From the NCBI GenBank assembly GCA_965220965.1, contig CBDCRI010000001.1, positions 224,001 to 288,000 on the forward strand: 64,000 bases of DNA, in the 5' to 3' direction. The notes under the pieces are model-generated. The model was not told where the DNA came from. It did not search any database and worked only from the letters and a program-made list of their open reading frames with translations. This stretch comes from Candidatus Marinacidobacterium sp. Its GTDB lineage: Bacteria; Acidobacteriota; Vicinamibacteria; Marinacidobacterales; Marinacidobacteraceae. Positions 1 to 64,000 of the stretch are shown one piece after another. Positions within the stretch are counted from its first letter, which is position 1, and every line of letters begins with the position of its first letter. The translations under genes and the position numbers were made by a program.

Positions 1-308
1 GCCATCATGGGCGGCCGCTATCTCGGCATCGTGGTCGTCCACACCCCGAGCGCCCCGGAGGACACGGACCTTCCCGGCAAGACCCTGGACGTGTTGAGGC
101 GGGAGCTTCGGTCCCCGCCGGATCCGGGCGCGCCGGGTCCATGACGGACGCCGGGCATTTGCGGGCGCTGCCGGCGGACGCCCGGCAGCGCTGCCAAGGC
201 GACGTGGGGGGGCGCTGCGCCCTCCGGCTTGAGAACTTTCCCGAATCGATCAATGCTTGAAGCCCGCCGTCCGGTTCGGGCGGGCTGAAAGCGCACAAGG
301 AGGCCAAG

Positions 309-2306
309 ATGCCCAACCATCGAGCAATGACCTTTCCCGCCCTGCTTGCCCTGGCCCTGCTTGCCGCAGGCTGCGGCGGCGGAGGGGGCAGCGGCGGCAC
401 CGCCCCCGTCGTCGGGGGCGGCGGCCCGACGTTCGACGTCTCCGTCAGCGTGGCCGAGGCGCCGGGCCGGGCCGCGGGCGGGCCCGCCGAGCCCCCGCAG
501 GCTGGCTTCGAGTTCACCGCCGCCTCGGACTCGGCCGGCGTGCCGAGGCTGGACTTCCAGGTCACGCCCGGCAGCCAGGGCGCGGCCTCCGGCGCGGTGC
601 TCGCCGCCCCCGCGTCCGGGCAGCTCACGGTCGGCGAGCCGGTGGCCGTCGAGCTGCGCGTCGAGGACTGCCTCAAGGGCACCGCGGAGCCGGTGACGAC
701 CGCCATCGGCGTCACCGTGGAGCACGCCGACCGGATCGAGACCGCCTGGACCTGGGAGTGCGACGAGGGCAACCCGCGCATCGTGCAGGTCGAGACCTAC
801 CAAGGCCCGCTGGTGTCGCGGCTGCTGGTCGAGAGCGGCGACACGGACGGCCGCGGCGGCGTGGCCGTGCACCCGCAGGCGGGCCGCTTCGCGGTCGTCT
901 CGGTGCACGTGGAGCACGACTCCGAGACCGTCCCGGAGGTCGCCGCCCGGCTGGCCGGGCGCGACGGCCAGGGCGACGGGCAGGGCCTTGACCCCATCGG
1001 CTCCGGGGCCGTCCGGCTGGAGACCCCGGACAGCTACGGGGAGTCCCCGTTCCGCTCGGAGCTGCTCTACCGGGTGCCCGCCGGGGACTACCGCGCGGGC
1101 CTTGACGTGCAGCTGGCCATCGACCCGGACGGGCGCCTCCGGGAGTCGGACGAGGGCGACAACGAGGTGGCGGTCCCGCTGCCCGACGAGGGCATCCACC
1201 GGACCCGCCCACTGGAGGTGGTGGTGGTGCCCGCGCACCGCGAGCCCGGACCCGGTGAGACCGCGCCGACGGGCGGGCTCATCCCTCCGGAGGGCGTGCC
1301 GGCGGATGCGCAAATACAGGCGGTGGTGAACGCGCACTGGCCCGCCCCGGCCGTGACCGTGCGCAACCACGAGAGCGCCCCGGATGAGCCGGAGCCCTTC
1401 GCGCTGCGCGGGGTCGACTACGGGGCCGGGCTGGGCGCCTGGGAGGACGCACTCGAGGAGCTCGTGATCTACCGTACGTCGCAGGCCACGGAGAGCCCGC
1501 ACGAGTTCTGGGTCGGCTACGTCGAGTGGCCCGAGGGATCGGAGCCGGCCAACGCGGCTTGCGGCCTCGGCTACAACCTCAGGGGCGACGGAGCGGTTTT
1601 GAGCCCGTATCGGGCAACCCTCATCAACGTGGGCTGCACCGACTTCGCTCTGGCCCACGAGCTGGGCCACAACCTCGGACTGAACCACGTCGACGCGGGC
1701 TGCGGCTCGACGCCGCCGCACCAGGAGTTTCCCCATGCGGACGGCGGCCTCGGTCCGAACCGGGTCTGGGACGCCCGCCGCAACGATGGCGCGGGCGGCT
1801 TCGTGCCCGGGGTGCCGGGAACCGACGCCGACGCCCCGAAGGACGTCATGAGCTACTGCGATGCTTTCTTCACCTCGGACCACAGCTACCGTGAGGCGCA
1901 GCGGCGGCGCATCAGCCTCGACGGGCTGCCGGAGGCGTCCGCCTACCGGAGCCTGGAGCCGCGGCCAGCGGCGTCCGGCGGGGGCGCGAGGTCCCTTCTG
2001 CTGGCCGGCCGGGTGGACGAGCGCGGGCGGTACAGCCTCACCCGCCACCGGCTGCTCGACAAGGCGCCGAAGCGCCCCGCCCCGGCCGGCGGGGGACGCC
2101 TCCGGCTGGTCGTCGAGGTGCCCGGACAGGGGCTGCGGCTCGAGCGTCCGCTGCTCCCCGCCTACCCCGCGCACGACCTCGACGGCGTGCACGACGGCAT
2201 CTGGGTGGACCGGGTGCCGGCCCCCGCCGGACGGGCGCCCACCTTGGTGACCATCGTGGACCCGGAGGGGCGCGCCCTGCTGCGGGAATGGCTGTTCGCG
2301 GAGTGA
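309..2306 (+). CDS. Lipoprotein zinc metallopeptidase (metzincin; M66/reprolysin-like) with CARDB-like domain
   Basis: Lipobox LAAGC after a hydrophobic signal; HELGHNLGLNH (HExxHxxGxxH); Met-turn DVMSY; CARDB-like IDPDGRLRESDEGDN. Confidence 0.8.
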   Translation: MPNHRAMTFPALLALALLAAGCGGGGGSGGTAPVVGGGGPTFDVSVSVAEAPGRAAGGPAEPPQAGFEFTAASDSAGVPRLDFQVTPGSQGAASGAVLAAPASGQLTVGEPVAVELRVEDCLKGTAEPVTTAIGVTVEHADRIETAWTWECDEGNPRIVQVETYQGPLVSRLLVESGDTDGRGGVAVHPQAGRFAVVSVHVEHDSETVPEVAARLAGRDGQGDGQGLDPIGSGAVRLETPDSYGESPFRSELLYRVPAGDYRAGLDVQLAIDPDGRLRESDEGDNEVAVPLPDEGIHRTRPLEVVVVPAHREPGPGETAPTGGLIPPEGVPADAQIQAVVNAHWPAPAVTVRNHESAPDEPEPFALRGVDYGAGLGAWEDALEELVIYRTSQATESPHEFWVGYVEWPEGSEPANAACGLGYNLRGDGAVLSPYRATLINVGCTDFALAHELGHNLGLNHVDAGCGSTPPHQEFPHADGGLGPNRVWDARRNDGAGGFVPGVPGTDADAPKDVMSYCDAFFTSDHSYREAQRRRISLDGLPEASAYRSLEPRPAASGGGARSLLLAGRVDERGRYSLTRHRLLDKAPKRPAPAGGGRLRLVVEVPGQGLRLERPLLPAYPAHDLDGVHDGIWVDRVPAPAGRAPTLVTIVDPEGRALLREWLFAE

Positions 2307-2423
2307 CCGGCGCTGCGTCGGAGCGGCGCCCGTCCCGCGGGAGCGCCCGCAGCGGGCCACGGTGGGGGTTCAAGCCCTGCCCGAACGCTACAATCCCTGC
2401 GAGGACCGCAAGAGGAGCGCGGC

Positions 2424-2921
2424 TTGGCCACCAGATGCCTGATCGGGATGGAGCAGCCGCGAGGCAGTGTCCTTTACGCCTACTGCCATTGTGACGGCTA
2501 TCCAGACAGCCTGGGCGTCGGGCGTGACCTGCTGAACGGCCTGCGGAGCCCGGAGGCGGTCGCGGCGATTGTCGCAGGCGGCAACATGATCGCGGTCGTC
2601 GACGGACTCCCCAAGCGGTTCGAGCCCTTCTCGCCGCCGGTCACGGTCGATGACGCGGACGCCTTCGTCGCGGAAATGGAGGGCCTCAACGCCGAGTACC
2701 TGTACCTCTTCACCCGGCAGGGCGACTGGCTGTGCTACGGCCACTGGCGGGGCGAGGGCGACGCATGGCGCGACCTCAGGGAGTACCGGGAGCGCATCGA
2801 GGCTGACGCGCGCTCGCCCTCCAGGCCGGGCGGGCCGGCCGGCGGCGGTCCGGGCCGCGCCGGGCCGAGTGCGGGCCAGCGGGGAACGGGCCGGCAAGGG
2901 CACGGGGCGCAGCGCCAATGA
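2424..2921 (+). CDS. Conserved phage/plasmid hypothetical protein (YCHxDGYP motif)
   Basis: TTG start with AGAGGAG RBS and TACAAT -10 upstream; MATRCLIG...YAYCHCDGYP...AEYLYLF pattern. Confidence 0.7.
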   Translation: MATRCLIGMEQPRGSVLYAYCHCDGYPDSLGVGRDLLNGLRSPEAVAAIVAGGNMIAVVDGLPKRFEPFSPPVTVDDADAFVAEMEGLNAEYLYLFTRQGDWLCYGHWRGEGDAWRDLREYRERIEADARSPSRPGGPAGGGPGRAGPSAGQRGTGRQGHGAQRQ

Positions 2922-3388
2922 CAGGGAACGGCAGGATCGACGGCATCCGCGTGCGCGTCACGCCGCGGCGCAGCTGGCGGCTGCAGCTCGTCAGGCTGTC
3001 GGGGGAGTGGCACGCCCTCGTGAAGGGCCGCAGCCAGGCTCCGGTCGAGGCCAAGGCCCGCACGGCCCAAGCCGCGCTGGAGCGCGCCTTGGGCGCCTGG
3101 GCCGACAGGCCCGAGGTGACGGCTGCCGCGCCAAGGTCGGCCGGAGCCTTGGCCTTCGAGTTGCCTGATGAGGACGGCGCCTGGCTCTGCCTGAGGCACC
3201 GGGGGATGGACGCCACGTGGTCCTGCGAGTTCGGCAGCGTGGCCCGCCGGCGAACCGTCACCGGGCACCGCTGCCCGGAGGACGCCATCGCCGCCGCGTC
3301 ACGGGCGTGGCCGGCGGCCATTGCGCCCCTGCGCCTCGGCGCCGGGCCGCCTCCCCCGCCAAGCCGGCCCGCGGCCGGCGGTCCCTGA
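2918..3388 (+). CDS. Hypothetical protein
   Basis: ATGA overlap with upstream stop. Confidence 0.55.
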   Translation: MTGNGRIDGIRVRVTPRRSWRLQLVRLSGEWHALVKGRSQAPVEAKARTAQAALERALGAWADRPEVTAAAPRSAGALAFELPDEDGAWLCLRHRGMDATWSCEFGSVARRRTVTGHRCPEDAIAAASRAWPAAIAPLRLGAGPPPPPSRPAAGGP

Positions 3389-3407
3389 CGTCCCCGGGCG
3401 CCGCCCA

Positions 3408-4445
3408 ATGCCGGTCTCCATAGTCGTCGGCGGCCAGTTCGGCTCGGAGGGCAAGGGCAAGGTCGCCCACTGGCTCGCGGCCCGGCAGCAGGCGTGCCAC
3501 GCCGTTCGCGTCGGCGGCCCCAACTCGGGCCACACCGCGCTCTCCGAGGGCCGGCTGCGCGCGTTCCGCCAGCTCCCAACCTGCATCCTGCATGAGCCCG
3601 TGGTCGGCGTCATCCCCGCGGGGGCCTACGTGGACGAGGCGCTCCTGCTGTCGGAGGCGGAGGCCGCCGGCATCGACGAGTCCCGGCTGCTGATCCATCC
3701 CGATGCGGTCCTGCTCGACGAGTCCATGCGCGAGGAGGAGCGCCGGGCCGGCCTCGTCGAAGGGGTCGCCTCGACCGGACAGGGCGTCGGCGCGGCGCTC
3801 AGGCGGCGCGTCATGCGCATGCGCTCCGTCAGGTTCGCCCGCGACTCCGAGTCCTTGCGGCCATTCCTGCGGCCGGACCTGGGCGCGCGCCTGGCCGAGG
3901 CGCTCGACCGCGGCGGCCGCATCGTCATCGAGGGCACGCAGGGGTTCGGGCTGTCGCTGCTGCACGGCGGCCACTACCCGTTCGCCACCAGCCGCGACAC
4001 CACCGCCGCGGGCATGCTCTCGGAGGCCGGCCTCAGCCCCCGCGACGTGGACTGCGTGTCGCTGGTGATCCGCGCCCTCCCCATCCGCGTGCAGGGCAAC
4101 TCCGGCCCCCTCCCCCGCGAGACCTCCTGGGCCGAGGTGCGGCGCCGCAGCGGGGCGGGCGTCGACCTGGCCGAGACGACCACCGCCACCGGCCGGCGGC
4201 GGCGGGTGGCGCGCTTCGACCCCCGCGTCGTGCGCCGCGCCATCGCCGTCAACCGCCCGAGCCAGCTGGTGCTCAACCACGTGGACCTCATCGACTGCGC
4301 GGCGCACGGCAAGTCCCGCCTCACCGCGCGCGCGGGCGCCGCGGTGGCGGACATCGAAAGCTCGCTCGGCGCGAGGGTCGACTACGCGGGCACCGGCCCG
4401 GGCAGCCTCATCAGCCGCCCTGCGGGCGGCTGGGCCTGCGGCTAG
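3408..4445 (+). CDS. Short adenylosuccinate synthetase-family protein, PurZ0-like
   Basis: GGQFGSEGKGK (Ser at the PurA catalytic Asp), GGPNSGHT, IEGTQGFGLS, YPFATSRDTT, PIRVQGNSGPL, TTATGRRRRV; about 345 aa. Confidence 0.85.
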   Translation: MPVSIVVGGQFGSEGKGKVAHWLAARQQACHAVRVGGPNSGHTALSEGRLRAFRQLPTCILHEPVVGVIPAGAYVDEALLLSEAEAAGIDESRLLIHPDAVLLDESMREEERRAGLVEGVASTGQGVGAALRRRVMRMRSVRFARDSESLRPFLRPDLGARLAEALDRGGRIVIEGTQGFGLSLLHGGHYPFATSRDTTAAGMLSEAGLSPRDVDCVSLVIRALPIRVQGNSGPLPRETSWAEVRRRSGAGVDLAETTTATGRRRRVARFDPRVVRRAIAVNRPSQLVLNHVDLIDCAAHGKSRLTARAGAAVADIESSLGARVDYAGTGPGSLISRPAGGWACG

Positions 4446-4533
4446 CCGGGAGCGGCGGGGAGCCGGGGCGCCCATCGCCCCGGATCGCGGTCCGGCCGGG
4501 CGGCCGGCTCCCGGGGAGCGCCAAGCGCCGGCA

Positions 4534-4971
4534 TCAGCCGCCGGCCCCGACCGGCGCCTCGAGCCAAGCCTTGAGCGCGGCCCACTGCCGCTCGTCGGCG
4601 AGCCTGCGGCGGACCAGCGCGTCGAAGAGGTCGGGAACGCACTGGCCGCGCAGGTGGCCGTCGAGCAGCCTGCGGCTGTCGCGGTCGTCGCCGAGGGCCG
4701 GGAGGTAGCCGGCCGCCGCGGCGCGGCGGGCGTCGTCGAGCCGCTCCGGCGCCTCCGCCAGCCAGCAGTCGAGGTCCTCGCAGGCCGCCAGGACGCGGTC
4801 CGCCTTGCGCCGGTAGGCGGCGAGGAAGGCGTTGGACGCCCGCGACACGCGCCGCCGCTCCGCCATGGGCAGCCCGCCCAGCGCGCCGTCGAGGGTCCGG
4901 TCGAGGGCGGCGAGCGCTATGAGCCTCGGATGGCGCAGGCGGTCCTGCAAGGGCGTGCTGGTCGGGGTCAA
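4534..4971 (-). CDS. Hypothetical protein
   Basis: Helical-looking ORF with TGGCATAAT extended -10 upstream (~5000-5008). Confidence 0.55.
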   Translation of the reverse strand: MTPTSTPLQDRLRHPRLIALAALDRTLDGALGGLPMAERRRVSRASNAFLAAYRRKADRVLAACEDLDCWLAEAPERLDDARRAAAAGYLPALGDDRDSRRLLDGHLRGQCVPDLFDALVRRRLADERQWAALKAWLEAPVGAGG

Positions 4972-5028
4972 ACGTCGGCCTCGATGGCGGTCCCGGGCAT
5001 TATGCCACGCCCGCCGCGCCCTTGCGCC

Positions 5029-5985
5029 TCACGGGCCCGGCGCGGCCGCCCCCCGGCCCGGCGAGGCCTTGGGCGAGGGATCCCACATGTGCCTGGCGGC
5101 GCCCATCCACTCCGCAACCGCGCACGCCTCGAAGGCGGCCGCCATGCTGGGCAGCCCCCGCCCGATCGCCTGCCGGCCGCCGACGTCCCGCTCCAGCCAG
5201 GCGTGCCAGCCGCCGTCGGCCTGGCCCACGCGGTAGAGGCCGTGCGCCCACAGACCGTCGCCGGCCGCCGCCCAGTGCCAGGCCCGGAGGGCGGCCGCCG
5301 GGTCGCCACGGTAGGTCCAGCGCAGGCCGCTCTCCATTGCCTGCGCCCGCCAGGCCGCGCCGAGCCGTCCGGCGCGGACCAGGTTCTCGAAGTGGGACGA
5401 GCGCAGCGTCCGCCGCAGCCGCAGGCTGCCGGCCTTGCCCGGCCAGCCGCGCTCGCTGAAGTAGCCGGCCGGCCCCTTGAGGGCGGCCAGCCCGACCGCG
5501 GCGTGCCACTGCGCCCGCGCCAGCGCCTTGGCCGCCTGGGGCCGGAAGGCGTGCTCGGAACCGTAGTGGGCGTCCATGCGGGCGGCGACCTCGTCGAGGC
5601 CCAGCGCGGAGAGCGCGCGCGGCCGGCCGGCCGCGCCGTGCCCCATCAGGTCCATGGCCGCGTCCATCAGGCGGCACAGCATGGCGGCCGACTCCTCCAG
5701 CCGCCGGAAGTCGTAGAGCGGGCGCTCGCCGGGGCGCTCGATGACGTGGCGGGACGCGTCCACGGCGCCCGCCATGTGCGGGGTGCCGGCGGGGTCGTCG
5801 CGGCGGCGGGGCGCGGCCCCGGAGCGAATCCCGGCCAGCGCCAGCGTTCGCGGGTCGAGCCGCCACTCGCCGCCGGCCAGGCCCTGGGCGAACCGGTCCG
5901 CCAGCCCGCGGCTGCGGGCGCCGCAGGCGGCGGCCTCGGCCCCGGCGAGGGCCGCGGCGGCCCGTTCGGCCTCGCGGGGACTCAC
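5029..5985 (-). CDS. Hypothetical protein, paralog of 6758-7753
   Basis: Shared blocks e.g. YDFRxLEESAAMLxRLMDAAM, ALARxQWxAxVxLAxxKGPAxYF, WAHGxYRV; GGGAGG RBS. Confidence 0.75.
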   Translation of the reverse strand: MSPREAERAAAALAGAEAAACGARSRGLADRFAQGLAGGEWRLDPRTLALAGIRSGAAPRRRDDPAGTPHMAGAVDASRHVIERPGERPLYDFRRLEESAAMLCRLMDAAMDLMGHGAAGRPRALSALGLDEVAARMDAHYGSEHAFRPQAAKALARAQWHAAVGLAALKGPAGYFSERGWPGKAGSLRLRRTLRSSHFENLVRAGRLGAAWRAQAMESGLRWTYRGDPAAALRAWHWAAAGDGLWAHGLYRVGQADGGWHAWLERDVGGRQAIGRGLPSMAAAFEACAVAEWMGAARHMWDPSPKASPGRGAAAPGP

Positions 5986-6053
5986 GGACGGCCTCCCGCC
6001 GCCGCCCTGCCGTTGCGTCCCATTTCGGCGCCGCTGGCCGCTGCGTGCGAAGG

Positions 6054-6623
6054 CTAGGGGCCTGGCGGGGCGGACGGGGCGGCGCGCCCGCTCGCCGCCG
6101 CGCCGGCATCGGCCCCGGGGCCAGGCCGCAACTGGCGCTCCGCGCGGCAGCCCCCTTGCTTGAAATGGGCATCGTCCGGCTGGTGGATGTCCTCATCCGA
6201 GCTGGTGACGACGGCGGCCGCGCCCCCGGCGGTGTCGAGCACCACGACGACATCCCCCCAGGGCTGCTTGATGGCCTCGTGGAACGCGGCCAGGGCGTCG
6301 TCCTTGTCCCTGTGGGCGGACAGGAAGTCCCCGACCGTGGCCAGGTCGAAGTCCAGCGCGTAGAGGATGGTCTGGCTGATGACGCGGACCTGGTAGCGGT
6401 GGTAGCGGTCCGGAACGCCTTTCCAGAGCGTCCTGCCGTTGAAGCGGTCGAGAACGAGGATGGTGCAGTCGGGATGGGCGCGGACGCGGCGCTCGGCCTC
6501 CTCCAGGGCGGCGCGCCTGTCGTTGGTGAGGGACGGGGGGTCGAACAGGTCGATCCCGCCCTCGTCGACGGTGCGGATGGCGTATCGGGGCGCCAGTTTC
6601 TGGCGCGGGGCGTTGGCGTTCAT
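6054..6623 (-). CDS. Hypothetical protein with two internal similar modules
   Basis: ATG at 6623 with GAGGAGA RBS; RY-x-[IV]-R...AL...[IV][LV]VLD pattern occurs twice. Confidence 0.65.
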   Translation of the reverse strand: MNANAPRQKLAPRYAIRTVDEGGIDLFDPPSLTNDRRAALEEAERRVRAHPDCTILVLDRFNGRTLWKGVPDRYHRYQVRVISQTILYALDFDLATVGDFLSAHRDKDDALAAFHEAIKQPWGDVVVVLDTAGGAAAVVTSSDEDIHQPDDAHFKQGGCRAERQLRPGPGADAGAAASGRAAPSAPPGP

Positions 6624-6757
6624 GCTTTCTCCTCGGTTGAACTGGGCTTGCGCGGCGCTTCGCCGCACTCCCCCTCCCTGCCGCGCAGCGTCGCGGCCGC
6701 CCTGGCGGCGGCGCGGGCCAGCGGCCCGCGCCCCGATGGCCCCGCCGGCACCGGCCG

Positions 6758-7753
6758 CTAGGGGCTTGGGGAGGCGGACCGAACCGGGCGCCCGGCCGCC
6801 GCAGGCGAGGCGGGCGCGGGGGCGCGGTCGACGCTGAAGTGGTGCTCCAGCCGGCAGCCCCAAGCGTGCTCCGCGCACGCCGCGTAGGCCTCGCCGCGGC
6901 TGTCGTTGGCAAGGCCGACCGACCAGCGGTAGTCGGAGAGGTCGGACTTGCGCGAGGCGTGCCACCGCCCGTCCTCCAGCCAGACGCGGTAGGCGCCGTG
7001 CGCCCAGGCCGCCTCGCCGACCCGGGACCACTCCCAGTACCAGGGGGCGGGCGCCGGGTCGCCGAAGTGCGTCCAGCGCAGCCCGTGGGCGGCGGCGCGC
7101 CGCCGCCAGCGCTCGTCGAGCTCTCCGAACTTGATGGCGGTGGCGATGCGCTTCGAGTGCAGGGTGCGCATGAGGGCGTTGCGGTCGCGCGCGAAGTAGG
7201 GGGCGGGTCCCTTGGCGCGGGCCAGCGCCACCGACGCGTTCCATTGCCCGCGCGCCAAGGCCCGCAGGATTCCGAAGTCGAGCCGGTTCGTCCGTTCCAG
7301 CGGCAGGCCCGACTCGAGGGGGAGGCTGTCGATCTGGCGCAGCTCGCGGCGGCAGCCCGCAGCGGCCGCGCCCACCATGGCCATGGCCGCGTCCATCAGC
7401 CGGCTCAGCATGGCGGCGGACTCCTCCAGGCCGCGGAAGTCGTAGCGCTCGCTCGCCGCGAAGCCGGGGACGGCGTGGCGGCCGAGGTCCACCCGGCCCA
7501 CCATCGGGTCGGCCCCCTCCGGCTCGCGTCCGGTGCGCGCCGGCACGAGGCCCTGCCCGAGCCCGACCGCGGCCCGGGTCGCCACGTCAAGCCCCCATTC
7601 GCCGCTCAGCAGGCCTTCTGCGAAGCGGCCGGCAAGCCGCCTGCGCCCAAAGGGGCCGTTCAGGCCGTCGGCCTCGGCGAGCGCCAGCGCTGCGCTCCGC
7701 ACGACGCGCTCCTCCGGCATTTCGGCCCTCATTGTCTCCGCGTTCGCTCCCAT
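6758..7753 (-). CDS. Hypothetical protein, paralog of 5029-5985
   Basis: AAGGAG RBS; shared blocks with 5029-5985; ends SPSP. Confidence 0.75.
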   Translation of the reverse strand: MGANAETMRAEMPEERVVRSAALALAEADGLNGPFGRRRLAGRFAEGLLSGEWGLDVATRAAVGLGQGLVPARTGREPEGADPMVGRVDLGRHAVPGFAASERYDFRGLEESAAMLSRLMDAAMAMVGAAAAGCRRELRQIDSLPLESGLPLERTNRLDFGILRALARGQWNASVALARAKGPAPYFARDRNALMRTLHSKRIATAIKFGELDERWRRRAAAHGLRWTHFGDPAPAPWYWEWSRVGEAAWAHGAYRVWLEDGRWHASRKSDLSDYRWSVGLANDSRGEAYAACAEHAWGCRLEHHFSVDRAPAPASPAAAGRPVRSASPSP

Positions 7754-7886
7754 GCCTGCTCCTTGACCGCTTCGGGGGTGTGCACGCCATTAAAGCGGCC
7801 CGCGCCCGAATGGCCCCCGGGCGCGCGGCCCAAGGCCGCCGCGAATCCTAGAATGGGCTTGGCAAACCGACGGCGGGGAGGCCGTG

Positions 7887-8318
7887 ATGCCCGACTTCGT
7901 GGAGCCCAACAGCCGGCAGGTGGGCGGCCGTCACTACAAGACGGTCGACTACGAGCCTTGGGACTTCGTCGCCGACTGCGGCCTGGACTACTTCGCCGGC
8001 ACCGCCGTGAAGTACCTGGTCCGGCGCAAGGGCGACCGCGCCGAGGACCTGGAGAAGGCCGTGCACTTCCTGGAGAAGCGCGCCGCGGTGGCCGCCGCGC
8101 GGCCCGGGCGCTGGGGCCGGCCTCCCGAGCGGGACGGCGAGCCCGCCAGCGGGCGCCTCGGCCGCCTGTGCCGCGCCCACGGCGCCAGCGGGGCGGTGCG
8201 CAAGGCGCTGGAGCGCCTGCTCGCGGGCCAGTGGCTCGCCGCCGCCGCCGCCGCACGGGAGGAGATCGCGGCGCTCCCCGGCTCCCAGGCTGCGCCCGGC
8301 CGCGGACCGCGGCCCTAG
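7887..8318 (+). CDS. DUF3310 (SaV-like, putative nucleotide kinase) protein
   Basis: QVGGRHYK...EPWDF...YFAGTAVKYLVR.KG...EDLEKAVHFLE; TAGAAT at 7849-7854; GGAGG RBS. Confidence 0.85.
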   Translation: MPDFVEPNSRQVGGRHYKTVDYEPWDFVADCGLDYFAGTAVKYLVRRKGDRAEDLEKAVHFLEKRAAVAAARPGRWGRPPERDGEPASGRLGRLCRAHGASGAVRKALERLLAGQWLAAAAAAREEIAALPGSQAAPGRGPRP

Positions 8319-8345
8319 GACGAACCAAGACGAGGAGACGCTTCC

Positions 8346-8996
8346 ATGGCCCTATCCCTTGCACTGCACACGCCGCATCCCCTGCGCGACGAGGCCGCCT
8401 TGGAGCTGCTGCTCGGCGGCACGGTCAGCTGGAAGGCCGCGGCGGCGGCCACGAAGGCCGTCCCGCCGGCGGTGGTGTTCCCCGACTTCTCCGACCTGGC
8501 CTACACGGGCGAACGGCTCCAGGGGGCCAAGCTCGCCGTGGCCGTGGCCCGGCGCGTGGCCAAGCGGCCCCCGCCAGGGGAGCGGCCGTGGAGCCAGGTG
8601 TCGGCGGAGATGCCGTTCGTGGACATCCGGGTGTACATGATCCCGCTGCGCGGGACGCCGGCCCCAAGCGTGGGGGTGGACATCGACGACTCCTCGGGCC
8701 TGATGGAGCACGTCAGCGCGTACCTCGCGGAGGTCTGCGCCGGCCTGCTCCTGGAGACGGGCAGCCGGGAGGCGGTGGCCTTCGACTGGCAGTCCGAGGA
8801 CGACCAAGGCCAAGCGTTCGCCAGCGCCGAGGGCGTCGTCCACTCCCAGCCCCCCGCCTGGCGCCGAGAGGCGCTGCGCCTCCACCAAGCGGGAGGCATC
8901 GAGGCCGTTCGCGCCTTCGCGAACGCCGCTGGCGCGCCCCCGCTCCGGCCCGTGGGCGCCGCGGGGCCGGAACGCTCGCTGGGGCCGTCCCCTTAG
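8346..8996 (+). CDS. Hypothetical protein (C-terminal region similar to 10496-11155 and 60429-61040)
   Basis: GAGGAG RBS; helix followed by [AG]F[DT]W strand pattern; ends GPSP. Confidence 0.65.
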   Translation: MALSLALHTPHPLRDEAALELLLGGTVSWKAAAAATKAVPPAVVFPDFSDLAYTGERLQGAKLAVAVARRVAKRPPPGERPWSQVSAEMPFVDIRVYMIPLRGTPAPSVGVDIDDSSGLMEHVSAYLAEVCAGLLLETGSREAVAFDWQSEDDQGQAFASAEGVVHSQPPAWRREALRLHQAGGIEAVRAFANAAGAPPLRPVGAAGPERSLGPSP

Positions 8997-9137
8997 CCCG
9001 TGGTCAGGCTCCCGCACAGGCCCGTTGAGGCTCCCTCCCCCAGCCCGACTTAAGGGCCGCCCCGCCGGCCGCGCCGCCTTCGGCGTGCCATAATGCGACC
9101 ATGTCCTCCCGCTTCGGCAAGGCGCCGCGGCCCGCCA

Positions 9138-10499
9138 GTGGCGGCCGCTGAGCGCGAGCTCACGCAACCGGCGGACCGCCTGTTCAGGCGCGCCGAGCCC
9201 GTGCTCAGCAGGCACTTCGGCCCCAGCGCCTGCGCCGTCGGCGGAGGCGCGGCGCTCGCTGCCCTCTGGGGCCACCGGCGCTGCGCGCGCATCGACCTCT
9301 TCATCGACGGTTCGGCGTACCGGGCCGTGGCCATGGACGTCCGGCGGCGGGCCGCGCTCGAGGACGGCCTGCTGCGGGCCCTTCGCCCGGTGCGCCTGGA
9401 CGTGGCGTGCGGACGCCTCAAGGCGCTGCTCGCCGGCGGCGAGGTCACCGTTTCCACGTCCCCGGCGCCGATCGCGGCGGACCGCCCCTTCCCGCACCGG
9501 GTGGCGGGAACATGGACCGCCCTCGAGCCGCCATCCCTTGCCCTGGCCCGCAAGATCCACGGGCGAATGCTCGACAGGGGCCTGTTCCTGGCCCGCGACC
9601 TGCACGACGCCGCGGCGGCCGCCTGCCTTGACCGGGCAGCGCTGGCCGCCGCCCTGGATGCCTTGACGGCAGGGGAGCGGGCGGCGCTTGGCGACGAGCT
9701 CGACCGGCTTGCGGATGCCCAAGGGGGCGCCGCACGGCTCTTGCCCCCCTTCAGGGCGGCGCTGGCCGGGGACTGGCCGGCCGCGGCCGCCCTGGGCGCC
9801 CCCGCCGCAGGCCGCTGGCCCTCGCCCGCGGACGTCCCCGACCTCCGCGCGGTCCGCGCCGCCTACGCCGCCGGCCCGCCCGGCGAGGCGTTCGCCGGCG
9901 TGCCGACCCGGGAGGAGCGCGTTGCGGAGAGCGAGCGCGCGCTGCTTGGCCTGTGCGTCGCGGGCGGGCGGGATCCCGCCGCCGCGCGCCTGGGGCCGCA
10001 CGGCGCCCTGCTCGGCGGCCCCGGCCAGGCAGGGCGGTGCCGCTCGCCGGCGTCCCGGCTGGCCGAGGACTACGCCCCGGTCCGCCTGGCGCCCCCCGCC
10101 TGGTTCTCGCACGACCGGCCGGCGGAGGGCGCCCAAGACGCTGGGCGGGGCATCCTCGCGATGCTGGTCGCCGCCCACATGGCCGGCGTGCCACGGGCGG
10201 ACCGGCCGACGCCCGACGCCTTGCGGCGGGCGTTCGACGCCGACCCGCCGAGTCCCCTCGAGCGGTTCTGGCTGCATGAGGTGCTGGCCTGCGGGACCGT
10301 GAGGGAGCTGCGCGCCCTCATCCAGGAGACGGGCATGCCGCTGGGCACGTTCGTCCGGGGGCTGCACGCCGCCGGCGTGCGGCGCCACGACGTGGCGGAC
10401 TGGATCAACCAGTTCGCGGTCGAGCCGGCGGTGGGAGAGCCCCGCCTAGCCCTCTGGAGGGCGCCGAAGGGCAAGGGGCGGGCCCCCGCCCCCGGCTAG
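9138..10499 (+). CDS. AbiEii-like nucleotidyltransferase (degenerate) fused to partner domain
   Basis: VGGGAALAALWGHRRCARIDLF and RDLHD resemble AbiEii motifs; C-terminal ADWINQF region resembles 41250-41855; start uncertain (GTG 9138). Confidence 0.7.
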   Translation: MAAAERELTQPADRLFRRAEPVLSRHFGPSACAVGGGAALAALWGHRRCARIDLFIDGSAYRAVAMDVRRRAALEDGLLRALRPVRLDVACGRLKALLAGGEVTVSTSPAPIAADRPFPHRVAGTWTALEPPSLALARKIHGRMLDRGLFLARDLHDAAAAACLDRAALAAALDALTAGERAALGDELDRLADAQGGAARLLPPFRAALAGDWPAAAALGAPAAGRWPSPADVPDLRAVRAAYAAGPPGEAFAGVPTREERVAESERALLGLCVAGGRDPAAARLGPHGALLGGPGQAGRCRSPASRLAEDYAPVRLAPPAWFSHDRPAEGAQDAGRGILAMLVAAHMAGVPRADRPTPDALRRAFDADPPSPLERFWLHEVLACGTVRELRALIQETGMPLGTFVRGLHAAGVRRHDVADWINQFAVEPAVGEPRLALWRAPKGKGRAPAPG

Positions 10500-12011
10500 C
10501 GCGGACGCAGGCCCCTTGGGAGCTGGAAGGGGCGCCGGCGCTTCCGGGCCGGCTCCGGCCGATTGCGCGCGGCCGTGCGCTTGGCGTCCGCCAGCGCGCC
10601 GCGCGCCTCGCGCAGCTCCTCCAGCGCCTCGCCCGACTCCCAGGCCATGGCCGCCTCCGGGCCGCCCGCGTCGTAGTCGCTGCGCACCGCGTCGAACCAG
10701 GCGTCGGGGTTGTCCATGACGACGCAGCCGCGGGCCACGAACACCAGCCCGCCGTGGCCGTTGCCGCCCCACGTGAACCCGATCCGCGCGTCCGAGCCCA
10801 CGTCCTCGAGCCATGCGGCGAGCAGGTGCGCGCAGAGCTCGACGGCCTGGGAGGACTCGGCGCAGTCGCAGGACACGGTCAGCAGCACCGGCGTGACGAG
10901 CAGGCGGTAGGCGTGCGGCAGGTGCCCGTCCGCGTCGAGGAACGCCGCCCTTTCCGCACGGCCCTCCGGGCCGTCGTCGAACAGGTCCATGGCGTCGGCG
11001 ACCCCCGCCCGGATTTCCCGCAACGCGGCGCGCTCCTCGTTGGACCACTCGGCCTCCCCCCTGCCGGGCGGCGGCCGCCCGAACAGCAGCGCCAGCCTGC
11101 GGGCATGGGCGGGCGGGACCGACATCACGTGGCTGACCTGGAACTCTATGGACATGGGGCCCCCTCTTCAGATTCGTCGCAGCGTCCGGTTGGCTGCGCG
11201 GCGCCTCGATTGTAGCGTTCCGCTGGGGATTGAAGACCCCGGCGGCCATGCGCGGCTCGGCGGGGTAGCCGTAGGGGTTGCCGATGCAGCGGGTGGCCCC
11301 CACGCGGTAGTCGTAGGGCTCGTGCGTGTGCCCGGACACCCACAGCTGGGCGCCCACCTCGCGCACCAGGTCGGGGCGGTCGTTGATGAAGTACGGGTTC
11401 AGCAGGTCGCCGTAGAAGCGCGGGTGGATCGCCTCCTTCGTCGGCGGCCAGTGCGTCACCACCACGTCGACCTCTCCGGCCGCGGCGCGCAGCCGCTCGG
11501 TCTGCTCGCGGTGGGCGCTGACGTGCCGGTCCACGGTCCAGGGCGCGCCCCAGCTGAAGCCCGGGTGGAAGTCCGTGATCGCGCCGCCCACCATCTCGTG
11601 CAGGCGCCTGCCCTCGACCGTGCGCGGGGAGGCCCCCCAGAGGTCGGAGTACCATGGACCGCCCCAGAAGCGGACGCCGTCGATCACCGCCGCCTCTCCG
11701 AGCAGGAAGAACAGGCCCGGCCGGGCGTCCGCCATCGCCTTCCAGTCAGCGTCGATCTCCTGGCGCATCTGCCGGCTGTAGTACTCGTGGTTGCCGGGCA
11801 CGTAGACCACCGGCGAGACGCGCAGCTCCCGGTCGATGAACTCAATGGCCTGGTGCTCGATGCCGATGTCGCCGGCGAGCACCAGCAGGTCGCGGCCGAT
11901 GAGGGGCTGGAAGGCGTCCGGCGGGGGCAGCGGGGCGCAGGGCCTGCGGCCGCGCCGGGCGTGGGCCTCCAAGTGCAGGTCGGAGGCGACCTGGATGGTC
12001 AGCTCGCCCAC
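10446..12011 (-). CDS. Calcineurin-like metallophosphoesterase (domain ~11200-12011; 3' extension probably from a lost stop)
   Basis: SDLHLE, LAGDI, VPGNHEYY, VTHWPP, SGHTHE, GNPYGY motifs. Confidence 0.85.
   Translation of the reverse strand: MGELTIQVASDLHLEAHARRGRRPCAPLPPPDAFQPLIGRDLLVLAGDIGIEHQAIEFIDRELRVSPVVYVPGNHEYYSRQMRQEIDADWKAMADARPGLFFLLGEAAVIDGVRFWGGPWYSDLWGASPRTVEGRRLHEMVGGAITDFHPGFSWGAPWTVDRHVSAHREQTERLRAAAGEVDVVVTHWPPTKEAIHPRFYGDLLNPYFINDRPDLVREVGAQLWVSGHTHEPYDYRVGATRCIGNPYGYPAEPRMAAGVFNPQRNATIEAPRSQPDAATNLKRGPHVHRVPGQPRDVGPARPCPQAGAAVRAAAARQGGGRVVQRGARRVAGNPGGGRRRHGPVRRRPGGPCGKGGVPRRGRAPAARLPPARHAGAADRVLRLRRVLPGRRALRAPARRMARGRGLGRADRVHVGRQRPRRAGVRGPRLRRHGQPRRLVRRGAQRLRRGRPGGGHGLGVGRGAGGAARGARRAGGRQAHGRAQSAGAGPEAPAPLPAPKGPASALAGGGGPPLALRRPPEG
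10496..11155 (-). CDS. Hypothetical protein
   Basis: GAGGGG RBS and TACAAT -10 upstream; ELCAHLLAAWL...IGFTWGG..GGLVFV. Confidence 0.7.
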   Translation of the reverse strand: MSIEFQVSHVMSVPPAHARRLALLFGRPPPGRGEAEWSNEERAALREIRAGVADAMDLFDDGPEGRAERAAFLDADGHLPHAYRLLVTPVLLTVSCDCAESSQAVELCAHLLAAWLEDVGSDARIGFTWGGNGHGGLVFVARGCVVMDNPDAWFDAVRSDYDAGGPEAAMAWESGEALEELREARGALADAKRTAARNRPEPARKRRRPFQLPRGLRPR

Positions 12012-12322
12012 GGACGCCCTCCCCGGTCCCGTGCGGGCCGTGCAGCGGCTCCTGGGCCTGGCTGGCCAAGCCGATGGTCCGCGGCGGGGTCAATCGCCGC
12101 GGGGGCGCTGTAGCGGTTCTCGGGCACCTGGGCCTCCGTTCAAGGACAGGACCGCATTCTAGCAACGCCCGGCCTCGGTCGCGCTGCGCTGGCTCATGCC
12201 GCGTTCCTGGGGCAGCGTCTTGCCGGAAGGGTCCAACGCCGCAGCCTGCCGCCGGCCGCGCCCCTTCGCCGCCAGCCCGGCGGGTGCGACAATGGCGGCC
12301 CCCATGCCCAGGGCTGCCCTCG

Positions 12323-13285
12323 ATGGCCAGGCCGGTTTCCCCAGTTGAGGTGACGGCGGCGGAGCGGGACGAGCTCCGCGCCCGCGCCCGCTCGCCTTCC
12401 ACCGCGCCCCGCGACGCGCTGCGGGCGCGGATCGTCCTGCTGCGCAGCCAAGGCCTGAGCCAGGTTGAGGTGGGCCGCGAGCTGGGCGTGTCCGCGGCCA
12501 CGGTCAACAAATGGTCGCAACGCTTCGAGCGGCTGGGGCTGGAGGGACTGGCGGACCGCCCCGGGCGCGGCGCCAAGCCGAGGATCCCGCCGTCGGCGGT
12601 CAAGAGGGCGCTCGCCCTGGCCCGAGAGGGGGGCGGCGGGCAGCGACGGCCAAGCGTGCGCGCCGCGGCCGCCGCGGCGGGCATCTCCGCGTCGAGCGTG
12701 GCCCGCATCTGGCGCGAGCACGGCGTCCCCGCCCGCCGCGCCAACGCCCCGGTCGCCTGGGACTTCGCCGGCCTGTACCTCGACCCCCCCGTCCGCGCCC
12801 TCGCGCTTTGCCGGGCGCCACCGCCAAGCGGCGCGACCCCACCGGAAGCCCTGCCCGACCCCGTGGGCCTGCTGGGAGCGATTGCCCTTCTCGACGCGCA
12901 GCTGGCGGCCACCGCCGGGGACGCGCAGGCCCATGTGGGCTGGCTGCGCTTCCTGCGGCAGGTGGACCGCGAGACCGGCCAGCTGGCGGTCCACGTGCTG
13001 GCTGACGACGGCGCCGCCCAGGCGCACGCCGAGGTCAGCTCCTGGCTCGCCCGACGGCCGCGCTTCGCGCTGCAGCTGCAGGCGCCGACCGCCCCGGGGT
13101 CGTGGCTGCTCACGGTGGAGCGCTTCCTCGCCGGCATCGCCGGGGAGTCAGCCGCAACGAGCCTTGCGTCCCTAAGCGCCCTGCAGGGCGACCTTCGCGA
13201 ACGGCTCGCGCAGCGCGCCGCACAGCGGCGCCCGTACCGCTGGACCGCAGGAGGCGGCCGCGGCCAAAGGCCGAGGATTATTTAA
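12323..13285 (+). mobile_element. IS630-family transposase derivative, probably catalytically dead
   Basis: N-terminal HTH (ALRARIVLL...TVNKWSQRF..GLEGLADRPGRG), GLYLDPP, SWLLTVERF, PYRWTA; the LCVDEK first catalytic Asp is replaced by LCRAPP. Confidence 0.8.
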
Positions 13286-13327
13286 ACCCTTTCACGGCAC
13301 GGGCGGCCGAGGTTATTTAAACCCTTT
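13269..13327. repeat. Two direct copies of GGCCGAGG(A)TTATTTAAACCCTTT at the edge of the AT-rich origin region
   Basis: Copies at 13269-13292 and 13305-13327. Confidence 0.8.
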
Positions 13328-13523
13328 TGTTGCACAACCAGCCCTCCCGCCCCATCGCTTGAAAAGCTCTTATTCCCCCTTCCCGTTCCGGCAACCGCCC
13401 AGCGGCCGCGGGGCAGCGGCGCGATAAGTTATTGGACATATAGGACAGGAATATAAGGGCTCTGGGATTGGACCCTGAAACCGGCGGAAAATCAGCTACT
13501 TGCGGATATTTTCGGGAAAGGAG
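13278..13523. other. AT-rich putative DNA unwinding region of oriV
   Basis: Non-coding and markedly AT-rich (e.g. GATAAGTTATTGGACATATAGG, GAATATAAG); abuts the iterons. Confidence 0.6.
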
Positions 13524-13763
13524 CGTTGCAGTTGGACTGCTCGGGGTTGCAGTTGGACGAGCCCGAGCGTTGCGCTTTGACTGGAGGCGTTGCAGTTGGA
13601 CTGACACCGTTGCACTTGGACTGTCCGCGTTGCAGTTCGACTGGTTCCGTTGCAGTTGGACTAATTCCGTTGCAGTTCGACTGACACCGTTGCAGTTGGA
13701 CTGATCCCGTTGCAGTTGGACTGGATTCGTTGCAGTTGGACTGACCGCGTCGCAGTTCGAGCG
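13524..13763. repeat. Iteron array: 12 copies of CGTTGCAGTTGGACTG consensus
   Basis: Units start at 13524, 13545, then every 20 bp from 13568 to 13748; ends about 50 bp from the repA stop codon. Confidence 0.9.
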
Positions 13764-13810
13764 GTTCCCAGGCGGATCGACGCGCCCGCTCAGCGGGGCG
13801 TTGGTCAGGG

Positions 13811-15064
13811 CTAGGCGTCCCGGCCCGCCGCCGGCCCCGGAGCGTCGATCAGGACGCTCGCCGGGCGCATGGGCACGGGCGGTGGGGAGTGGCGCAGCTG
13901 CAGGCGGTCGCCGGCGATCTCGACGTCGAACCCGGAGTGCACGCGGGCGATGGCGGTGAGGTCCGAGGCCAGCCGGTGCTTGAACATCCGCAACCCGGCC
14001 ACGTCCGGGGCGAAGATCGGGTGCAGCGCGGACAGCCTGATGGGCAACGGGCGCCCCTTCGGCACCCGGGGCAGGCGGTAGGACAGCCACGAGTACAGGT
14101 CCATGCGGCGCGGGCTGCGGGTCAGCTTGCGCAGGTGCGCGAGGTCCACGGGCACGGGATGCTCGGAAACGGCTTCGTAGAAGCGCTCGGACAGGCGAAC
14201 GCCGACCTCAACCGGGCCGTCGTCCGCGCCGAGGCCTTGGCCCCACCAGGACAGCCTGTCCGCCACCGCAAGCAGGGCGAAGCTCTGCTCCACACGGCCC
14301 TCCTGCCCGAGGGCGAACCGGAAGCTCGCCGTGGCGACGTTCTCGGTCTCCCGCGCCAAGGTCCGGGCGTTGTGCGCGGTGTAGGTGACCCCGACGAAGT
14401 TCCGCACGTAGTCGTGCACGGTGCGTCCGAGCGGCACCTCCCTGGTCCGTTTCATCAGCGCGTGCCGCGTGATGGTCGGCAGGATCAGGCGGGCCATCGA
14501 GCCGGACGGCACGGCGCAGTCACGGGCGGGCCTGCCGGCCGAGGCGGGCAGCGTGCCCGCCACCACGTCCAGCCGCGCGAGGCCGTGGTTTGCCGACCAG
14601 AGGCGCTGACCGGCGGGCAGCTGGCGCTGGGGCAGGAAGCACTGCATGAGGATGCCGTGGGTGAAGCCTATGTCGCGCCCGAGCAGCGCCTCGTCCGCCT
14701 CCCGGACCGCGGCGGCGTCCCGCTGGTCCGGCGCCGGCACGCGCGCGGAGGCCCGCCTTCTGGCCTCGGCCAGCAGATCGTGCCGGGCGTCGGCGGGGAA
14801 CGCCCGCCTGGCCTGGTCCTCGTGGTCGTTGGTGACCCGATCCGTGTCCCCGGCCTTCAGGAGCGCGTGGAACAGCCGGCCCGGCGTGCCGAGGGAGTCG
14901 TCGGCCAGCGCCTTCATCGCGAGGGCCAGGAAGTCCAGGACGGCCTTCTCGCCCACGTCCCAGAAGCCTCGGCGGACCGCCTCAAGGTAGAGCGCGCCGA
15001 GGCGCTGGGGATCAGTCAGGTCGCCACGCTCGATGTGGCCAAGGTCGACGCCCGGCCGCGTCAT
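13811..15064 (-). CDS. repA: Plasmid replication initiator, RepA_C (IncW-like) family, with N-terminal extension
   Basis: IGFTHGILMQCFLP, VPSGSMARLIL, LSERFYEAVSEHPVPVDL, SPRRMDLYSWLSYRL; adjacent iterons. Confidence 0.85.
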   Translation of the reverse strand: MTRPGVDLGHIERGDLTDPQRLGALYLEAVRRGFWDVGEKAVLDFLALAMKALADDSLGTPGRLFHALLKAGDTDRVTNDHEDQARRAFPADARHDLLAEARRRASARVPAPDQRDAAAVREADEALLGRDIGFTHGILMQCFLPQRQLPAGQRLWSANHGLARLDVVAGTLPASAGRPARDCAVPSGSMARLILPTITRHALMKRTREVPLGRTVHDYVRNFVGVTYTAHNARTLARETENVATASFRFALGQEGRVEQSFALLAVADRLSWWGQGLGADDGPVEVGVRLSERFYEAVSEHPVPVDLAHLRKLTRSPRRMDLYSWLSYRLPRVPKGRPLPIRLSALHPIFAPDVAGLRMFKHRLASDLTAIARVHSGFDVEIAGDRLQLRHSPPPVPMRPASVLIDAPGPAAGRDA

Positions 15065-15490
15065 CCGAGGCGGTGCCTGCGCGGCGCGGGACTTCGGGAG
15101 GCCGCCGGTCGACGCCCGGTACCCCCAGCGCGCGGCGACCCGAAGGGGCCACCCTCAAACGCTTTCCCGCATGCCCCGAGACGCTCGGGGAAAATCTGAA
15201 CAGGCATGGCCGGAAATCTAACAAACCCCGTCCGGGCAAATCAACGGAATCTGCGAAAATGGCGCCGCAAAGATCCCTTCTGCAGCGGAAGGCGGCGCGC
15301 CCCGGCCGGGAAGCGCCACGCCAGGATGCGGAAGTCCGGGAGGCCGCGGGCAGCGCCCCGAAGGGCCGGCTTCCCCCGCTAGGCGTCCAGGCGGCGTCAG
15401 CCGCCGCAGCGCTGCTGGAGCGGGGGGCGGGCGACGGTGGCACAATGCCCCCGCCCAGCCACCAGGAGCGCCCCCGGCGCCCATCCCCCA

Positions 15491-15748
15491 ATGGCTAAGA
15501 TCGCTGACGTCAGGCCCTGCTGGAACCGCACGAACCGCGTCGCCGCCCGGCAGGAGGGCGCCAAGCCGGTGGCCGAGGCCCGCGAGGCGCTGCTCGGGCG
15601 CACCGGCAAGCTGGAGGATCTGAAGCGGGCCGCGCAGGCCTACGCCGAGCTTTGCCTGGCGGAGGTGTGGATCGCGGCGGAACGCGGGCGGACGCACATC
15701 GTTGAGCCGGCCCCGAGGGAAGGGTCCAGTCCCGGCGCAGACTCCTAA
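15491..15748 (+). CDS. Small hypothetical protein
   Basis: ATG 15491 downstream of TGGCACAAT; directly precedes the LRR gene. Confidence 0.5.
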   Translation: MAKIADVRPCWNRTNRVAARQEGAKPVAEAREALLGRTGKLEDLKRAAQAYAELCLAEVWIAAERGRTHIVEPAPREGSSPGADS

Positions 15749-15790
15749 AATGGCTTCCACCGACCAGCGTGAACGAGCAAGGAGGCGACC

Positions 15791-17398
15791 ATGCCGGAAC
15801 TGATTCGGGCCGAAGAGGCGAAGGCCATCATCCTGAAGGGCGAGGCGAAAGGCTCCCTGAACGTCAAGGGCGACCTGCGCTTCGGCCCGCAGGACGGCTT
15901 GGAGGACCACATGCTGCCCCCGGGCCTGCGAGTCGACGGCGAGCTGGGCCTGGACGGCTGCGACATCACCCATGGGCTGCCCTCCTGCGAGGTTTCCGCG
16001 CTGTCGATCTCCATCAGGGCCTGCGCGGGGATCAAGGAGGTCTCCAGCTGGCGGGCGGCCACGCACGCGCTGATCGCGGACTGCCCGGCGCTGACCGCGA
16101 TCAGGGGCGTGACCGTGGCCGAGGGCGCGCTGCGCGTGGAGCGGTGCCATTCACTGCGCACGCTGAGCTTCGGCGCGCTGGAGCGCCTGCACGTCGAGGG
16201 CTGCGCCAGCCTGGAGAGCGAGGGGCTCCAGGGCGGCTGGGCGGACGCGGCCTCGCTGGTCGACCTGCCCCGGCTCAAGTCCGCCGCCATCCTCCACAGG
16301 ACCGGCCACCTGGAGCTGGTCTCCTGCCACGCGCTCGCCAGCCTGGGGAGCGAGGGGATCACCCGAGGCGAAACCGTCCGCGTGACGGACTGCGCGCGCT
16401 TCGAGCGCCTGGCCCAGCCCAAGGAATCCCCTTGCCTGCTCACCGGCGACCTGCTGGTGGCGGACTGCCCGAGGTTCCAGGGGATCGACCCGGGCGCGAC
16501 AGTCAACGGCGACGTGCGGATAACGCGCTGCGCGGACTTCGCCCAGAAGCACTTCCAGTTCACCGTGGGCGGCGACCTCGTCCTGCGCGAGTGCCCGGAG
16601 CGGGGCCGGGCGGTCGAGGAGTTCCGGGTCGGCGGCTCGGCCTACAGAAGCGACGGCCCGCAGGAGACCGCGGTCATTGACTCCTACAGCCCCCTGCGGT
16701 CGTGGGTGGGGGCCACGCACGACCCCGAGAGGAACGAATGGCGGGAGGACGCCTCGGCCGGCATCGACCCGCACTGCGAGGTGGCGCTGGACGGCTGCCT
16801 GGTGACCGGGCCGGGCGAGATGCCGCCGCACCTCGCCGCAACCTTGGAGCATGCGGCGCAAGTGGCGGTTTCCGGCACCGCCTTTCGCCTGCCGCCGCTG
16901 TTCGCCTGCCGTCCGGAGGACGCCTGGCGGCTCAGGCACATCCCCGCCCTGGTCGCCGTGGAGCCGCTTTGCATGGATGCGGAGAGCGGCGAGTGGCGTC
17001 CGCTGGCGGGCGACCCCGGGGTGCGCAAGGCCCCCTGCGCCGTGCGCCTGACGACCAAGGGCGGCAACGCGTCGCTGCGGCGGCGCACGGTGCGCGTGCC
17101 GGCACTGCTCGGCAACGACCGCGGCCTAGGGCTCGAGGCGGCGCCGATCGCCGTCGACCCGGACCACCCGGCTGCCCCGGCTGCATCGCGGGCCCTTGAG
17201 GCGCTGAGCGACGCCCTGTCCAAGGCCTACTTCCGTCCGCAGGCGCTCAGCGCTGCGGACAAGGAGAGCGGCCGACGGGCCAAAGAGGTAGACGCGTTCC
17301 GAGAGCGCGCCGTGGGCTTCGCCAAGGGGGCGCTGGACAAGGCCGGGGAGTCGCCCGCCCCAAAGCCGAAGGCCAAGCGGCCCTCGCCCTCCCCCTGA
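15791..17398 (+). CDS. Leucine-rich-repeat-like protein (xIxxCxxL repeats) with unrelated C-terminal domain
   Basis: AAGGAGG RBS; repeats IRACAGI, IADCPAL, VERCHSL, VEGCASL, LVSCHAL, VTDCARF, VADCPRF, ITRCADF, LRECPE; ends KRPSPSP. Confidence 0.75.
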   Translation: MPELIRAEEAKAIILKGEAKGSLNVKGDLRFGPQDGLEDHMLPPGLRVDGELGLDGCDITHGLPSCEVSALSISIRACAGIKEVSSWRAATHALIADCPALTAIRGVTVAEGALRVERCHSLRTLSFGALERLHVEGCASLESEGLQGGWADAASLVDLPRLKSAAILHRTGHLELVSCHALASLGSEGITRGETVRVTDCARFERLAQPKESPCLLTGDLLVADCPRFQGIDPGATVNGDVRITRCADFAQKHFQFTVGGDLVLRECPERGRAVEEFRVGGSAYRSDGPQETAVIDSYSPLRSWVGATHDPERNEWREDASAGIDPHCEVALDGCLVTGPGEMPPHLAATLEHAAQVAVSGTAFRLPPLFACRPEDAWRLRHIPALVAVEPLCMDAESGEWRPLAGDPGVRKAPCAVRLTTKGGNASLRRRTVRVPALLGNDRGLGLEAAPIAVDPDHPAAPAASRALEALSDALSKAYFRPQALSAADKESGRRAKEVDAFRERAVGFAKGALDKAGESPAPKPKAKRPSPSP

Positions 17399-17439
17399 CC
17401 TGGCGGGCGGCCAAGCCGCCACCGCTGACGCCAGCCGCC

Positions 17440-18147
17440 TCACATCCCCGGAGGCGGCGCCATCCCGGCCCTGCCCCGGACGAGGCCGCCCTCGAGAAGG
17501 CGCGCGGCCCCGTCGAGCCCGACCGCGCGCAGCAGGGCGGCCGCCTCGCCAAGCCCGGCGTCCGTGGCCGCCAGCGACCGGCGCAGCCCAAGCTCCGAAG
17601 CGCTCCGGCCGGCCAAGGCGCCCTGCCGATCGAGAAGGGCCGCCGTGGCGGCCAGCCCCAGCGCCCGCGCCGGCACCCGGCCGGCAGCGCCCACCAAGGC
17701 CCGCGCCGCTTGGGGGCCAAGCCGCCCGAGGCCAGCCGGAGCCGGGCTCGCGGAAGTCTCGAAGACCGGGCAGGCCGTTCCGTGGCGGGCGGGCGCCCGG
17801 CCCAGGCCGATCCGCCCGGATCGGACCGCGGCCCGGCAGGCTGCGTCGACCTCGAACGACCAAGGCCCGAAGCTGCGGTGGATGAAGCCGATGCCGCGCA
17901 GGCCGGCCCCGCTGCAGTCCGCGAGGCAGGCCTGCCAGTGCAGGGGCGCGCTGCCGACCACGCGGCCGCCGTTGAGCCCCACCAGGGCCACGATGACGTC
18001 CAGCGCGTCCACCGGCACCTTCCCGGGATTGGGCGCAGCGGCGGCGGGCGCAAGCCCCGGGGCCGCCGCGGGCCCGCCCGCCGGGCGCCGCCAACGCCTG
18101 GCCGCCCCGCATGGCTCGCCGCCGCCGATCCATTTGCCTCGCGCCAT
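17440..18147 (-). CDS. YwgA/SocA-like winged-helix antitoxin-related protein (degenerate)
   Basis: GRVVGSAPLHWQACL...FIHRSFGPWSFEV resembles G-R-x-x-L-Q-K...F....YGPYS. Confidence 0.5.
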   Translation of the reverse strand: MARGKWIGGGEPCGAARRWRRPAGGPAAAPGLAPAAAAPNPGKVPVDALDVIVALVGLNGGRVVGSAPLHWQACLADCSGAGLRGIGFIHRSFGPWSFEVDAACRAAVRSGRIGLGRAPARHGTACPVFETSASPAPAGLGRLGPQAARALVGAAGRVPARALGLAATAALLDRQGALAGRSASELGLRRSLAATDAGLGEAAALLRAVGLDGAARLLEGGLVRGRAGMAPPPGM

Positions 18148-18297
18148 GGGCTGGCCGCCTCCCGCTCCTTGGTCTCCCGGCTGATTGTAGGGCTTGGGGC
18201 CGAAGCGGGCCGGGCCGGGCCAGGCCCGGAGCCCGGCCGGGTCGGCCGCGCGGCCCGGCGAAGCGGCCCCTGAGCGGATCGGCGGGCCGAACGGCGG

Positions 18298-18804
18298 CTA
18301 GGGCGCGGGGGCCGAGTGCGGCCTGAGCCGCGAACCGTCGAAGCGCGCCCACACCGAGATCACCCCGCCCGCCTCGGGGCGGACCTCCAGCCGGTCGGCC
18401 TTTGGGTGGTCGCACGCCGGCTTGAGAAGCTCAAGGGGCAGCGCGTGCGCGAAGTCGTCGCCCCCGAGAAGCGCGTGCGCTGCGTCGTACCAGTCGTCCT
18501 CGTTCGGGTCGAACCCCTCGGCGTACACGACGAGCCTGGCGTCGGGGTCACCCGGGCGCGCCGGGTCGGGCTGGTGCGGAATGCCGGAGGACATGAGGTA
18601 CACCCCGCGGTCCATGACCAGGTGAAGGGCCGGCGGCGCCCTGCCCTCCAGCTCGCGCAGCTCCGACTCCGAGGGCCAGCGGAACTCGGTCTCGCCAAGC
18701 AGGTCAAGCGCCTGCTCCAGCGTCACCCAATGCCGTCCGGCGCCCCTGGCGTGGTCGTAGAGCCGCAGGACGTCATCCATGTCAAAGCTGAGCGCATCGG
18801 CCAT
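18298..18804 (-). CDS. DUF3085 family protein
   Basis: LVMDRGVYLMSSG, VVYAEGFDPN, GGDDFA; GAGGAGG RBS. Confidence 0.85.
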   Translation of the reverse strand: MADALSFDMDDVLRLYDHARGAGRHWVTLEQALDLLGETEFRWPSESELRELEGRAPPALHLVMDRGVYLMSSGIPHQPDPARPGDPDARLVVYAEGFDPNEDDWYDAAHALLGGDDFAHALPLELLKPACDHPKADRLEVRPEAGGVISVWARFDGSRLRPHSAPAP

Positions 18805-18882
18805 TGCCGCCTCCTCTTGTTTTCAGTTGCCGGTCGGGGAGGCCCACGGCCGCCCCGGCCTCCAAGCCGGGCCGGGAGGCCG

Positions 18883-19386
18883 TCAAGGGGCCGCGCCGGG
18901 CCTTCGCGTCGGGCGCCGCGCGTAGCCCAGCTCCAGCTCGCCGTCGGACACGGTGATGACGATCCGCTCCGCGTCCGGGTCGGCCAGGGCCGGCCCGAAA
19001 AGGTCCAGCGGCAGGGCGTGCGCGAAGTCGTCGCCGCCCAGAATCCGGCGCGCGCCGTCGTACCAGTCGTCGAAGGCCTCCACGTTGGGGTCGAACCCCT
19101 GGGCGTAGACCACGCGGCTGGCGTCGGGGTCCCCCTGCCGCGCCGGGTCGGGCAGGTGCGGAATGCCGGAGGACATGAGGTAGACCCCGTCGTCCTTCAC
19201 GAACTGCAGGGCGGGCGGCGCGAGGCGCTGCGCCTTGCGCATCTCCGCGTCGCTGGGCCGGCGGCCGTCCGGCAGCCCCAGCAGGTCAAGCGCCTGCTCC
19301 AGCGTCACCCTGTGCCGCTTGGCCGTCCTCGCGTGCTCGCACAGCGCCGCGACGCCCGCCAGGTCGAAGTCCATCGAGTCCGGCAC
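18883..19386 (-). CDS. DUF3085 family protein (tandem paralog)
   Basis: FVKDDGVYLMSSG, VVYAQGFDPN, GGDDFA; GTG start with GGGAGG RBS. Confidence 0.85.
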   Translation of the reverse strand: MPDSMDFDLAGVAALCEHARTAKRHRVTLEQALDLLGLPDGRRPSDAEMRKAQRLAPPALQFVKDDGVYLMSSGIPHLPDPARQGDPDASRVVYAQGFDPNVEAFDDWYDGARRILGGDDFAHALPLDLFGPALADPDAERIVITVSDGELELGYARRPTRRPGAAP

Positions 19387-19440
19387 CTTCCCTCCCTTGC
19401 CCCGCCAAGGCGTCCGCAACGCGTCCCGTCCGGCCCGCGC

Positions 19441-21054
19441 CTAGGGGCGCGCCCGCCGGCGGGGACGGCTGCGGCGCCCCTCGACGCCGCGCACCACGAT
19501 GCGCCCGGCCAGTGGGTCCACCTGCGCCACGCGCGCCCTGACCCGGTCGCCCAGGCCGATGACGCGCCTGCCGCTGCCCTCCGCGAAGATCTCGTGCGGG
19601 CGCTTGACGCCGCGCTCGCTCCACGCGCCGCCCCCGAGGTCCCTGACGTGCGCCAGGCCCTCCACGCCCCAGCCGTCGAAGGCCACGAAGGCGCCGAAGT
19701 CCGCCACGCCCGAGACCGTGCAGGCCAGGCGCTCGGAGCGCCAGGGGGCGTGCACGGCGAACCAGCCGCACAGGGCGACGCGCTCGGCGTCGCGCGCGGC
19801 CCGGTCGATGAGGGCGCCGCGCTCGTTGAGGCGCTCGCAAAGGCCGGCGGGCAGCCGGCCGGGGCGGCCGCCGCGCAGCACGGCCTTCATCCCGCGGTGG
19901 ACCAGCAGGTCGGCGGTCCGGCGGATGGGCGAGGTGAAGTGCGCGTACAGCGGCACCGCCAGGGCGAAGTGCCCCGCCTCGGCGTCCTCGCCGTAGCCGG
20001 CCCTGGGCATGCCGCGCTTGACGGCAAGGTCGCACAGCCAGCCGGCCGCCCCGGCGGACCGGGCGGCGTCGCGCCGGGCGGACAGGTAGGCGGCCGGGTC
20101 GGCCAGCGCCGCCGGCCCGCCCGGCCCGCCGCCGGCCTTGGGCGCCAGCGCGCCGAGCATGGCGCAGGCCCGCTCCAGGTCCTCCTCGCCCGGGGCCGGG
20201 TGGCTCCGGTGGGGCGCCGGGATCCGGTGCTCGCGCAGGAACTCGGCCGCGCAGCGGTTGGCGGCGATCATGGCCTCCTCGATGACCGAGTGCGCCTTCA
20301 GCGGCGCCTCCGGGGCCATCCCGGACATGGCGCCGTCGGCGTCAACCAGCACCTCGGTGCCGCACGGCGCGAAGGCCAGCGCGCCGCGGCGGCGGCGCTC
20401 GCCGAGGAGCGCCTCGTGGACCGCCGCCAGCGCCTCCAGGGAGGCGTCCAGGCCGGCGTCGCCGGCGCTCCCCGCGGCCCCGCCGAGCAGGGCGTCGGCC
20501 TCCTCGTAGGTCAGCCGGCGCCGCGAGCGGATCACCGCCTCCTGGAACCCGTGCGCCTCGACCTCGCCGCCGGCGGACACCCGCATCGAGCAGACGACGG
20601 CCAGCCGGTCCTCGCCCGGGCGCAGCGAGCAGGCGCCGTTGGACAGCGCCTCCGGCAGCATGGGGACGGTCAGCCCCGGCAGGTAGGCGCTCTCGCAGCG
20701 CAGCTGCGCCTCCCGGTCGAGCGCTGAGCCGCGCCGGACGTACTCGGCCACGTCGGCCACCGCCACGCGCAGCTTGAAGGCGCCGCCCTTCAGCCGCTGG
20801 GCGGCGACGGCGTCGTCGAAGTCCTTGGCGTCGGCGCCGTCCATGGTGCAGAAGGGCACGCCGCGCAGGTCCGTCCGGCCCGCGCCGGGGCGGACCGCCA
20901 CCGTGCGCGCCAGGCGCCGCGCCTCCTCGGCGGCGGCCTTGGGGAACGCGCGGCTGAGGCCGTCGCGCTTGGCGAGGGCCTCGGAAATGCGCCGGGCGGG
21001 GACCGCCTGCGCCGCCTCGGGAGCCCGCTCGGCCGCGGCGGCGGCCACGCTCAC
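19441..21054 (-). CDS. RNase II/R-family 3'-5' exoribonuclease (RNB + S1, N-terminally short)
   Basis: DLRGVPFCTMDGADAKDFDDA, PMLPEALS, IEEAMIAAN, HFALAVPLYAHFTSPIRR, S1 FGAFV...EGLAHV; GTGA overlap with the DUF433 gene. Confidence 0.9.
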   Translation of the reverse strand: MSVAAAAAERAPEAAQAVPARRISEALAKRDGLSRAFPKAAAEEARRLARTVAVRPGAGRTDLRGVPFCTMDGADAKDFDDAVAAQRLKGGAFKLRVAVADVAEYVRRGSALDREAQLRCESAYLPGLTVPMLPEALSNGACSLRPGEDRLAVVCSMRVSAGGEVEAHGFQEAVIRSRRRLTYEEADALLGGAAGSAGDAGLDASLEALAAVHEALLGERRRRGALAFAPCGTEVLVDADGAMSGMAPEAPLKAHSVIEEAMIAANRCAAEFLREHRIPAPHRSHPAPGEEDLERACAMLGALAPKAGGGPGGPAALADPAAYLSARRDAARSAGAAGWLCDLAVKRGMPRAGYGEDAEAGHFALAVPLYAHFTSPIRRTADLLVHRGMKAVLRGGRPGRLPAGLCERLNERGALIDRAARDAERVALCGWFAVHAPWRSERLACTVSGVADFGAFVAFDGWGVEGLAHVRDLGGGAWSERGVKRPHEIFAEGSGRRVIGLGDRVRARVAQVDPLAGRIVVRGVEGRRSRPRRRARP

Positions 21055-21347
21055 GGCCCCCCCAACGGCGCGGGGGCGCGCCCGGCCGACGGCGGGCGGG
21101 GCCGCGCGCCGGGCCTCGGGAAGCGCTCCGCGTAGCGCAGGGCGCTCTCGATCGCCTCCCGCGGCAGCTCCGGGAAGTCGTCCATGAGGTCCTCCACGGT
21201 CTCGCCGCCCAGCAGGCGGGCCTGGACGTCGTAGACGGTGGCGTTGGTGCCGGCGAGCGTGGGGGCCCGGCCCTCGGCGGCGGACGGGACGGCGAGGAAC
21301 CGCCAAGGCCCGGCGCCCGGGTCGGGCTTCGAATTCGGTTGCTTCAT
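21051..21347 (-). CDS. DUF433 (VapB45-like) antitoxin-type protein
   Basis: GRAPTLAGTNATVYDV...GETVEDLMDDFPELPREAIESALRY; AGGAGA RBS. Confidence 0.85.
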   Translation of the reverse strand: MKQPNSKPDPGAGPWRFLAVPSAAEGRAPTLAGTNATVYDVQARLLGGETVEDLMDDFPELPREAIESALRYAERFPRPGARPRPPSAGRAPAPLGGP

Positions 21348-21465
21348 GGTGTCTCCTGAATGCGCGCGCCGGCAAGACGGATCGGCCCGGGCCGGCGCCC
21401 CCGGGATGCGGGCATTCTAGCAACGCCCCGCCAAGGGGCGCTTCGCGGCCGCGTTCGGGCCGGGC

Positions 21466-21738
21466 TCACTCCCCGCCGCCGAACATCGCCGCCCACTCCT
21501 CGGCCAGCGTCCCGGTGATGAGGAACTCCAGCTGGTCGGCGTCAAGCTCCGGAAAGGCCTCCTGCGCCAGCAGGTCGGTCCCGGCGTAGAACCCGCGCAC
21601 CCGCTCCGCGGACACGGGCAGCTCCAGCGCGTTGATGCGGCCGGTGGCGCCCGACCTGGCGGTCACGCGGACGGCGGAGGGACCGATCGGCTCCACCGAA
21701 ATGGGCGGGGTTGGGGAGGACAGCATGGGCGCGCTCAC
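21466..21738 (-). CDS. Small conserved phage-type protein
   Basis: LAQEAFPELDADQLEFLITG..AEEW; GTGA overlap with the upstream gene. Confidence 0.7.
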   Translation of the reverse strand: MSAPMLSSPTPPISVEPIGPSAVRVTARSGATGRINALELPVSAERVRGFYAGTDLLAQEAFPELDADQLEFLITGTLAEEWAAMFGGGE

Positions 21739-22496
21739 GGGGCGGGCGCCTTGCAGGCGGCCGGCGGGGCCAGCTCCCGCGACAGGCCGTCCAGCACCCG
21801 CTCGACCTTGGAGAGGTCGAAGTGCCCGTCGGTGCGCACCCCCGCCTCCATGTCGAACCAGACCCGCGCCCCCGCCCGCTCGGCCTGGCGGGCCATGTCG
21901 GCGATCCGGCGGACCTGCCCGGCGTCGGGGCCGAGCCCGCCGGCGTACCCCCAAGCGCGGCCCTCGCACCACGCCCCCTTGCCGGGGGCCGGCGGGTCCG
22001 GCCATGCGCCGGACAGGCCGCGGCCGCCGGAGCGGTCGTGCAGCGCCTCGAGCTTGCGGTGGTGCAGGAAGAGCGTGTCGAAGCGGTTGCCGCGGTACTG
22101 GACCACCACGCGCTGCGCGGCGGTCGCGTCGCAGAAGGCGCCCACCTTGGCGGGGTCGTAGTCCTGCGGGCGCAGGTTGAGCTGCACGCGCGGCACGCCG
22201 ATCCGCTCTATGAAGTCGTGCACCCACGTCTCGCCCGCCATCGCCCCCCGGCTCCAGCGGCCGCACAGGTGCAGCGCCGTGCGCGGCAGCGTCATGGCCG
22301 CCGCCTCCACCACCGGCTGGCACGGGAAGCGCCCGGAGTCCGCGGAGCGGCTCACCCACGTGGACGAGCCGACCAGGACGCCGAACTCGACGGGCACCGC
22401 GGAGGCCTCGGCGATGCGCCGGGCCCGGGCCAGGTCGGTGCGCTCGTCAACGCCGGTGAAGGTGATGCACTCAATCATGGGGTTCGCTCCTGGCAT
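21735..22496 (-). CDS. Phosphoribosylanthranilate-isomerase-like TIM barrel protein (phage/plasmid type)
   Basis: ITFTGVDE, EFGVL, LHLCG, LHDRSGGRG, GYAGGLGP, WFDMEAGVR. Confidence 0.75.
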   Translation of the reverse strand: MPGANPMIECITFTGVDERTDLARARRIAEASAVPVEFGVLVGSSTWVSRSADSGRFPCQPVVEAAAMTLPRTALHLCGRWSRGAMAGETWVHDFIERIGVPRVQLNLRPQDYDPAKVGAFCDATAAQRVVVQYRGNRFDTLFLHHRKLEALHDRSGGRGLSGAWPDPPAPGKGAWCEGRAWGYAGGLGPDAGQVRRIADMARQAERAGARVWFDMEAGVRTDGHFDLSKVERVLDGLSRELAPPAACKAPAP

Positions 22497-22614
22497 GCTG
22501 CCGGGATTAAATCATTCGTCAGGCGACTCGGCCCCCGGGCGGCGTGGGCCAGGCCCGGAGGCGGCTGCCGTTCCTATAATCGCGCACCGCCCCCGCAGCC
22601 CCTGGAGGCCCGCG

Positions 22615-23928
22615 ATGCCAAGCCCCGCCGCCCAAGACCGCGCCCGTTCCGGCAGCCCCGCCCTCCTCCGCGACCATGCCGAGGGCGCAGCGGCGGCGCC
22701 GGCGGGGCAGGATGCGGCCGGCCAGGGCGCAGCGCCCCTGCCGGAGGGCTGGCTCGGCCTGGAGGTCGGCGAGACGGCGCTGCTCATCGCGGCCAAAAGC
22801 GGCTGGCTCCTGCCCATGCCGCGCCAGCAGGGCCGCCCGCTGCTGCAGGGCGGGTTCGCCCGCCACGCCGAGGACCGCGTGGCGGGCGACGAGTGCTGGG
22901 TGCGCCTGGCCCTCGACCCCGACCGGCTCTGGACGGCGCCCGTCGGCGCCTCGGGCCACGAGGACGGAACGTGCGCGTCCGCCGTGCCGGCGGGGGCCGG
23001 CCGGCTCGACTGGGTGGCGCCGATCCCGCTGTCGGCCGTGGCCGCGGTGGAGGTGGACGAGCGGATGCACCCGGGGAACTTGCGGATGCTGATCCGCCAT
23101 GGCCTCAAACTCTCGCTGCCGGAGGACGTGGCTGCGGCGAACCCGCGGGCGTCCGTCACGCTGCCCTGCGAAGCCCAGCGGGGCGGCTGGCGCCTGCCCG
23201 CCGAGCTCAACGAGGTCCAGGGGGCGATGTCGGCGGCGGTCTGGGCGGCGTGGGACGCGCTGCCGGAGGACCGGGCGCGCAGGGACGCCGTGCTCAGCGC
23301 CATGGCCGGCGAGGGGGAGTCCCTCTCGCCCACGGCCCCCTGGCTGCGCCCGCCCTGGCTTGCGAAGGAGGTCTCGGCCCGGCCGTCGCCGGAGCGTGCC
23401 CTGTGGAGCAACGCGCCGCACGTGCTGCGGTCCAGTTGGCGAGCGGACGCCGCGCTCGAGCGGGTCGGCCACCACATGGAGGCTGCCGGCGATGGCGGGC
23501 GCGGGCGCGAGTGGACGGCTTGGGCCAGGGCCGTCCTGAGCGGCGAAGTCACCGTCTTCGAGCACGAGCTGGTCCCCGCCGCGAGCGGCCCCGGCCTGGC
23601 GGTGATGGTCGCGCTGCTGAAGAACGACTTGGAGGGACTGGGCCAATTCGTGCGGGAGTGGGGTGGCGACGGCACGCTCTTCAAGCCCGGCAGTCCCTGG
23701 GCGGATGCCGTCCTCGGCGCCGCCGTGCTCCTCGGATGGGGAAAGGGCTTCTCCTTGATCTCGGCGGACCTCCGGGGCGACGCGATGCGCCGCGAGGCCG
23801 TTGCGCGGCTGGCCATGGCGGCATCCTGGGACCAGCCGGGGGAGCCTCCGGCGCCCGCCGGGCGAGCGGCCGCACGGCCAGGCAATCCCCAAAGGCCGCG
23901 CGGCCCCGCGGGCTCGCCGGGCCCATAA
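22615..23928 (+). CDS. Hypothetical protein, triplicate copy 1
   Basis: GGAGG RBS and TATAAT; near-identical blocks with copies 2 and 3. Confidence 0.85.
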   Translation: MPSPAAQDRARSGSPALLRDHAEGAAAAPAGQDAAGQGAAPLPEGWLGLEVGETALLIAAKSGWLLPMPRQQGRPLLQGGFARHAEDRVAGDECWVRLALDPDRLWTAPVGASGHEDGTCASAVPAGAGRLDWVAPIPLSAVAAVEVDERMHPGNLRMLIRHGLKLSLPEDVAAANPRASVTLPCEAQRGGWRLPAELNEVQGAMSAAVWAAWDALPEDRARRDAVLSAMAGEGESLSPTAPWLRPPWLAKEVSARPSPERALWSNAPHVLRSSWRADAALERVGHHMEAAGDGGRGREWTAWARAVLSGEVTVFEHELVPAASGPGLAVMVALLKNDLEGLGQFVREWGGDGTLFKPGSPWADAVLGAAVLLGWGKGFSLISADLRGDAMRREAVARLAMAASWDQPGEPPAPAGRAAARPGNPQRPRGPAGSPGP

Positions 23929-24144
23929 AACTCCCCGCGCCGCCCCTTCTCCGGTGGACCGAGGCCGCCCTGCCGCCTAGGACCGCCCTTCCGAGGCAAC
24001 CCAAGGCCGCGAGCGCAATGTCCAGAGCGAGGCGCCCGTCCGCCTCGGCCGTCCACTCGGCCTCCGGGCGGCATGGGCCAGGCCCGGAGGCGGCTGCCGT
24101 TCCTATAATCGCGCAACGTCCCCGCAGCCCCCAGGAGGCCCGCG

Positions 24145-25455
24145 ATGCCACGCCCCGCCGCCCACGACCGCGCCCGTTCCGGCAGCCCCGCCCTCCTCCG
24201 CGACCATGCCGAGGGCGCGGCGGCGGCGCGGGAGGGGCAGGACGCGGCCGGCCAGGGCGCAGCGCCCCTGCCGGAGGGCTGGCTCGGCCTGGAGGTGGGC
24301 CAGATGGCGCTGCTCGACGCGGCCGAGGGCGGCTGGCTGCTGCCCATGCCGCACCAGCAGGGCCGCCCGCTGCTGCAGGGCGGGTTCGCCCGCCACGAGA
24401 GGGATGAGGTGGAGCGCAACGAGCACTGGGTGCGCGTGGCCCTCGACCCCGACCGGCTCTGGACGGCGCCCGTCGGGGCCTCGGGCCACGAGGACGGAAC
24501 GTGCGCGTCCGCCGTGCCGGCGGGGCCCGGCCGGCTCGACTGGGTGGCGCCGATTCCGCTGTCGGCCGTGGTCGCCATGGAGGTGGACAAAGCGGAGCAG
24601 GCCGCTCGGCTAAGGGGGCTGATCCGCCATGTCCCCAACCTCGCGCTGCCGGAGGACGTGGTTGCGGCGAACCCGCGGGCGTCCGTCACGCTGCCCTGCG
24701 GAACCATGCGGGGCGGAGGCTGGCGCCTGCCCGCCGAGCTCAACGAGGTCCAGGGGGCGATGTCGGCGGCGGTCTGGGCGGCGTGGGACGCGCTGCCGGA
24801 GGACCGGGCGCGCAGGGACGCCGTGCTCAGCGCCATGGCCGGCGAGGGGGAGGCCCTCTCGCCCACGGCCCCCTGGCTGCGCCCGCCCTGGCTTGCGCCG
24901 GAGTTCGCGCCGCGGCCGTCGTGGGAGCGCGCGCTGTGGAGCAATGCGCCGCACGTGCTCCGGTCCACCACGCTTGCGCTCGAGGCGGTCAAGCGGCTCG
25001 CCCACCACATGGAGGCGGACGGCGACGCCGGGAGTGCGCGCGAGTGGGCGGCATGGGCGGAGGCCGTCCTGCTCGGCGAAGCCAGCGTCTTGGAGCACGA
25101 GCCGGTCCCCACCGCGCGCGGCCCCGGCCTGGCGGTGATGGTCGCGCTGATGCAGGTCGACATCGACTCGCTGCACTGGTGGGCGTGGCGTCGAGACGAC
25201 ATCGACCTCGAGCCCGGCAGCCCTTGGGCGGACGCCGTCCACGGCGCCGCCGTGGCCATCGGATGGGCGAAGGGGTTCGCCTTGACCCCAACGGACTTCC
25301 GGGGCGACGCGAAGCGCCGCGAGGCCGTCGCGCGGCTGGCCATGGCGGCGGCCTGGGACCAGCGGGGCGAGCCCCCGGCGCCCGTCGGGGGAGCGGCCGC
25401 GCGGCCGGGCAATCCCCAAAGGCTGCGCGGCCCCGCGGGCTCGCAGCGCCCATGA
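24145..25455 (+). CDS. Hypothetical protein, triplicate copy 2
   Basis: Same promoter/RBS and conserved blocks as copy 1. Confidence 0.85.
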   Translation: MPRPAAHDRARSGSPALLRDHAEGAAAAREGQDAAGQGAAPLPEGWLGLEVGQMALLDAAEGGWLLPMPHQQGRPLLQGGFARHERDEVERNEHWVRVALDPDRLWTAPVGASGHEDGTCASAVPAGPGRLDWVAPIPLSAVVAMEVDKAEQAARLRGLIRHVPNLALPEDVVAANPRASVTLPCGTMRGGGWRLPAELNEVQGAMSAAVWAAWDALPEDRARRDAVLSAMAGEGEALSPTAPWLRPPWLAPEFAPRPSWERALWSNAPHVLRSTTLALEAVKRLAHHMEADGDAGSAREWAAWAEAVLLGEASVLEHEPVPTARGPGLAVMVALMQVDIDSLHWWAWRRDDIDLEPGSPWADAVHGAAVAIGWAKGFALTPTDFRGDAKRREAVARLAMAAAWDQRGEPPAPVGGAAARPGNPQRLRGPAGSQRP

Positions 25456-25735
25456 CCCCGCCCCCTCGCCCCGTCCCCGGTGGTCCCAGGCCGCCTAGGA
25501 CCGCCCTTCCGAGGCAACGCAAGGCCGCGAGCGCAGCGTCCGGAGCGAGGCGCACCGAAGCCCGCCACGCCCAGGCGGTCACCGAACGCCTGGCCCAGGA
25601 CGTCTGCGCAGAGCGTCCGGAGGCGCTCGTCCGCCTTCGTCCGGCGACTCGGCCCCCGGGCGGCATGGGCCAGGCCCGGTGGCGGCAGCCGTTCCTATAA
25701 TCGCGCACCGCCACCGCTGCCCAAGGAGGCCCGCG

Positions 25736-27076
25736 ATGCCACGCCCCGCCGCCCACGACCGCGTCCGTTCCGGCAGCCCTGCCCTCCCCCGCGACCATGC
25801 CGAGGGCGCAGCGGCGGCGCGGGAGGGGCAGGACGCGGCCGGCCAGGGCACAGCGCCCCTGCCGGAGGGCTGGCTCGGCCTGGAGGTGGGGGAGATGGCG
25901 CTGCTCATCGCGGCGAAAAGCGGCTGGCTCCTGCCCATGCCACACCAGCAGGGCCGCCCGCTGCTGCAGGGCGGGTTCGCCCGCCACGCCAAGGACCGCG
26001 TGGCGCGGGACGAGTACTGGGTGCGCCTGGCCCTAGATCCCGACCGGCTCTGGACGGCGCCCGTCGGCGCGTCCGGCCACGAGGACGGAACGTGCGCGTC
26101 CGCCGTGGCGGCGGAACCCGGACGGCTCGACTGGGTGGCGCCGATTCCGCTGTCGGCCGTGGTCGCCATGGAGGTGGACGACCGGACGCACGCCGAGGAC
26201 TTGCGGATGCTGACCCGCGACGTCCCCAACCGCTTGCTGCCGGCCGCCCCTGTGACGGTGAACCGGCGGGCGTCGGTCCCGCTGCCCTGCGAAGCCATCC
26301 GGGGCACCGGCTGGCGCCTGCCCGTCGAGCTCGACGAGATACAGGGGGCGATGTCGGCCGCGGTCTGGGCGGCGTGGGACGCGCTGCCGGAGGACCGGGC
26401 GCGCAGGGACGCCGTGCTCAGCGCCATGGCCGGCGACGGGGAGGCCCTGTCGCCCACGGCCCCCTGGCTGCGCGCGCCCTGGCTCGCGCTGGACGGCCCT
26501 CGCCCACGCAAGCCCTGGCTTGCGCAGGAGTTCGAGACCCGCCCGTCCCCGGAGCGCGCGTTGTGGAGCAACGCGCCGCACGTGCTCCGGCACAACTCGC
26601 CAGCGCGCGTGGCGGTCGAGCAGCTCACCAGGAGAATGGTCTCGGCCGACGAGACTTGGAGTGGGCGCGAATGGGGGGCGTGGGCGCGGGCCGTCCTGCG
26701 CCCCGACGGGCCTGGCTTGGCGGTGGCGGTCGCGCTGCTGCAGGACGACCTAGACGGACTGGGCCACTTCGCGCGGGCGTGGGGCCGCGGCGGAATCAGC
26801 CTCGAGCCCGGCAGCCCTTGGGCGGATGCCGTCCTCGGCGCCGCCGTGCTCATCGGATGGCGGAACGGGTTCGCCTCGACCCCGGTGCGCCTCCGGGGAG
26901 GCGCGAGGCGCCGGGAGGCCGTGGCACGGCTTGCAATGGCGGCCGCCTGGGACCAGCGGGGCGAGCCGCCGGCGCCGGTCGGGGGAGCGTCCGCGCGCCC
27001 CCGCGGGACCGCTGAGCCCATGACCCCGCCCCGCCCTGCCCCGTCTCCGCTGGACCGAGGCAGCCCGGCCCCCTAG
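25736..27076 (+). CDS. Hypothetical protein, triplicate copy 3
   Basis: Same promoter/RBS and conserved blocks; small internal PWLA duplication. Confidence 0.85.
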   Translation: MPRPAAHDRVRSGSPALPRDHAEGAAAAREGQDAAGQGTAPLPEGWLGLEVGEMALLIAAKSGWLLPMPHQQGRPLLQGGFARHAKDRVARDEYWVRLALDPDRLWTAPVGASGHEDGTCASAVAAEPGRLDWVAPIPLSAVVAMEVDDRTHAEDLRMLTRDVPNRLLPAAPVTVNRRASVPLPCEAIRGTGWRLPVELDEIQGAMSAAVWAAWDALPEDRARRDAVLSAMAGDGEALSPTAPWLRAPWLALDGPRPRKPWLAQEFETRPSPERALWSNAPHVLRHNSPARVAVEQLTRRMVSADETWSGREWGAWARAVLRPDGPGLAVAVALLQDDLDGLGHFARAWGRGGISLEPGSPWADAVLGAAVLIGWRNGFASTPVRLRGGARRREAVARLAMAAAWDQRGEPPAPVGGASARPRGTAEPMTPPRPAPSPLDRGSPAP

Positions 27077-27113
27077 AATCGCCCTCCCGCCGCAACCCAA
27101 GGCCGCGAGAGCA

Positions 27114-27350
27114 ATGTCCAGAGCGAGGCGCACCGAAGCCCGCCACGCCCAGGCGGTCACCGAACGCCTGGCCCAGGTCGTCGGCGCAGAACGCGCCGAG
27201 GCGCTCGTCCGCCTTGCCCGGGACGGCCCCGAAGGCGTCCCGCGGATGCCTGAGACCCCGACCGGCAAGGCGATGCGCCTGCTCCGCACCCCGCGGGGGC
27301 GCGAACGCTTGGGCGCCGCCCGGACCTGGGATGACGTCCTCGACCTGTAG
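27114..27350 (+). CDS. Small protein, possible antitoxin of the downstream PIN-like gene
   Basis: TAGAAT upstream (27074-27079); overlaps the PIN gene start. Confidence 0.6.
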   Translation: MSRARRTEARHAQAVTERLAQVVGAERAEALVRLARDGPEGVPRMPETPTGKAMRLLRTPRGRERLGAARTWDDVLDL

Positions 27351-28275
27351 CGGGGGGCCGGGAGCGGCCGGCGCTGAGCGCGTGGCCGTCGACGCGAACA
27401 TCCTGTCCAACCCCTTCGACCGCCGCTTCGTCATGGCGTCATGGGAGGCCTTAGGCGCCCGCGCGCCAGTGCTGCCGCGGGTCGCTCTGGAGCTTTGCGG
27501 CAGGATGGCGGACGGTGAGGTGGCGCATTGGGGGCGTCGGGTGCTGCCGCATGAGGAGCGGCGGGGATGGAGCCACACAGATGAGGACCGCCACCGCATT
27601 CTGCATGCGGTGGACGCGGGCACGCGGGCTTGGGTCGCGGAGGAGATCGACGCGCAGCTCGAAAGGCCGGGCGACGCGCGCCCGGACACGGCGCTCGCCG
27701 CCGTGCGCATGTCGCCGGCGCAGCGCGGCGCCGCGAGCGCCATTGCCCTCGCCATTCCGGACGACTGCTTTCGGGGGGCCAGCCCCAACAACCACCACGG
27801 CGACCGCATGGTGATCGCCGAAGCGTCGGTCATGGGGTTCGCCGCGCTCGCCTCCCACAACCGGATATCCATCGACCGGCGCCGCGTCAACGCCTGGCTC
27901 AGGAAGGGCGTCGGGCTCAACTCGGACTTGGTGTGGGATGCCGACGAGGCCGTGGAGGCCCTGCTCGGCCGAACGGGCGCTGACCCCGACGAGATGCCCC
28001 TGCGCGCCGTCCTGCTTGCCTGCCTGCCGGAAGCCCCGGCCCCTCCCGGGCGCGAGGCGGAGATCGTCGGCCGCTTCATCGACGCGCTTGGCGACTCAAG
28101 CTTCCCGAGCTGCGCCGCCGGGGCGTTGCGGACGTGGACGGGGCCAAGGGGGCTCGAACTGGCGCGGGAGGCCAAGCAGGGGCTGGCGGCGTCGCGGGCC
28201 CGGCAAACGGAGGCCCGCCGCCTCGCCAAGGTCCGCGGGGCGGCCGCGGAGGCCGGATGGGCGCCGTGCCGGTGA
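27331..28275 (+). CDS. PIN-like domain protein
   Basis: VAVDANIL, VLPRVALEL, GDRMVIAEA...LASHN match the PIN acidic-site pattern; start uncertain. Confidence 0.7.
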   Translation: MTSSTCSGGPGAAGAERVAVDANILSNPFDRRFVMASWEALGARAPVLPRVALELCGRMADGEVAHWGRRVLPHEERRGWSHTDEDRHRILHAVDAGTRAWVAEEIDAQLERPGDARPDTALAAVRMSPAQRGAASAIALAIPDDCFRGASPNNHHGDRMVIAEASVMGFAALASHNRISIDRRRVNAWLRKGVGLNSDLVWDADEAVEALLGRTGADPDEMPLRAVLLACLPEAPAPPGREAEIVGRFIDALGDSSFPSCAAGALRTWTGPRGLELAREAKQGLAASRARQTEARRLAKVRGAAAEAGWAPCR

Positions 28276-28389
28276 CGCCCCGCCCCACTCCGGGGCGCGC
28301 GAGCGGTCCCGTGGCGCGCCCGGCAAAACCGGCCAGGGGCGCCGGCAGCGGCCAAGCGCCTCGGCCGAACGAAAACTGGTATAATACGA

Positions 28390-28680
28390 ATGACAGACCG
28401 ACGGATCAGGGCAGGCGAGCCAATGGGCCCAGCAACGTTGAAAGCGACCGCGTTGTCCGCATTCGAGCGGTACGCGAAGCATGGCGACCGCGGCGGGCTG
28501 CCGGAAGCCGACGCCGACGGCTGCGCGGCGGCGTGGGACGCGATGGTCGCGGCGAACGCCGGCTACCGCCTGCGCTCGGTCGGTGGCGCGGCGTTCGGGC
28601 GCTGCGACCTGACCGCGTACCAAGGGCCGGTCAGCGAATTCGTTTTTGAGAGGGAGGCGGCCGGAGGGCCGCCTGCATGA
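28390..28680 (+). CDS. Hypothetical protein
   Basis: TGGTATAAT at 28377-28385 directly upstream; start could be 28423. Confidence 0.55.
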   Translation: MTDRRIRAGEPMGPATLKATALSAFERYAKHGDRGGLPEADADGCAAAWDAMVAANAGYRLRSVGGAAFGRCDLTAYQGPVSEFVFEREAAGGPPA

Positions 28681-28699
28681 GCGTTTGGGGAGGTTGGCA

Positions 28700-28906
28700 A
28701 TGACAGACGCCGTCGACGAGATCATGGCTTACGCCCAAATCAAGGATCTGTCCGGCGAGGACGGCGGCGTGGTGGCCGTTGTCGATCCGGACAGCGCCGG
28801 ATACGCGGCGCTCCCAAGCCGCCTGCGAGGCTACGGAGACGATGCCGAGTCCGCCGAAGCCGATCTGCGATGCGCTGTTGAGCACGCGCTGGCCAGCGAC
28901 GACTAG
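28700..28906 (+). CDS. HicB-like small protein
   Basis: GGAGG RBS; VVAVV...LRGYGDDAESAEADLRCAVE resembles the HicB N-terminal fold. Confidence 0.5.
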   Translation: MTDAVDEIMAYAQIKDLSGEDGGVVAVVDPDSAGYAALPSRLRGYGDDAESAEADLRCAVEHALASDD

Positions 28907-28926
28907 GCTGGCAAACAGGCCGCCAA

Positions 28927-29367
28927 ATGAAAGCGATCATCAACGCATCAGCGCTCAAGGCGTTGACGACGGAGCAGGCGCTCGAAGTCGCGAAGCGCGA
29001 GCATTCCCGCCACGTGGGAATCGAAACGGAATACGGCAAAGCCTGGATAGTGACGGACGGCGGTAACGCACGCGAACGGGAACGGGTAGCGGACGCCATT
29101 CTCGCCGCCGACCGACGGGCGAACGAGCCGAACGTGATCGCCGCCGGGCCCGCGCCGGCCACGCAGCGCCAGCGCGACTATCTCGTTCACCTGATCGCGG
29201 AGGACCAAGGCGCGGCGACTGGATTCGGCGTTGCCCAGGGACTCCCCGAGAGCCTGTCGAAGCGGGAGGCCAGCCGCCTGATCGACAAATTCCTCAAAGC
29301 AGCGCAGGAGGACAGGGAGTGCGCAAGGAGCGACCCCAAGCCTGCCCGGCCTGCCAGCCCGGGCTGA
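28927..29367 (+). CDS. Hypothetical protein
   Basis: PATQRQRDYL...LSKREASRLIDKF (DUF3072-like C-terminal motif). Confidence 0.65.
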   Translation: MKAIINASALKALTTEQALEVAKREHSRHVGIETEYGKAWIVTDGGNARERERVADAILAADRRANEPNVIAAGPAPATQRQRDYLVHLIAEDQGAATGFGVAQGLPESLSKREASRLIDKFLKAAQEDRECARSDPKPARPASPG

Positions 29368-29652
29368 TCAAGGACGGCGCAACGCCCCGCCGCTGCATTC
29401 TGCACGGAGGCGACGACGAGCGCGTGCAGCCGACGAACGCGAGCCTGAACGGGTTCTGGATTGCCGAGAGGGACGGGGGCCGCAGGGCGCCAACCGCCCC
29501 CCGGGAAACGCCAGAGTAGGCGTTGCGCAAACGTCAAGGCCGGTGAGCGCGTCAACTCGCAGTCACGGATGGCGCGCGGTGAATGGGCTTGGGCAGGCAC
29601 TGTTGGACATGCACTGCCCCGTCATCTGAGAGTCCAGTTGAGCACGCTGGAA

Positions 29653-32529
29653 TCATGCGCCGGGGCGGGTGGACTTGCCCCCATGGACGGAGGGCTCCGA
29701 GCACCACTGGAGCCGAAGCAGGTTCAGGCCGTCCTTGAGTGAATCGGGGTAGCCAAGCGCACCGAACAGAACGGCCTCGTCCAGAGCCTTGCGAACCGGA
29801 TCGCGGTACGCTTCGTTGGCTGGCAGGAACTCATGCTCGCTGAAATCCACGAACGTCCTCTCCAAGCGCTGGCGTTGCGTTGCGGAGAGGCTCGCAACAT
29901 CGAAAACGGGCAGGTCGGGGACAGCGGATATGGAAAGTCTCGACCGCCCCTGCTGCTGCCTGGAGCCGCTCCACCAGTGCAGCATCAACCCCAAGGTAGT
30001 ATTTAGCCAAAGGAGCAACGGACGCTCGCAAGGCTCATTGCGGGGCAGCAGGTTTGGCCAAGCCGGGCCCCCGATACAGGGCAACGGTGTCAGGCAGGCA
30101 CCCAAGCTCTGGGAATTGAGCCGGAAGTCCTGATTGTAGTGCAGGCGCGACGCAGTGGCGCCCCATGTGGCAGCCGCCTGGTCGCGCATGCCCGGCCTGA
30201 CCTTTCCCCGCGATTTGGGCTCAACAATGAGGCGGCGCTCAGTATCTGCTCGGTGGCTCCACAGTGCCGGATAGGTTGGAGCCCCCCGTCCGTCCCAAGG
30301 CTCCACGTCAAACGCTCCCCTCCCGTCCTTGCCATTGATGTCCCGATGCAAAAGGCCTCGACCAGCGATTTTCGCCAGCTTCACGATGGGGAAGTCAATG
30401 GAACGAGCTTGTCGTGGAAGCCGCAGACGGCCGCCACGGAGGCCGACCAGAGTGTCAGCAACTTCGGCCTCCAGAACACCGACCGCCCCGGTGTCGGCGA
30501 AGGTACCGGCAACGCCAATCCTGCCAAGCTGGATGGCCCTTGCCACCTCGTGCGCTTCCATGGCGGTTTTCGGCCTACGACGCAGGCTTACGAAGCGAGC
30601 TGTGGCCTTGGCGGCGCCAATGCCCTTCTCAGTTCGGGTGGCCACCACGAGGCACTCCGCCATGCTTGTGTCGGCGGAGAAGGCGCGGTCTTGGGAGCCG
30701 CTTACGGCCATTGACGCCACGGTGACGTCATCGTAGAACCGTTCGAGCGCACCTCGGGCGCGCTCCCAGGACCGCCCCGCCGCAAAAGTTAAAGGCAAGA
30801 CAAGCGCCAGGACTCCCCCTTTCCTTACCTTTTCGTGGGCCAGATCCATGAAGTGCGATGCGAGCCCCGCGTTGCCATGGCCGAAAAGCTTCTCATGTCT
30901 CTTGAGCTTTTCGGCCATGGCATCTTGCTCCGCTGTTGAGGTCCCGAACCCGGCAAAGGCGGGGACTGGGATGTCGGCCTTTTCCGCCTCGTGGTTTGTG
31001 GACCTAGGGAAGGGAGGGTTCATGATCACGAGATCGAACGAGGCCTGCTCGACGTTGAAACCTCCACCGCCATCCTCAGCCGAACCGGTCGGTGACATCC
31101 CCCTCCCTCCGAAGTCGTCGCCCCTGTTGAGGCCAGAAGATTCGAACAGCCCGTGCGCGACATCGCCGAATCGGAGGTCAAGAGCCCCAATGTACGCCGT
31201 ATCCGCCGGGAGGCCGCGGCTCTCGGACAGTTTCCCGTCCAAGCCGTACGGCAAAACCCGGACCAAAGACTGTTCGTAGCGTGCGCTCGGGTGCGCGCTT
31301 GACAGCATGGACGCGGTTAGGTGCGCCGCCGAGGGCATGATGTCCGTCCCCAGAAGAACCTTCTCCATGAAGCTGTGGTGTAGCACGGCATCGTCCAAGC
31401 CGGCCCTGCGAACCCTGCGGTACATCGCCCTTTGGGCCGCGGCGAGCAGCGCGCCGGTTCCGCAGGCGAAGTCCGCGACCCTCAGTGACTTGACCGCCTC
31501 TGGATCGGACCAGTCGACGGGCAGCTTGGAGATGGCTAGATCGGCCAGCAGGCTGGCAGATGCTGGCAGCGTGTAGAAGGTCCCGAGAAGCTTTCGATCC
31601 GTGATTAGCGTCTGGAACATGCGTGCGGCGAGATCATGGAAGGTTGACGCGCCGACGTCGACGAGGTTCGCTGCCACCTCGCCGGCCCGTCCAAGCAGGC
31701 CATTCGCCAACCGGGCGGGAAGCGGATCGAGCACGGACCTCGCAATGCTGAAGACAGGCCAGTAGTTGACCTTGAGAATCCGGTCCCAGCAGCGCACGAC
31801 GCGGCTTTTGAGGTAGCCCCTAGGCCCTTGCCCTTCCTTCACGTAAGGGATCCCGCGCTGCCCCTCTATGGCGTGGTGGAAGATGAACGCATTAACGATG
31901 ATCGCCGTGGCCATCCGCGTCGTCTGCGCGCCGGGCTCCTGGTGCAGAGCCTCGGCAACTCGGTCCATGGCTTCCGTGCCAACTGCCGACGCATCCAGCG
32001 CGGCGCCAGCGTCCCGGACCCCATCCGCCAGCAGCTGGCCGCCTTCGCGGATTCGCCGTTCGGAAAGCGAGACCGTCTCAACCGCATCGGCGAGTTCGTC
32101 CACAGATCCCCGCATCCATTCCCCGCCGCGCTTTGGCCAGCGTTCGATGGCGCTTGCCACATTTAGCTGATGGATCGCGTAGCGCAGCTCGGCTCCCTCG
32201 AGGCGCGAGGCGGTCAGCCCCTTCGGAAGCAGAAGCGAGACGCCCGACTCAATGGGGTCACCGGTGGAGTCAACGGTCAAGCCGATCCGGCCCTCGACCT
32301 GCTCAGTCACGAGCCCTTCGGCGCCGGGCGCGTCGAACTTGGCCTCCACCGCGACGGGCTGCCCACCCGGGTTCGTGATTAGGACGTCGACCTTCAACGC
32401 ACGGTTCTCACGTATGACGCCGGTGGAATCTATGTGGACGTTGGACTCGTCCCAGCGCGGGTGGCGTGCGATGAGCAGATTGCCCAGTTTGGCGTTTAGC
32501 ACCTCTTCGCGTTGGCGGGATGGCGCCAT
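29653..32529 (-). CDS. Type IIG restriction-modification enzyme (nuclease + N6-adenine MTase + TRD)
   Basis: N-terminal VDVL...VEAK; GTFYT; DFACGTGALL; MNPPF; GGAGG RBS; lower GC than flanks. Confidence 0.85.
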   Translation of the reverse strand: MAPSRQREEVLNAKLGNLLIARHPRWDESNVHIDSTGVIRENRALKVDVLITNPGGQPVAVEAKFDAPGAEGLVTEQVEGRIGLTVDSTGDPIESGVSLLLPKGLTASRLEGAELRYAIHQLNVASAIERWPKRGGEWMRGSVDELADAVETVSLSERRIREGGQLLADGVRDAGAALDASAVGTEAMDRVAEALHQEPGAQTTRMATAIIVNAFIFHHAIEGQRGIPYVKEGQGPRGYLKSRVVRCWDRILKVNYWPVFSIARSVLDPLPARLANGLLGRAGEVAANLVDVGASTFHDLAARMFQTLITDRKLLGTFYTLPASASLLADLAISKLPVDWSDPEAVKSLRVADFACGTGALLAAAQRAMYRRVRRAGLDDAVLHHSFMEKVLLGTDIMPSAAHLTASMLSSAHPSARYEQSLVRVLPYGLDGKLSESRGLPADTAYIGALDLRFGDVAHGLFESSGLNRGDDFGGRGMSPTGSAEDGGGGFNVEQASFDLVIMNPPFPRSTNHEAEKADIPVPAFAGFGTSTAEQDAMAEKLKRHEKLFGHGNAGLASHFMDLAHEKVRKGGVLALVLPLTFAAGRSWERARGALERFYDDVTVASMAVSGSQDRAFSADTSMAECLVVATRTEKGIGAAKATARFVSLRRRPKTAMEAHEVARAIQLGRIGVAGTFADTGAVGVLEAEVADTLVGLRGGRLRLPRQARSIDFPIVKLAKIAGRGLLHRDINGKDGRGAFDVEPWDGRGAPTYPALWSHRADTERRLIVEPKSRGKVRPGMRDQAAATWGATASRLHYNQDFRLNSQSLGACLTPLPCIGGPAWPNLLPRNEPCERPLLLWLNTTLGLMLHWWSGSRQQQGRSRLSISAVPDLPVFDVASLSATQRQRLERTFVDFSEHEFLPANEAYRDPVRKALDEAVLFGALGYPDSLKDGLNLLRLQWCSEPSVHGGKSTRPGA

Positions 32530-32607
32530 TAAGAACCTCCAGCTTTGCCAGTGACAGCAGCATTGTGCATTGCGCCCAGCGCAGATGCGCGGGATTAATT
32601 TTCTCGG

Positions 32608-32856
32608 TCAAGTCGACCTTTCGTTCAGGCCGGCAACCTCGCTATACGAGAGTTCGGCCAGAAGGGACCGCCGCGCCACGGAGAGGGCGACTTCCATGAT
32701 CCCTTCCGGCGGCATTTCCCGGTATTGGCTGGAAGTGATCGCCTGTGGTCCCCAAGTCTCCCTCTCCGCCTTTTCGGCGGCGGAGACCAAGAGACGCCGG
32801 GTCTCTTCGATGTCACTCGCAAGGTCATCGATGGTTATGGCTATGCTCATGCCCAT
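32608..32856 (-). CDS. Small hypothetical protein
   Basis: GGGAGA RBS; co-oriented upstream of the IIG gene. Confidence 0.5.
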   Translation of the reverse strand: MGMSIAITIDDLASDIEETRRLLVSAAEKAERETWGPQAITSSQYREMPPEGIMEVALSVARRSLLAELSYSEVAGLNERST

Positions 32857-33071
32857 TTTCTCCCGATCTGTGTGTGTTTGGCTACGCAGGTCAGGCGCGA
32901 CCGCTGATGGTGACCGCTAAATGGCCCCCATCTTTTTGCGCTGTCTTGCGGCGCTGATCGAGCCCTGCACGGAAGGCCACTGAGTCAGAGCCGGATTGGG
33001 CGGCCATGACCGCAAGCTGGACCGTGCCCGAGCCGTTGGAGCCGTGGCAGCATGTGGCGGCCAGGCCCATG

Positions 33072-33332
33072 CTAGCGCTCCGCTCCGTCGTTGTGGATCC
33101 GGATCAAAACGCTGACCGTTTCCCGTCTTGTCGGTCCGTTGCAGGCATCCCCCTTGCAGTGCGGCTCGCCAAGGAAGCCGTGCCAGAATTGCGGCGATCC
33201 ATGCGCATAGCCATCACCTATCTTGAAGCCCTCTTCCCATCCCGGTCGCATCACCGAGCCTACCGGCTCATGGTCGCAAAGGACGTCATAGCCCTGCCTG
33301 TCATCCCTGAATCGCAATCCGACATTAGCCAT
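33072..33332 (-). CDS. Small hypothetical protein
   Basis: ATG 33332 with GGAG RBS. Confidence 0.45.
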   Translation of the reverse strand: MANVGLRFRDDRQGYDVLCDHEPVGSVMRPGWEEGFKIGDGYAHGSPQFWHGFLGEPHCKGDACNGPTRRETVSVLIRIHNDGAER

Positions 33333-33370
33333 CAGTCCACTCCGTTGGTTGATGTCCGCGCCTTTCGAGG

Positions 33371-33628
33371 TCAAAGCGGACGCCCCCTGCCCCGCTCCGC
33401 CAGATCGTGCTCGCGCTGCCCCTTCATCCGGCGGGCCAGCTCCGTCCACGCCGTCCAGTCGGCCCGCTTGGCCGGCGGCCACTCGGCCATCGCCGCGGGC
33501 GTCGGGGCGATGCGAAGGGCCTCCTCGTAGTGCCCGCGGCGCAGCGCCCTGATGAACGGGTGCGTGATGTCCTCATCGGTCCGCCTCCAGCCCCTTTGCA
33601 CGTGCCCAAGCCCGAATTCGCCGTCCAC
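33371..33628 (-). CDS. Small hypothetical protein
   Basis: GTG with GAGGAAAGG RBS; TATAGT upstream; ends ERGRGRPL. Confidence 0.6.
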   Translation of the reverse strand: MDGEFGLGHVQRGWRRTDEDITHPFIRALRRGHYEEALRIAPTPAAMAEWPPAKRADWTAWTELARRMKGQREHDLAERGRGRPL

Positions 33629-33661
33629 GGCAACCTTTCTCCTCTGCCAAGTGGGGCGCGA

Positions 33662-34177
33662 CTATACTGGACGCATGAACATGTTCGCAAGAACGGCCGG
33701 GCTCCCCGCCGAGGGGCCGCCGCTCCGGGGGCGGCGGCCTTCGCCCCCGCTGGCCATCGCCGACGGTCGGCGGGCCGTGGCCGGCCGATGGCTGAGCTGC
33801 GCAAGGCGGGCGAGCGCCAGCCCAACCGCCGCGGCCTCCGTCGCCCCGCTGGCGGCTGCGGCGTTGCCGCGCCCGTCCGCAACCTCAACGCTCCAATGGC
33901 TGGCCGGAAAGCCCCGGCCGTCGCGCTTGATGGCGATCCGGGCCAGGCCGCGCAGGCGCGGCCAGATGGCGGGCTGGAGATCAATCCGGACCGCCGCCAA
34001 AGCGGCCGCCGCTGCCGCCTCAAGGCAGTCCGCCTCGGCGCGGGCCTCCTCCACGCCGGCCAGGCCGCCACGCCCGACGGCCGCGACCGCCGCCCAGCGA
34101 CCATTGCGCTTCACGCCCGCGGCCAGGCGGAGCCAATAGACGCCCGTGCCGGGCCTCCGTTCGGCGCGCCGCATCAT
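33662..34177 (-). CDS. Hypothetical protein
   Basis: ATGA overlap with the dUTPase-like stop. Confidence 0.5.
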   Translation of the reverse strand: MMRRAERRPGTGVYWLRLAAGVKRNGRWAAVAAVGRGGLAGVEEARAEADCLEAAAAAALAAVRIDLQPAIWPRLRGLARIAIKRDGRGFPASHWSVEVADGRGNAAAASGATEAAAVGLALARLAQLSHRPATARRPSAMASGGEGRRPRSGGPSAGSPAVLANMFMRPV

Positions 34178-35184
34178 CGCGGCTGGGGCTCGGCGGCAGG
34201 CTTGGCGGGCCCTTCTCGCGGAGCGCCGGGAGCCGGTGCCCGCAGATCCAGCCCCTGGGCCTTGAGCAACGCACGAACTGCGCCGAACGCCTCCGTCGGC
34301 AAGGGCATGCCCCTCAGGCTGCATCGGGCCATCCGGTCGACCGCCAAACGGGCCGCTTCGATGGACGGGGGCTGAACCTCCGGAGGGGGGCCGTCGATGA
34401 GCCCATGCAGCGATTCCAAGTTGGCGCGGACGCCGTCCCAGTCGGAGGGCTGGAGCCGCCACCACTTCCATCCGAGGGCGTCCATCAAGCGGGCGCAGAC
34501 CTCCCATCCGTGGGCCGGCGGCTCCTCCGGCGCGGGCTGCGCATCCCCTCCCCCTTCGGGCAGCGGCTCGGTCCCGGCCTGGAAGGCCTCCAGGCGGCCA
34601 AGCACGCGGTAGGCCAGCTCCCGCGCGCTCCCGGCCGAGACCCCCTGCATGGCCGCCAGCAGCGCCACGTTGTCCCCGGCGCCGCTCCAGCGCGGATCGT
34701 AAGCCCCTTGCTTGGCGCCGTTGCGCAGACGGAACAGGGAAAGGGCGTGCTTGCCCGCCGACAGCCGCAGGAGGTCCTCGGCGCTCATGCTGGCGGCCTG
34801 GAGCATCCCGGCGAAGGCGCCAGGCGCGAAGAAGGGGAGGATGAGCGCCCGTTCCGCCATCACCGTGGCGGCGCGCTCGAATTCCATTTCCGGCGGCGGC
34901 GGGGGGTCGAACGCGCGCAATGCGAAGGCGTCCTCGCCCCGGGCCATCAGGTCGCACAGGCCGAAGTGCCAGACGTCCACCACCTCAAGCCGGAACAGCC
35001 CCTCGGCGCGCTTGGTTGGCGCGGCGCCGCGCCGTCGGAACGCCTCAAGCGCCTCGGCGCACTCCATCCAGACGGCGCGATGGAACGGGAAGCCCGCCGC
35101 CTTCCAGATGGGCGCGACCTCCCGGCCGTGCTCCTCCTGCATGGCGACCATGGCGCGCAACATCGATTCCGGTGTCCCTTCCAT
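34174..35184 (-). CDS. Dimeric (all-alpha) dUTPase-like protein, rearranged/degenerate
   Basis: RAVWMECAEALE, LEVVDVWHFGL, GKHALSLFRLRNGAKQGAY..RW..DN; GWKWW motif lies in a C-terminal extension. Confidence 0.75.
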   Translation of the reverse strand: MEGTPESMLRAMVAMQEEHGREVAPIWKAAGFPFHRAVWMECAEALEAFRRRGAAPTKRAEGLFRLEVVDVWHFGLCDLMARGEDAFALRAFDPPPPPEMEFERAATVMAERALILPFFAPGAFAGMLQAASMSAEDLLRLSAGKHALSLFRLRNGAKQGAYDPRWSGAGDNVALLAAMQGVSAGSARELAYRVLGRLEAFQAGTEPLPEGGGDAQPAPEEPPAHGWEVCARLMDALGWKWWRLQPSDWDGVRANLESLHGLIDGPPPEVQPPSIEAARLAVDRMARCSLRGMPLPTEAFGAVRALLKAQGLDLRAPAPGAPREGPAKPAAEPQPR

Positions 35185-35217
35185 CCTTTCGCTCCATCCC
35201 CTGCGGCTGAGAGCCGC

Positions 35218-36426
35218 TCAAGCCGTCCCGCCGGCCCTTCCGTCAGCCTGCGCCGCGGCTGCCCCGGCGGGCAGGATGGCGGTCACGACCGTGCCCGCCG
35301 CCCTCGGCAGCCCGTCAATCACGCTCGGCGCCCCCGTCCCCCCTGCCCCACCGTCGGGCGACGCCGCCGCCAGCAGCTCCGCCGTTGACGAGCGGATGCG
35401 CAGGACGCCGCCGAACTCCCCGACCCGGCGCAGGATGCGCCCCATCCCAAGGCCGCTGTTGGGGCCGCGCTTGGCGGTGGCGAGGTCAGGCAGCGAGCCC
35501 TCGAGGTGCGCGCCGTCGCGGAAGCCCGGCCCCGTGTCGAGCACGGAGGCCTCCAGCAGCGGCGCGCCCTCGCCGAAGCCTTGGCGCAGGCCGGACGCCC
35601 AGCGCTCAAGCCCAGGGTGCCTGGCGTCGGCGAACCTTCCCGGCGACATGGCCTCGGGCGCGAAGCGCCGAAGGCCCACCAGGATGGCGCGCAGCCCCTT
35701 GGCCTCGAGCGGGCGCCAGCAAGCGGCGTAGCCGTGCTCCACCGCGTTGCGGAAGGCTTCGTGAATAACGTGGCCCAGCGGCAGGGCGGAGTCGTCCAGC
35801 AAGGGCGCCGTCCCCCGCAGCGCGTCGGCGCCCAAGGCCGCCTGGAGGGCGTTCGCCGCCCAGAAGTGCATCTCCCTGGGCGAGACGACCAGAAAGCCGT
35901 GGGCCTGCACGTCGAACAGCTCGAACGCACGCGGCCGGCGCAGGTACGCGGAGACGTGGAAGCCCAGATTGGGCGGCCAGTCCGGGAAGACCAGCTCGCA
36001 GGCGGACGCGCCTCCGGCGTCCGCGTGGCGCCGTTCGGCCATCGCGAGCAAGCGCCTCTGCGCCTCCTCGCGCAAGGCCCGCCAAGCGGGCCGCCAGCCG
36101 CAATGGCCCTCACCGCGGCACACGACGTGGTCGGAGAGGAGCGCCAAGGCCATTCCGGGAAGGTCGCCGGCCACGCTGCGCAGGCGGTGGCCGGGGGCCA
36201 GCCTGACGTGCGCCTCAGCGGCGCGGGGAGCGGCGCCGGCCGCCCAGGTGGCGATGGCCTGCGCGCAGGCGGCGGCGCGGCCGGGGGCGGGCGCGTCGAC
36301 GAACGGGCCGGAGAGCGAGAGCCGCAAGGGGCAGTCCCGGGGCTCGCGCGCGGCGGCCATCAAGCCGTCGTACTCGGCGCAGCCGTCGCTGGCGCGAAGC
36401 GCCCACGCCCGGGGGGCGCCGGTCAT
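35218..36426 (-). CDS. Histidine-kinase-like (GHKL) ATPase-domain protein
   Basis: HEAFRNAVEHG (N box), VLDTGPGF (G1), SGLGM (G2), GVLRIRS. Confidence 0.7.
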   Translation of the reverse strand: MTGAPRAWALRASDGCAEYDGLMAAAREPRDCPLRLSLSGPFVDAPAPGRAAACAQAIATWAAGAAPRAAEAHVRLAPGHRLRSVAGDLPGMALALLSDHVVCRGEGHCGWRPAWRALREEAQRRLLAMAERRHADAGGASACELVFPDWPPNLGFHVSAYLRRPRAFELFDVQAHGFLVVSPREMHFWAANALQAALGADALRGTAPLLDDSALPLGHVIHEAFRNAVEHGYAACWRPLEAKGLRAILVGLRRFAPEAMSPGRFADARHPGLERWASGLRQGFGEGAPLLEASVLDTGPGFRDGAHLEGSLPDLATAKRGPNSGLGMGRILRRVGEFGGVLRIRSSTAELLAAASPDGGAGGTGAPSVIDGLPRAAGTVVTAILPAGAAAAQADGRAGGTA

Positions 36427-36432
36427 TGGGGG

Positions 36433-36789
36433 TCAAGCTCCAAAGCGGCCTCCCGTTGCAGGACGCGCTCGCAATGGAGCGCCAAGGCCATTCCCGGAAG
36501 GCCGGCCGCCGTGCGGCTCAGCGGCGCGGTGGGAGGCGCCGGCCAACCAGCCGTCGCGGATCATTTTGAAGCCGGATTCCCGCATGGCGACAGCCCATGC
36601 GAACCACAGCTCGTCGGCCCTGGCGTCGGCCTCCTCGGACAGGCGGCGAAGCCGGTCAGCCTCCCCGTCCTCGGCCCGCTCCTCGGCGGCGCAAGCCTCC
36701 GACGCGAACAGGACGCTCGCGCCGCTGGCGGTGGCCGCCGCCTCACGCAACTCGACGGCTCGCATCATGCTCGTTGCCGGGATTGCCAT
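36433..36789 (-). CDS. Hypothetical protein
   Basis: ATG with GGGAGA RBS; TGGTATAAT upstream (~36872-36880). Confidence 0.5.
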   Translation of the reverse strand: MAIPATSMMRAVELREAAATASGASVLFASEACAAEERAEDGEADRLRRLSEEADARADELWFAWAVAMRESGFKMIRDGWLAGASHRAAEPHGGRPSGNGLGAPLRARPATGGRFGA

Positions 36790-36972
36790 GGGCAGGTCTC
36801 TCCCTTCGTGGCTTGGTTCCAATGGCGCGCGCAAGGCAGGGCCGAAGCGCGTTCCGATTGGTCACACTTGCATTATACCATAGTCGCCGCGCGCCCCCTC
36901 CAAGGCGGCGGGAGACGCATTGCCCGGCCGCCGTCCGATCAAGCCGCCCGTGAAGGCTGGGCCGCGGCAGGC

Positions 36973-37449
36973 TCAAGGCGCCGTGCCGGCGTGCCGGCCG
37001 GCCCTCCCTGCGGAAGCCGGCCCGGGGGCCTGAACCGCCGGCTGGCGCTGGCCGGCCTCGCTGGCAACCCTTGCGCAGCCGCCGATCAGGGCAATCACGC
37101 GCCCGCCCTCCAGCTTGCCGTCCTGCGGGCCGGGCTGGTCAATGCCGTGCCAAAAGGCCACCGCATCCCATGCCCCGGTGTGCGACGCCACATCGACCAA
37201 GGCTTCCTTGTCGAGCTTGCCGGAGCCGTAGCAGTACTCCGCATCCTCCGCCATTTCAGCCGGCGGGGAGAAGGAGTCCGCCTGAGGCGGGCCTCCGGCA
37301 TCCAGCACCCGCAAGGCATCAAGGTCCACTTCGATCGGCACGACACGCTCCCCGTAAAGGCCTGCCAGCGCCCGGGAGTCGGTCGCCCAAAGAAAACGAT
37401 CCGGGTCGATTTCGAAGTCCTCGTCGTCGGTGCCGTGGTAGAAGATCAT
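36973..37449 (-). CDS. ADP-ribosyltransferase-fold-like small protein
   Basis: IFYHGT...FLWATDSRALAGLYGERVVPIEV matches the YHGT/F.T/A..YG ART pattern. Confidence 0.6.
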   Translation of the reverse strand: MIFYHGTDDEDFEIDPDRFLWATDSRALAGLYGERVVPIEVDLDALRVLDAGGPPQADSFSPPAEMAEDAEYCYGSGKLDKEALVDVASHTGAWDAVAFWHGIDQPGPQDGKLEGGRVIALIGGCARVASEAGQRQPAVQAPGPASAGRAGRHAGTAP

Positions 37450-37495
37450 TGCGCCTCGTCAGCTCAGCCGCAGGCTTGGAAGCGGTCCGGCAGGC

Positions 37496-38776
37496 TCAGG
37501 GCGCCGGTCCGGAGGGCCGCTTCGCCGCCTGCGCCGGAGCGGGCTTGACCTGCGCGGTCCGCCGCTCCTCCGGCGTGGCCGGCGCGCCGCCGCGCGGCAG
37601 GAACAGCCAGTCCTTTTCGTCCGCCACGCGCATCAGGTGCTTGTCGGACAGGCAATGGTTGCGCGCCATCTGGAACCGTCGGCCAAGCCAGTCGGCCAGG
37701 TCCTCGAAGGCGCGCTCGACCTCATGCACCAAGGGCGCGGGCACGGGCCGGCCGGTGCTCACGGGGCGCAGGTCGGCGACCTCCAGAAGGTCGCCCCAGC
37801 CCGCGGGCCGGCACACGCAGCAAAGCGCCTCGCCGTCCGGCATTCGAGCCTTCTCCAGGGCCTGGGCGATCCCATGCAGCTGGTCGTCCACCGGAAATTT
37901 GATTCTCATCAGCGCCTCCGCGTAGAGGGCGGTTATCCACAAGCCGCTGAACGCGCCGTTTCGGCCCTCGCCGTGCCACAGCACCGCGTGCGGGCCGGTC
38001 CTGAGCTCCAAGCCAAGGTACATGGCAGCCTGCCGGAAGTCCTGCTTCGCGGCCTCTGCCCAGTCGCCCCTGTCGGTGGCGTGGAACCACTGCCTGACGG
38101 CCACCTTGCCCGCCGCCCCGAGGGCCTCGAAGCGCACCGGGGCCGGATTGGCCGGCTCCCCGGGCGAGAGCGGCGCCCCGCCGCGCGCCGGGAAGCGCCA
38201 TCCCCTGCGGTCGGCGTCGTGCCGCACCCGGCGCTCCGTGGTGCCTGGGAGGAAGTCGCCGTCGATGGCCTCGCCGGCCCACTCGGCCAGCCTGTTGAGC
38301 TGCGCCTCCACTTGGTCGAGCTCGCGAGGGGGGGCGATCTCCCCGCGGCACGTCACCGCAGTGGAGACGTGCACGCGGCCGCCGCTGGCCGTCACCCGGA
38401 GCGGCAGCCAAGGGCGGAGCCCGGGCGCCAGGGAGGCCAGCCGCTGCGCGACGTGCTCGAGCGTTACGCCCTTCCAGAGCGCTTGGTGGTCCCGCAGGCC
38501 TCCCGCCCTCAGGGCCTCGGGCGACGGCGCCGCCCAATGCCCCTCGAATCCCGCGGGGCCAGGATGGGCCGAGCGCAGGGCCTGGCCTGCGGGCCCGGAG
38601 CCGTCGTGGTCCAGCGTCAGGCCCATGAGGCCGAGGAGCTCCATGACGCGCTCCTCGGCCGCGGTGGGGATGCTTGAGAGGCCGCCGCCCCCGAGCATCT
38701 CGTACCAGTGGCAGGTCGCCCGCCGGGCGGGCTCGGAGAGCTGGGAGAAGGCCAACCCCTCGGCTTGTTCGGTCAT
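37496..38776 (-). CDS. Hypothetical protein with a tandemly duplicated plasmid/phage domain
   Basis: FSQLSEPARRATCHWY...AGFEG.W...LAEW and FEALGAAGKVAVRQWF...GAFSG.W...LADWL. Confidence 0.75.
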   Translation of the reverse strand: MTEQAEGLAFSQLSEPARRATCHWYEMLGGGGLSSIPTAAEERVMELLGLMGLTLDHDGSGPAGQALRSAHPGPAGFEGHWAAPSPEALRAGGLRDHQALWKGVTLEHVAQRLASLAPGLRPWLPLRVTASGGRVHVSTAVTCRGEIAPPRELDQVEAQLNRLAEWAGEAIDGDFLPGTTERRVRHDADRRGWRFPARGGAPLSPGEPANPAPVRFEALGAAGKVAVRQWFHATDRGDWAEAAKQDFRQAAMYLGLELRTGPHAVLWHGEGRNGAFSGLWITALYAEALMRIKFPVDDQLHGIAQALEKARMPDGEALCCVCRPAGWGDLLEVADLRPVSTGRPVPAPLVHEVERAFEDLADWLGRRFQMARNHCLSDKHLMRVADEKDWLFLPRGGAPATPEERRTAQVKPAPAQAAKRPSGPAP

Positions 38777-39224
38777 CGTCCCCTTTCGCAACGCGGCGTC
38801 GCTGCGATTGTAGCAACCAAGCGGCGCGCCACTCCTCAGCAGCGCGGCCCCAGTCAGTCCTCCCTGACGATCTCCCCCGAGGCCTTGGCCACCAGCGCGG
38901 CCACCGCCCTGTCCGCATCAAGGCCAGGCGGCGGCGGACGGCATCCCCGGGGTCGCGCCGCAGCCGCCAGTCCCTGCGGGCGGCGCGGCGGCCAAGTTCA
39001 CCGAGCGGCACGGCAGGCCCCGTGCATCCGGGTCGCCGGGCCTGGCGCCCGGTTCCGGGTGCGCGTTCCGCGCCCCTTCCGGCCTTTCCGTGCGGACCTC
39101 CCGTTCGCCGCCGCGTCGAATGGGCCATTCCATCCGCGTGGCCGTCCGGCCGCGCTTCCGGCCCAAGGGCTCCGCGCGAAGCCGCCTTGCTAAAATCGGG
39201 AGGCAAGGCCTTGGGAAGTTTCGC

Positions 39225-39479
39225 ATGGCGGTTTTGAGCTTGGACCAGTTCGAGGGGCTGAGGGCCGTTCCCGGCGACCCCGGCCATGTCGTGGAGGTGG
39301 GCCTGAACGAGGCCGACGTCGGACGCCTGCGGGCGTTGGTGGCCGCGTTCTCGGCGGACGGCGACCCGGCCAGCGTCGGCGAGGTGGTGCGCGCCTCGAT
39401 CCGCGCCCTGCACCGTCGGGAGTGCCGCGGCGGGGACGCCGTCGCAAGCCTGCAGGATGGACGCAGTGCGCGGCAGTGA
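39225..39479 (+). CDS. Putative ribbon-helix-helix regulator
   Basis: VVEVGLNEADVGRLRAL...SVGEVVRASIR; TGCTAAAAT upstream. Confidence 0.55.
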   Translation: MAVLSLDQFEGLRAVPGDPGHVVEVGLNEADVGRLRALVAAFSADGDPASVGEVVRASIRALHRRECRGGDAVASLQDGRSARQ

Positions 39480-40380
39480 AGGAGATGCCGACGGCCGCGA
39501 GGCGATCGGCTACAGGGACTTCTGGAACGCGGCCGCGGGCCGCTGGCGCGACTTCGACCGGGTGAGGGTCCTGCCGGACGCTTGGATGGACCAAGTGCGC
39601 GGGAGCCACGTGCCGCCCCACCTGGTGGGGGCGAGCTTCCGGTCCGCCGACCTGTCGGGCGTGTCGCTGGCCGGCTGGAGCCTGCCCGGGGCGGACTTCT
39701 CGGATGCGCTTCTCCTAGAGGCCGACTGCTCGGAGGCGCAGATGACGGGCGCCGACTTCCGCCGCGCCCGGCTGGCGGGGGCCCGGTTCGTGAACGCCGA
39801 GCTGCCGTTCGCCGAGTACGCCTTCGCCGACGCGGAAGGGGCCTCCTTCCAAGGCGCCGCCGCGCCGTTCGCCCGCTGGCCGGAAGCCTCGCCGCCGCCG
39901 GAGGGCGAGGGGCGCCGCTCCCTGGCCCATGCCCGGAAGGGCTTCCCTCCGGCGGCTGGGGAGCCTTTCTGGGGCAGCGATCCGCACGCCCGCCAAGTTG
40001 CCCTGGCGGATTGGGAGGCGCGCTCGCTCGGCCTGCCGCCGCCCACGGCCGAAGTCATGGCGCGCGCCCTGTTCGCGCTCAGGCGCCTGGCCCGGGCGGC
40101 GGGGGCCGCCCCCGTGACCTTCGCCCTGTCCGACTGCGGCGGCGTCGGCATTGCGGTCGCATCGCCCCGCGACCCGCGGCGGCGCCGCGACGGCCTGGTC
40201 CTGCGGGTCAGCAACGTGCAGGACCACTTGACCGTCCACATGCTCTCCGGAGGCGTCCTGCGCCAATTCCTCATCGGCTCCCAGGAGCGCGACATGGCCG
40301 AGGGGGTGCCGAACGCCTGCGCAGCCCTGGCGGCGCACGCCTCCGCGAAGTCGCCCCGCCCGGCGGGCCTCGCCCCCTAG
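39457..40380 (+). CDS. Pentapeptide-repeat protein
   Basis: ASFRS ADLSG VSLAG WSLPG ADFSD ALLLE ADCSE AQMTG ADFRR ARLAG ARFVN run. Confidence 0.85.
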   Translation: MDAVRGSEGDADGREAIGYRDFWNAAAGRWRDFDRVRVLPDAWMDQVRGSHVPPHLVGASFRSADLSGVSLAGWSLPGADFSDALLLEADCSEAQMTGADFRRARLAGARFVNAELPFAEYAFADAEGASFQGAAAPFARWPEASPPPEGEGRRSLAHARKGFPPAAGEPFWGSDPHARQVALADWEARSLGLPPPTAEVMARALFALRRLARAAGAAPVTFALSDCGGVGIAVASPRDPRRRRDGLVLRVSNVQDHLTVHMLSGGVLRQFLIGSQERDMAEGVPNACAALAAHASAKSPRPAGLAP

Positions 40381-40485
40381 CCAGCCGGCGCGGCCCGGTT
40401 CGGAGCGCGGCGCTGCTACAATGCCAGCCATGGCAGTGGACACGCCCAGCGTGGCGCCGGACGCGTTCGTCCGAAGGCGGGCGCC

Positions 40486-41253
40486 GTGAGCGGCGCCGCC
40501 CCCATCACCCTGAGGGCCGGGCTGCAGGCCGACTTCGAGGCCGTCGACGCCGTCCTGAGCGCCTTTCCGATCCGCGGCGCCCTGCTCGGCGGAGGCACCG
40601 TGCTCGCCGCCCTCTGGGACCACAGGGACTCCAGGGACCTCGACCTCTTCGTGCCGCGCGGCGTCGCTTCCGCCCTGCCGAAGGGCACGCCGTCCGCGCT
40701 CGCCGGGCGGCTTCGGGAGCGGCTCGGCGCCGAGGTGATGCGCGTCGGGGAGCGGCTCGACGAGGACGTCTGGGTGGTGTCCGCCCGGCTGCCGGGAGGG
40801 ACGCCGCTCTCGATCCACTGCCTGACCCACGACCGGCACGCCCAAGGGCCGCCGATCCATAACGGCGCGGTGCCGTCGCTCAGCGTCGCCGACATCATGC
40901 GGGGCAAGCTCGCGGGGCGGGCCGTCATCGCCCACCTGCTCGCGGGCACCAGCCACGACCGGCCGCCCATCCGCGACCTCTACGACGTGGCGGTGTGCGC
41001 GCAGCTGGCCCCGGAGGCGCTTGCGGCGGTCCTAGGGGAGATGGGCGCGGAGTACCGGGCCATGGCCGCGGCGGCCTTCCTGGCGGCGCCGCCGGACTTC
41101 CACAAGCTCGACCCCCAGCCGATCATGAACCAGAGGTTCGACGTCGACCTGCAGGGGCTGCCGCAAGCCGTGGGGAGGGCGGTCGAGGCCGGCGACCCCG
41201 GCCTGATCCCGGCCGCGGCGCGGCTGCCCAATCCGAACGGCCCGGCCCCGTGA
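40486..41253 (+). CDS. AbiEii/AbiGii-family nucleotidyltransferase (type IV TA toxin-like)
   Basis: LLGGGTVLAALWDHRDSRDLDLF, GKL, RDLYD. Confidence 0.85.
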   Translation: MSGAAPITLRAGLQADFEAVDAVLSAFPIRGALLGGGTVLAALWDHRDSRDLDLFVPRGVASALPKGTPSALAGRLRERLGAEVMRVGERLDEDVWVVSARLPGGTPLSIHCLTHDRHAQGPPIHNGAVPSLSVADIMRGKLAGRAVIAHLLAGTSHDRPPIRDLYDVAVCAQLAPEALAAVLGEMGAEYRAMAAAAFLAAPPDFHKLDPQPIMNQRFDVDLQGLPQAVGRAVEAGDPGLIPAAARLPNPNGPAP

Positions 41254-41855
41254 CCAGGCGGCCGACCATCCCCACCGGGCTCACCCACAGCGGGATGCCC
41301 TTGGACGTCCTGATCGAGAGCAACTGCCTGATGCCGGACGGCTGCCCCCGGTGGGACGCTCCCGTGATGCGCGAGCCGCTGCTTCCGTTGGCGCGCTTCG
41401 ACCGCCCGGATTTGCGCGAGACGCCGGCCTGGGCGACCGGCGCGGATGCCCTGTTTTCGGTGGACTTGTTCCTCGCCAAGCGCTGCGCCGGCCTTGACCT
41501 CGGGATGCGGGCGTCCGGCGCGGAGGTCCGCGCCGCGCTGCGCGCCGGGGCGTTCGACGCACGCTGCCGGGCCACCCTGGAATGGACGCTCTCCTCCTGC
41601 CCCCGCACGGAGTTCCCCGACCTGCTCGGCCGCGGGGGAATCGCGATCTACGACATGGCCCGCTGCTTCTGGACGGCCTTCGACGGCCACGCCTTCTCCT
41701 TCGCGGCCTGGCTCAACCAGTGGGGGCGCGACGCCGCCCGCCCGCCGCCCGGCCAGGACTACGAGTACCGGAACTTCCCGCTCACGCGGTCATGGGTGGC
41801 GGCCGGGCGGCCGCCGGTTTGGCCGCCGCCGGCGGAGACCCCGCCTAGCGACTGA
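41250..41855 (+). CDS. Partner protein of the AbiEii-like gene
   Basis: GTGA overlap; AAWLNQW resembles the C-terminal domain of 9138-10499. Confidence 0.7.
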   Translation: MTRRPTIPTGLTHSGMPLDVLIESNCLMPDGCPRWDAPVMREPLLPLARFDRPDLRETPAWATGADALFSVDLFLAKRCAGLDLGMRASGAEVRAALRAGAFDARCRATLEWTLSSCPRTEFPDLLGRGGIAIYDMARCFWTAFDGHAFSFAAWLNQWGRDAARPPPGQDYEYRNFPLTRSWVAAGRPPVWPPPAETPPSD

Positions 41856-42459
41856 CAGGGCACCCCGCGGCGGCGGCGCCCTCGCGGCGGCCGTCCGCCT
41901 CCTCGCCCCAGGCCGTCCAGCCCTCGCGCCCGCCCCGGGCGAAGAGCTCCAGGTAAGGAGGCCTAGAGCAGGCCTCGATCACGGCGTACTGCTCATCGGG
42001 CTTGCGGGAGTGCTCGCGCTTGCGCGAGGCGATGAGGTTGACTTGGCGCCGGCCGGCCTCGAGCGTCCGCGCCCGCCTGCCGCGGACGCCGAACAGCAGG
42101 ATCTCCGTCACGTTGCGGAAGTAGTGGCCGAGGCCGCGCCCGTCGGAGCCGCCGTCCTTGCGCACCTTGTGCCAGACCAGGTTCGCCTTGTACTCGAAGC
42201 CCCAGGCGGCGAGCACGTCCAGCCCCGCAGGCAGGAGGGCGTTCGGCACCCACAGGTAGCAGTGCGCCACGTCCTCCACGTGCGCCGCCACCGGCAGGGC
42301 GCGGATCTCGTCCATGGAGAGGGTGGCGTAGCGGGCCAGCCGGCGGTGCTCCGGGGAGGCCTTGCCGGTTCGGTGCCGGAAGCGCCAAGGCGGGTCCGCC
42401 AGCACGGTGCGGAAGCGCCGGCCCGCCAGGCGGCGCGCCAGATCGTCGGCGGCGCTCAC
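41845..42459 (-). CDS. MT-A70 family adenine methyltransferase
   Basis: VLADPPW, YLWVPN, WGFEYKANLVWHK, EHSRKPD, LELFAR. Confidence 0.9.
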   Translation of the reverse strand: MSAADDLARRLAGRRFRTVLADPPWRFRHRTGKASPEHRRLARYATLSMDEIRALPVAAHVEDVAHCYLWVPNALLPAGLDVLAAWGFEYKANLVWHKVRKDGGSDGRGLGHYFRNVTEILLFGVRGRRARTLEAGRRQVNLIASRKREHSRKPDEQYAVIEACSRPPYLELFARGGREGWTAWGEEADGRREGAAAAGCPVSR

Positions 42460-42506
42460 GGCGCTTCGCCCACGGGCGCCCGCCCCTGCGCGCGAGCCGC
42501 CATCCC

Positions 42507-42728
42507 TCACGCCTCCTTGGCGTCGGCGAGCGCGCGCCGCAGCCACGTCGCGGTGATTCGCGCGGCGTCCTGCGGGGCCGCCTTGCGCAGGAACGGCAGG
42601 AGCAGGCTCGCCGGGTCGATGCGGGCCAGCGCCACGTCCCTTGCCGGCAGCGGCTTGGTCTTGTAGAGCAAGGCGTCGCCGTTGCGGAAGTAGAAGGCGT
42701 TGCTCCTGTCGACGGTCACCTCGATCAT
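42507..42728 (-). CDS. Small hypothetical protein
   Basis: GGGAGGGG RBS. Confidence 0.55.
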   Translation of the reverse strand: MIEVTVDRSNAFYFRNGDALLYKTKPLPARDVALARIDPASLLLPFLRKAAPQDAARITATWLRRALADAKEA

Positions 42729-42759
42729 TGCCCCTCCCAAGGTCGGCCCGCGGCGCGGC

Positions 42760-43053
42760 TCAGTCGGCCTGCGGGCCTTGCGGCCTGGATGCGGGGCGGC
42801 CCAGGTCGTCCACCGTCGCGCCCTCCGCCCGCATTCGGGCGGCGAACACCTCAAGCGCCTCCCGGTCGGTGCCGTGCCATGCGCCGCCGCCGAACAGGTC
42901 CACGGCGCCCCGAGCCTGCTGGTTGACGATCAGCAGGCCCTGCGGGTTGCGGTAGCAGAGCCTCTCCTTGCGGCCTTCCGGGCCGACGAAGAGGCCGTCC
43001 TGGGTGACTGTTGCGTAGATGGTCCGGCCGTTGAGCGTTGCGGTCTTCGTCAT
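42760..43053 (-). CDS. Small hypothetical protein
   Basis: GGGAGGGG RBS. Confidence 0.6.
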   Translation of the reverse strand: MTKTATLNGRTIYATVTQDGLFVGPEGRKERLCYRNPQGLLIVNQQARGAVDLFGGGAWHGTDREALEVFAARMRAEGATVDDLGRPASRPQGPQAD

Positions 43054-43150
43054 GCCCCTCCCCCCTTGGTTCCGGCTTTCGCAGGCATGCCCGCAGCGTG
43101 CCGCTGAGGGCCGGCTGGCGCAACCCGGGATGGGCCTGCCGGGGCCGGGG

Positions 43151-43339
43151 TCACCCGTCCTCCCCCACCACGATGTGCAGGCAGCGCTCGCACTGGCTCA
43201 ATTCCGGCAGCTCGTCGTCCCCGGACATGAAGCCACCGCACTTCGGGCAGTCGCCGCGCCATTCCCCGTCGCGCAGCATGGCGTCCCTGGCGCTGGCCTG
43301 CTCGGCGATTCCCAACGTTCGCTCAAAGCCCGATTTCAT
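43151..43339 (-). CDS. Small zinc-ribbon protein
   Basis: CPKC...CERC. Confidence 0.5.
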   Translation of the reverse strand: MKSGFERTLGIAEQASARDAMLRDGEWRGDCPKCGGFMSGDDELPELSQCERCLHIVVGEDG

Positions 43340-43440
43340 GTCCGCACGCCTTCGAACAGCTGCTGCTCCGGCGGCCTGACCGCCACGCGCCCTGCCGGAC
43401 TGACGACGCCGCAGCTTCCGTCCGGACACCCCAGGCCCGT

Positions 43441-44121
43441 TCAGCCACCGGCGCCCGCCTTGGCAATGGGCCGGCCCTGAACAAGCGAAGCAGGGGGGCT
43501 CTGGCCGGGTTCGCCGGGGCCGTTCCCCGCCGCCAAGGCGGCGAGGCCCCGAACCATCCCTTCGCACGGGTCGGAGAACGCGGCGCGGAAGCGGCCAACC
43601 TTGGCGGCGTCGGCTTGGTGCAGCCGCAGGTCATCGTCCGTCAGGAACGCCTCTCCGTCGGCGACTATGCCCAGCTCTATCAACTGGCCAGGGGAGTCCA
43701 CCATGATGGGCGGATCGGGCACGAACAGGACGCTGGCGGTGCGCCCCTCCGCCGGCTCCCACCAGCTGGCGAGCCTGCCCCGCTCCCCATCGACCCCAAT
43801 GTCGCGGAATAGCAGAATGCCGTCCCTGTCCTCACGCCATCGGGCCAGGGCCCACGCAGCGAGGTCGTGGCCGAAACGGTCGCGCGCGAGGGAAAAGAGT
43901 TCCCACACGCGTGGCGTCTCCGCCCCTTCCCCCAGCGGGGCCTCGCAGTAGTGGGGCAGCCGTGCCATGAGCGTCTCCCGGCCGCCGTCGCCCGGGATGA
44001 GCGCCCAGCGATCCAGCCACCAGTCGGGGGCTGTAGCCCACAGCCAGGCAAGGCCGCCAAGAATAAGGGTCACGCAACACGTAGTCGCTGCCAAGAGCAT
44101 CTGCTTGCTTTCATTCCTCAT
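43441..44121 (-). CDS. Membrane-anchored hypothetical protein
   Basis: N-terminal hydrophobic helix; GGGAGA RBS. Confidence 0.6.
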   Translation of the reverse strand: MRNESKQMLLAATTCCVTLILGGLAWLWATAPDWWLDRWALIPGDGGRETLMARLPHYCEAPLGEGAETPRVWELFSLARDRFGHDLAAWALARWREDRDGILLFRDIGVDGERGRLASWWEPAEGRTASVLFVPDPPIMVDSPGQLIELGIVADGEAFLTDDDLRLHQADAAKVGRFRAAFSDPCEGMVRGLAALAAGNGPGEPGQSPPASLVQGRPIAKAGAGG

Positions 44122-44177
44122 GGTCGTTCTCCCTTTCGGTCAGTTTCAAGTTTAGCGCCCAGGCGTCGCCGCGCCGC

Positions 44178-46763
44178 TCATCCGCACTGCGAGTCGCCGC
44201 AGGACAGGCACTCCAGGCAGCCGCCCTGCCGGACCACGGACCCGGGGGCGCCGCAGGCGCCGCAGTCCGCGCCCGGCGGCGGCCCGGCCGCGCCGTCCCC
44301 GTCCGTGCCGGACAGCTCGGCCATGAAGGTCTCTATGGCCACGCCGATCTCGCTGACCATGGAGCCCAGCAGGCCGCTCTCGCCGCTCACGGACCGCCCG
44401 AAGGCGGCCCCCTCTGAGCGGATCGACTTCAGCTCGCCGACCACCCCGCGGATGTCCACGCCGGAGCGCATCAGCTTGCTCAGGACGATCATGAGCGCGT
44501 CCTCCCACTCCCGGCAGGTGTTGTTGTCGGAGCGGAAGAACACCTCGTGCAGGCGCCGCTCGTCGCGGTCCGCGTTGATGGTGACGTAGCCGCGCTTGTT
44601 GCCCACCTCCAAGCGGTAGGTGGGGCCGTCGAGGCGCACCGGGCGCCGCCGGGCCGCCACCGGCACCGCCTTGGCCGCGTCGCCCGAGGCCCACTCGACG
44701 ATGCGCCCCGCGATGCGCCTGGCGTCCGCCGGCCAGTCGGCGCCGCCCGGCTCGCCCGGCTCGTAGTAGCCCTGGTTGAGGGCCTCGTGCAGGACCGCGG
44801 CCAGCGTCGGGGGGCGGCGGTCGTGGGAGACGGGCGCATCCCCCCGCAGCCGCGTCCAGCCGTCGGCGGTGCGGAAGGCCACGGTGCGCGCGGCCAGCTC
44901 CTCCGGGTCGATCAGCACGCCGACCCGCTCATCGGAGGGCAGGTAGATCGTGACGCCCTTCAAGCCCAGCTCCCACGCCCGCTCGTAGACGCCCACCATG
45001 TCCTCGTAGGAGGTGCCGGGCGGCAGGTTGATGGTCTTGGAGACGGCGCTGTCCATCCACTCCTGAACCGCCGCCTGCATGGCCAGGTGCTCGTCCGGCG
45101 ACACCTGCTCGGCGGTGACCCACACCTCCGGCGGGTCGGCGTCCGGGCCCGCCAGCGCCTCCAGGCAGAGCAGTTCCTTGGCGCGCATCGTGACCGACTC
45201 CTTGGCCTCCCCCGCCGCCCCGGTGACCGTGCGCAGGTGGGACATCATGAAGGTCGGCTCGATGCCGGAGGAGGCGTTGTTCGAGATGAAGCTGATGGTG
45301 CCGGTCGGCGCTATCGAGGTGGCGTGGGTCCACCGCAGCCCGTGCCTGCGGGCCTGCGCGAACCAGTCCTCAGCGAGCGCCCCGGCCTCGGCCAGCCGGG
45401 CGAAGTAGGGGGACGCCAGGGCGGCCTCCAGGGCCTTTTCGTCCTCGAAGAAGGGCGCCCGCCCCTTGGCCTTGGCCAGGCCGAGGGCGGCGCGCCACGA
45501 GGCCGCGGCGAGCGCCCGGGAGACCCGCGAGGCGAACGCCACCGCCTCCGGGGAGCCGTAGCGCACGCCGAGCAGGTTCAGCGCGCTGCCCAGCCCGAGG
45601 AAGCCCATGCCGTGGCGGCGCTTGGACTCGATCTCGCGGCGCTGGCCCTCCAGCGGCAGGCCGTTCACCTCGACCACGTTGTCGAGCAGGCGGCTGAAAC
45701 CCTCGGCGCTGGCCTCGAAGGCGGCGAAGTCGAACTTGGCCCGCGGCGTGAGCGGGCGGCGCACGTAGGCGGTCAGGTCGATGCTGCCGAGCAGGCAGGC
45801 GCCGTGCGGCGGCAGCGGCTGCTCGCCGCAGGGGTTGGTGGCCCACAGGCGCTCGCTGTCGCGCAGGGGGTTCCACTCGTTGATCCGGTCCACGAAGATC
45901 ACGCCCGGGTCGGAGTCGCTGTGGGCGTGGCGCATCACGGCCTCCCACAGGTCGCGCGCCCGAACCGTCCGCCAGACGCGGCACAGGTAGCGGCCGGACT
46001 CGTCCAGCGTGTAGTTCCCGTCCGGCCCCAGCCGGTCCCAGTGCGCCCAGCGCGTCGCCTCCGCCGGCGGCTCGGGGTCGTTGCGGTGCACCGGGAAGAT
46101 CAGCTCGTGGGCGAAGTCGGAGCGCACCGCCTCCATGAACGCGTCGGAGACCAGCACGCTGAGGTTGAAGTGGCGCAGCTCGCCCTTCTTCGCGACCTTG
46201 TCCTTGGCGTTGACGAAGTCGAACACGTCGGGGTGCCGGCAGTCGAGGGTGGCCATCTGCGCCCCGCGGCGCCCGCCCCCGGAGACGATCGTGGCGCACG
46301 AGGACTCGAACATGCGCATCCAGCCGACGACGCCCCCGGAGGTGGCGCCGATGCCGTTGACGGGCGCGCCCGCCGGGCGGATGGTGCCGAAGTGGTAGCC
46401 GATGCCGCAGCCCGCGCTCAGCGTCACCAGCGCCTCGCCCTGGGCGGCGGCGATGCCCTCGATGTCGTCGGTGACCGCGCGGCTGACCGTGCAGTTGATC
46501 GCCGAGCCCTTGGACCGCTCCGGGTTGGCGGCGGCCGACAGGATGCGCCCGCCCGGGCGCCAGCCCAGCTCGCGCATGCCGCGCTCGAACTCGGCCGCCA
46601 GCGCCGCCCGGTCCACGCCGGGCTCGTCGTCGGCCTCCGCCAAGGCGGCGGCCACGCGCCGCCAGGTGTCCTCCGGGGCGCGCTCGCCCGGGGCGGCGTA
46701 CTTGTCCCGCCAGGTGCCCAGGGAGGGCGCCTGAAGGGGCATCTCGTGAAGTCTCGGGGCCAT
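44178..46763 (-). CDS. nrdJ: Class II (adenosylcobalamin-dependent) ribonucleotide reductase with C-terminal TSCPD and Zn ribbon
   Basis: PGGRIL, SAINC, GGRRGAQM, FNLSV, TNPCGEQPL, GACLLGS, SIAPTGTIS, SSGIEP, DSAVSKTIN, GLKGVTIY; GGAGG RBS; TGGTATAAT at ~46801-46809. Confidence 0.95.
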   Translation of the reverse strand: MAPRLHEMPLQAPSLGTWRDKYAAPGERAPEDTWRRVAAALAEADDEPGVDRAALAAEFERGMRELGWRPGGRILSAAANPERSKGSAINCTVSRAVTDDIEGIAAAQGEALVTLSAGCGIGYHFGTIRPAGAPVNGIGATSGGVVGWMRMFESSCATIVSGGGRRGAQMATLDCRHPDVFDFVNAKDKVAKKGELRHFNLSVLVSDAFMEAVRSDFAHELIFPVHRNDPEPPAEATRWAHWDRLGPDGNYTLDESGRYLCRVWRTVRARDLWEAVMRHAHSDSDPGVIFVDRINEWNPLRDSERLWATNPCGEQPLPPHGACLLGSIDLTAYVRRPLTPRAKFDFAAFEASAEGFSRLLDNVVEVNGLPLEGQRREIESKRRHGMGFLGLGSALNLLGVRYGSPEAVAFASRVSRALAAASWRAALGLAKAKGRAPFFEDEKALEAALASPYFARLAEAGALAEDWFAQARRHGLRWTHATSIAPTGTISFISNNASSGIEPTFMMSHLRTVTGAAGEAKESVTMRAKELLCLEALAGPDADPPEVWVTAEQVSPDEHLAMQAAVQEWMDSAVSKTINLPPGTSYEDMVGVYERAWELGLKGVTIYLPSDERVGVLIDPEELAARTVAFRTADGWTRLRGDAPVSHDRRPPTLAAVLHEALNQGYYEPGEPGGADWPADARRIAGRIVEWASGDAAKAVPVAARRRPVRLDGPTYRLEVGNKRGYVTINADRDERRLHEVFFRSDNNTCREWEDALMIVLSKLMRSGVDIRGVVGELKSIRSEGAAFGRSVSGESGLLGSMVSEIGVAIETFMAELSGTDGDGAAGPPPGADCGACGAPGSVVRQGGCLECLSCGDSQCG

Positions 46764-46954
46764 GCGCCATCCTCCGCCACGCAGGGAAGTAGATATCTGT
46801 ATTATACCATACTTTCCACATCTTGGGTCCCCGCCGCCCGCCAGGCGCAAGATGTTGCGTCCCGGTCCGGCGCGTGCGCGGCTGCCGGCCGCTGGACGGC
46901 GGGCTCCCGGCGAGGGACAATCCCCTGCCCTCCCCGTGGACGAATGGACCCGCA

Positions 46955-47122
46955 ATGCAAGCCGACAGGAAGGGGCGCGAAGCCCCGCTGACCGCTGAGG
47001 AGATCGCCAAGCTCGACGATCGGGACATCGACGTGAGCGACATCCCGGAGCTTGGCGAGGACTTCCGGCGGTCCGCGAGGCGCGTTGATCCCGATTCCGA
47101 GGAACGGGGCGCAAGCGACTGA
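46955..47122 (+). CDS. BrnA-like antitoxin N-terminal fragment
   Basis: DRDIDVSDIPELGEDFRRSA; lacks the C-terminal RHH domain. Confidence 0.6.
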   Translation: MQADRKGREAPLTAEEIAKLDDRDIDVSDIPELGEDFRRSARRVDPDSEERGASD

Positions 47123-47158
47123 TTCGGAAGGGGCGGGAATCCCCTCGGCCGCCTGCCC

Positions 47159-47908
47159 TCAGGGGGCCGGGGCCGCGCCGCGCTCGACGTGCTCGATGCG
47201 CGCCAGGGTGGTCGCCCCCTCGGGGCGCTCGCCGGCCAGGATGGCCCGCGCCAGCCGCCTGATCCGGGACAGCGCCACCGGCCGGTAGTCCAGCTGCTCG
47301 ACCGAGACGTTGACGTGCGGCGAGTCGGGCGCCTTGACGGTCCGGTGCTGGTGGCCGTGGACGTTGACGTGCCCGGCGGGGACGCGCGGCAGCGGCGCGT
47401 GGGTCCAGACCAGCGGCGGGTCGCCGGGCGAGACGAGCAGCGCCACCGTACGGTCGAACCCGCCCATGCGCGACCGGCCCAGCCCGTCCACGTCGTGGTT
47501 GCCGGCCACCAGAACCTTGGTGGCGCCGGGCGCTTGGCGCACGCTCGCCCACGTCTCGTCGCTCACCGCCGCGCCCAGGGCGAAGTCGCCGACGCAGACC
47601 ATGACCTCATCCGGCCGGACGTCCAGCCGCCAGCTCTCCCACAGCGCCGAGTCCATCTCCCCGACGCCGTCGAAGGGGCGGTCCTGGTAGCCGATGATGT
47701 TGGCGTGGCCCAGGTGCAGGTCGGACCACGCCTTGACGGCGCCGTCCGGCGCATCGAGCGTCCCCGCCCCGTGCAGCTCCAGCGCCCGGCGCATGGACGA
47801 CAGGCGCTTGCCGCCCCGGCCGAGCGCCTCCCGCAGGTCGTCGCGGTACAGCTCGGCCAGCTGCTTGGGGCGGGGCCTTGCGGGCCCCTTTCGTCGTGCC
47901 ATGGTCAT
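47159..47908 (-). CDS. Calcineurin-like metallophosphoesterase, last gene of the tRNA operon
   Basis: WSDLHLGHANII, VGDF, AGNHD, WTHAP, NVHGHQH, NVSVEQLDYRPV; GAAGGAG RBS. Confidence 0.9.
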   Translation of the reverse strand: MTMARRKGPARPRPKQLAELYRDDLREALGRGGKRLSSMRRALELHGAGTLDAPDGAVKAWSDLHLGHANIIGYQDRPFDGVGEMDSALWESWRLDVRPDEVMVCVGDFALGAAVSDETWASVRQAPGATKVLVAGNHDVDGLGRSRMGGFDRTVALLVSPGDPPLVWTHAPLPRVPAGHVNVHGHQHRTVKAPDSPHVNVSVEQLDYRPVALSRIRRLARAILAGERPEGATTLARIEHVERGAAPAP

Positions 47909-47964
47909 CGCTCCTTCGAAGGGTCGGCATTTTACAGCGCCTGCCGCGCCGGGGCGGCGGGGAA

Positions 47965-48038
47965 TGGTCGGCCCGGAAGGAATCGAACCTTCGTCAGCAG
48001 GGTAAGAGCCTGGTGCGCAGCCACTACGCCACGAGCCG
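47965..48038 (-). tRNA. tRNA-Lys(CTT), atypical
   Basis: CGGCTCG/CGGGCCG acceptor stem, loop CT-CTT-AC, GAAGG-TTCGATT-CCTTC T arm, encoded CCA. Confidence 0.8.
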
Positions 48039-48100
48039 AGTTCTCGGGTTGGTGCCTGGAGGCGGTCCCGGGCCGGCGGGCGGGGCGCCCGGGAGGGGAA

Positions 48101-48176
48101 TGGCCTGCCCAGGTGGACTCGAACCACCGACCTGCGCCTCCGCAGGGCGCCGCTCTTTCCGCTGAGCTATGGGCAG
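48101..48176 (-). tRNA. tRNA-Arg(GCG)
   Basis: Full cloverleaf; GCGCC-CTGCGGA-GGCGC; encoded CCA. Confidence 0.9.
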
Positions 48177-48193
48177 GAGGCGGGCTTGCATGG

Positions 48194-48281
48194 TGGCGGA
48201 GGCTGTGGGGATCGAACCCACACACCCTTTCGAGCATCACCGGCCTCCAACCGGCTTAGCGCGCCAGCCGTGCGAGCCTCC
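48194..48281 (-). tRNA. tRNA-Ser(GGA), atypical D arm
   Basis: GGAGGCT/AGCCTCC acceptor, G73, long variable arm, loop TT-GGA-GG; encoded CCA. Confidence 0.8.
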
Positions 48282-48331
48282 GTGGTTTCCTTCGCGGCGC
48301 CCCGCTTGCCGGGAGCGGGGCGCCGGCCGCG

Positions 48332-48419
48332 TGGCGGAGGCTGTGGGGGTCGAACCCACACGCCCTTTCGAGCATCACCGGGTTCAAGCCGGCTTAGCGC
48401 GCCAACTGTGCGAGCCTCC
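48332..48419 (-). tRNA. tRNA-Ser(TGA), atypical D arm
   Basis: Near-copy of 48194-48281 with loop CT-TGA-AC; encoded CCA. Confidence 0.8.
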
Positions 48420-48428
48420 GCGATCGAG

Positions 48429-48504
48429 TGGCCTGCCCGGGAGGACTCGAACCTCCGTCCTGCGCCTTAGAAGGGCGCTGCTCCATCCGCTGAGCCACGG
48501 GCAG
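48429..48504 (-). tRNA. tRNA-Arg(TCT)
   Basis: Full cloverleaf; GCGCC-CTTCTAA-GGCGC; paralog of the Arg(GCG) gene; encoded CCA. Confidence 0.9.
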
Positions 48505-48516
48505 TGGGAACGAAAC

Positions 48517-48603
48517 TGGCGGAGAGGGCGGGATTCGAACCCGCGCAGGCTTTCACCCTCCCGCTTAGCAAGCGGGCGCCATAAACCGCTCGGCCACCTC
48601 TCC
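48517..48603 (-). tRNA. tRNA-Ser(GCT)
   Basis: Canonical class II cloverleaf; CCCGC-TTGCTAA-GCGGG; encoded CCA. Confidence 0.9.
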
Positions 48604-48655
48604 GGTTCTTGCGCTGCCGGAGGCGCGCCCGCGACGCGGGCCGTTCCCGGCGAAT

Positions 48656-48745
48656 TGGCGGAGGCTGTAGGGATCGAACCCACACGGCCCTCTCGGGCCA
48701 TCACCCGTTTCGAGCGGGATAAGCACGCCAGCCTTGCGAGCCTCC
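48656..48745 (-). tRNA. tRNA-Ser(CGA), atypical D arm
   Basis: GGAGGCT acceptor, loop CT-CGA-AA, GGCCC-GAGA-GGGCC variable arm; encoded CCA. Confidence 0.8.
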
Positions 48746-48750
48746 TGACT

Positions 48751-48824
48751 TGGTGGAGCGACAGGGACTTGAACCCTGATCTCCTGCCTGCGACGCAGGG
48801 GTTCTCCCGTTGAACCATCGCCCC
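48751..48824 (-). tRNA. tRNA-Ala(CGC)
   Basis: G3:U70 pair, A73, loop GT-CGC-AG; encoded CCA. Confidence 0.9.
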
Positions 48825-48858
48825 GTGCGGCGCCGGCCGGACCGCCGGCGCCCGCCAC

Positions 48859-48943
48859 TGGTACAGGGAGAGGGAGTCGAACCCCCACAGCCCGAAGGCC
48901 CGTGGTTTACAGCCACGTGAGCTCGCCATTGCTCAGCCCCTGC
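48859..48943 (-). tRNA. tRNA-Tyr(GTA)
   Basis: CGTGG-CTGTAAA-CCACG; long variable arm GGCC-TTCG-GGCT; A73; encoded CCA. Confidence 0.9.
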
Positions 48944-49004
48944 GAAAGGACCGGGCGCAGGGGCTCCCCGGCGACGGGGAGCCCAGCGCCCAAGACACCA
49001 ACCC

Positions 49005-49018
49005 GATTGTGAAAGATC
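49005..49018 (-). promoter_or_regulatory. boxA-like antitermination site
   Basis: GATCTTTCACAATC versus rrn boxA GCTCTTTAACAA; lies between the leader terminator and the first tRNA. Confidence 0.5.
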
Positions 49019-49032
49019 GCTTTCCGGGGCCG

Positions 49033-49074
49033 AAAACGAAGAAGCCCCGGAGGTTTTGAACCTGCCAGGGCTTC
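49033..49074 (-). terminator. Intrinsic terminator (attenuator) in the tRNA operon leader
   Basis: GAAGCCCTGG-C-AGGTT-CAA-AACCT-CCGGGGCTTC followed by TTCGTTTT. Confidence 0.8.
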
Positions 49075-49143
49075 GGAGGGGTACTTGTGTGCTCCGTCTG
49101 TCAGGCTCAAGGCCTTCCAGACGCAGTTCGCAGCTGGAACGGC

Positions 49144-49224
49144 CTACACGGCAACGCCGCGGGAACGCTTTCTTGAAGCGCCCGCTTGCCGAGGACTATA
49201 GAACCCGTTTTGCGAAGTAAGCAT
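49144..49224 (-). CDS. Putative leader peptide MLTSQNGFYSPRQAGASRKRSRGVAV
   Basis: ATG 9 nt after TATAAT (near-leaderless); stop overlaps hairpin 49110-49145; codons cover all nine array tRNAs. Confidence 0.65.
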   Translation of the reverse strand: MLTSQNGFYSPRQAGASRKRSRGVAV

Positions 49225-49233
49225 GATGGCTGA

Positions 49234-49263
49234 ATTATACCCCATTGGCCGAAGTCGGGGCAA
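49234..49263 (-). promoter_or_regulatory. Sigma70-type promoter of the tRNA operon
   Basis: TTGCCC-N18-TATAAT. Confidence 0.7.
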
Positions 49264-49358
49264 ATCGAAGTCTTGTCCAACGAGAAGTGAGCCTGAAGCA
49301 AGGGATGGTTTCCAGCGTGAAGCGAGCCCAGCCAGCGGGCTCCACTCTGCTCGGCGGT

Positions 49359-50486
49359 TCAGGCGTCGGGGGCATCGGCCAGCCGCTGAACTGCCGCGGA
49401 GTAGAATTCGGGAACGACCTCCGCACTGCGACACGCCCGATCAAGGCGAAGCGAGCACACCGCCGCTGGACACAGGCCGCCGAAGGGTTCCCAAACCGCG
49501 TCGCCGGGGTCAGTGGTCGCACTGATCGACCTCTCCACGAATTCCAGCGGCTTTTGGCTGCCGTGCAGGCTCTTGTACTTCCACCGCATTCCCTGACGCT
49601 CCCCGTTGATCCGTTCCTTGCCGGCCACCTGTGACTTGCGCCACACGTTGGTGACCCCGGCGGAGCAGCGGAACTTTGCGCGCATGCGGGACCATTGCTT
49701 GGCCGTTGTCGGCTGCTTGCCGTCTTGGCTGAAATAGGGTTTGCCGGCGGAGTGTCCGTGCTTGTTGGCGTAGTCAACGAGCCGTGCGAACGCCTCCGGC
49801 GGTGGGTAGTACCAGAGGTGATCGGCGGTTAGGTACTTTCGCGTGGCGGCATTGGCGACGCCGCAGGCATCGTTGGCCAAGCGCAAGGGCAGCCCGGCGC
49901 GGCGCCACTCGTGGCGGAGCCACTCCTGCATGGTCAGCGGCTTGCCGGACTCGGACGTGAAGCTCGCGGCCTTGACGTACTGGGCGCACACTTCCGTCAC
50001 CACGGGGAATTTCCGAAGCGTGCGGGTGTTGGCATTGCCAGCGATGTGGCCCAAGCCCTTGTCCCAGATGTGGCAGCTTCGGTACTCCCAGCCGTGCTCG
50101 GCCAGCAGGGGGTGAACGGTGGCCCAGCCGAGCTCGGAGTTCCAGAACCACAGCGTCGTCTCAGGCGTTGACCGCCTGGCCCAAGCCTCGACGTGAGGGC
50201 GGTACCAGTCAACGAGGCCATGGGCGGAGTGCAGGTCCCCCGGGAATCCGCTCAGGCCGCACGGCCCGTCCGCGATGATGCATGTCGGCGCCGGCCACTG
50301 TCCGTAGAGGGACTCCGCAGGACCAAAGTGAATCGTTGAAGCGGCTCGCTGGAAGGACTGGGGGTCAATCCACGCGGATGACGAAGCGTCCTCCATGCCG
50401 GTCGGCGCCGCATTCGTGCCGATTGGGGGGAATGGAGCTTGTGGTTCCGGAAACGGCGACCCTTGGCTGTCCGATTCACGCATCAT
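49359..50486 (-). CDS. Beta-class N4/N6 DNA methyltransferase-family protein
   Basis: IIADGPCG (motif IV variant), HIWDKG, HGSQKPL, VWEPFGG; lower GC. Confidence 0.8.
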   Translation of the reverse strand: MMRESDSQGSPFPEPQAPFPPIGTNAAPTGMEDASSSAWIDPQSFQRAASTIHFGPAESLYGQWPAPTCIIADGPCGLSGFPGDLHSAHGLVDWYRPHVEAWARRSTPETTLWFWNSELGWATVHPLLAEHGWEYRSCHIWDKGLGHIAGNANTRTLRKFPVVTEVCAQYVKAASFTSESGKPLTMQEWLRHEWRRAGLPLRLANDACGVANAATRKYLTADHLWYYPPPEAFARLVDYANKHGHSAGKPYFSQDGKQPTTAKQWSRMRAKFRCSAGVTNVWRKSQVAGKERINGERQGMRWKYKSLHGSQKPLEFVERSISATTDPGDAVWEPFGGLCPAAVCSLRLDRACRSAEVVPEFYSAAVQRLADAPDA

Positions 50487-51072
50487 GTCCGTTGACCCGA
50501 AGCTTCATTGTACGTGGGTTGAATCCCAAGCGGTGGCTGGCGATGCAGCGGTTGTCGGAGCAGATCGGTCGAGTCCTGAAAAACGACAGGAGCGAGCGCT
50601 TGATTTCGTTCCTGCATGAGCCGACGCGCCGGCTCCCCAAACAACCGGAGCGCGGCCCTCGCTTGGATGAGCCATCCGGCGCAAAAGCCTGGCGTGATTG
50701 CCTCTAAGTGCCTGAAGGGCCATCGACACGTGCTCGCGCCCCGCTTCGCGACTGGCAGCGCCAAGGCATGCGACCTGATGAAAGCCTCCATTTGGAAGGT
50801 TGACGACTCCGGAGGCCATGCGCCTTCGCAACGGCATTGCCGGCGCCCCATCCCTGCTTGAGACGGATGCAACGCCGCTGGCGCAGCGGCTTAGGGGAGA
50901 GTTCGGCACGAACTGGACCAAAGCCGAGGGCCGTGACGAATTCGCCATGGGCGGCAGGACGCGTTTCCATGAAGGCCACCTGCGGAATTCCTGCTGCGCC
51001 CTGCTGAGCGCAAGGGCGAGATTTCAGTGCTCCGCCCGCAAGGGGGGAAGGGCCTCCCGGCGGGGAGGGACA

Positions 51073-51909
51073 TCAAAACCCGCTTCGACTGGCCGGCAAG
51101 CCGTCCCAAGTCCTGCCGCCGAGAACGCGACCGGCCGCCTTCTTGCCGAATCGGCCCATAGGGGCGGAATGGGCGCCCCCATTGACCACGGCCCTTGGCA
51201 CTGCCCCGGGCACCGCATCGACCGGCGCCCAGTCCCCCCATTGCTTGAAATGGAAGGGCGTGCCGTGCGCTGCGCACTCGTCCCGGATGCCATGGAACCA
51301 ACTGGGATCGCTCGGCCTCGCCTGCGGGCCGCTTTCACCGCCGGCGATGACCCATTGGACGGACCCGGACTCCAACCAAGGCCCGAGCTCAACTTGGTCG
51401 AGAAGCGGTTCACAGGAAACGAACCGAATGCGCGCACCCGCATGGGCAAGGTGGGGAAGGCGCTTGTCCGCCCAACGCTGGCTTTCAACTGTGGCGCCAA
51501 GCCACACGTTGGCAGGCCAGTCGCCCTTCCAGGGCACCAGCCGCTGCGCCAAATGGGGCCGTTTGGTCAGCAGCAGCCAATCCAGATTTGGCGTCGCTTC
51601 GATGAGCTCCCACAACCGACGCCTCCAAGGCGCCAACCCCTTCCCCCACTCGAAGACATCCGCCATCGATGCGCAGAAAACGCGAAATCGCGTTCCGGTT
51701 CGAGCCGCCTCCTGGTTCCACGCGTGAGGCTGCCGCCAATACGCGACGCTTTGAAAGCGACGCGGCTTCCCGGCGGACCAGACGTCAAGCCCCAGACGCC
51801 TTGCCCAGGCTTCAGCGTAGCAGTGGTCGCAGGCCGGAGAGACCTTTGTGCAACCCCACCATGGATTGAAGGTGTGGTCCGTCCATTCGATCCTAGAATC
51901 ACGCGCCAT
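51073..51909 (-). CDS. DUF5131 (phage Gp37/Gp68) family protein
   Basis: SRIEWTDHTFNPWWGCTKVSPACDHCYAE, VFCASMADVF, LLLTKRP, FVSCEPLL, WVIAGGESG, FHFKQWG. Confidence 0.92.
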   Translation of the reverse strand: MARDSRIEWTDHTFNPWWGCTKVSPACDHCYAEAWARRLGLDVWSAGKPRRFQSVAYWRQPHAWNQEAARTGTRFRVFCASMADVFEWGKGLAPWRRRLWELIEATPNLDWLLLTKRPHLAQRLVPWKGDWPANVWLGATVESQRWADKRLPHLAHAGARIRFVSCEPLLDQVELGPWLESGSVQWVIAGGESGPQARPSDPSWFHGIRDECAAHGTPFHFKQWGDWAPVDAVPGAVPRAVVNGGAHSAPMGRFGKKAAGRVLGGRTWDGLPASRSGF

Positions 51910-52071
51910 GGAGCGATCCTCGCCAGTTGCTGAAGGGTTATCCCCAAAACCCACATATGGTCACATGTACAGCTTACCGCATGTTGGCAGCGAATGGACC
52001 TGCCCGCCAGTGGGACGAATGAACCGTACGGAAGGCGCGGGCGGCGCCAAGGGCCGGCGCGGCGGCGAAGG

Positions 52072-53163
52072 TCAGGCCGGTCCCGGGCCGAGGCCGGCCC
52101 GCGGCGCGGCCGGGCGCTGCCAGGGGGCGAGCGCGTCTCCGGAGGGCCGGCGCACCGGCATGCCGCCTCCGGGGCCCTCGCGAAAGGCCCGCCCAGGCCC
52201 GCTGCCGCCACGCACGGCATTGCCGGCCCCGGGGCCGACGTGGCGGGCGTCGCCGCCTCCGGGGCCGATCACGTAGAGCGTGCCTTGGCCGGCGGCCTCG
52301 ACGTCGAGCCGGTCTCCGGCCCGGACGCGCACGACCATGTCGCGTCCGTCGAGCGTGACCGAAGCCGACTCGGCGTCCGCCGGCAGGCCGAGCGCGCGGC
52401 GCAGCGCCGCGGCGTCGAACTCCGCCATTGCGGGCACCTCGCAGTCCCACGGGATCGCGTCCGGCGCGTCGAGCGCCCCGGCCTCGATGCGGAAGCGTTC
52501 GCGGTCGATGTCGTCGGCAAGCCGCGCGCTGTCCCCTGCCCGCAAGCTCCGGAAGGAGGCCTCCCTGGTGGAGGCGCTGAGGCGCAACGCGTAGTCGAGC
52601 GCGGGCGAGGCCGCGCGCCAGCCACGGACCTCCGCCTTCGAGCCGAAGCTGGCCAGCGCCTGGCAGTAGCGCTCGAAGGGATTCTTGAGCCCGCGCTGCC
52701 GCAGCAGCGCGGCCGCCACGCGAAGCCCGTGCGGAACGCTTCGCGGACCCCCAGCCAGGCGGGACGCAGCGAGCAGGAGGGCGCCCTCGACCTCCCAGCG
52801 GACGCGGCCGGGGCGGCCGGACCACTCATCCGCCCCGGCTGCCGAGTCGAAGCCCACCGCTGCCAGCGCGAGCCGCCGCGTGGCCGGATCCGGCGCTCCC
52901 ATTGCCAGCGCGTCGGCCAGGCAGCGCTTGCGCGTGCGGAGGTTGGGGCGGCGGGGTTCGCGGCCGGATGGGGCTGCCAGGAAGGATGCCCGCAAATTGC
53001 CCTGCCGCGGGTGCGCGGGAATCGGCCAAAACGACGCGTCCGGGTCGCCCCCGACCCTCCAAAGGGCCGGGTGCGGCAGCAGCGCGGCCGCCGTCTCCAG
53101 CGCGCAGCGCGTCTTGACGTCCTGGAACGCCGCCCGAGCGGCGCCTTCCGATTGCCCCACCAT
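52072..53163 (-). CDS. Hypothetical protein
   Basis: GCTACAAT -10 immediately upstream; long ORF with a Gly-rich C-terminal tail. Confidence 0.55.
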   Translation of the reverse strand: MVGQSEGAARAAFQDVKTRCALETAAALLPHPALWRVGGDPDASFWPIPAHPRQGNLRASFLAAPSGREPRRPNLRTRKRCLADALAMGAPDPATRRLALAAVGFDSAAGADEWSGRPGRVRWEVEGALLLAASRLAGGPRSVPHGLRVAAALLRQRGLKNPFERYCQALASFGSKAEVRGWRAASPALDYALRLSASTREASFRSLRAGDSARLADDIDRERFRIEAGALDAPDAIPWDCEVPAMAEFDAAALRRALGLPADAESASVTLDGRDMVVRVRAGDRLDVEAAGQGTLYVIGPGGGDARHVGPGAGNAVRGGSGPGRAFREGPGGGMPVRRPSGDALAPWQRPAAPRAGLGPGPA

Positions 53164-53201
53164 GCCGACCATTGTAGCGTTCGGCTGGCGCGCCGTCCGC
53201 C

Positions 53202-53657
53202 TCAGGGACCAGGTGGGGCCGGCTTGGCCAGCAGGCCCTTGGCTTCGCAGTGCGGGCGCAGCCCGGACTCCTTCAGGAACGCGGGCACGACGAAGGCCAG
53301 GGCCGTGCCGCACTGCGCGTCCACCAGCCGCCCTCCGCCGTCCGCAAACTGCCCGAAGGCGCGGCACAGCTCAATGGCCTCGGCCTCGCACTGGATGGGG
53401 CCCATCCCCTCGCAGAAGACCTCCTCGATGAGGGCCGTGCCCCTCGGCCAAGCGTCCCCGCCGTCCCCCGTCATGCCGTCGGCCATCACCGCCAGCATGC
53501 CCTGCAGGCCGCGCCACTCCGAGCAGGTCATGTCGACGTCGCCCGCCGCGGCATGCGCCCCCGCGTGCGCGGCCAGCGCCAGCAGCGCGAAGGCGCCTGC
53601 ACGCGCCGAGCCGACGATCGATGCGCGGCGCCGCCGTCGATGAAGCCCAGCCAACAT
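53202..53657 (-). CDS. Secreted six-cysteine helical protein, paralog of 55397-55861
   Basis: Signal-like hydrophobic segment ending AHA; RGLQGMLA.MADGM, PRGTA.IEE.FC, CGTALAF, FLKES.LRPHC shared. Confidence 0.75.
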   Translation of the reverse strand: MLAGLHRRRRRASIVGSARAGAFALLALAAHAGAHAAAGDVDMTCSEWRGLQGMLAVMADGMTGDGGDAWPRGTALIEEVFCEGMGPIQCEAEAIELCRAFGQFADGGGRLVDAQCGTALAFVVPAFLKESGLRPHCEAKGLLAKPAPPGP

Positions 53658-53902
53658 GGGGGCAGCTTGGCGGCTCCCCACCGGCGTGTCAACGGCGGCG
53701 CCGCAAGCCCCGCCAGCGCCCGTTCGGCCCTCAGCGGGCTGGGGCGGACCGGACCCTGGCCGGGCGGAAGTTGCTAGACTGCCTGCATGGTTGGGAATGC
53801 GCCCAAGGTGGGGGCCGCGGCGGGGCCGGAAGCCGCCGGGACGGGAGGCGCTCCCTCTCGGGGCGAGGCCCTGAATCCGGCCGGACGACCGGGCGCGTAG
53901 CC

Positions 53903-55186
53903 GTGCCCTGGCTGGACCGCCACAGGGAGAGCGAGCGCCTCGCCGGCGCGGCCGAGGCCGCCGCCCGCGAAGGCCGTGCCCAGGCCGCGCGCGAGCTGCG
54001 CCTGCAGGCGCCGCCCATGCGCACCCCGGGGAGGCCCGTCTCCCTTGAGGCGTTCCTCGCCGACCCCGTGGATCCGGAGCGTTCGGGGATCTTCGCCGGC
54101 CGCGCCGCCGAACTGCAATGGCTGCATGCGCAGGTCGCGACGATGCGCGGCATGTGGGAGCGCCGCGGCGAGGTGCGGGGCTCGATGCGGACGGTCACCG
54201 GGTGTCCCGGCATCGGCAAGACCGCCTTGCTGCGGCGGTTCGCCGACCGATGCGCGGACGAGCTCCTGACCGTCGAGGCAACGCCCGACGACCTGCGGTC
54301 CTTGGAGGCGCTGAACGAACGAGCCAGGGCGCGGGTCGCGCCCGCTTTGGGCGCCCTCCCCGAGGCCGAGCTCGCAACCTTCAGGCTCGACGCCGCCGGG
54401 CGGTTCCTGGGCAGGCTTGCCGAGCGGCACGGGATCGAGCGGCACGGCGTCCTGCTGCTGCTCGACGATGCGCAGCAGGTCGCGCAAGGCCATCACGATG
54501 CGGCCATCCACTTCCTGCACACCGGCTCGCTGGGCCAGCCGGTCTTCCCGTTCCTGTTCGGCTTGAACGGCACGCGCGACGCCCTTGAGCGGGCCGGCGC
54601 CCCGCGCGTTCCGCCGGAGAGCCGCATCGGCCTGTCGACGCTGCCTCCCGAGGACGCCGCAGCCGCGCTGCGCAACTTCGAACGGGCCTTCTCCGTGGAG
54701 GCGCCGCCGGACTTGGCCCAGCGCCTGTTGGCGGACAGCCGGGGCTTTCCGCAGCACCTGGACTCCGCCCTGCGGTCGCTGGGCGAGGAGTGGCTGAGGG
54801 CGGGGCGCCGAAAGGACCGCCTTGACGCAGCCGCGGTGGTGCACAGGGCACGGGCGCTGCGCGAGGCGTACTGCGAAGGCCGCTTCGGACCGCTGGCCAA
54901 AGACCCCCGCGCTGCCGGGCTGGTCGATGTCGCGAACCGGCAGGGCCTGACCGTTGCGCAACTGCACGTCGCGGCCACCCGGGCGCACCGGGACGGCGGT
55001 TGCGGTGCGAAGGAGGCGGAGGATGCGGCCACGGCCCTTGTTGCCGCCCTGTTTCGGGCCGGCGCGCTCTCCGAGGGCGACGACGGCATCTGCCGGACGC
55101 CCATTCCGTCATTCCTGGCGTGGATCCGCGACACGCGGAGCGGCGGGCGCCGCGCCGGGCCAGCGCCGCGCCGGCCTTCCCCGTGA
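53903..55186 (+). CDS. AAA_16/STAND-like P-loop ATPase
   Basis: FAGRAAEL, Walker A GCPGIGKT, Walker B LLLLDDAQ, GFPQHL; start uncertain (53903 or 54017). Confidence 0.8.
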   Translation: MPWLDRHRESERLAGAAEAAAREGRAQAARELRLQAPPMRTPGRPVSLEAFLADPVDPERSGIFAGRAAELQWLHAQVATMRGMWERRGEVRGSMRTVTGCPGIGKTALLRRFADRCADELLTVEATPDDLRSLEALNERARARVAPALGALPEAELATFRLDAAGRFLGRLAERHGIERHGVLLLLDDAQQVAQGHHDAAIHFLHTGSLGQPVFPFLFGLNGTRDALERAGAPRVPPESRIGLSTLPPEDAAAALRNFERAFSVEAPPDLAQRLLADSRGFPQHLDSALRSLGEEWLRAGRRKDRLDAAAVVHRARALREAYCEGRFGPLAKDPRAAGLVDVANRQGLTVAQLHVAATRAHRDGGCGAKEAEDAATALVAALFRAGALSEGDDGICRTPIPSFLAWIRDTRSGGRRAGPAPRRPSP

Positions 55187-55396
55187 TCCGGGGAATGGCG
55201 CCCCCGAGCCCGCCTTTGTGCGCGCATTCGCGCCAAGGGCCACGCCAGCTCGTGCAGCCGCTTGTTTGCGCTGCGGTGCCTGTCGTCACGGCGCCCTGAT
55301 CCGGCCGTTGCCCTGGGAGGCCGGCGCGGGGGGCTGGCGAAAACGGCGGCATGCGCCCGGCAGCCTGCGGCCTCGCCGGATTCCGCGACGTTCTCC

Positions 55397-55861
55397 TCAG
55401 GGACCGGCCTCAGGCCGCCCCTGCCCGTCCAGCAGGCCCTTGGCGTCGCAGTGCGGGCGCAGCTCGGACTCCTTCAGGAACGCGGCCGCGGCGAAGGCCA
55501 AGGCCGTGCCGCACCGCGCGTCCACCTGTCGGAGCAACTGCACGTCCTCGAACTGCGCGACGGCGCGGCACAGCTCAATGGTCCAGGCCTCGCACTCGAT
55601 GGGACCAATCTCCCTGCAGAAGGCCTCCTCGATGAATGCCGTGCCCCTCGGCACAGCGTCCTCGCCGTCCTGCGCCATGCCGTCGGCCATCTCCGCCAGC
55701 ATGCCCTGCAGGCCGCGCGAATTCGGGCAGGTGAATTCTAGGTCGCCGGCAGCGGTCTGGGCTCCCGCGTGCGCGGCCTGCGCCAGCAGCGCCAAGGCGG
55801 CCGCAAGGGCCGCGCCGCCGATTCGGGCGCGGAACCGCAGCCATTCCAGTTCGCCTTTCAT
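55397..55861 (-). CDS. Secreted six-cysteine helical protein, paralog of 53202-53657
   Basis: Same conserved blocks and six Cys as 53202-53657. Confidence 0.75.
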   Translation of the reverse strand: MKGELEWLRFRARIGGAALAAALALLAQAAHAGAQTAAGDLEFTCPNSRGLQGMLAEMADGMAQDGEDAVPRGTAFIEEAFCREIGPIECEAWTIELCRAVAQFEDVQLLRQVDARCGTALAFAAAAFLKESELRPHCDAKGLLDGQGRPEAGP

Positions 55862-56136
55862 GGACGGGAGATTGGTGGGTCTCCCCTCGGCTGTCAATGG
55901 GGGGGCGGCCCGGCCCATGCCGGCGCTGTCCGAACTCGACGCCTAGCGGCCCCGAGCGCTCGGGGCTCACCGCCGGCCGCGCTTGGGCCGGCCCTTGCCG
56001 CGGCGCTTGCGGCCGCGCTGCTCCGGCGGCCGCGCCGCCGCCTCGCGCACGGCCCGCTCCACCTCGGCGAACCGGTCATCCGGCTCGCCGCCGCTCATGG
56101 CATCGCTCCCAAGCGTGGGCTGCGGCGGCGTGCGCA

Positions 56137-56421
56137 TCAGGGGCTTGGCCCCGGCCGCGGCGAGCGGGCCGCCGCAGCCAGCCAAGCCTCCTCCGTGGGA
56201 GCCGTGATGGTCGCAACCGCGTTTTCGGCGGCGTATTGGACGCCTTCGGCAACGGTGTCGAACACCTCCAAGGAGATCATGTCCTGCGCCCGACCGGCCT
56301 CGGAGCTTTCGATGCGCAGGAACACCTCGCAGGCGCCGGTCTTGCCCAGCTCCTGCACGTCGATGCAGATCGTGTGCGTGGGGTCGCTCATGGTCCTCTC
56401 CGAAATGGGGTCGGACTCCAT
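56137..56421 (-). CDS. Small hypothetical protein
   Basis: Likely start 56391 (GAGAGG RBS); ends RPGPSP. Confidence 0.55.
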   Translation of the reverse strand: MESDPISERTMSDPTHTICIDVQELGKTGACEVFLRIESSEAGRAQDMISLEVFDTVAEGVQYAAENAVATITAPTEEAWLAAAARSPRPGPSP

Positions 56422-56487
56422 TATGGCATCCGGCGGGCCGCCGGCCCCCCGGAGGGCCCGGCGAAGGCGGTGCGGAGCCGGCGCCGC

Positions 56488-56712
56488 CTAGGAGGCCTTG
56501 GGGGATGCGGCCTGCTTGGCCGGGTTGATCCGGATGTGCTTGCGACCGCCCTCCTGGTAGCCGGACTGGCCGCGGGGGATCCGCTGCACGGAGCCGCCCG
56601 CCTTGAGGAAGCGCCGGGTGTCGGCGCGCAGGCGCTCGCGCGCCAGGTCTCGGCCCTCCTTGGAGGCGGTGGGGGGAAGCGCGTGGTAGCGCTCCAGCTT
56701 GCGTTGCGCCAT
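56488..56712 (-). CDS. SutA-like RNA-polymerase-binding domain protein
   Basis: SKEGRDLARERLRADTRRFLKAGGSVQRIPRGQSG matches the SutA-RBD pattern (L...M..FL..GG.V..I); GGGAG RBS. Confidence 0.7.
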   Translation of the reverse strand: MAQRKLERYHALPPTASKEGRDLARERLRADTRRFLKAGGSVQRIPRGQSGYQEGGRKHIRINPAKQAASPKAS

Positions 56713-56764
56713 GGTCAGGCTCCCGGCGTTGTCGTTGGTGTCCGCGGTCCCCGGGGGGCCGCTC

Positions 56765-57100
56765 TCAGTCCGCCGGCTTCGGCCCCGGATCGGGTCGTCC
56801 CGCCAGCATCGCGCGTATGCGCCTGTCCAGCCCCCCGGTGTACCCGCCGCGGCGCCGCACGGTGCGCTTCTGGCGGATCAGCGCGCAGAGCTGGCAGCGG
56901 CTGTTGTTGGCACGCTCCGGCTCCAGGGGCCGCTCGCAGTCGCGGCACAGGCCGCGGCGCTTGAGCTCCTGCCGGTAGGCCTGGTTCTCGGACTCGCCCT
57001 CCAGGACGTCGTAGTCCTCCACCCCCGGGTCCGGATCGCCCGACTCGTCCTTTCGGTCGCGCTGGGCCTCCCGCCGCAGGAATTCCGGTTCCATCAGCAA
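56765..57100 (-). CDS. Zinc-finger protein
   Basis: GLCRDC...RCQLC; GGAGG RBS; TGGTATAAT upstream. Confidence 0.7.
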   Translation of the reverse strand: MLMEPEFLRREAQRDRKDESGDPDPGVEDYDVLEGESENQAYRQELKRRGLCRDCERPLEPERANNSRCQLCALIRQKRTVRRRGGYTGGLDRRIRAMLAGRPDPGPKPAD

Positions 57101-57206
57101 CCTCCATGGGCGCCGCCGCCCTTTCTAACACAGATATTATACCATAGGCCGGCGCCGGGGCCTGCCGTGGCCTGCCGGGGCCGCGGCGGGGCTGCCCCCC
57201 GGCGCC

Positions 57207-57848
57207 TCAGGGCGAGGGCGAGGCGGCGGCCCTGCGCATGGCGTCGCTGACCGCGCGCCTGCGGCGCCGCTCGGACGGGGCCGCACGCTGAAGGGCCTCG
57301 CGCCCGGCCTGGTCGGGCGGACGCATCAGGGGTGCGGCCAGCCCCAGCGAGGCCTTGGCCCAGGCGTTGACCTCGTCGGGGTCGATGCCGCCCCGGCGCC
57401 TTTCGGCCACGAGCACGGCCTCGGCGACGGCGGCCTCGCCAATGAGCAGCGCATCGCGCGCCGCGGCTGCCGGGGACCGGGGCCGCGCCGCCCGCCCGGG
57501 CAGGCCGGCGGCGATCGAGCGCGCCCTCCATGCCTGCTCAAGCGTCAGGGCGGCCGCGCGGTACGCGCTGTCCGGGCGGGCCAGCTCGTCCTCGAGCCAC
57601 TGCCGCGCCGCCCTGCCGGCCGCCCTCACGCAGCGCTCCTTGGCGTCGTCGGCCATGCGTGCGGACTGCAAGGCCCTGGCGGCGACGCCCTCCTGGGCCG
57701 ACTGGACGCCTTTCAGCGCCTGGGCCATGGCGGTGGGCAGGATGACGAGGGGCTGGCCCGAGGCGAGCGCCGCCCCGTGCAGCAATTGGCGCGTGGCCGT
57801 CCGGGCCAGCAGCCGGCCATCGGGCGCCAAGGGCCGCACCGGCTTCAC
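57207..57848 (-). CDS. Degenerate PIN-like paralog of 27331-28275
   Basis: LAPDGRLL/VILPTA/RDALLIGEAAV/IDPDEVNAW align with VDANIL/VLPRV/GDRMVIAEASV/IDRRRVNAW. Confidence 0.65.
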   Translation of the reverse strand: MKPVRPLAPDGRLLARTATRQLLHGAALASGQPLVILPTAMAQALKGVQSAQEGVAARALQSARMADDAKERCVRAAGRAARQWLEDELARPDSAYRAAALTLEQAWRARSIAAGLPGRAARPRSPAAAARDALLIGEAAVAEAVLVAERRRGGIDPDEVNAWAKASLGLAAPLMRPPDQAGREALQRAAPSERRRRRAVSDAMRRAAASPSP

Positions 57849-58097
57849 CGTGCGGCCAATGCGCCTGCGGCGGCGCTTGCAGCGGGTTCGCTCAAGGCGG
57901 CTCCTTGCCGTCGGCCCCTTCCCCCGTGCCCATCATACAGCGGGAGGAGGCTCCGGGCGCAGGCAGCTGGCGCGGCGGCAGGCATGTGCGCTGGAGCCGG
58001 ATTCACGTAACATGCCCGCCCACGCCCGCCCAAGCTTAGCCCCGATGGGGGCTGGGCCTTGCGGCGGTTCGACAACTCTTGGTTGGGAGATGACGGG

Positions 58098-58454
58098 ATG
58101 GGCCGCTTCCTTTGCCTGTGCGCCTTGACGGCCGCCGCCGGGGCGGCGTTGAGTGATGGGGCGAGCCGTTGGGACTGCTACGGAAGCCGCGCCGAGAGGG
58201 ATGCGGGCGTCGGTGACGTGGTTGTGCTCGCCGTCCATCAAGGCGATGCCGGGGAGGTCACCGCAAACGGAATCACGTACGAAGCGGACGTTGATGTCCA
58301 TGGCTTCGACAGGCGCTGGTTCTTCGGACCGCCCCAGGAGGACGGCTCCCGGCCATTCGTGTTCGAGATCGACGCGGGAAGGCAAGGCGAGTACTATGAC
58401 TCCACATTCCTTTTTGCCGAGCCCTCATTGATCGTGCACTGCAGGAGCGGTTAG
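58098..58454 (+). CDS. Small secreted beta-rich protein
   Basis: N-terminal signal-like segment; W.C ... GFDRRWFFG ... C-terminal Cys. Confidence 0.65.
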   Translation: MGRFLCLCALTAAAGAALSDGASRWDCYGSRAERDAGVGDVVVLAVHQGDAGEVTANGITYEADVDVHGFDRRWFFGPPQEDGSRPFVFEIDAGRQGEYYDSTFLFAEPSLIVHCRSG

Positions 58455-58779
58455 CCGAGGTCCGGGAGGGTTTCAGCGGACGAGCGGCGCCGCCCCTCCG
58501 GACGCCGTCAAGGGCGGCAGCCCCGGTTGGGGCCGTCGGCAGCGGGCCGCAGAGATTCATGCCAACCGCATGGGCACGGCGCAACGCGGCCGGCTCGGGC
58601 GTCCGTGCGGGTTCAGAAACACGTCGGAGCCTGCGCTCGGCAAAGGAAGCGGCGCATTGCGCCCTCGAACCAACAACGAGCTTTCGGTTCGCCACGACCG
58701 CAAGGCCTTGCCAGTGTTTGATAGTGGAGCCCAGATGAGCCACAGTGTCAAAGACACCCGGCAAGCGGGGAAGCGCATC

Positions 58780-59040
58780 ATGGCCGCAAACGAGATTGTG
58801 CGCGCCCGTGTAGACGGGCGGCTTAAGGCGGAGGCCGCCACCATATTGGCCACCATGGGACTCACGATATCCGATTTTGTGCGCATCAGCCTAGCCAAGG
58901 TGGTGAGCGAGCACGGGCTGCCGTTTGACATGCGGGTGCCTAACCCACTGACCGCCGAAACCCTTGCGCGGAGCGAGCGCGGCGAGGATCTCCACCAAGC
59001 TGAAAGCGCCAAAGCCCTGTTTGGGGACTTGGGCATCTAG
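58780..59040 (+). CDS. dinJ: RelB/DinJ-family antitoxin
   Basis: IVRARVDGRLKAEAATILATMGLTISD..R..L..V..E.GLPF...VPN..T...L...GI. Confidence 0.9.
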   Translation: MAANEIVRARVDGRLKAEAATILATMGLTISDFVRISLAKVVSEHGLPFDMRVPNPLTAETLARSERGEDLHQAESAKALFGDLGI

Positions 59041-59110
59041 GTGCGCATCCCGACCGTCAGGGGCAATTCAAGCGTGATCTGAAAGCAGCCCAGAAGCGTG
59101 GCAAGGACAA
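59041..59110 (+). pseudogene. Truncated, frameshifted yafQ-like toxin remnant
   Basis: GTG directly after dinJ; SGQFKRDLKAAQKRGKD in a shifted frame, then similarity stops. Confidence 0.7.
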
Positions 59111-59307
59111 TGCCGCGCGGCGCGTGGCGCCGACGGTCCGGAACACGACCCGCAGCCCGTGCGATAGGCATCCAGCAGGCCCGCTTGAGCGTGCTAGGCG
59201 GTCCGGGGCTCCTAGCGCAGCAACGCGATTCGGGTTGGTTCCCAAGGCCCCCCAATTCGGGCGGAGGCAAATGAAACGGGGGGAAGCGGGGTGTCCGTCA
59301 GTGTGAG

Positions 59308-59337
59308 TTGACATTGGCCCGCGCCCTCGCTCATGAT
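59308..59337 (+). promoter_or_regulatory. Sigma70-type promoter upstream of the solitary CRISPR repeat
   Basis: TTGACA-N18-CATGAT; predicted transcription start about 59344. Confidence 0.6.
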
Positions 59338-59343
59338 CCCGAC

Positions 59344-59370
59344 GTCGCCTTGATCGGCGCGGATTGAAAC
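59344..59370 (+). CRISPR. Solitary shortened type I-C-like repeat
   Basis: GTCGCC-TTGATC-GGCG-CGGATTGAAAC (GTCGC start, hairpin, GGATTGAAAC end). Confidence 0.6.
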
Positions 59371-59534
59371 ATGCAGTTTGTCCCCAAGGACGAAGGCCTT
59401 GAGCCTGGCCCGGCGCCTCAACGGGCGCCGGGCCTCCATGCCGCATCCGCCCCTTCGAGCTCCGCCGCCAGCAAGGACGCCGCCAACGAGGCGTCCCGGC
59501 TGGCGAAGGCTGAGGCGCCCGCGCATGACGCAAT

Positions 59535-59621
59535 GCGTTCCCGCGACGCGGGATGACCCGAGCAACGTGCGCAGTACGGCAGTCGCGACGTAACGTTCCC
59601 CGCCTTGCGGGGATGCTTGGG
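59535..59621 (+). CRISPR. Degenerate type I-E-like repeat-spacer-repeat mini-array
   Basis: GCGTTCCCGCGACGCGGGATGACCCG, 32-nt spacer, ACGTTCCCCGCCTTGCGGGGATG. Confidence 0.6.
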
Positions 59622-59642
59622 CTTCGGCCCAAGGCGCGCGTC

Positions 59643-59798
59643 AAGCGCATCCCCGCATGGGCGGGGCCGTCATTCGGAATCAACGCACCATCGGCCCGAT
59701 AAAGGGCCCATCCCCGCATTCGGCGGGGAAGGCGCTTGCCTTGCGCGCTACCGCCTGCTTCACCTCGTGGGGTCCATCCCCGCCTGGGCGGGGCCATG
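59643..59798 (-). CRISPR. Degenerate type I-E-like mini-array (3 repeats, opposite orientation)
   Basis: ATCCCCGC-n-GCGGGG at 59649, 59710 and 59776; best copy reads CATGGCCCCGCCCAGGCGGGGATGGACCC on the minus strand; spacers about 32 and 36 nt. Confidence 0.65.
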
Positions 59799-60428
59799 CG
59801 GCAATGGCTGATGATAGCGGAGGCGGGGGCTCAGCGCACAAGGGACAGGCCGGCCCGGCGCCATTCCCTGACCCAGTCGATGTGGCGGGCCTCGCCCTCC
59901 TCCTTGGCCTCCCCGCACGGGAACGGGCACGGGGAGCCCGGGCCGGACCAGCTCCCGCACGAGCAGTGATGGCCGGTGTGGCGCCCGGCCAGCCGCCCGC
60001 CTTGGCCCGACGGCCTTCGCCAGCCGCCGCCCTCGGCGGCGAAGCGCCCCAGCGAGGTCGGGCTGCCGCTTGAGCCGTCCACGCCGGACCGAAGGACCGT
60101 CACCGTCCTCCGCTGCGCCGCACCGCTGCGCTTGACGGTCGTGGCGGGCATCAGACCTGTCATGGTCTCTCGCAAGCGCCTCCAACCCGCTGTTTTTCCG
60201 CTTTATTCCGTCGCCGATCCAAGCCGGGCGGCCCTGGAGAGGGGAGCGGCCGGCGCCTTGGAGGCGGCTGTGCAGGGGTGCGGGAGGGGCTGGCCAGGCC
60301 CGCGTTGCTAGAATCGCCGTGACGCCACCGAACAGGAAGCGCGCCAGTGCCGGGCGACCGACCTTCGGACCCTGCCAAGCGGCCGGCCCCCTCCGCGGGC
60401 CGGGCGCCGCGCTAGGCGCGCAAGGGCC

Positions 60429-61040
60429 ATGGCCAAGCTGACGACGAAAGCCGAGTTCCTCTACCAGGTCGACCTGCCCGACGGCGTGGACGCCGCCGTT
60501 GCCGCGGCGGCGATGGATGCGGTGATGAACGCGCCCGCCCGTTGGGAGGCGCCCTCCCGCGCGGATGCTCGGTTCCCGGACGCCTTCCCCATGGGCTGGC
60601 AGGGCGCGGGGGAGCATCCGCAACGGGTCCGCAAGGCCGCGGAGCCGCTGGCCCTGGCCCTGCTCGAAGCCGTTCGCGGCTTCGAAGGCGCGGTCCCGGC
60701 CGCGGCCGGGGGCGGCCCCCGCCCCCTCTCGCCGGGCGGCGCCAAGTTCAGGGACGGCGGCAAGCACGGTGCGCGCGGCGTGCTGGTGGGCGCCTTCGGC
60801 GCGGGCGACCCGGAGGCCGCGGCGGCTGTGACGTCCGCGGTCCTCAAGCACTTCGGCCTCGACCCGTTCTGGTTCGAGTGGCGGGAGCCGGAAGGCCAGC
60901 CGGCCCCGGCGCGGATGGGCGCCGCGGCCTGCAGCCCGGCCGGCGGGGAGGTCATTGACCTGTCGCCGGGAAGGCGGCCAGCCGCCGCCGGGGGCCGCCG
61001 CCAGCCGGAATCGAGCCGGCCCGGCCCGCCGCGGCCCTAG
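60429..61040 (+). CDS. Hypothetical protein (family of 8346-8996 and 10496-11155)
   Basis: GDPEAAAAVTSAVLKHF...WFEW...GAAAC; TGCTAGAAT upstream. Confidence 0.65.
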   Translation: MAKLTTKAEFLYQVDLPDGVDAAVAAAAMDAVMNAPARWEAPSRADARFPDAFPMGWQGAGEHPQRVRKAAEPLALALLEAVRGFEGAVPAAAGGGPRPLSPGGAKFRDGGKHGARGVLVGAFGAGDPEAAAAVTSAVLKHFGLDPFWFEWREPEGQPAPARMGAAACSPAGGEVIDLSPGRRPAAAGGRRQPESSRPGPPRP

Positions 61041-61195
61041 GACGGACGCCCCGCCATCGCCCGGACGCCCGTGGCGAAGCGCAAGCCCCGGCACCGCCAA
61101 GCCCCCCCTCCGGGGCGGGGGCGCGGGTCCGGCGCGGGCGCGAACTCCTACAATGAGGCCAAGCCCGCAGGTTCCGTCCACCGAGGAGATTCCCC

Positions 61196-62569
61196 ATGAC
61201 CGAGCACCTTGACGGCACGCCCGGCGTCCCCGGCGCGGCCTTCGCCGTGAGCGCGTCCGACGCGCTGGCCGCCGCTCGCCACCTTGCGGCCCCGGAGGGC
61301 CACGGCGGCCGCCCCGAGTGGGACATGGCCATGGCCGAGCGCCTCGCCGAGGAGGGCTTCCTGGCGCGGCTGCGGCGGGCGGCGGCGCCGGAGAGCGCGC
61401 AGCCCGTGTCGCCGCTGGCCGCGCTTTGGACGGAAAGGCTGCTGGGCGCGGCCCCGCGCTACCTGCGGGAGGACGGGCAATGGCTGGCGTCAACCGCGGG
61501 CGCCATGCTGCCGGCCAGCCGGCTCACCGGCAGCTTCAGCGATTCCTGGCGAATCCGCCGGGCGCGCGATGCCGCCTGGAACGCGGCGCGGGACGCCTTG
61601 GCCTGCGCCCTGCCGCTCCTGCCGCCGGAGGCTTGGCGGGGGCCGCCCGGGCTTGCGGAGGGCCTTGGCCCTGAGCCGGCGGTCGAGCCCCTGGACGGGA
61701 ACGCGCCCTGCGACCGCCTCTCCGGACGGCGCCTGCTGGGCATGATCGAGCGCTTGGGCAGGGACGCCGCCGCAGCTCGGATCGATGAGCGCTCCGAGCC
61801 GCTCCGGCCCGGTCCGGAGGCCGCCCGCAGGCTCGGGCTGATGGCCGATTGCGTGTCCCTTTCGGCGTTTGTCGAGCTGGAGGTGCGGTACGTTTGGGCG
61901 GGGCCCGTCCCGGGAGCGACGCGCCAGCGGGTCTTCAGGGAGGCCTTGGGCGGAGCGGTCCGGGCGCTGGGGGGCGAGGGGATCGGCGATGCGCTGGTCC
62001 GGTCCGCCATCGGCCTGGCGACGGTCCGCTTCCACGGCGGGCCAGCCGAGTCGGGGCGGCACCTGGCGCACGCCCATCGGGTCGAGGCGCTGGTGAACGT
62101 CCACGGCGGCACCCCGGAGCAACGGTGCGCCGCCCTGCTCCACCGCTTTCGCGACGCCGAGCCCCCGCCGGACCCAGAGATTGCCGACGGGCTCGCGGGG
62201 CTCAGCCTGAGCGGGCACTTCGGCCCGCAGGTGGCCGCCCTGGTCGAGGGGCTGTCGGAAAGGAGCCGGCCCGGCGACGGGGACCGGGCCGCCCGCCGGG
62301 CCATCGACCACGCCCATTGGGCGGACCAGCCGCCGATGGCGAAGGCGGTGCGCTGCGCGGACGTCGCCTGCCGCCTGACGGCCTTGCGCGATGGGGACGC
62401 GGACGCCGCGAGGCGCGGAATCGACGAGGCGCGCGCGCTGGTGCCGCGGCTCAGCGACGCAGTGCCCAAGTCGCTGTGGACCGCGGCCGAGGAGGCGCTG
62501 GCGGCGGCTGAGGCGCTTTTTCCGGAGGGGCCGGCGGCCGGCCTGCGTTCGAGCCCGCCCGCGCCCTGA
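61196..62569 (+). CDS. Protein with a C-terminal HD (SpoT/Mesh1-like hydrolase) domain, degenerate
   Basis: HLAHAHRV, AALLHR (vs LLHD), FGPQVAALVEGLS, AVRCAD; GAGGAG RBS. Confidence 0.7.
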   Translation: MTEHLDGTPGVPGAAFAVSASDALAAARHLAAPEGHGGRPEWDMAMAERLAEEGFLARLRRAAAPESAQPVSPLAALWTERLLGAAPRYLREDGQWLASTAGAMLPASRLTGSFSDSWRIRRARDAAWNAARDALACALPLLPPEAWRGPPGLAEGLGPEPAVEPLDGNAPCDRLSGRRLLGMIERLGRDAAAARIDERSEPLRPGPEAARRLGLMADCVSLSAFVELEVRYVWAGPVPGATRQRVFREALGGAVRALGGEGIGDALVRSAIGLATVRFHGGPAESGRHLAHAHRVEALVNVHGGTPEQRCAALLHRFRDAEPPPDPEIADGLAGLSLSGHFGPQVAALVEGLSERSRPGDGDRAARRAIDHAHWADQPPMAKAVRCADVACRLTALRDGDADAARRGIDEARALVPRLSDAVPKSLWTAAEEALAAAEALFPEGPAAGLRSSPPAP

Positions 62570-62587
62570 GCGCGGCCCCAGGCGGCC

Positions 62588-63145
62588 CTACGGGCCGATC
62601 GAGGCGCCGCGGGGCTTGGCCGCGGGGGGCAGCCGGGACGCCTCGCGCTCGGCCGAGAAGGGAAATCCCATGCGCGCCATCGCCCCCGCCATGGCGGCCA
62701 CCGCGCCGGCGGCGTGGTGGATGCTGTCCTCAAGCACGTTGGCGCCCAGCCAGTCCGCCCGCCAAAGGCCGCGCCAGGAGCCGTCGTCCTCCAGCTGGCG
62801 CGTGACCGCGATGATCGTGGGGCCGCCGAACTGCCTCCAGGGCCGGTCCCCGCGCCTGGCGGGCGTGATGTAGGCGTAGGCGTGGACGGTGCCCGCGGGG
62901 TTGCCGCGCCACTCGTGGCGCGGCACCGCGAGTCGCCTTCCCACCGCGTAGCCGCTCATGCCCTCGATCCGCGCCAGGTCGCCCACCCACCACGGCTCGC
63001 GCTCCCACATCTCGGCCTCGATGAGCTCGCCCGCGGTGATCTCCCCAGCTTTGCGGCGCGCGGCCGCCTCGGGGGCCCATCGGCCGGTGTCCCGAACGAG
63101 CAGGCCGTCGTCGAGGGCCGCCCCGATGTCGCCGTAGACCTTCAT
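62588..63145 (-). CDS. Hypothetical protein
   Basis: CCTATAAT upstream; GAGGGG RBS. Confidence 0.65.
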   Translation of the reverse strand: MKVYGDIGAALDDGLLVRDTGRWAPEAAARRKAGEITAGELIEAEMWEREPWWVGDLARIEGMSGYAVGRRLAVPRHEWRGNPAGTVHAYAYITPARRGDRPWRQFGGPTIIAVTRQLEDDGSWRGLWRADWLGANVLEDSIHHAAGAVAAMAGAMARMGFPFSAEREASRLPPAAKPRGASIGP

Positions 63146-63205
63146 GGTGCCGTGCCCCCCTCAATTCGCGTGCCTGCCTTGCCGCCCTCGGGCGGCGCTC
63201 CCCGA

Positions 63206-63985
63206 TTATAGGAAGCCGCCGGCCCGCGGGGCCGGGCACCCGGCTCCCGGGGCGCAGCTTCGGCGAGGCGCCCAGCGCCCGGCCCGCAGGGCCTCCCAGG
63301 CGGCGCGGTCGATCAGCGTCTCGCGGTGGCGCGCCCGCTCGTGGGCGCTGAGCCGCTCGAACGGCCACTGGGCGAGGGCGTCGCCGATGAAGGCGGCCGC
63401 TGCGGGCGACAGCTCGCGGACGCGCCCGCCCGCGCAGGCGCGGACCAGCCGGACCGCCATGCCGAGCGGGTTCGGGGAGTCCCTCAGCACCACGTCGAGG
63501 CGGCCCTTGGCCAGATCCTCGAACCACCCGTCCGCGCACAGCAGCCGGCCGTCCGAGAGCCGCCAGAGCGCGCTCTCCCAGTTGCTGATCGTGGTGCGCA
63601 GCAGGGACTCGACGCCGGCGTACTCGACCAGCCCGGCGCGCACCGCCCAGGTCTCGCCAGCGGCCCAGAAGTCCACGGCCCAGCGGCGCGTGCGCGCCCG
63701 CCGCCCCCCGAGCCGGCTGTCGCCGAGCGGGACGGCGCCGGACGGCAGGGCCACGGCGCGGACGTCCCCCTCGCAGACCAGGTCGAGGTCGGCGCCGTCG
63801 CGCGGCGCGCCGAGCAGCGCGAGGTCGCGCAGCGCCCCGCCGAACAGCCAGACCTCGCCCTGAAGGGCGAGTCCGTCCAAAAGCTGCGCCAGGGGCGGGT
63901 CGTCGCGCCGCTCGCGGTCCAGGAAGCGCCTGGCCCGGCGCCGCAGCTCGGCGGCGCCCCCGGCCGGACGTCGGGGCGCGTTCAC
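63206..63985 (-). CDS. Nucleotidyltransferase (poly(A) polymerase/CCA-adding head-like)
   Basis: VWLFGGALRDLAL...ADLDLV, VDFW motifs. Confidence 0.75.
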   Translation of the reverse strand: MNAPRRPAGGAAELRRRARRFLDRERRDDPPLAQLLDGLALQGEVWLFGGALRDLALLGAPRDGADLDLVCEGDVRAVALPSGAVPLGDSRLGGRRARTRRWAVDFWAAGETWAVRAGLVEYAGVESLLRTTISNWESALWRLSDGRLLCADGWFEDLAKGRLDVVLRDSPNPLGMAVRLVRACAGGRVRELSPAAAAFIGDALAQWPFERLSAHERARHRETLIDRAAWEALRAGRWAPRRSCAPGAGCPAPRAGGFL

Positions 63986-64000
63986 GGGGCCGGGCCGGCG

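Follow-up and report, generated by a model that had tools for sequence, protein, structure and literature searches.

Does the cluster of five hairpin repeats at positions 59535-59798 of the window, the whole 64-kb stretch of DNA analysed here, jam or redirect host CRISPR systems of more than one subtype, as the initial annotation proposed, or does it belong to a CRISPR system carried by its own replicon? The repeats are type I-E-like; a plus-strand pair and a minus-strand trio converge on a central hairpin. Judged by their sequence, they are genuine CRISPR repeats of the same family as those in the long arrays of C2, the 363-kb contig that also carries the cluster and that resembles a plasmid; the other contig referred to here, C1, is 2.88 Mb long. 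We see about an even chance that the cluster represents two small leaderless type I-E arrays, with one spacer on the plus strand and two on the minus strand, which would feed the Cascade resident on C2. We regard the locus as a small departure from a familiar theme; it does not amount to a new device for jamming several systems.

Layout and surroundings of the mini-arrays

The features of the locus are listed below; the strand of each repeat was set by which side of the hairpin bears the ATG.

58786-59040, plus strand: RelB/DinJ-type antitoxin gene (Pfam RelB, E 9e-21), its downstream toxin partner missing or a remnant
59308-59337, plus strand: predicted sigma-70-like promoter TTGACA-18-CATGAT (10/12), about 200 nt upstream of R1
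59341-59370, plus strand: the "I-C unit" of the initial annotation, ending in GGATTGAAAC followed by ATG; not a supported CRISPR repeat
59407-59434, plus strand: strong GC hairpin with a 12-pair stem and no T-run, between the upstream promoter and R1
59516-59622, plus strand: conserved cassette (-10 block, R1, spacer, R2), paralogous to C2:22486-22591
59535-59560, plus strand: repeat R1, GCGTTCCCGCGACGCGGGATGACCCG, opening the plus-strand array, with a stem of 5 pairs, a 3-nt loop and the handle ATGACCCG
59561-59592, plus strand: spacer S1, 32 nt; no target found in the searches below
59593-59620, plus strand: repeat R2, ACGTTCCCCGCCTTGCGGGGATGCTTGG, which ends the plus-strand array, with a stem of 6 pairs and a 3-nt loop; decayed beyond ATGC
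59616-59633, no strand assigned: central hairpin CTTGGGC-TTCG-GCCCAAG between the convergent arrays, without a T-run (sequence and fold)
59643-59671, minus strand: repeat R3, terminal repeat of the minus-strand array; handle decayed (ATGCGCTT)
59672-59703, minus strand: spacer B, 32 nt; no target found in the same searches
59704-59733, minus strand: repeat R4, middle repeat of the minus-strand array; 5-nt loop, handle ATGGGCCC
59734-59769, minus strand: spacer A, 36 nt; no target found in the same searches
59770-59798, minus strand: repeat R5, opening the minus-strand array; native grade, handle ATGGACCC
59813-59841, minus strand: weak promoter-like TTGTGC-17-TATCAT, 14 nt upstream of R5 and overlapping the stop codon of the upstream open reading frame
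59831-60175, minus strand: small gene of 114 aa in the orientation of R5, its end 33 nt upstream of that repeat

The stem and the ATG are present in all five repeats, and the initial annotation was correct both in its count, a plus-strand pair and three minus-strand repeats, and in its placing of the spacers, whose lengths of 32, 32 and 36 nt are those of type I-E spacers. Its description of the locus as two convergent mini-arrays of I-E-type repeats is supported. The exact motif CCCCGC-N3-6-GCGGGG occurs four times in the 64-kb window, every time inside 59598-59793, whereas shuffled versions of the window contained a mean of 1.08 copies and reached four in 2 of 100 shuffles. R1 is missing from these four matches because its stem is one pair shorter. 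The setting appears to be non-coding, as positions 59100-59780 lack a third-position GC signal, and a search of Rfam at E values up to 10 returned no CRISPR family for any of the five repeats. The central hairpin between the arrays is a putative two-way transcription stop.

A promoter scan of positions 58400-60600 listed a single promoter-like site, the one at 59308-59337, from which read-through into the plus-strand array could occur. Between the two, positions 59338-59440 fold with -51.4 kcal/mol (z -4.05). The promoter-like sequence that abuts the plus-strand array, TGGCGA-18-CATGAC, matches at 6/12 positions by our count and was not listed by the scan. On the minus strand, TTGTGC (59841-59836), a 17-nt gap and TATCAT match at 8/12, under the threshold of the scan, and were also not listed. 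The TATCAT box had been noticed in the initial annotation; it is present, but at 59818-59813 and not at 59811-59816.

Upstream of the cluster, an 87-aa frame follows the antitoxin gene and has no Pfam match even at E 10; it may be the truncated yafQ of the initial annotation, an identity drawn from a short motif. The cluster had been said to begin shortly after the point of this truncation, but its start is about 430 nt further on. On the other side, the small gene at 59831-60175 has a third-position GC of 0.90, a single homologue (55% identical over 62 aa) and no Pfam family, and it is possible that it is co-transcribed with the minus-strand array. The surrounding DNA also abounds in genes of types often linked to evading restriction, namely MT-A70, N6_N4 methylase and PurZ-like genes.

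The idea of an island mimicking several CRISPR subtypes depended on the unit at 59341-59370, which we rejected as a type I-C repeat. Its score against Rfam CRISPR-DR9 is 18.6 bits, below the gathering score of 45, with an E value of 2.1, and this chance-level match has no array ending in ATTGAAAC to accompany it anywhere in the genome. The 10-mer GGATTGAAAC occurs three times in the genome, never in an array, which by our estimate is about what base composition predicts. No match to Cas8c was found in the genome, in a search whose controls were silent too. The resident chromosomal system is of type I-G (Cas3g, 615 bits), and C2 carries an I-D-like system; stray copies of the repeats of either were not found near the mini-arrays.

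The resident type I-E system and its repeats

The initial annotation had proposed a search for cas genes on the rest of the replicon, and a type I-E Cascade with Cas6e was found there. The genes cse1, cse2, cas7e and cas6e all lie within C2:155.5-160.3k; Cas6e was recognised by PF08798 (87 bits), Cas7e by TIGR01869 (322 bits) and Cse1 with an E value of 6e-8, and Cse2 was also found. No I-E cas3, cas1 or cas2 was found, so that the I-E gene set consists of Cascade only. C2 is plasmid-like in carrying RepA_C and ParA. The cognate Cascade and its arrays are thus on the same replicon as the mini-arrays, which does not fit the claim that the locus is directed at host CRISPR systems and makes a purely hostile jammer less natural.

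The distribution of the hairpins in the genome separates them from dispersed repeat elements. A loose form of the motif is present on C1 as 12 isolated, scattered copies (4.2 per Mb) and on C2 in 58 places (160 per Mb), of which 49 are in seven long arrays, four are in the mini-array locus and five are singletons, one of these being in a short array at C2:162.8k and another in the paralogous cassette described below. The seven long arrays have a period of 61 nt, occasionally 60-65 nt. When the search was restricted to CATCCCCGC-N3-6-GCGGGG, all 52 matches in the genome fell on C2, and the reversed control pattern gave none; the CATCCCCGC side is in none of the 12 singleton hairpins of C1. With scattered singletons on C1 and 61-nt-period arrays on C2, in place of a many-copy dispersal, the identity as REP elements that the initial annotation had itself raised as an objection is refuted. 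The 36-nt length of spacer A also has a native counterpart, in one array with a 65-nt spacing (C2:163816-163881).

We compared the five repeats with the 55 native repeats of these arrays. Native repeats differ from their consensus by an edit distance of 0-7, while random 29-mers of C2 have a median of 16. R5, at 4, is inside the native range, and R4 (8), R3 (9), R1 (9) and R2 (12) are outside it; the native copy nearest to R3 is at an edit distance of 6. The retention of stems and ATG alongside variable loops and flanks had been taken as a departure from a normally homogenised array. The native repeats behave likewise: stem positions and the A-T-G are kept in 53-55 of the 55, and loop and flank positions drop to 20-45 of the 55. 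The handles of R1, R4 and R5 match the native pattern ATG-N-N-CC. Decayed handles are found only in the terminal repeats R2 and R3, where the decay is limited to the 3' part that processing would discard.

Some features do set the mini-arrays apart. R1, R2 and R4 have a T just before the stem where all 55 native repeats have a G, and the 3-nt loops of R1 and R2, together with the 5-pair stem of R1, mean that recognition by the resident Cas6e is not assured. Neither R1, R5 nor the paralogue is preceded by GTGTTGTACACTGG or CTTAA..GATAGG, two motifs common to most native leaders.

The paralogous cassette and the search for targets

The plus-strand array has a paralogue on the same replicon. Its cassette is 86.9% identical to C2:22486-22591 over 107 nt (E 6e-31), and the identity is unevenly spread: 13/14 in the -10 block, 25/26 in R1, 24/32 in the spacer and 26/28 in R2, with only 4/20 in the flank on each side. 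The genes beside the two cassettes are unrelated. A predicted promoter at C2:22470-22499, with the same hexamers and spacing as the one at 59308-59337, directly abuts the paralogous cassette. The excess of differences in the spacer (8/32) over those in the repeats (3/54) has a Fisher p of 0.016, which becomes 0.0019 once the final 4 nt of R2 are excluded. Near-identical repeats around a diverged spacer and between diverged flanks argue for selection on the repeats. The native I-E arrays contain diverged internal duplicates, and the one that we compared has no comparable excess of repeat conservation; its spacer is 88% identical and, by our count, its flanking repeats differ at 3/29 and about 6/29 positions. 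This argument covers the plus-strand cassette alone. A codon pattern among the spacer differences was considered and dropped, as 3/8 changes at third positions is what chance would give. When the spacer was folded as a hairpin, comparison of these two sequences revealed no two-sided compensatory change.

Searches of 60 relatives, 54 further genomes from the order and 400 more from the class turned up no homologue of the locus, so that the evidence of conservation comes from this one paralogous pair. A 32/35 match to a clpA-like gene in three of the five genomes of one genus was judged to be due to chance, and the remaining matches were of repeat to repeat only. Contigs of three runs, which cannot show RNA ends, were also compared with the stretch and matched only as the paralogue and as short identical pieces.

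Comparison of the spacers with host, phage and plasmid sequences, which the initial annotation had suggested, yielded no target. We searched with four spacers, the three in the window and the one in the paralogue. In the genome itself, an ungapped search at 23/32 or more matches returned only the paralogous pair and one chance site at 23/32, and a seed-weighted scan found no site with 15/16 seed-weighted positions. The longest run from the first spacer position was 12, which is at chance level and not near cas genes, and within 5 kb of the locus there was nothing better than 3 mismatches in 14. The cse1 loci of this genome and of four others from the order, those with a Cse1 match (G009, G020, G027 and G045), contained no spacer match above chance; with every sixth position free, the longest seed runs in these five loci were 8-9, again a chance level. 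Among collections of other sequences, plasmids gave two weak partial matches to the spacers, phages gave one weak match to the central hairpin and none to the spacers, and viral contigs gave no match to the spacers. In reference genomes the spacer core had two matches in unrelated, repeat-free sequence, which by our estimate is about the number expected by chance. The R1 pattern was found at nine loci in metagenome contigs, none of them a comparable repeat-spacer-repeat unit; eight have a GC content of 44-52% and other repeat elements, and the ninth, at 64% GC, is a lone match.

Competing explanations and known crRNA-like systems

If the mini-arrays do feed the resident Cascade, each would be transcribed from the compact promoter beside its first repeat or, alternatively, by read-through, from the 59308 promoter for the plus strand or from the small gene at 59831-60175 for the minus strand. 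The resident Cas6e would then cut at the 3' base of every hairpin, and the products would have an 8-nt 5' handle of the AUG-N-N-CC type from the upstream repeat and a 3' hairpin from the next. Such RNAs may load into the resident Cascade, as guides against unsampled targets, and in doing so also occupy it. If they are expressed and loaded, the locus would provide a bacterial megaplasmid example among the stand-alone crRNA-like genes (CreR, Cracr and Racr), in an unusual setting, where a Cascade-only I-E system and seven old arrays share a replicon with an I-D-like system. The paralogous pair, its repeats kept and its spacer drifting, would offer a natural test of guides versus competitors for Cascade. 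For the present we would class the locus as a pair of small orphan arrays belonging to the resident system, which is useful for annotation and will not surprise a CRISPR specialist.

It is unlikely, in our estimation, that the repeats are decaying relics, fragments of an old I-E array that were moved by rearrangement and are no longer expressed or used. The native arrays of C2 are themselves old and heterogeneous, with their diverged duplicates, and adaptation genes are among those not found. The mini-arrays lack the native leader motifs and have weak promoters of their own in the window, four of the five repeats are outside the native range of similarity, and the apparently broken toxin gene next to them hints at rearrangement of the region. 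However, neutral decay would not produce the repeat-biased conservation of the plus-strand cassette, in which the paralogues keep 51/54 repeat positions and 13/14 positions of the -10 block as against 24/32 in the spacer and 8/40 in the flanks, and the decay of R2 and R3 is confined to what processing discards.

No less doubtful is the kind of reading that the initial annotation favoured, an RNA anti-CRISPR or decoy (Racr-like or Cracr-like) whose expressed repeat mimics would soak up Cas6e and Cascade subunits or would reprogram Cascade against cas promoters. Such an RNA would shield the mobile replicon, or else an element that has inserted into it, against I-E immunity, perhaps the immunity of recipient hosts. 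Conservation of the plus-strand repeats while the spacer drifts is to be expected if only the repeats matter, and other features point the same way: the consensus-like promoter that abuts the paralogue, the RepA_C and ParA genes of the replicon, and the nearby methylase and PurZ-like genes. The TT before the stem in R1, R2 and R4 is shared with the chromosomal I-E repeats of two relatives (G009 and G394), in contrast to all 55 native repeats, although the relatives' repeats are closer than the native consensus by an edit distance of just 1-2. The published Cracrs include I-E arrays of two or three spacers (10.1101/2024.10.29.618823). Against a decoy stand the cognate Cascade and arrays on the same replicon, the organisation of the units as repeat-spacer-repeat with intact handles in place of solitary repeats, the failure of the spacers to match the five cse1 loci, and the lack of nearby anti-CRISPR protein genes recognised in a search made without a dedicated library.

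A more specific form of this proposal seems to us less probable still. Here the duplicated cassette of promoter, repeat, spacer and repeat would encode a plasmid-borne crRNA-like RNA whose non-native repeats are tuned to the Cas6e and Cascade of chromosomal I-E systems in other hosts, and which would aid the entry of the megaplasmid into I-E-immune recipients by decoy or reprogramming while its own Cascade-only system still works. The features behind it are the T in place of the invariant native G, the 3-nt loops and the shortened stem.

Far less plausible are self-regulatory crRNA-like genes of the CreA/CreR type, through which Cascade would be guided to silence a cas promoter or toxin gene of this genome. 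Two degenerate repeats do surround a spacer-like stretch, the first keeping the 5' handle and the second the 3' hairpin part, and a Cascade with no Cas3 nearby would act by binding. The searches for a partial target speak against this reading at every scale, from the genome (no seed-weighted site at 15/16, and a chance-level run of 12 away from cas genes) to the surrounding 5 kb and the equally blank cse1 locus. At distances of 123 kb and 133 kb from the Cascade genes, neither of the two loci is inside a cas locus. It is barely conceivable that the repeats have nothing to do with CRISPR and are REP-like or simply terminator hairpins. They are GC-rich, intergenic palindromes, but the motif is arrayed with a 61-nt period on C2 as against its 12 singletons on C1, the ATG and the handle persist, the intervals of 32, 32 and 36 nt have I-E lengths, and the genome encodes a cognate Cas6e.

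If read as two small arrays of the resident system, the cluster can be compared with several known kinds of crRNA source. It has in common with ordinary I-E arrays, including small ones away from cas genes, a repeat length near 29 nt, a GC stem of six pairs, an 8-nt handle that opens with ATG, spacers of 32 nt and a terminal repeat that has decayed, and the genome encodes the cognate Cas6e and Cascade. It is unlike them in its missing native leader motifs, its spacer numbers of only one and two, its convergent pair with a common central hairpin, its distance of 47-123 kb from other arrays and cas genes, and the 3-nt loops and substituted T of R1 and R2. In the Salmonella I-E CreR, the 5' handle survives in the first repeat and the 3' hairpin part in the second (10.1101/2023.03.10.532045; see also PMC8501985 and PMC9458426 on CreR/CreA crRNA-like regulators). 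The plus-strand array has the same order of repeat, spacer-like stretch and repeat with a candidate promoter of its own, R1 keeping ATGACCCG and R2 only the hairpin part, but neither it nor its paralogue is in or beside a cas locus, and the genome, 5-kb and cse1 scans revealed no cas or toxin promoter that the spacers match even in part.

The Cracr arrays of phages and plasmids include one whose repeat has a loop smaller by one base, and what defines them is a minimum of 9 PAM-proximal matches, either to a CreR/CreA spacer or to the cas-promoter target of that spacer (10.1101/2024.10.29.618823). With these the cluster shares the form of small I-E arrays on a mobile element outside CRISPR-Cas loci; it differs in having no run of at least 9 PAM-proximal matches above chance in the five cse1 loci, and in the Cascade genes on its own replicon. 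Racrs are solitary repeat mimics on mobile DNA, often just behind a promoter and away from cas genes, and I-E examples have been validated (PMC10651486). The plasmid-like replicon and the predicted promoter in front of the paralogue would suit a Racr; the repeat-spacer-repeat organisation with proper handles and the cognate Cascade co-resident on the replicon are unlike one.

Two convergent arrays of type I-E repeats

The sequence between 59535 and 59798 reads as five GC hairpins, each with ATG on one side, which form two small arrays converging on a further hairpin.

Repeats of the locus, in reading order on each strand (window positions)
R1: 59535-59560, plus strand, GC hairpin and ATG
R2: 59593-59620, plus strand, GC hairpin and ATG, 32 nt from R1
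R5: 59770-59798, minus strand, GC hairpin and ATG
R4: 59704-59733, minus strand, GC hairpin and ATG
R3: 59643-59671, minus strand, GC hairpin and ATG
Point of convergence: 59616-59633, perfect 7-pair hairpin

Spacers of 36 nt (A) and 32 nt (B) separate R5, R4 and R3. The initial annotation had described five type I-E hairpin repeats, two on the plus strand and three on the minus, and gave spacer lengths of 32, 32 and 36 nt; the repeats are real, the I-E assignment is right and the lengths agree. In the 64-kb window the exact motif CCCCGC-N3-6-GCGGGG has four copies, all within this 200-nt stretch, while shuffled windows gave a mean of 1.08 and reached at least four copies in 2 of 100 shuffles. 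Third-position GC signal is absent from 59100-59780, which is non-coding. The handles of the non-terminal repeats (ATGACCCG, ATGGACCC and ATGGGCCC) match the native pattern, that of the 55 type I-E repeats in the longer arrays of C2, the replicon carrying the window. The handle is lost in the terminal repeats R2 and R3 only, and the missing part is what processing would discard. The layout of both arrays is that expected of working arrays. Neither has the motifs common to most native leaders.

The genome consists of C1 (2.88 Mb) and C2 (363 kb), and the window corresponds to C2:224001-288000. Including the ATG side, the hairpin pattern has 52 matches genome-wide, all on C2, and none in a reversed control. 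A looser pattern matches 58 times on C2 and, on C1, at 12 scattered single sites. Of the C2 matches, 49 fall in seven long arrays of 61-nt period (C2 ~163.4-164.0k, 190.8-191.6k and 330.5-333.8k), and a short array at C2 162.8k holds one more. The check for REP elements, scattered singletons on C1 versus periodic arrays on C2, excludes them, so the refuting condition set in the initial annotation does not hold. It had been observed that stems and ATG are kept while loops and flanks differ, and this is correct, but it is not abnormal for an array: the 55 native repeats keep stem positions and the following A-T-G in 53-55 copies and loop and flank positions in only 20-45, which makes the pattern general array behaviour on this replicon and no sign of mimicry. 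Measured against the native consensus, the edit distances are 4 (R5), 8 (R4), 9 (R3), 9 (R1) and 12 (R2), against 0-7 for native copies and a median of 16 for random C2 29-mers. Just before the stem, R1, R2 and R4 have T where 55/55 native repeats have G; TT also stands there in two relatives with homogeneous I-E arrays on the chromosome, and their repeats are closer to those of the window than the native consensus is by 1-2 edits only. The native arrays themselves contain diverged internal spacer duplicates of 88-90% identity, and a further three-repeat array without the common leader motifs lies beside the main array (coordinates for these features: C2:162769-162925 and C2:163845-163880; C2:333397-333427 and C2:333704-333734), which points to old arrays that grow by segmental duplication, not new acquisition.

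The plus-strand cassette and its flanks

The plus-strand cassette (-10 block, R1, spacer and R2; 59516-59622) has a second copy, 86.9% identical over 107 nt, at C2:22486-22591. This paralogue lies directly behind a TTGACA-18-CATGAT site, is followed by strong hairpins, and has a ParA and a ribbon-helix-helix gene 2.4 kb away.

Positions identical between the cassette and its paralogue
-10 block: 13/14
R1: 25/26
Plus-strand spacer: 24/32
R2: 26/28
20-nt flanks: 4/20 on each side

Repeats are better conserved than the spacer (Fisher p 0.016; 0.0019 when the final four bases of R2 are left out), and one native diverged duplicate with an 88% identical spacer has no comparable excess of repeat conservation, its repeat differences being counted by hand. 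This is the main evidence, drawn from a single sequence pair, that at least the plus-strand cassette is a functional RNA gene, its repeats being the part that counts most. An origin as neutral relics is unlikely: the minus-strand array fits such an origin as well as any other, but the cassette does not.

A 6/12 promoter-like site abuts R1, and the region's one strong promoter-like site is TTGACA-18-CATGAT at 59308-59337, with the R1 array about 200 nt downstream. The plus-strand stretch 59308-59440 comprises this consensus-like promoter, about 100 nt that fold well (z -4.05) and a terminal 12-pair hairpin, and could encode a separate small RNA; an ATG at 59371 opens a 61-codon frame without coding signal. 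The minus-strand array has a promoter-like site scoring only 8/12. The TATCAT box noted earlier is present on the minus strand, but its position is 59818-59813, two bases off the assigned place. This array starts 33 nt past the stop codon of a real, unnamed 114-aa gene (59831-60175, minus strand), whose product matches no family, was not found in 400 other genomes of the class, and has one known homologue (55% identity over 62 aa) with a cysteine-/histidine-rich C-terminal stretch in common. As for the truncated yafQ proposed beside the cluster, a RelB/DinJ antitoxin gene does end at 59040; the frame after it has no family match, and a truncated yafQ is plausible there from a short motif.

Cas genes and replicon setting

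A search for cas genes on the rest of the replicon, as had been suggested, found a type I-E Cascade with Cas6e at C2 155.5-160.3k (C2:155518-160258): Cse1, Cse2, Cas7e (322 bits) and Cas6e (87 bits). This Cascade-only set (cse1, cse2, cas7e, cas6e) serves seven arrays, most with common leader motifs; the models used detected no I-E cas3, cas1 or cas2 anywhere in the genome, and such a Cas3-less megaplasmid system may act solely by binding. The sole Cas1 belongs to an I-D-like locus (C2 317-325k) with its own 23-repeat array, and C1 carries a type I-G system (Cas3g 615 bits, three arrays). A four-protein paralogue family has members at window 57207-57848 (minus strand), C2:160326-161363, 183038-183943 and 251214-252275; the member next to cas6e matches a PIN domain (E 5.7e-6), and the one in the window matches no Pfam family.

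C2 resembles a plasmid (RepA_C in the window, ParA at 19.1k), and phage-type nucleotide and DNA-modification genes abound in the window.

Modification genes of the window
PurZ-like gene: 3321-4442, plus strand, PHROG 1211 '2-aminooxy adenylosuccinate synthetase' (E 1.5e-67), Pfam Adenylsucc_synt (1.7e-41)
Genes around it: DUF3310 kinase-like, dUTPase_2, MT-A70, class II ribonucleotide reductase, N6_N4 methylase, DUF5131
Coordinates listed with it: 7884-8315, 34177-35184, 41848-42546, 44181-47552, 49362-50486, 51076-51954

It is possible that the replicon modifies bases in its own DNA. Of 50 ORFs scanned, none had a match in a PHROG family with a structural annotation.

The neighbouring 'I-C unit' is not supported as a CRISPR repeat, its Rfam match being sub-threshold and its diagnostic 10-mer occurring three times in the genome, never in an array. 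Since this unit is weak and no stray I-G or I-D-like repeats lie near the locus, the 'multi-subtype' island of the initial annotation is not supported, nor is a jammer of host CRISPR systems of several subtypes.

Target searches and known systems

The searches for spacer targets proposed earlier (host, phage, plasmid, partial matches) found none. Apart from the paralogue pair, the four spacers (three in the window, one in the paralogue) have no match in the genome; a seed-weighted partial match of CreA/CreR type was found neither genome-wide nor within 5 kb, and no spacer matched the cse1 loci of this genome and of four others of the order with a Cse1 match. Phage, plasmid, viral-contig, reference-genome and metagenome collections yielded nothing beyond chance for spacers or repeat unit, and the locus was not found in 60 relatives, nor in a further 54 genomes of the order and 400 of the class. 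The spacer B/R3 junction (59651-59685) matches 32/35 bases of a clpA-like gene in 3/5 genomes of one same-order genus, a match put down to chance in GC-rich coding sequence. Unrelated low-GC metagenome contigs carry tandem hairpin repeats with ~46-nt spacing that have the R1 core pattern in common and seem to be a different repeat element.

On balance, the most likely reading, to which we give about even odds, is that the two units belong to the resident I-E system as leaderless mini-arrays. Both would be transcribed, Cas6e would cleave the transcripts at the hairpin bases, three crRNA-like RNAs would be loaded into Cascade without a nearby Cas3 gene, and the loaded complex would bind targets outside the sampled sequences. 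A decoy or anti-CRISPR RNA would suit the conserved repeats with drifting spacer, the presence of a promoter and the mobile setting, but it is unlikely given a co-resident Cascade, units with proper handles and spacers, and no match to a cas promoter. Self-regulation of the CreA/CreR type fails on both location and target and is very improbable.

The closest known systems are ordinary small I-E arrays, CreR/CreA (10.1101/2023.03.10.532045), Cracr arrays (10.1101/2024.10.29.618823) and Racrs (PMC10651486). No target of the kind that defines CreR or Cracr was found for the locus in the sequences searched, and its repeat-spacer-repeat units differ from the solitary-repeat form of Racr. Judged by its sequence, the locus has the structural features of a crRNA-like gene and appears mini-CRISPR-like in its working.
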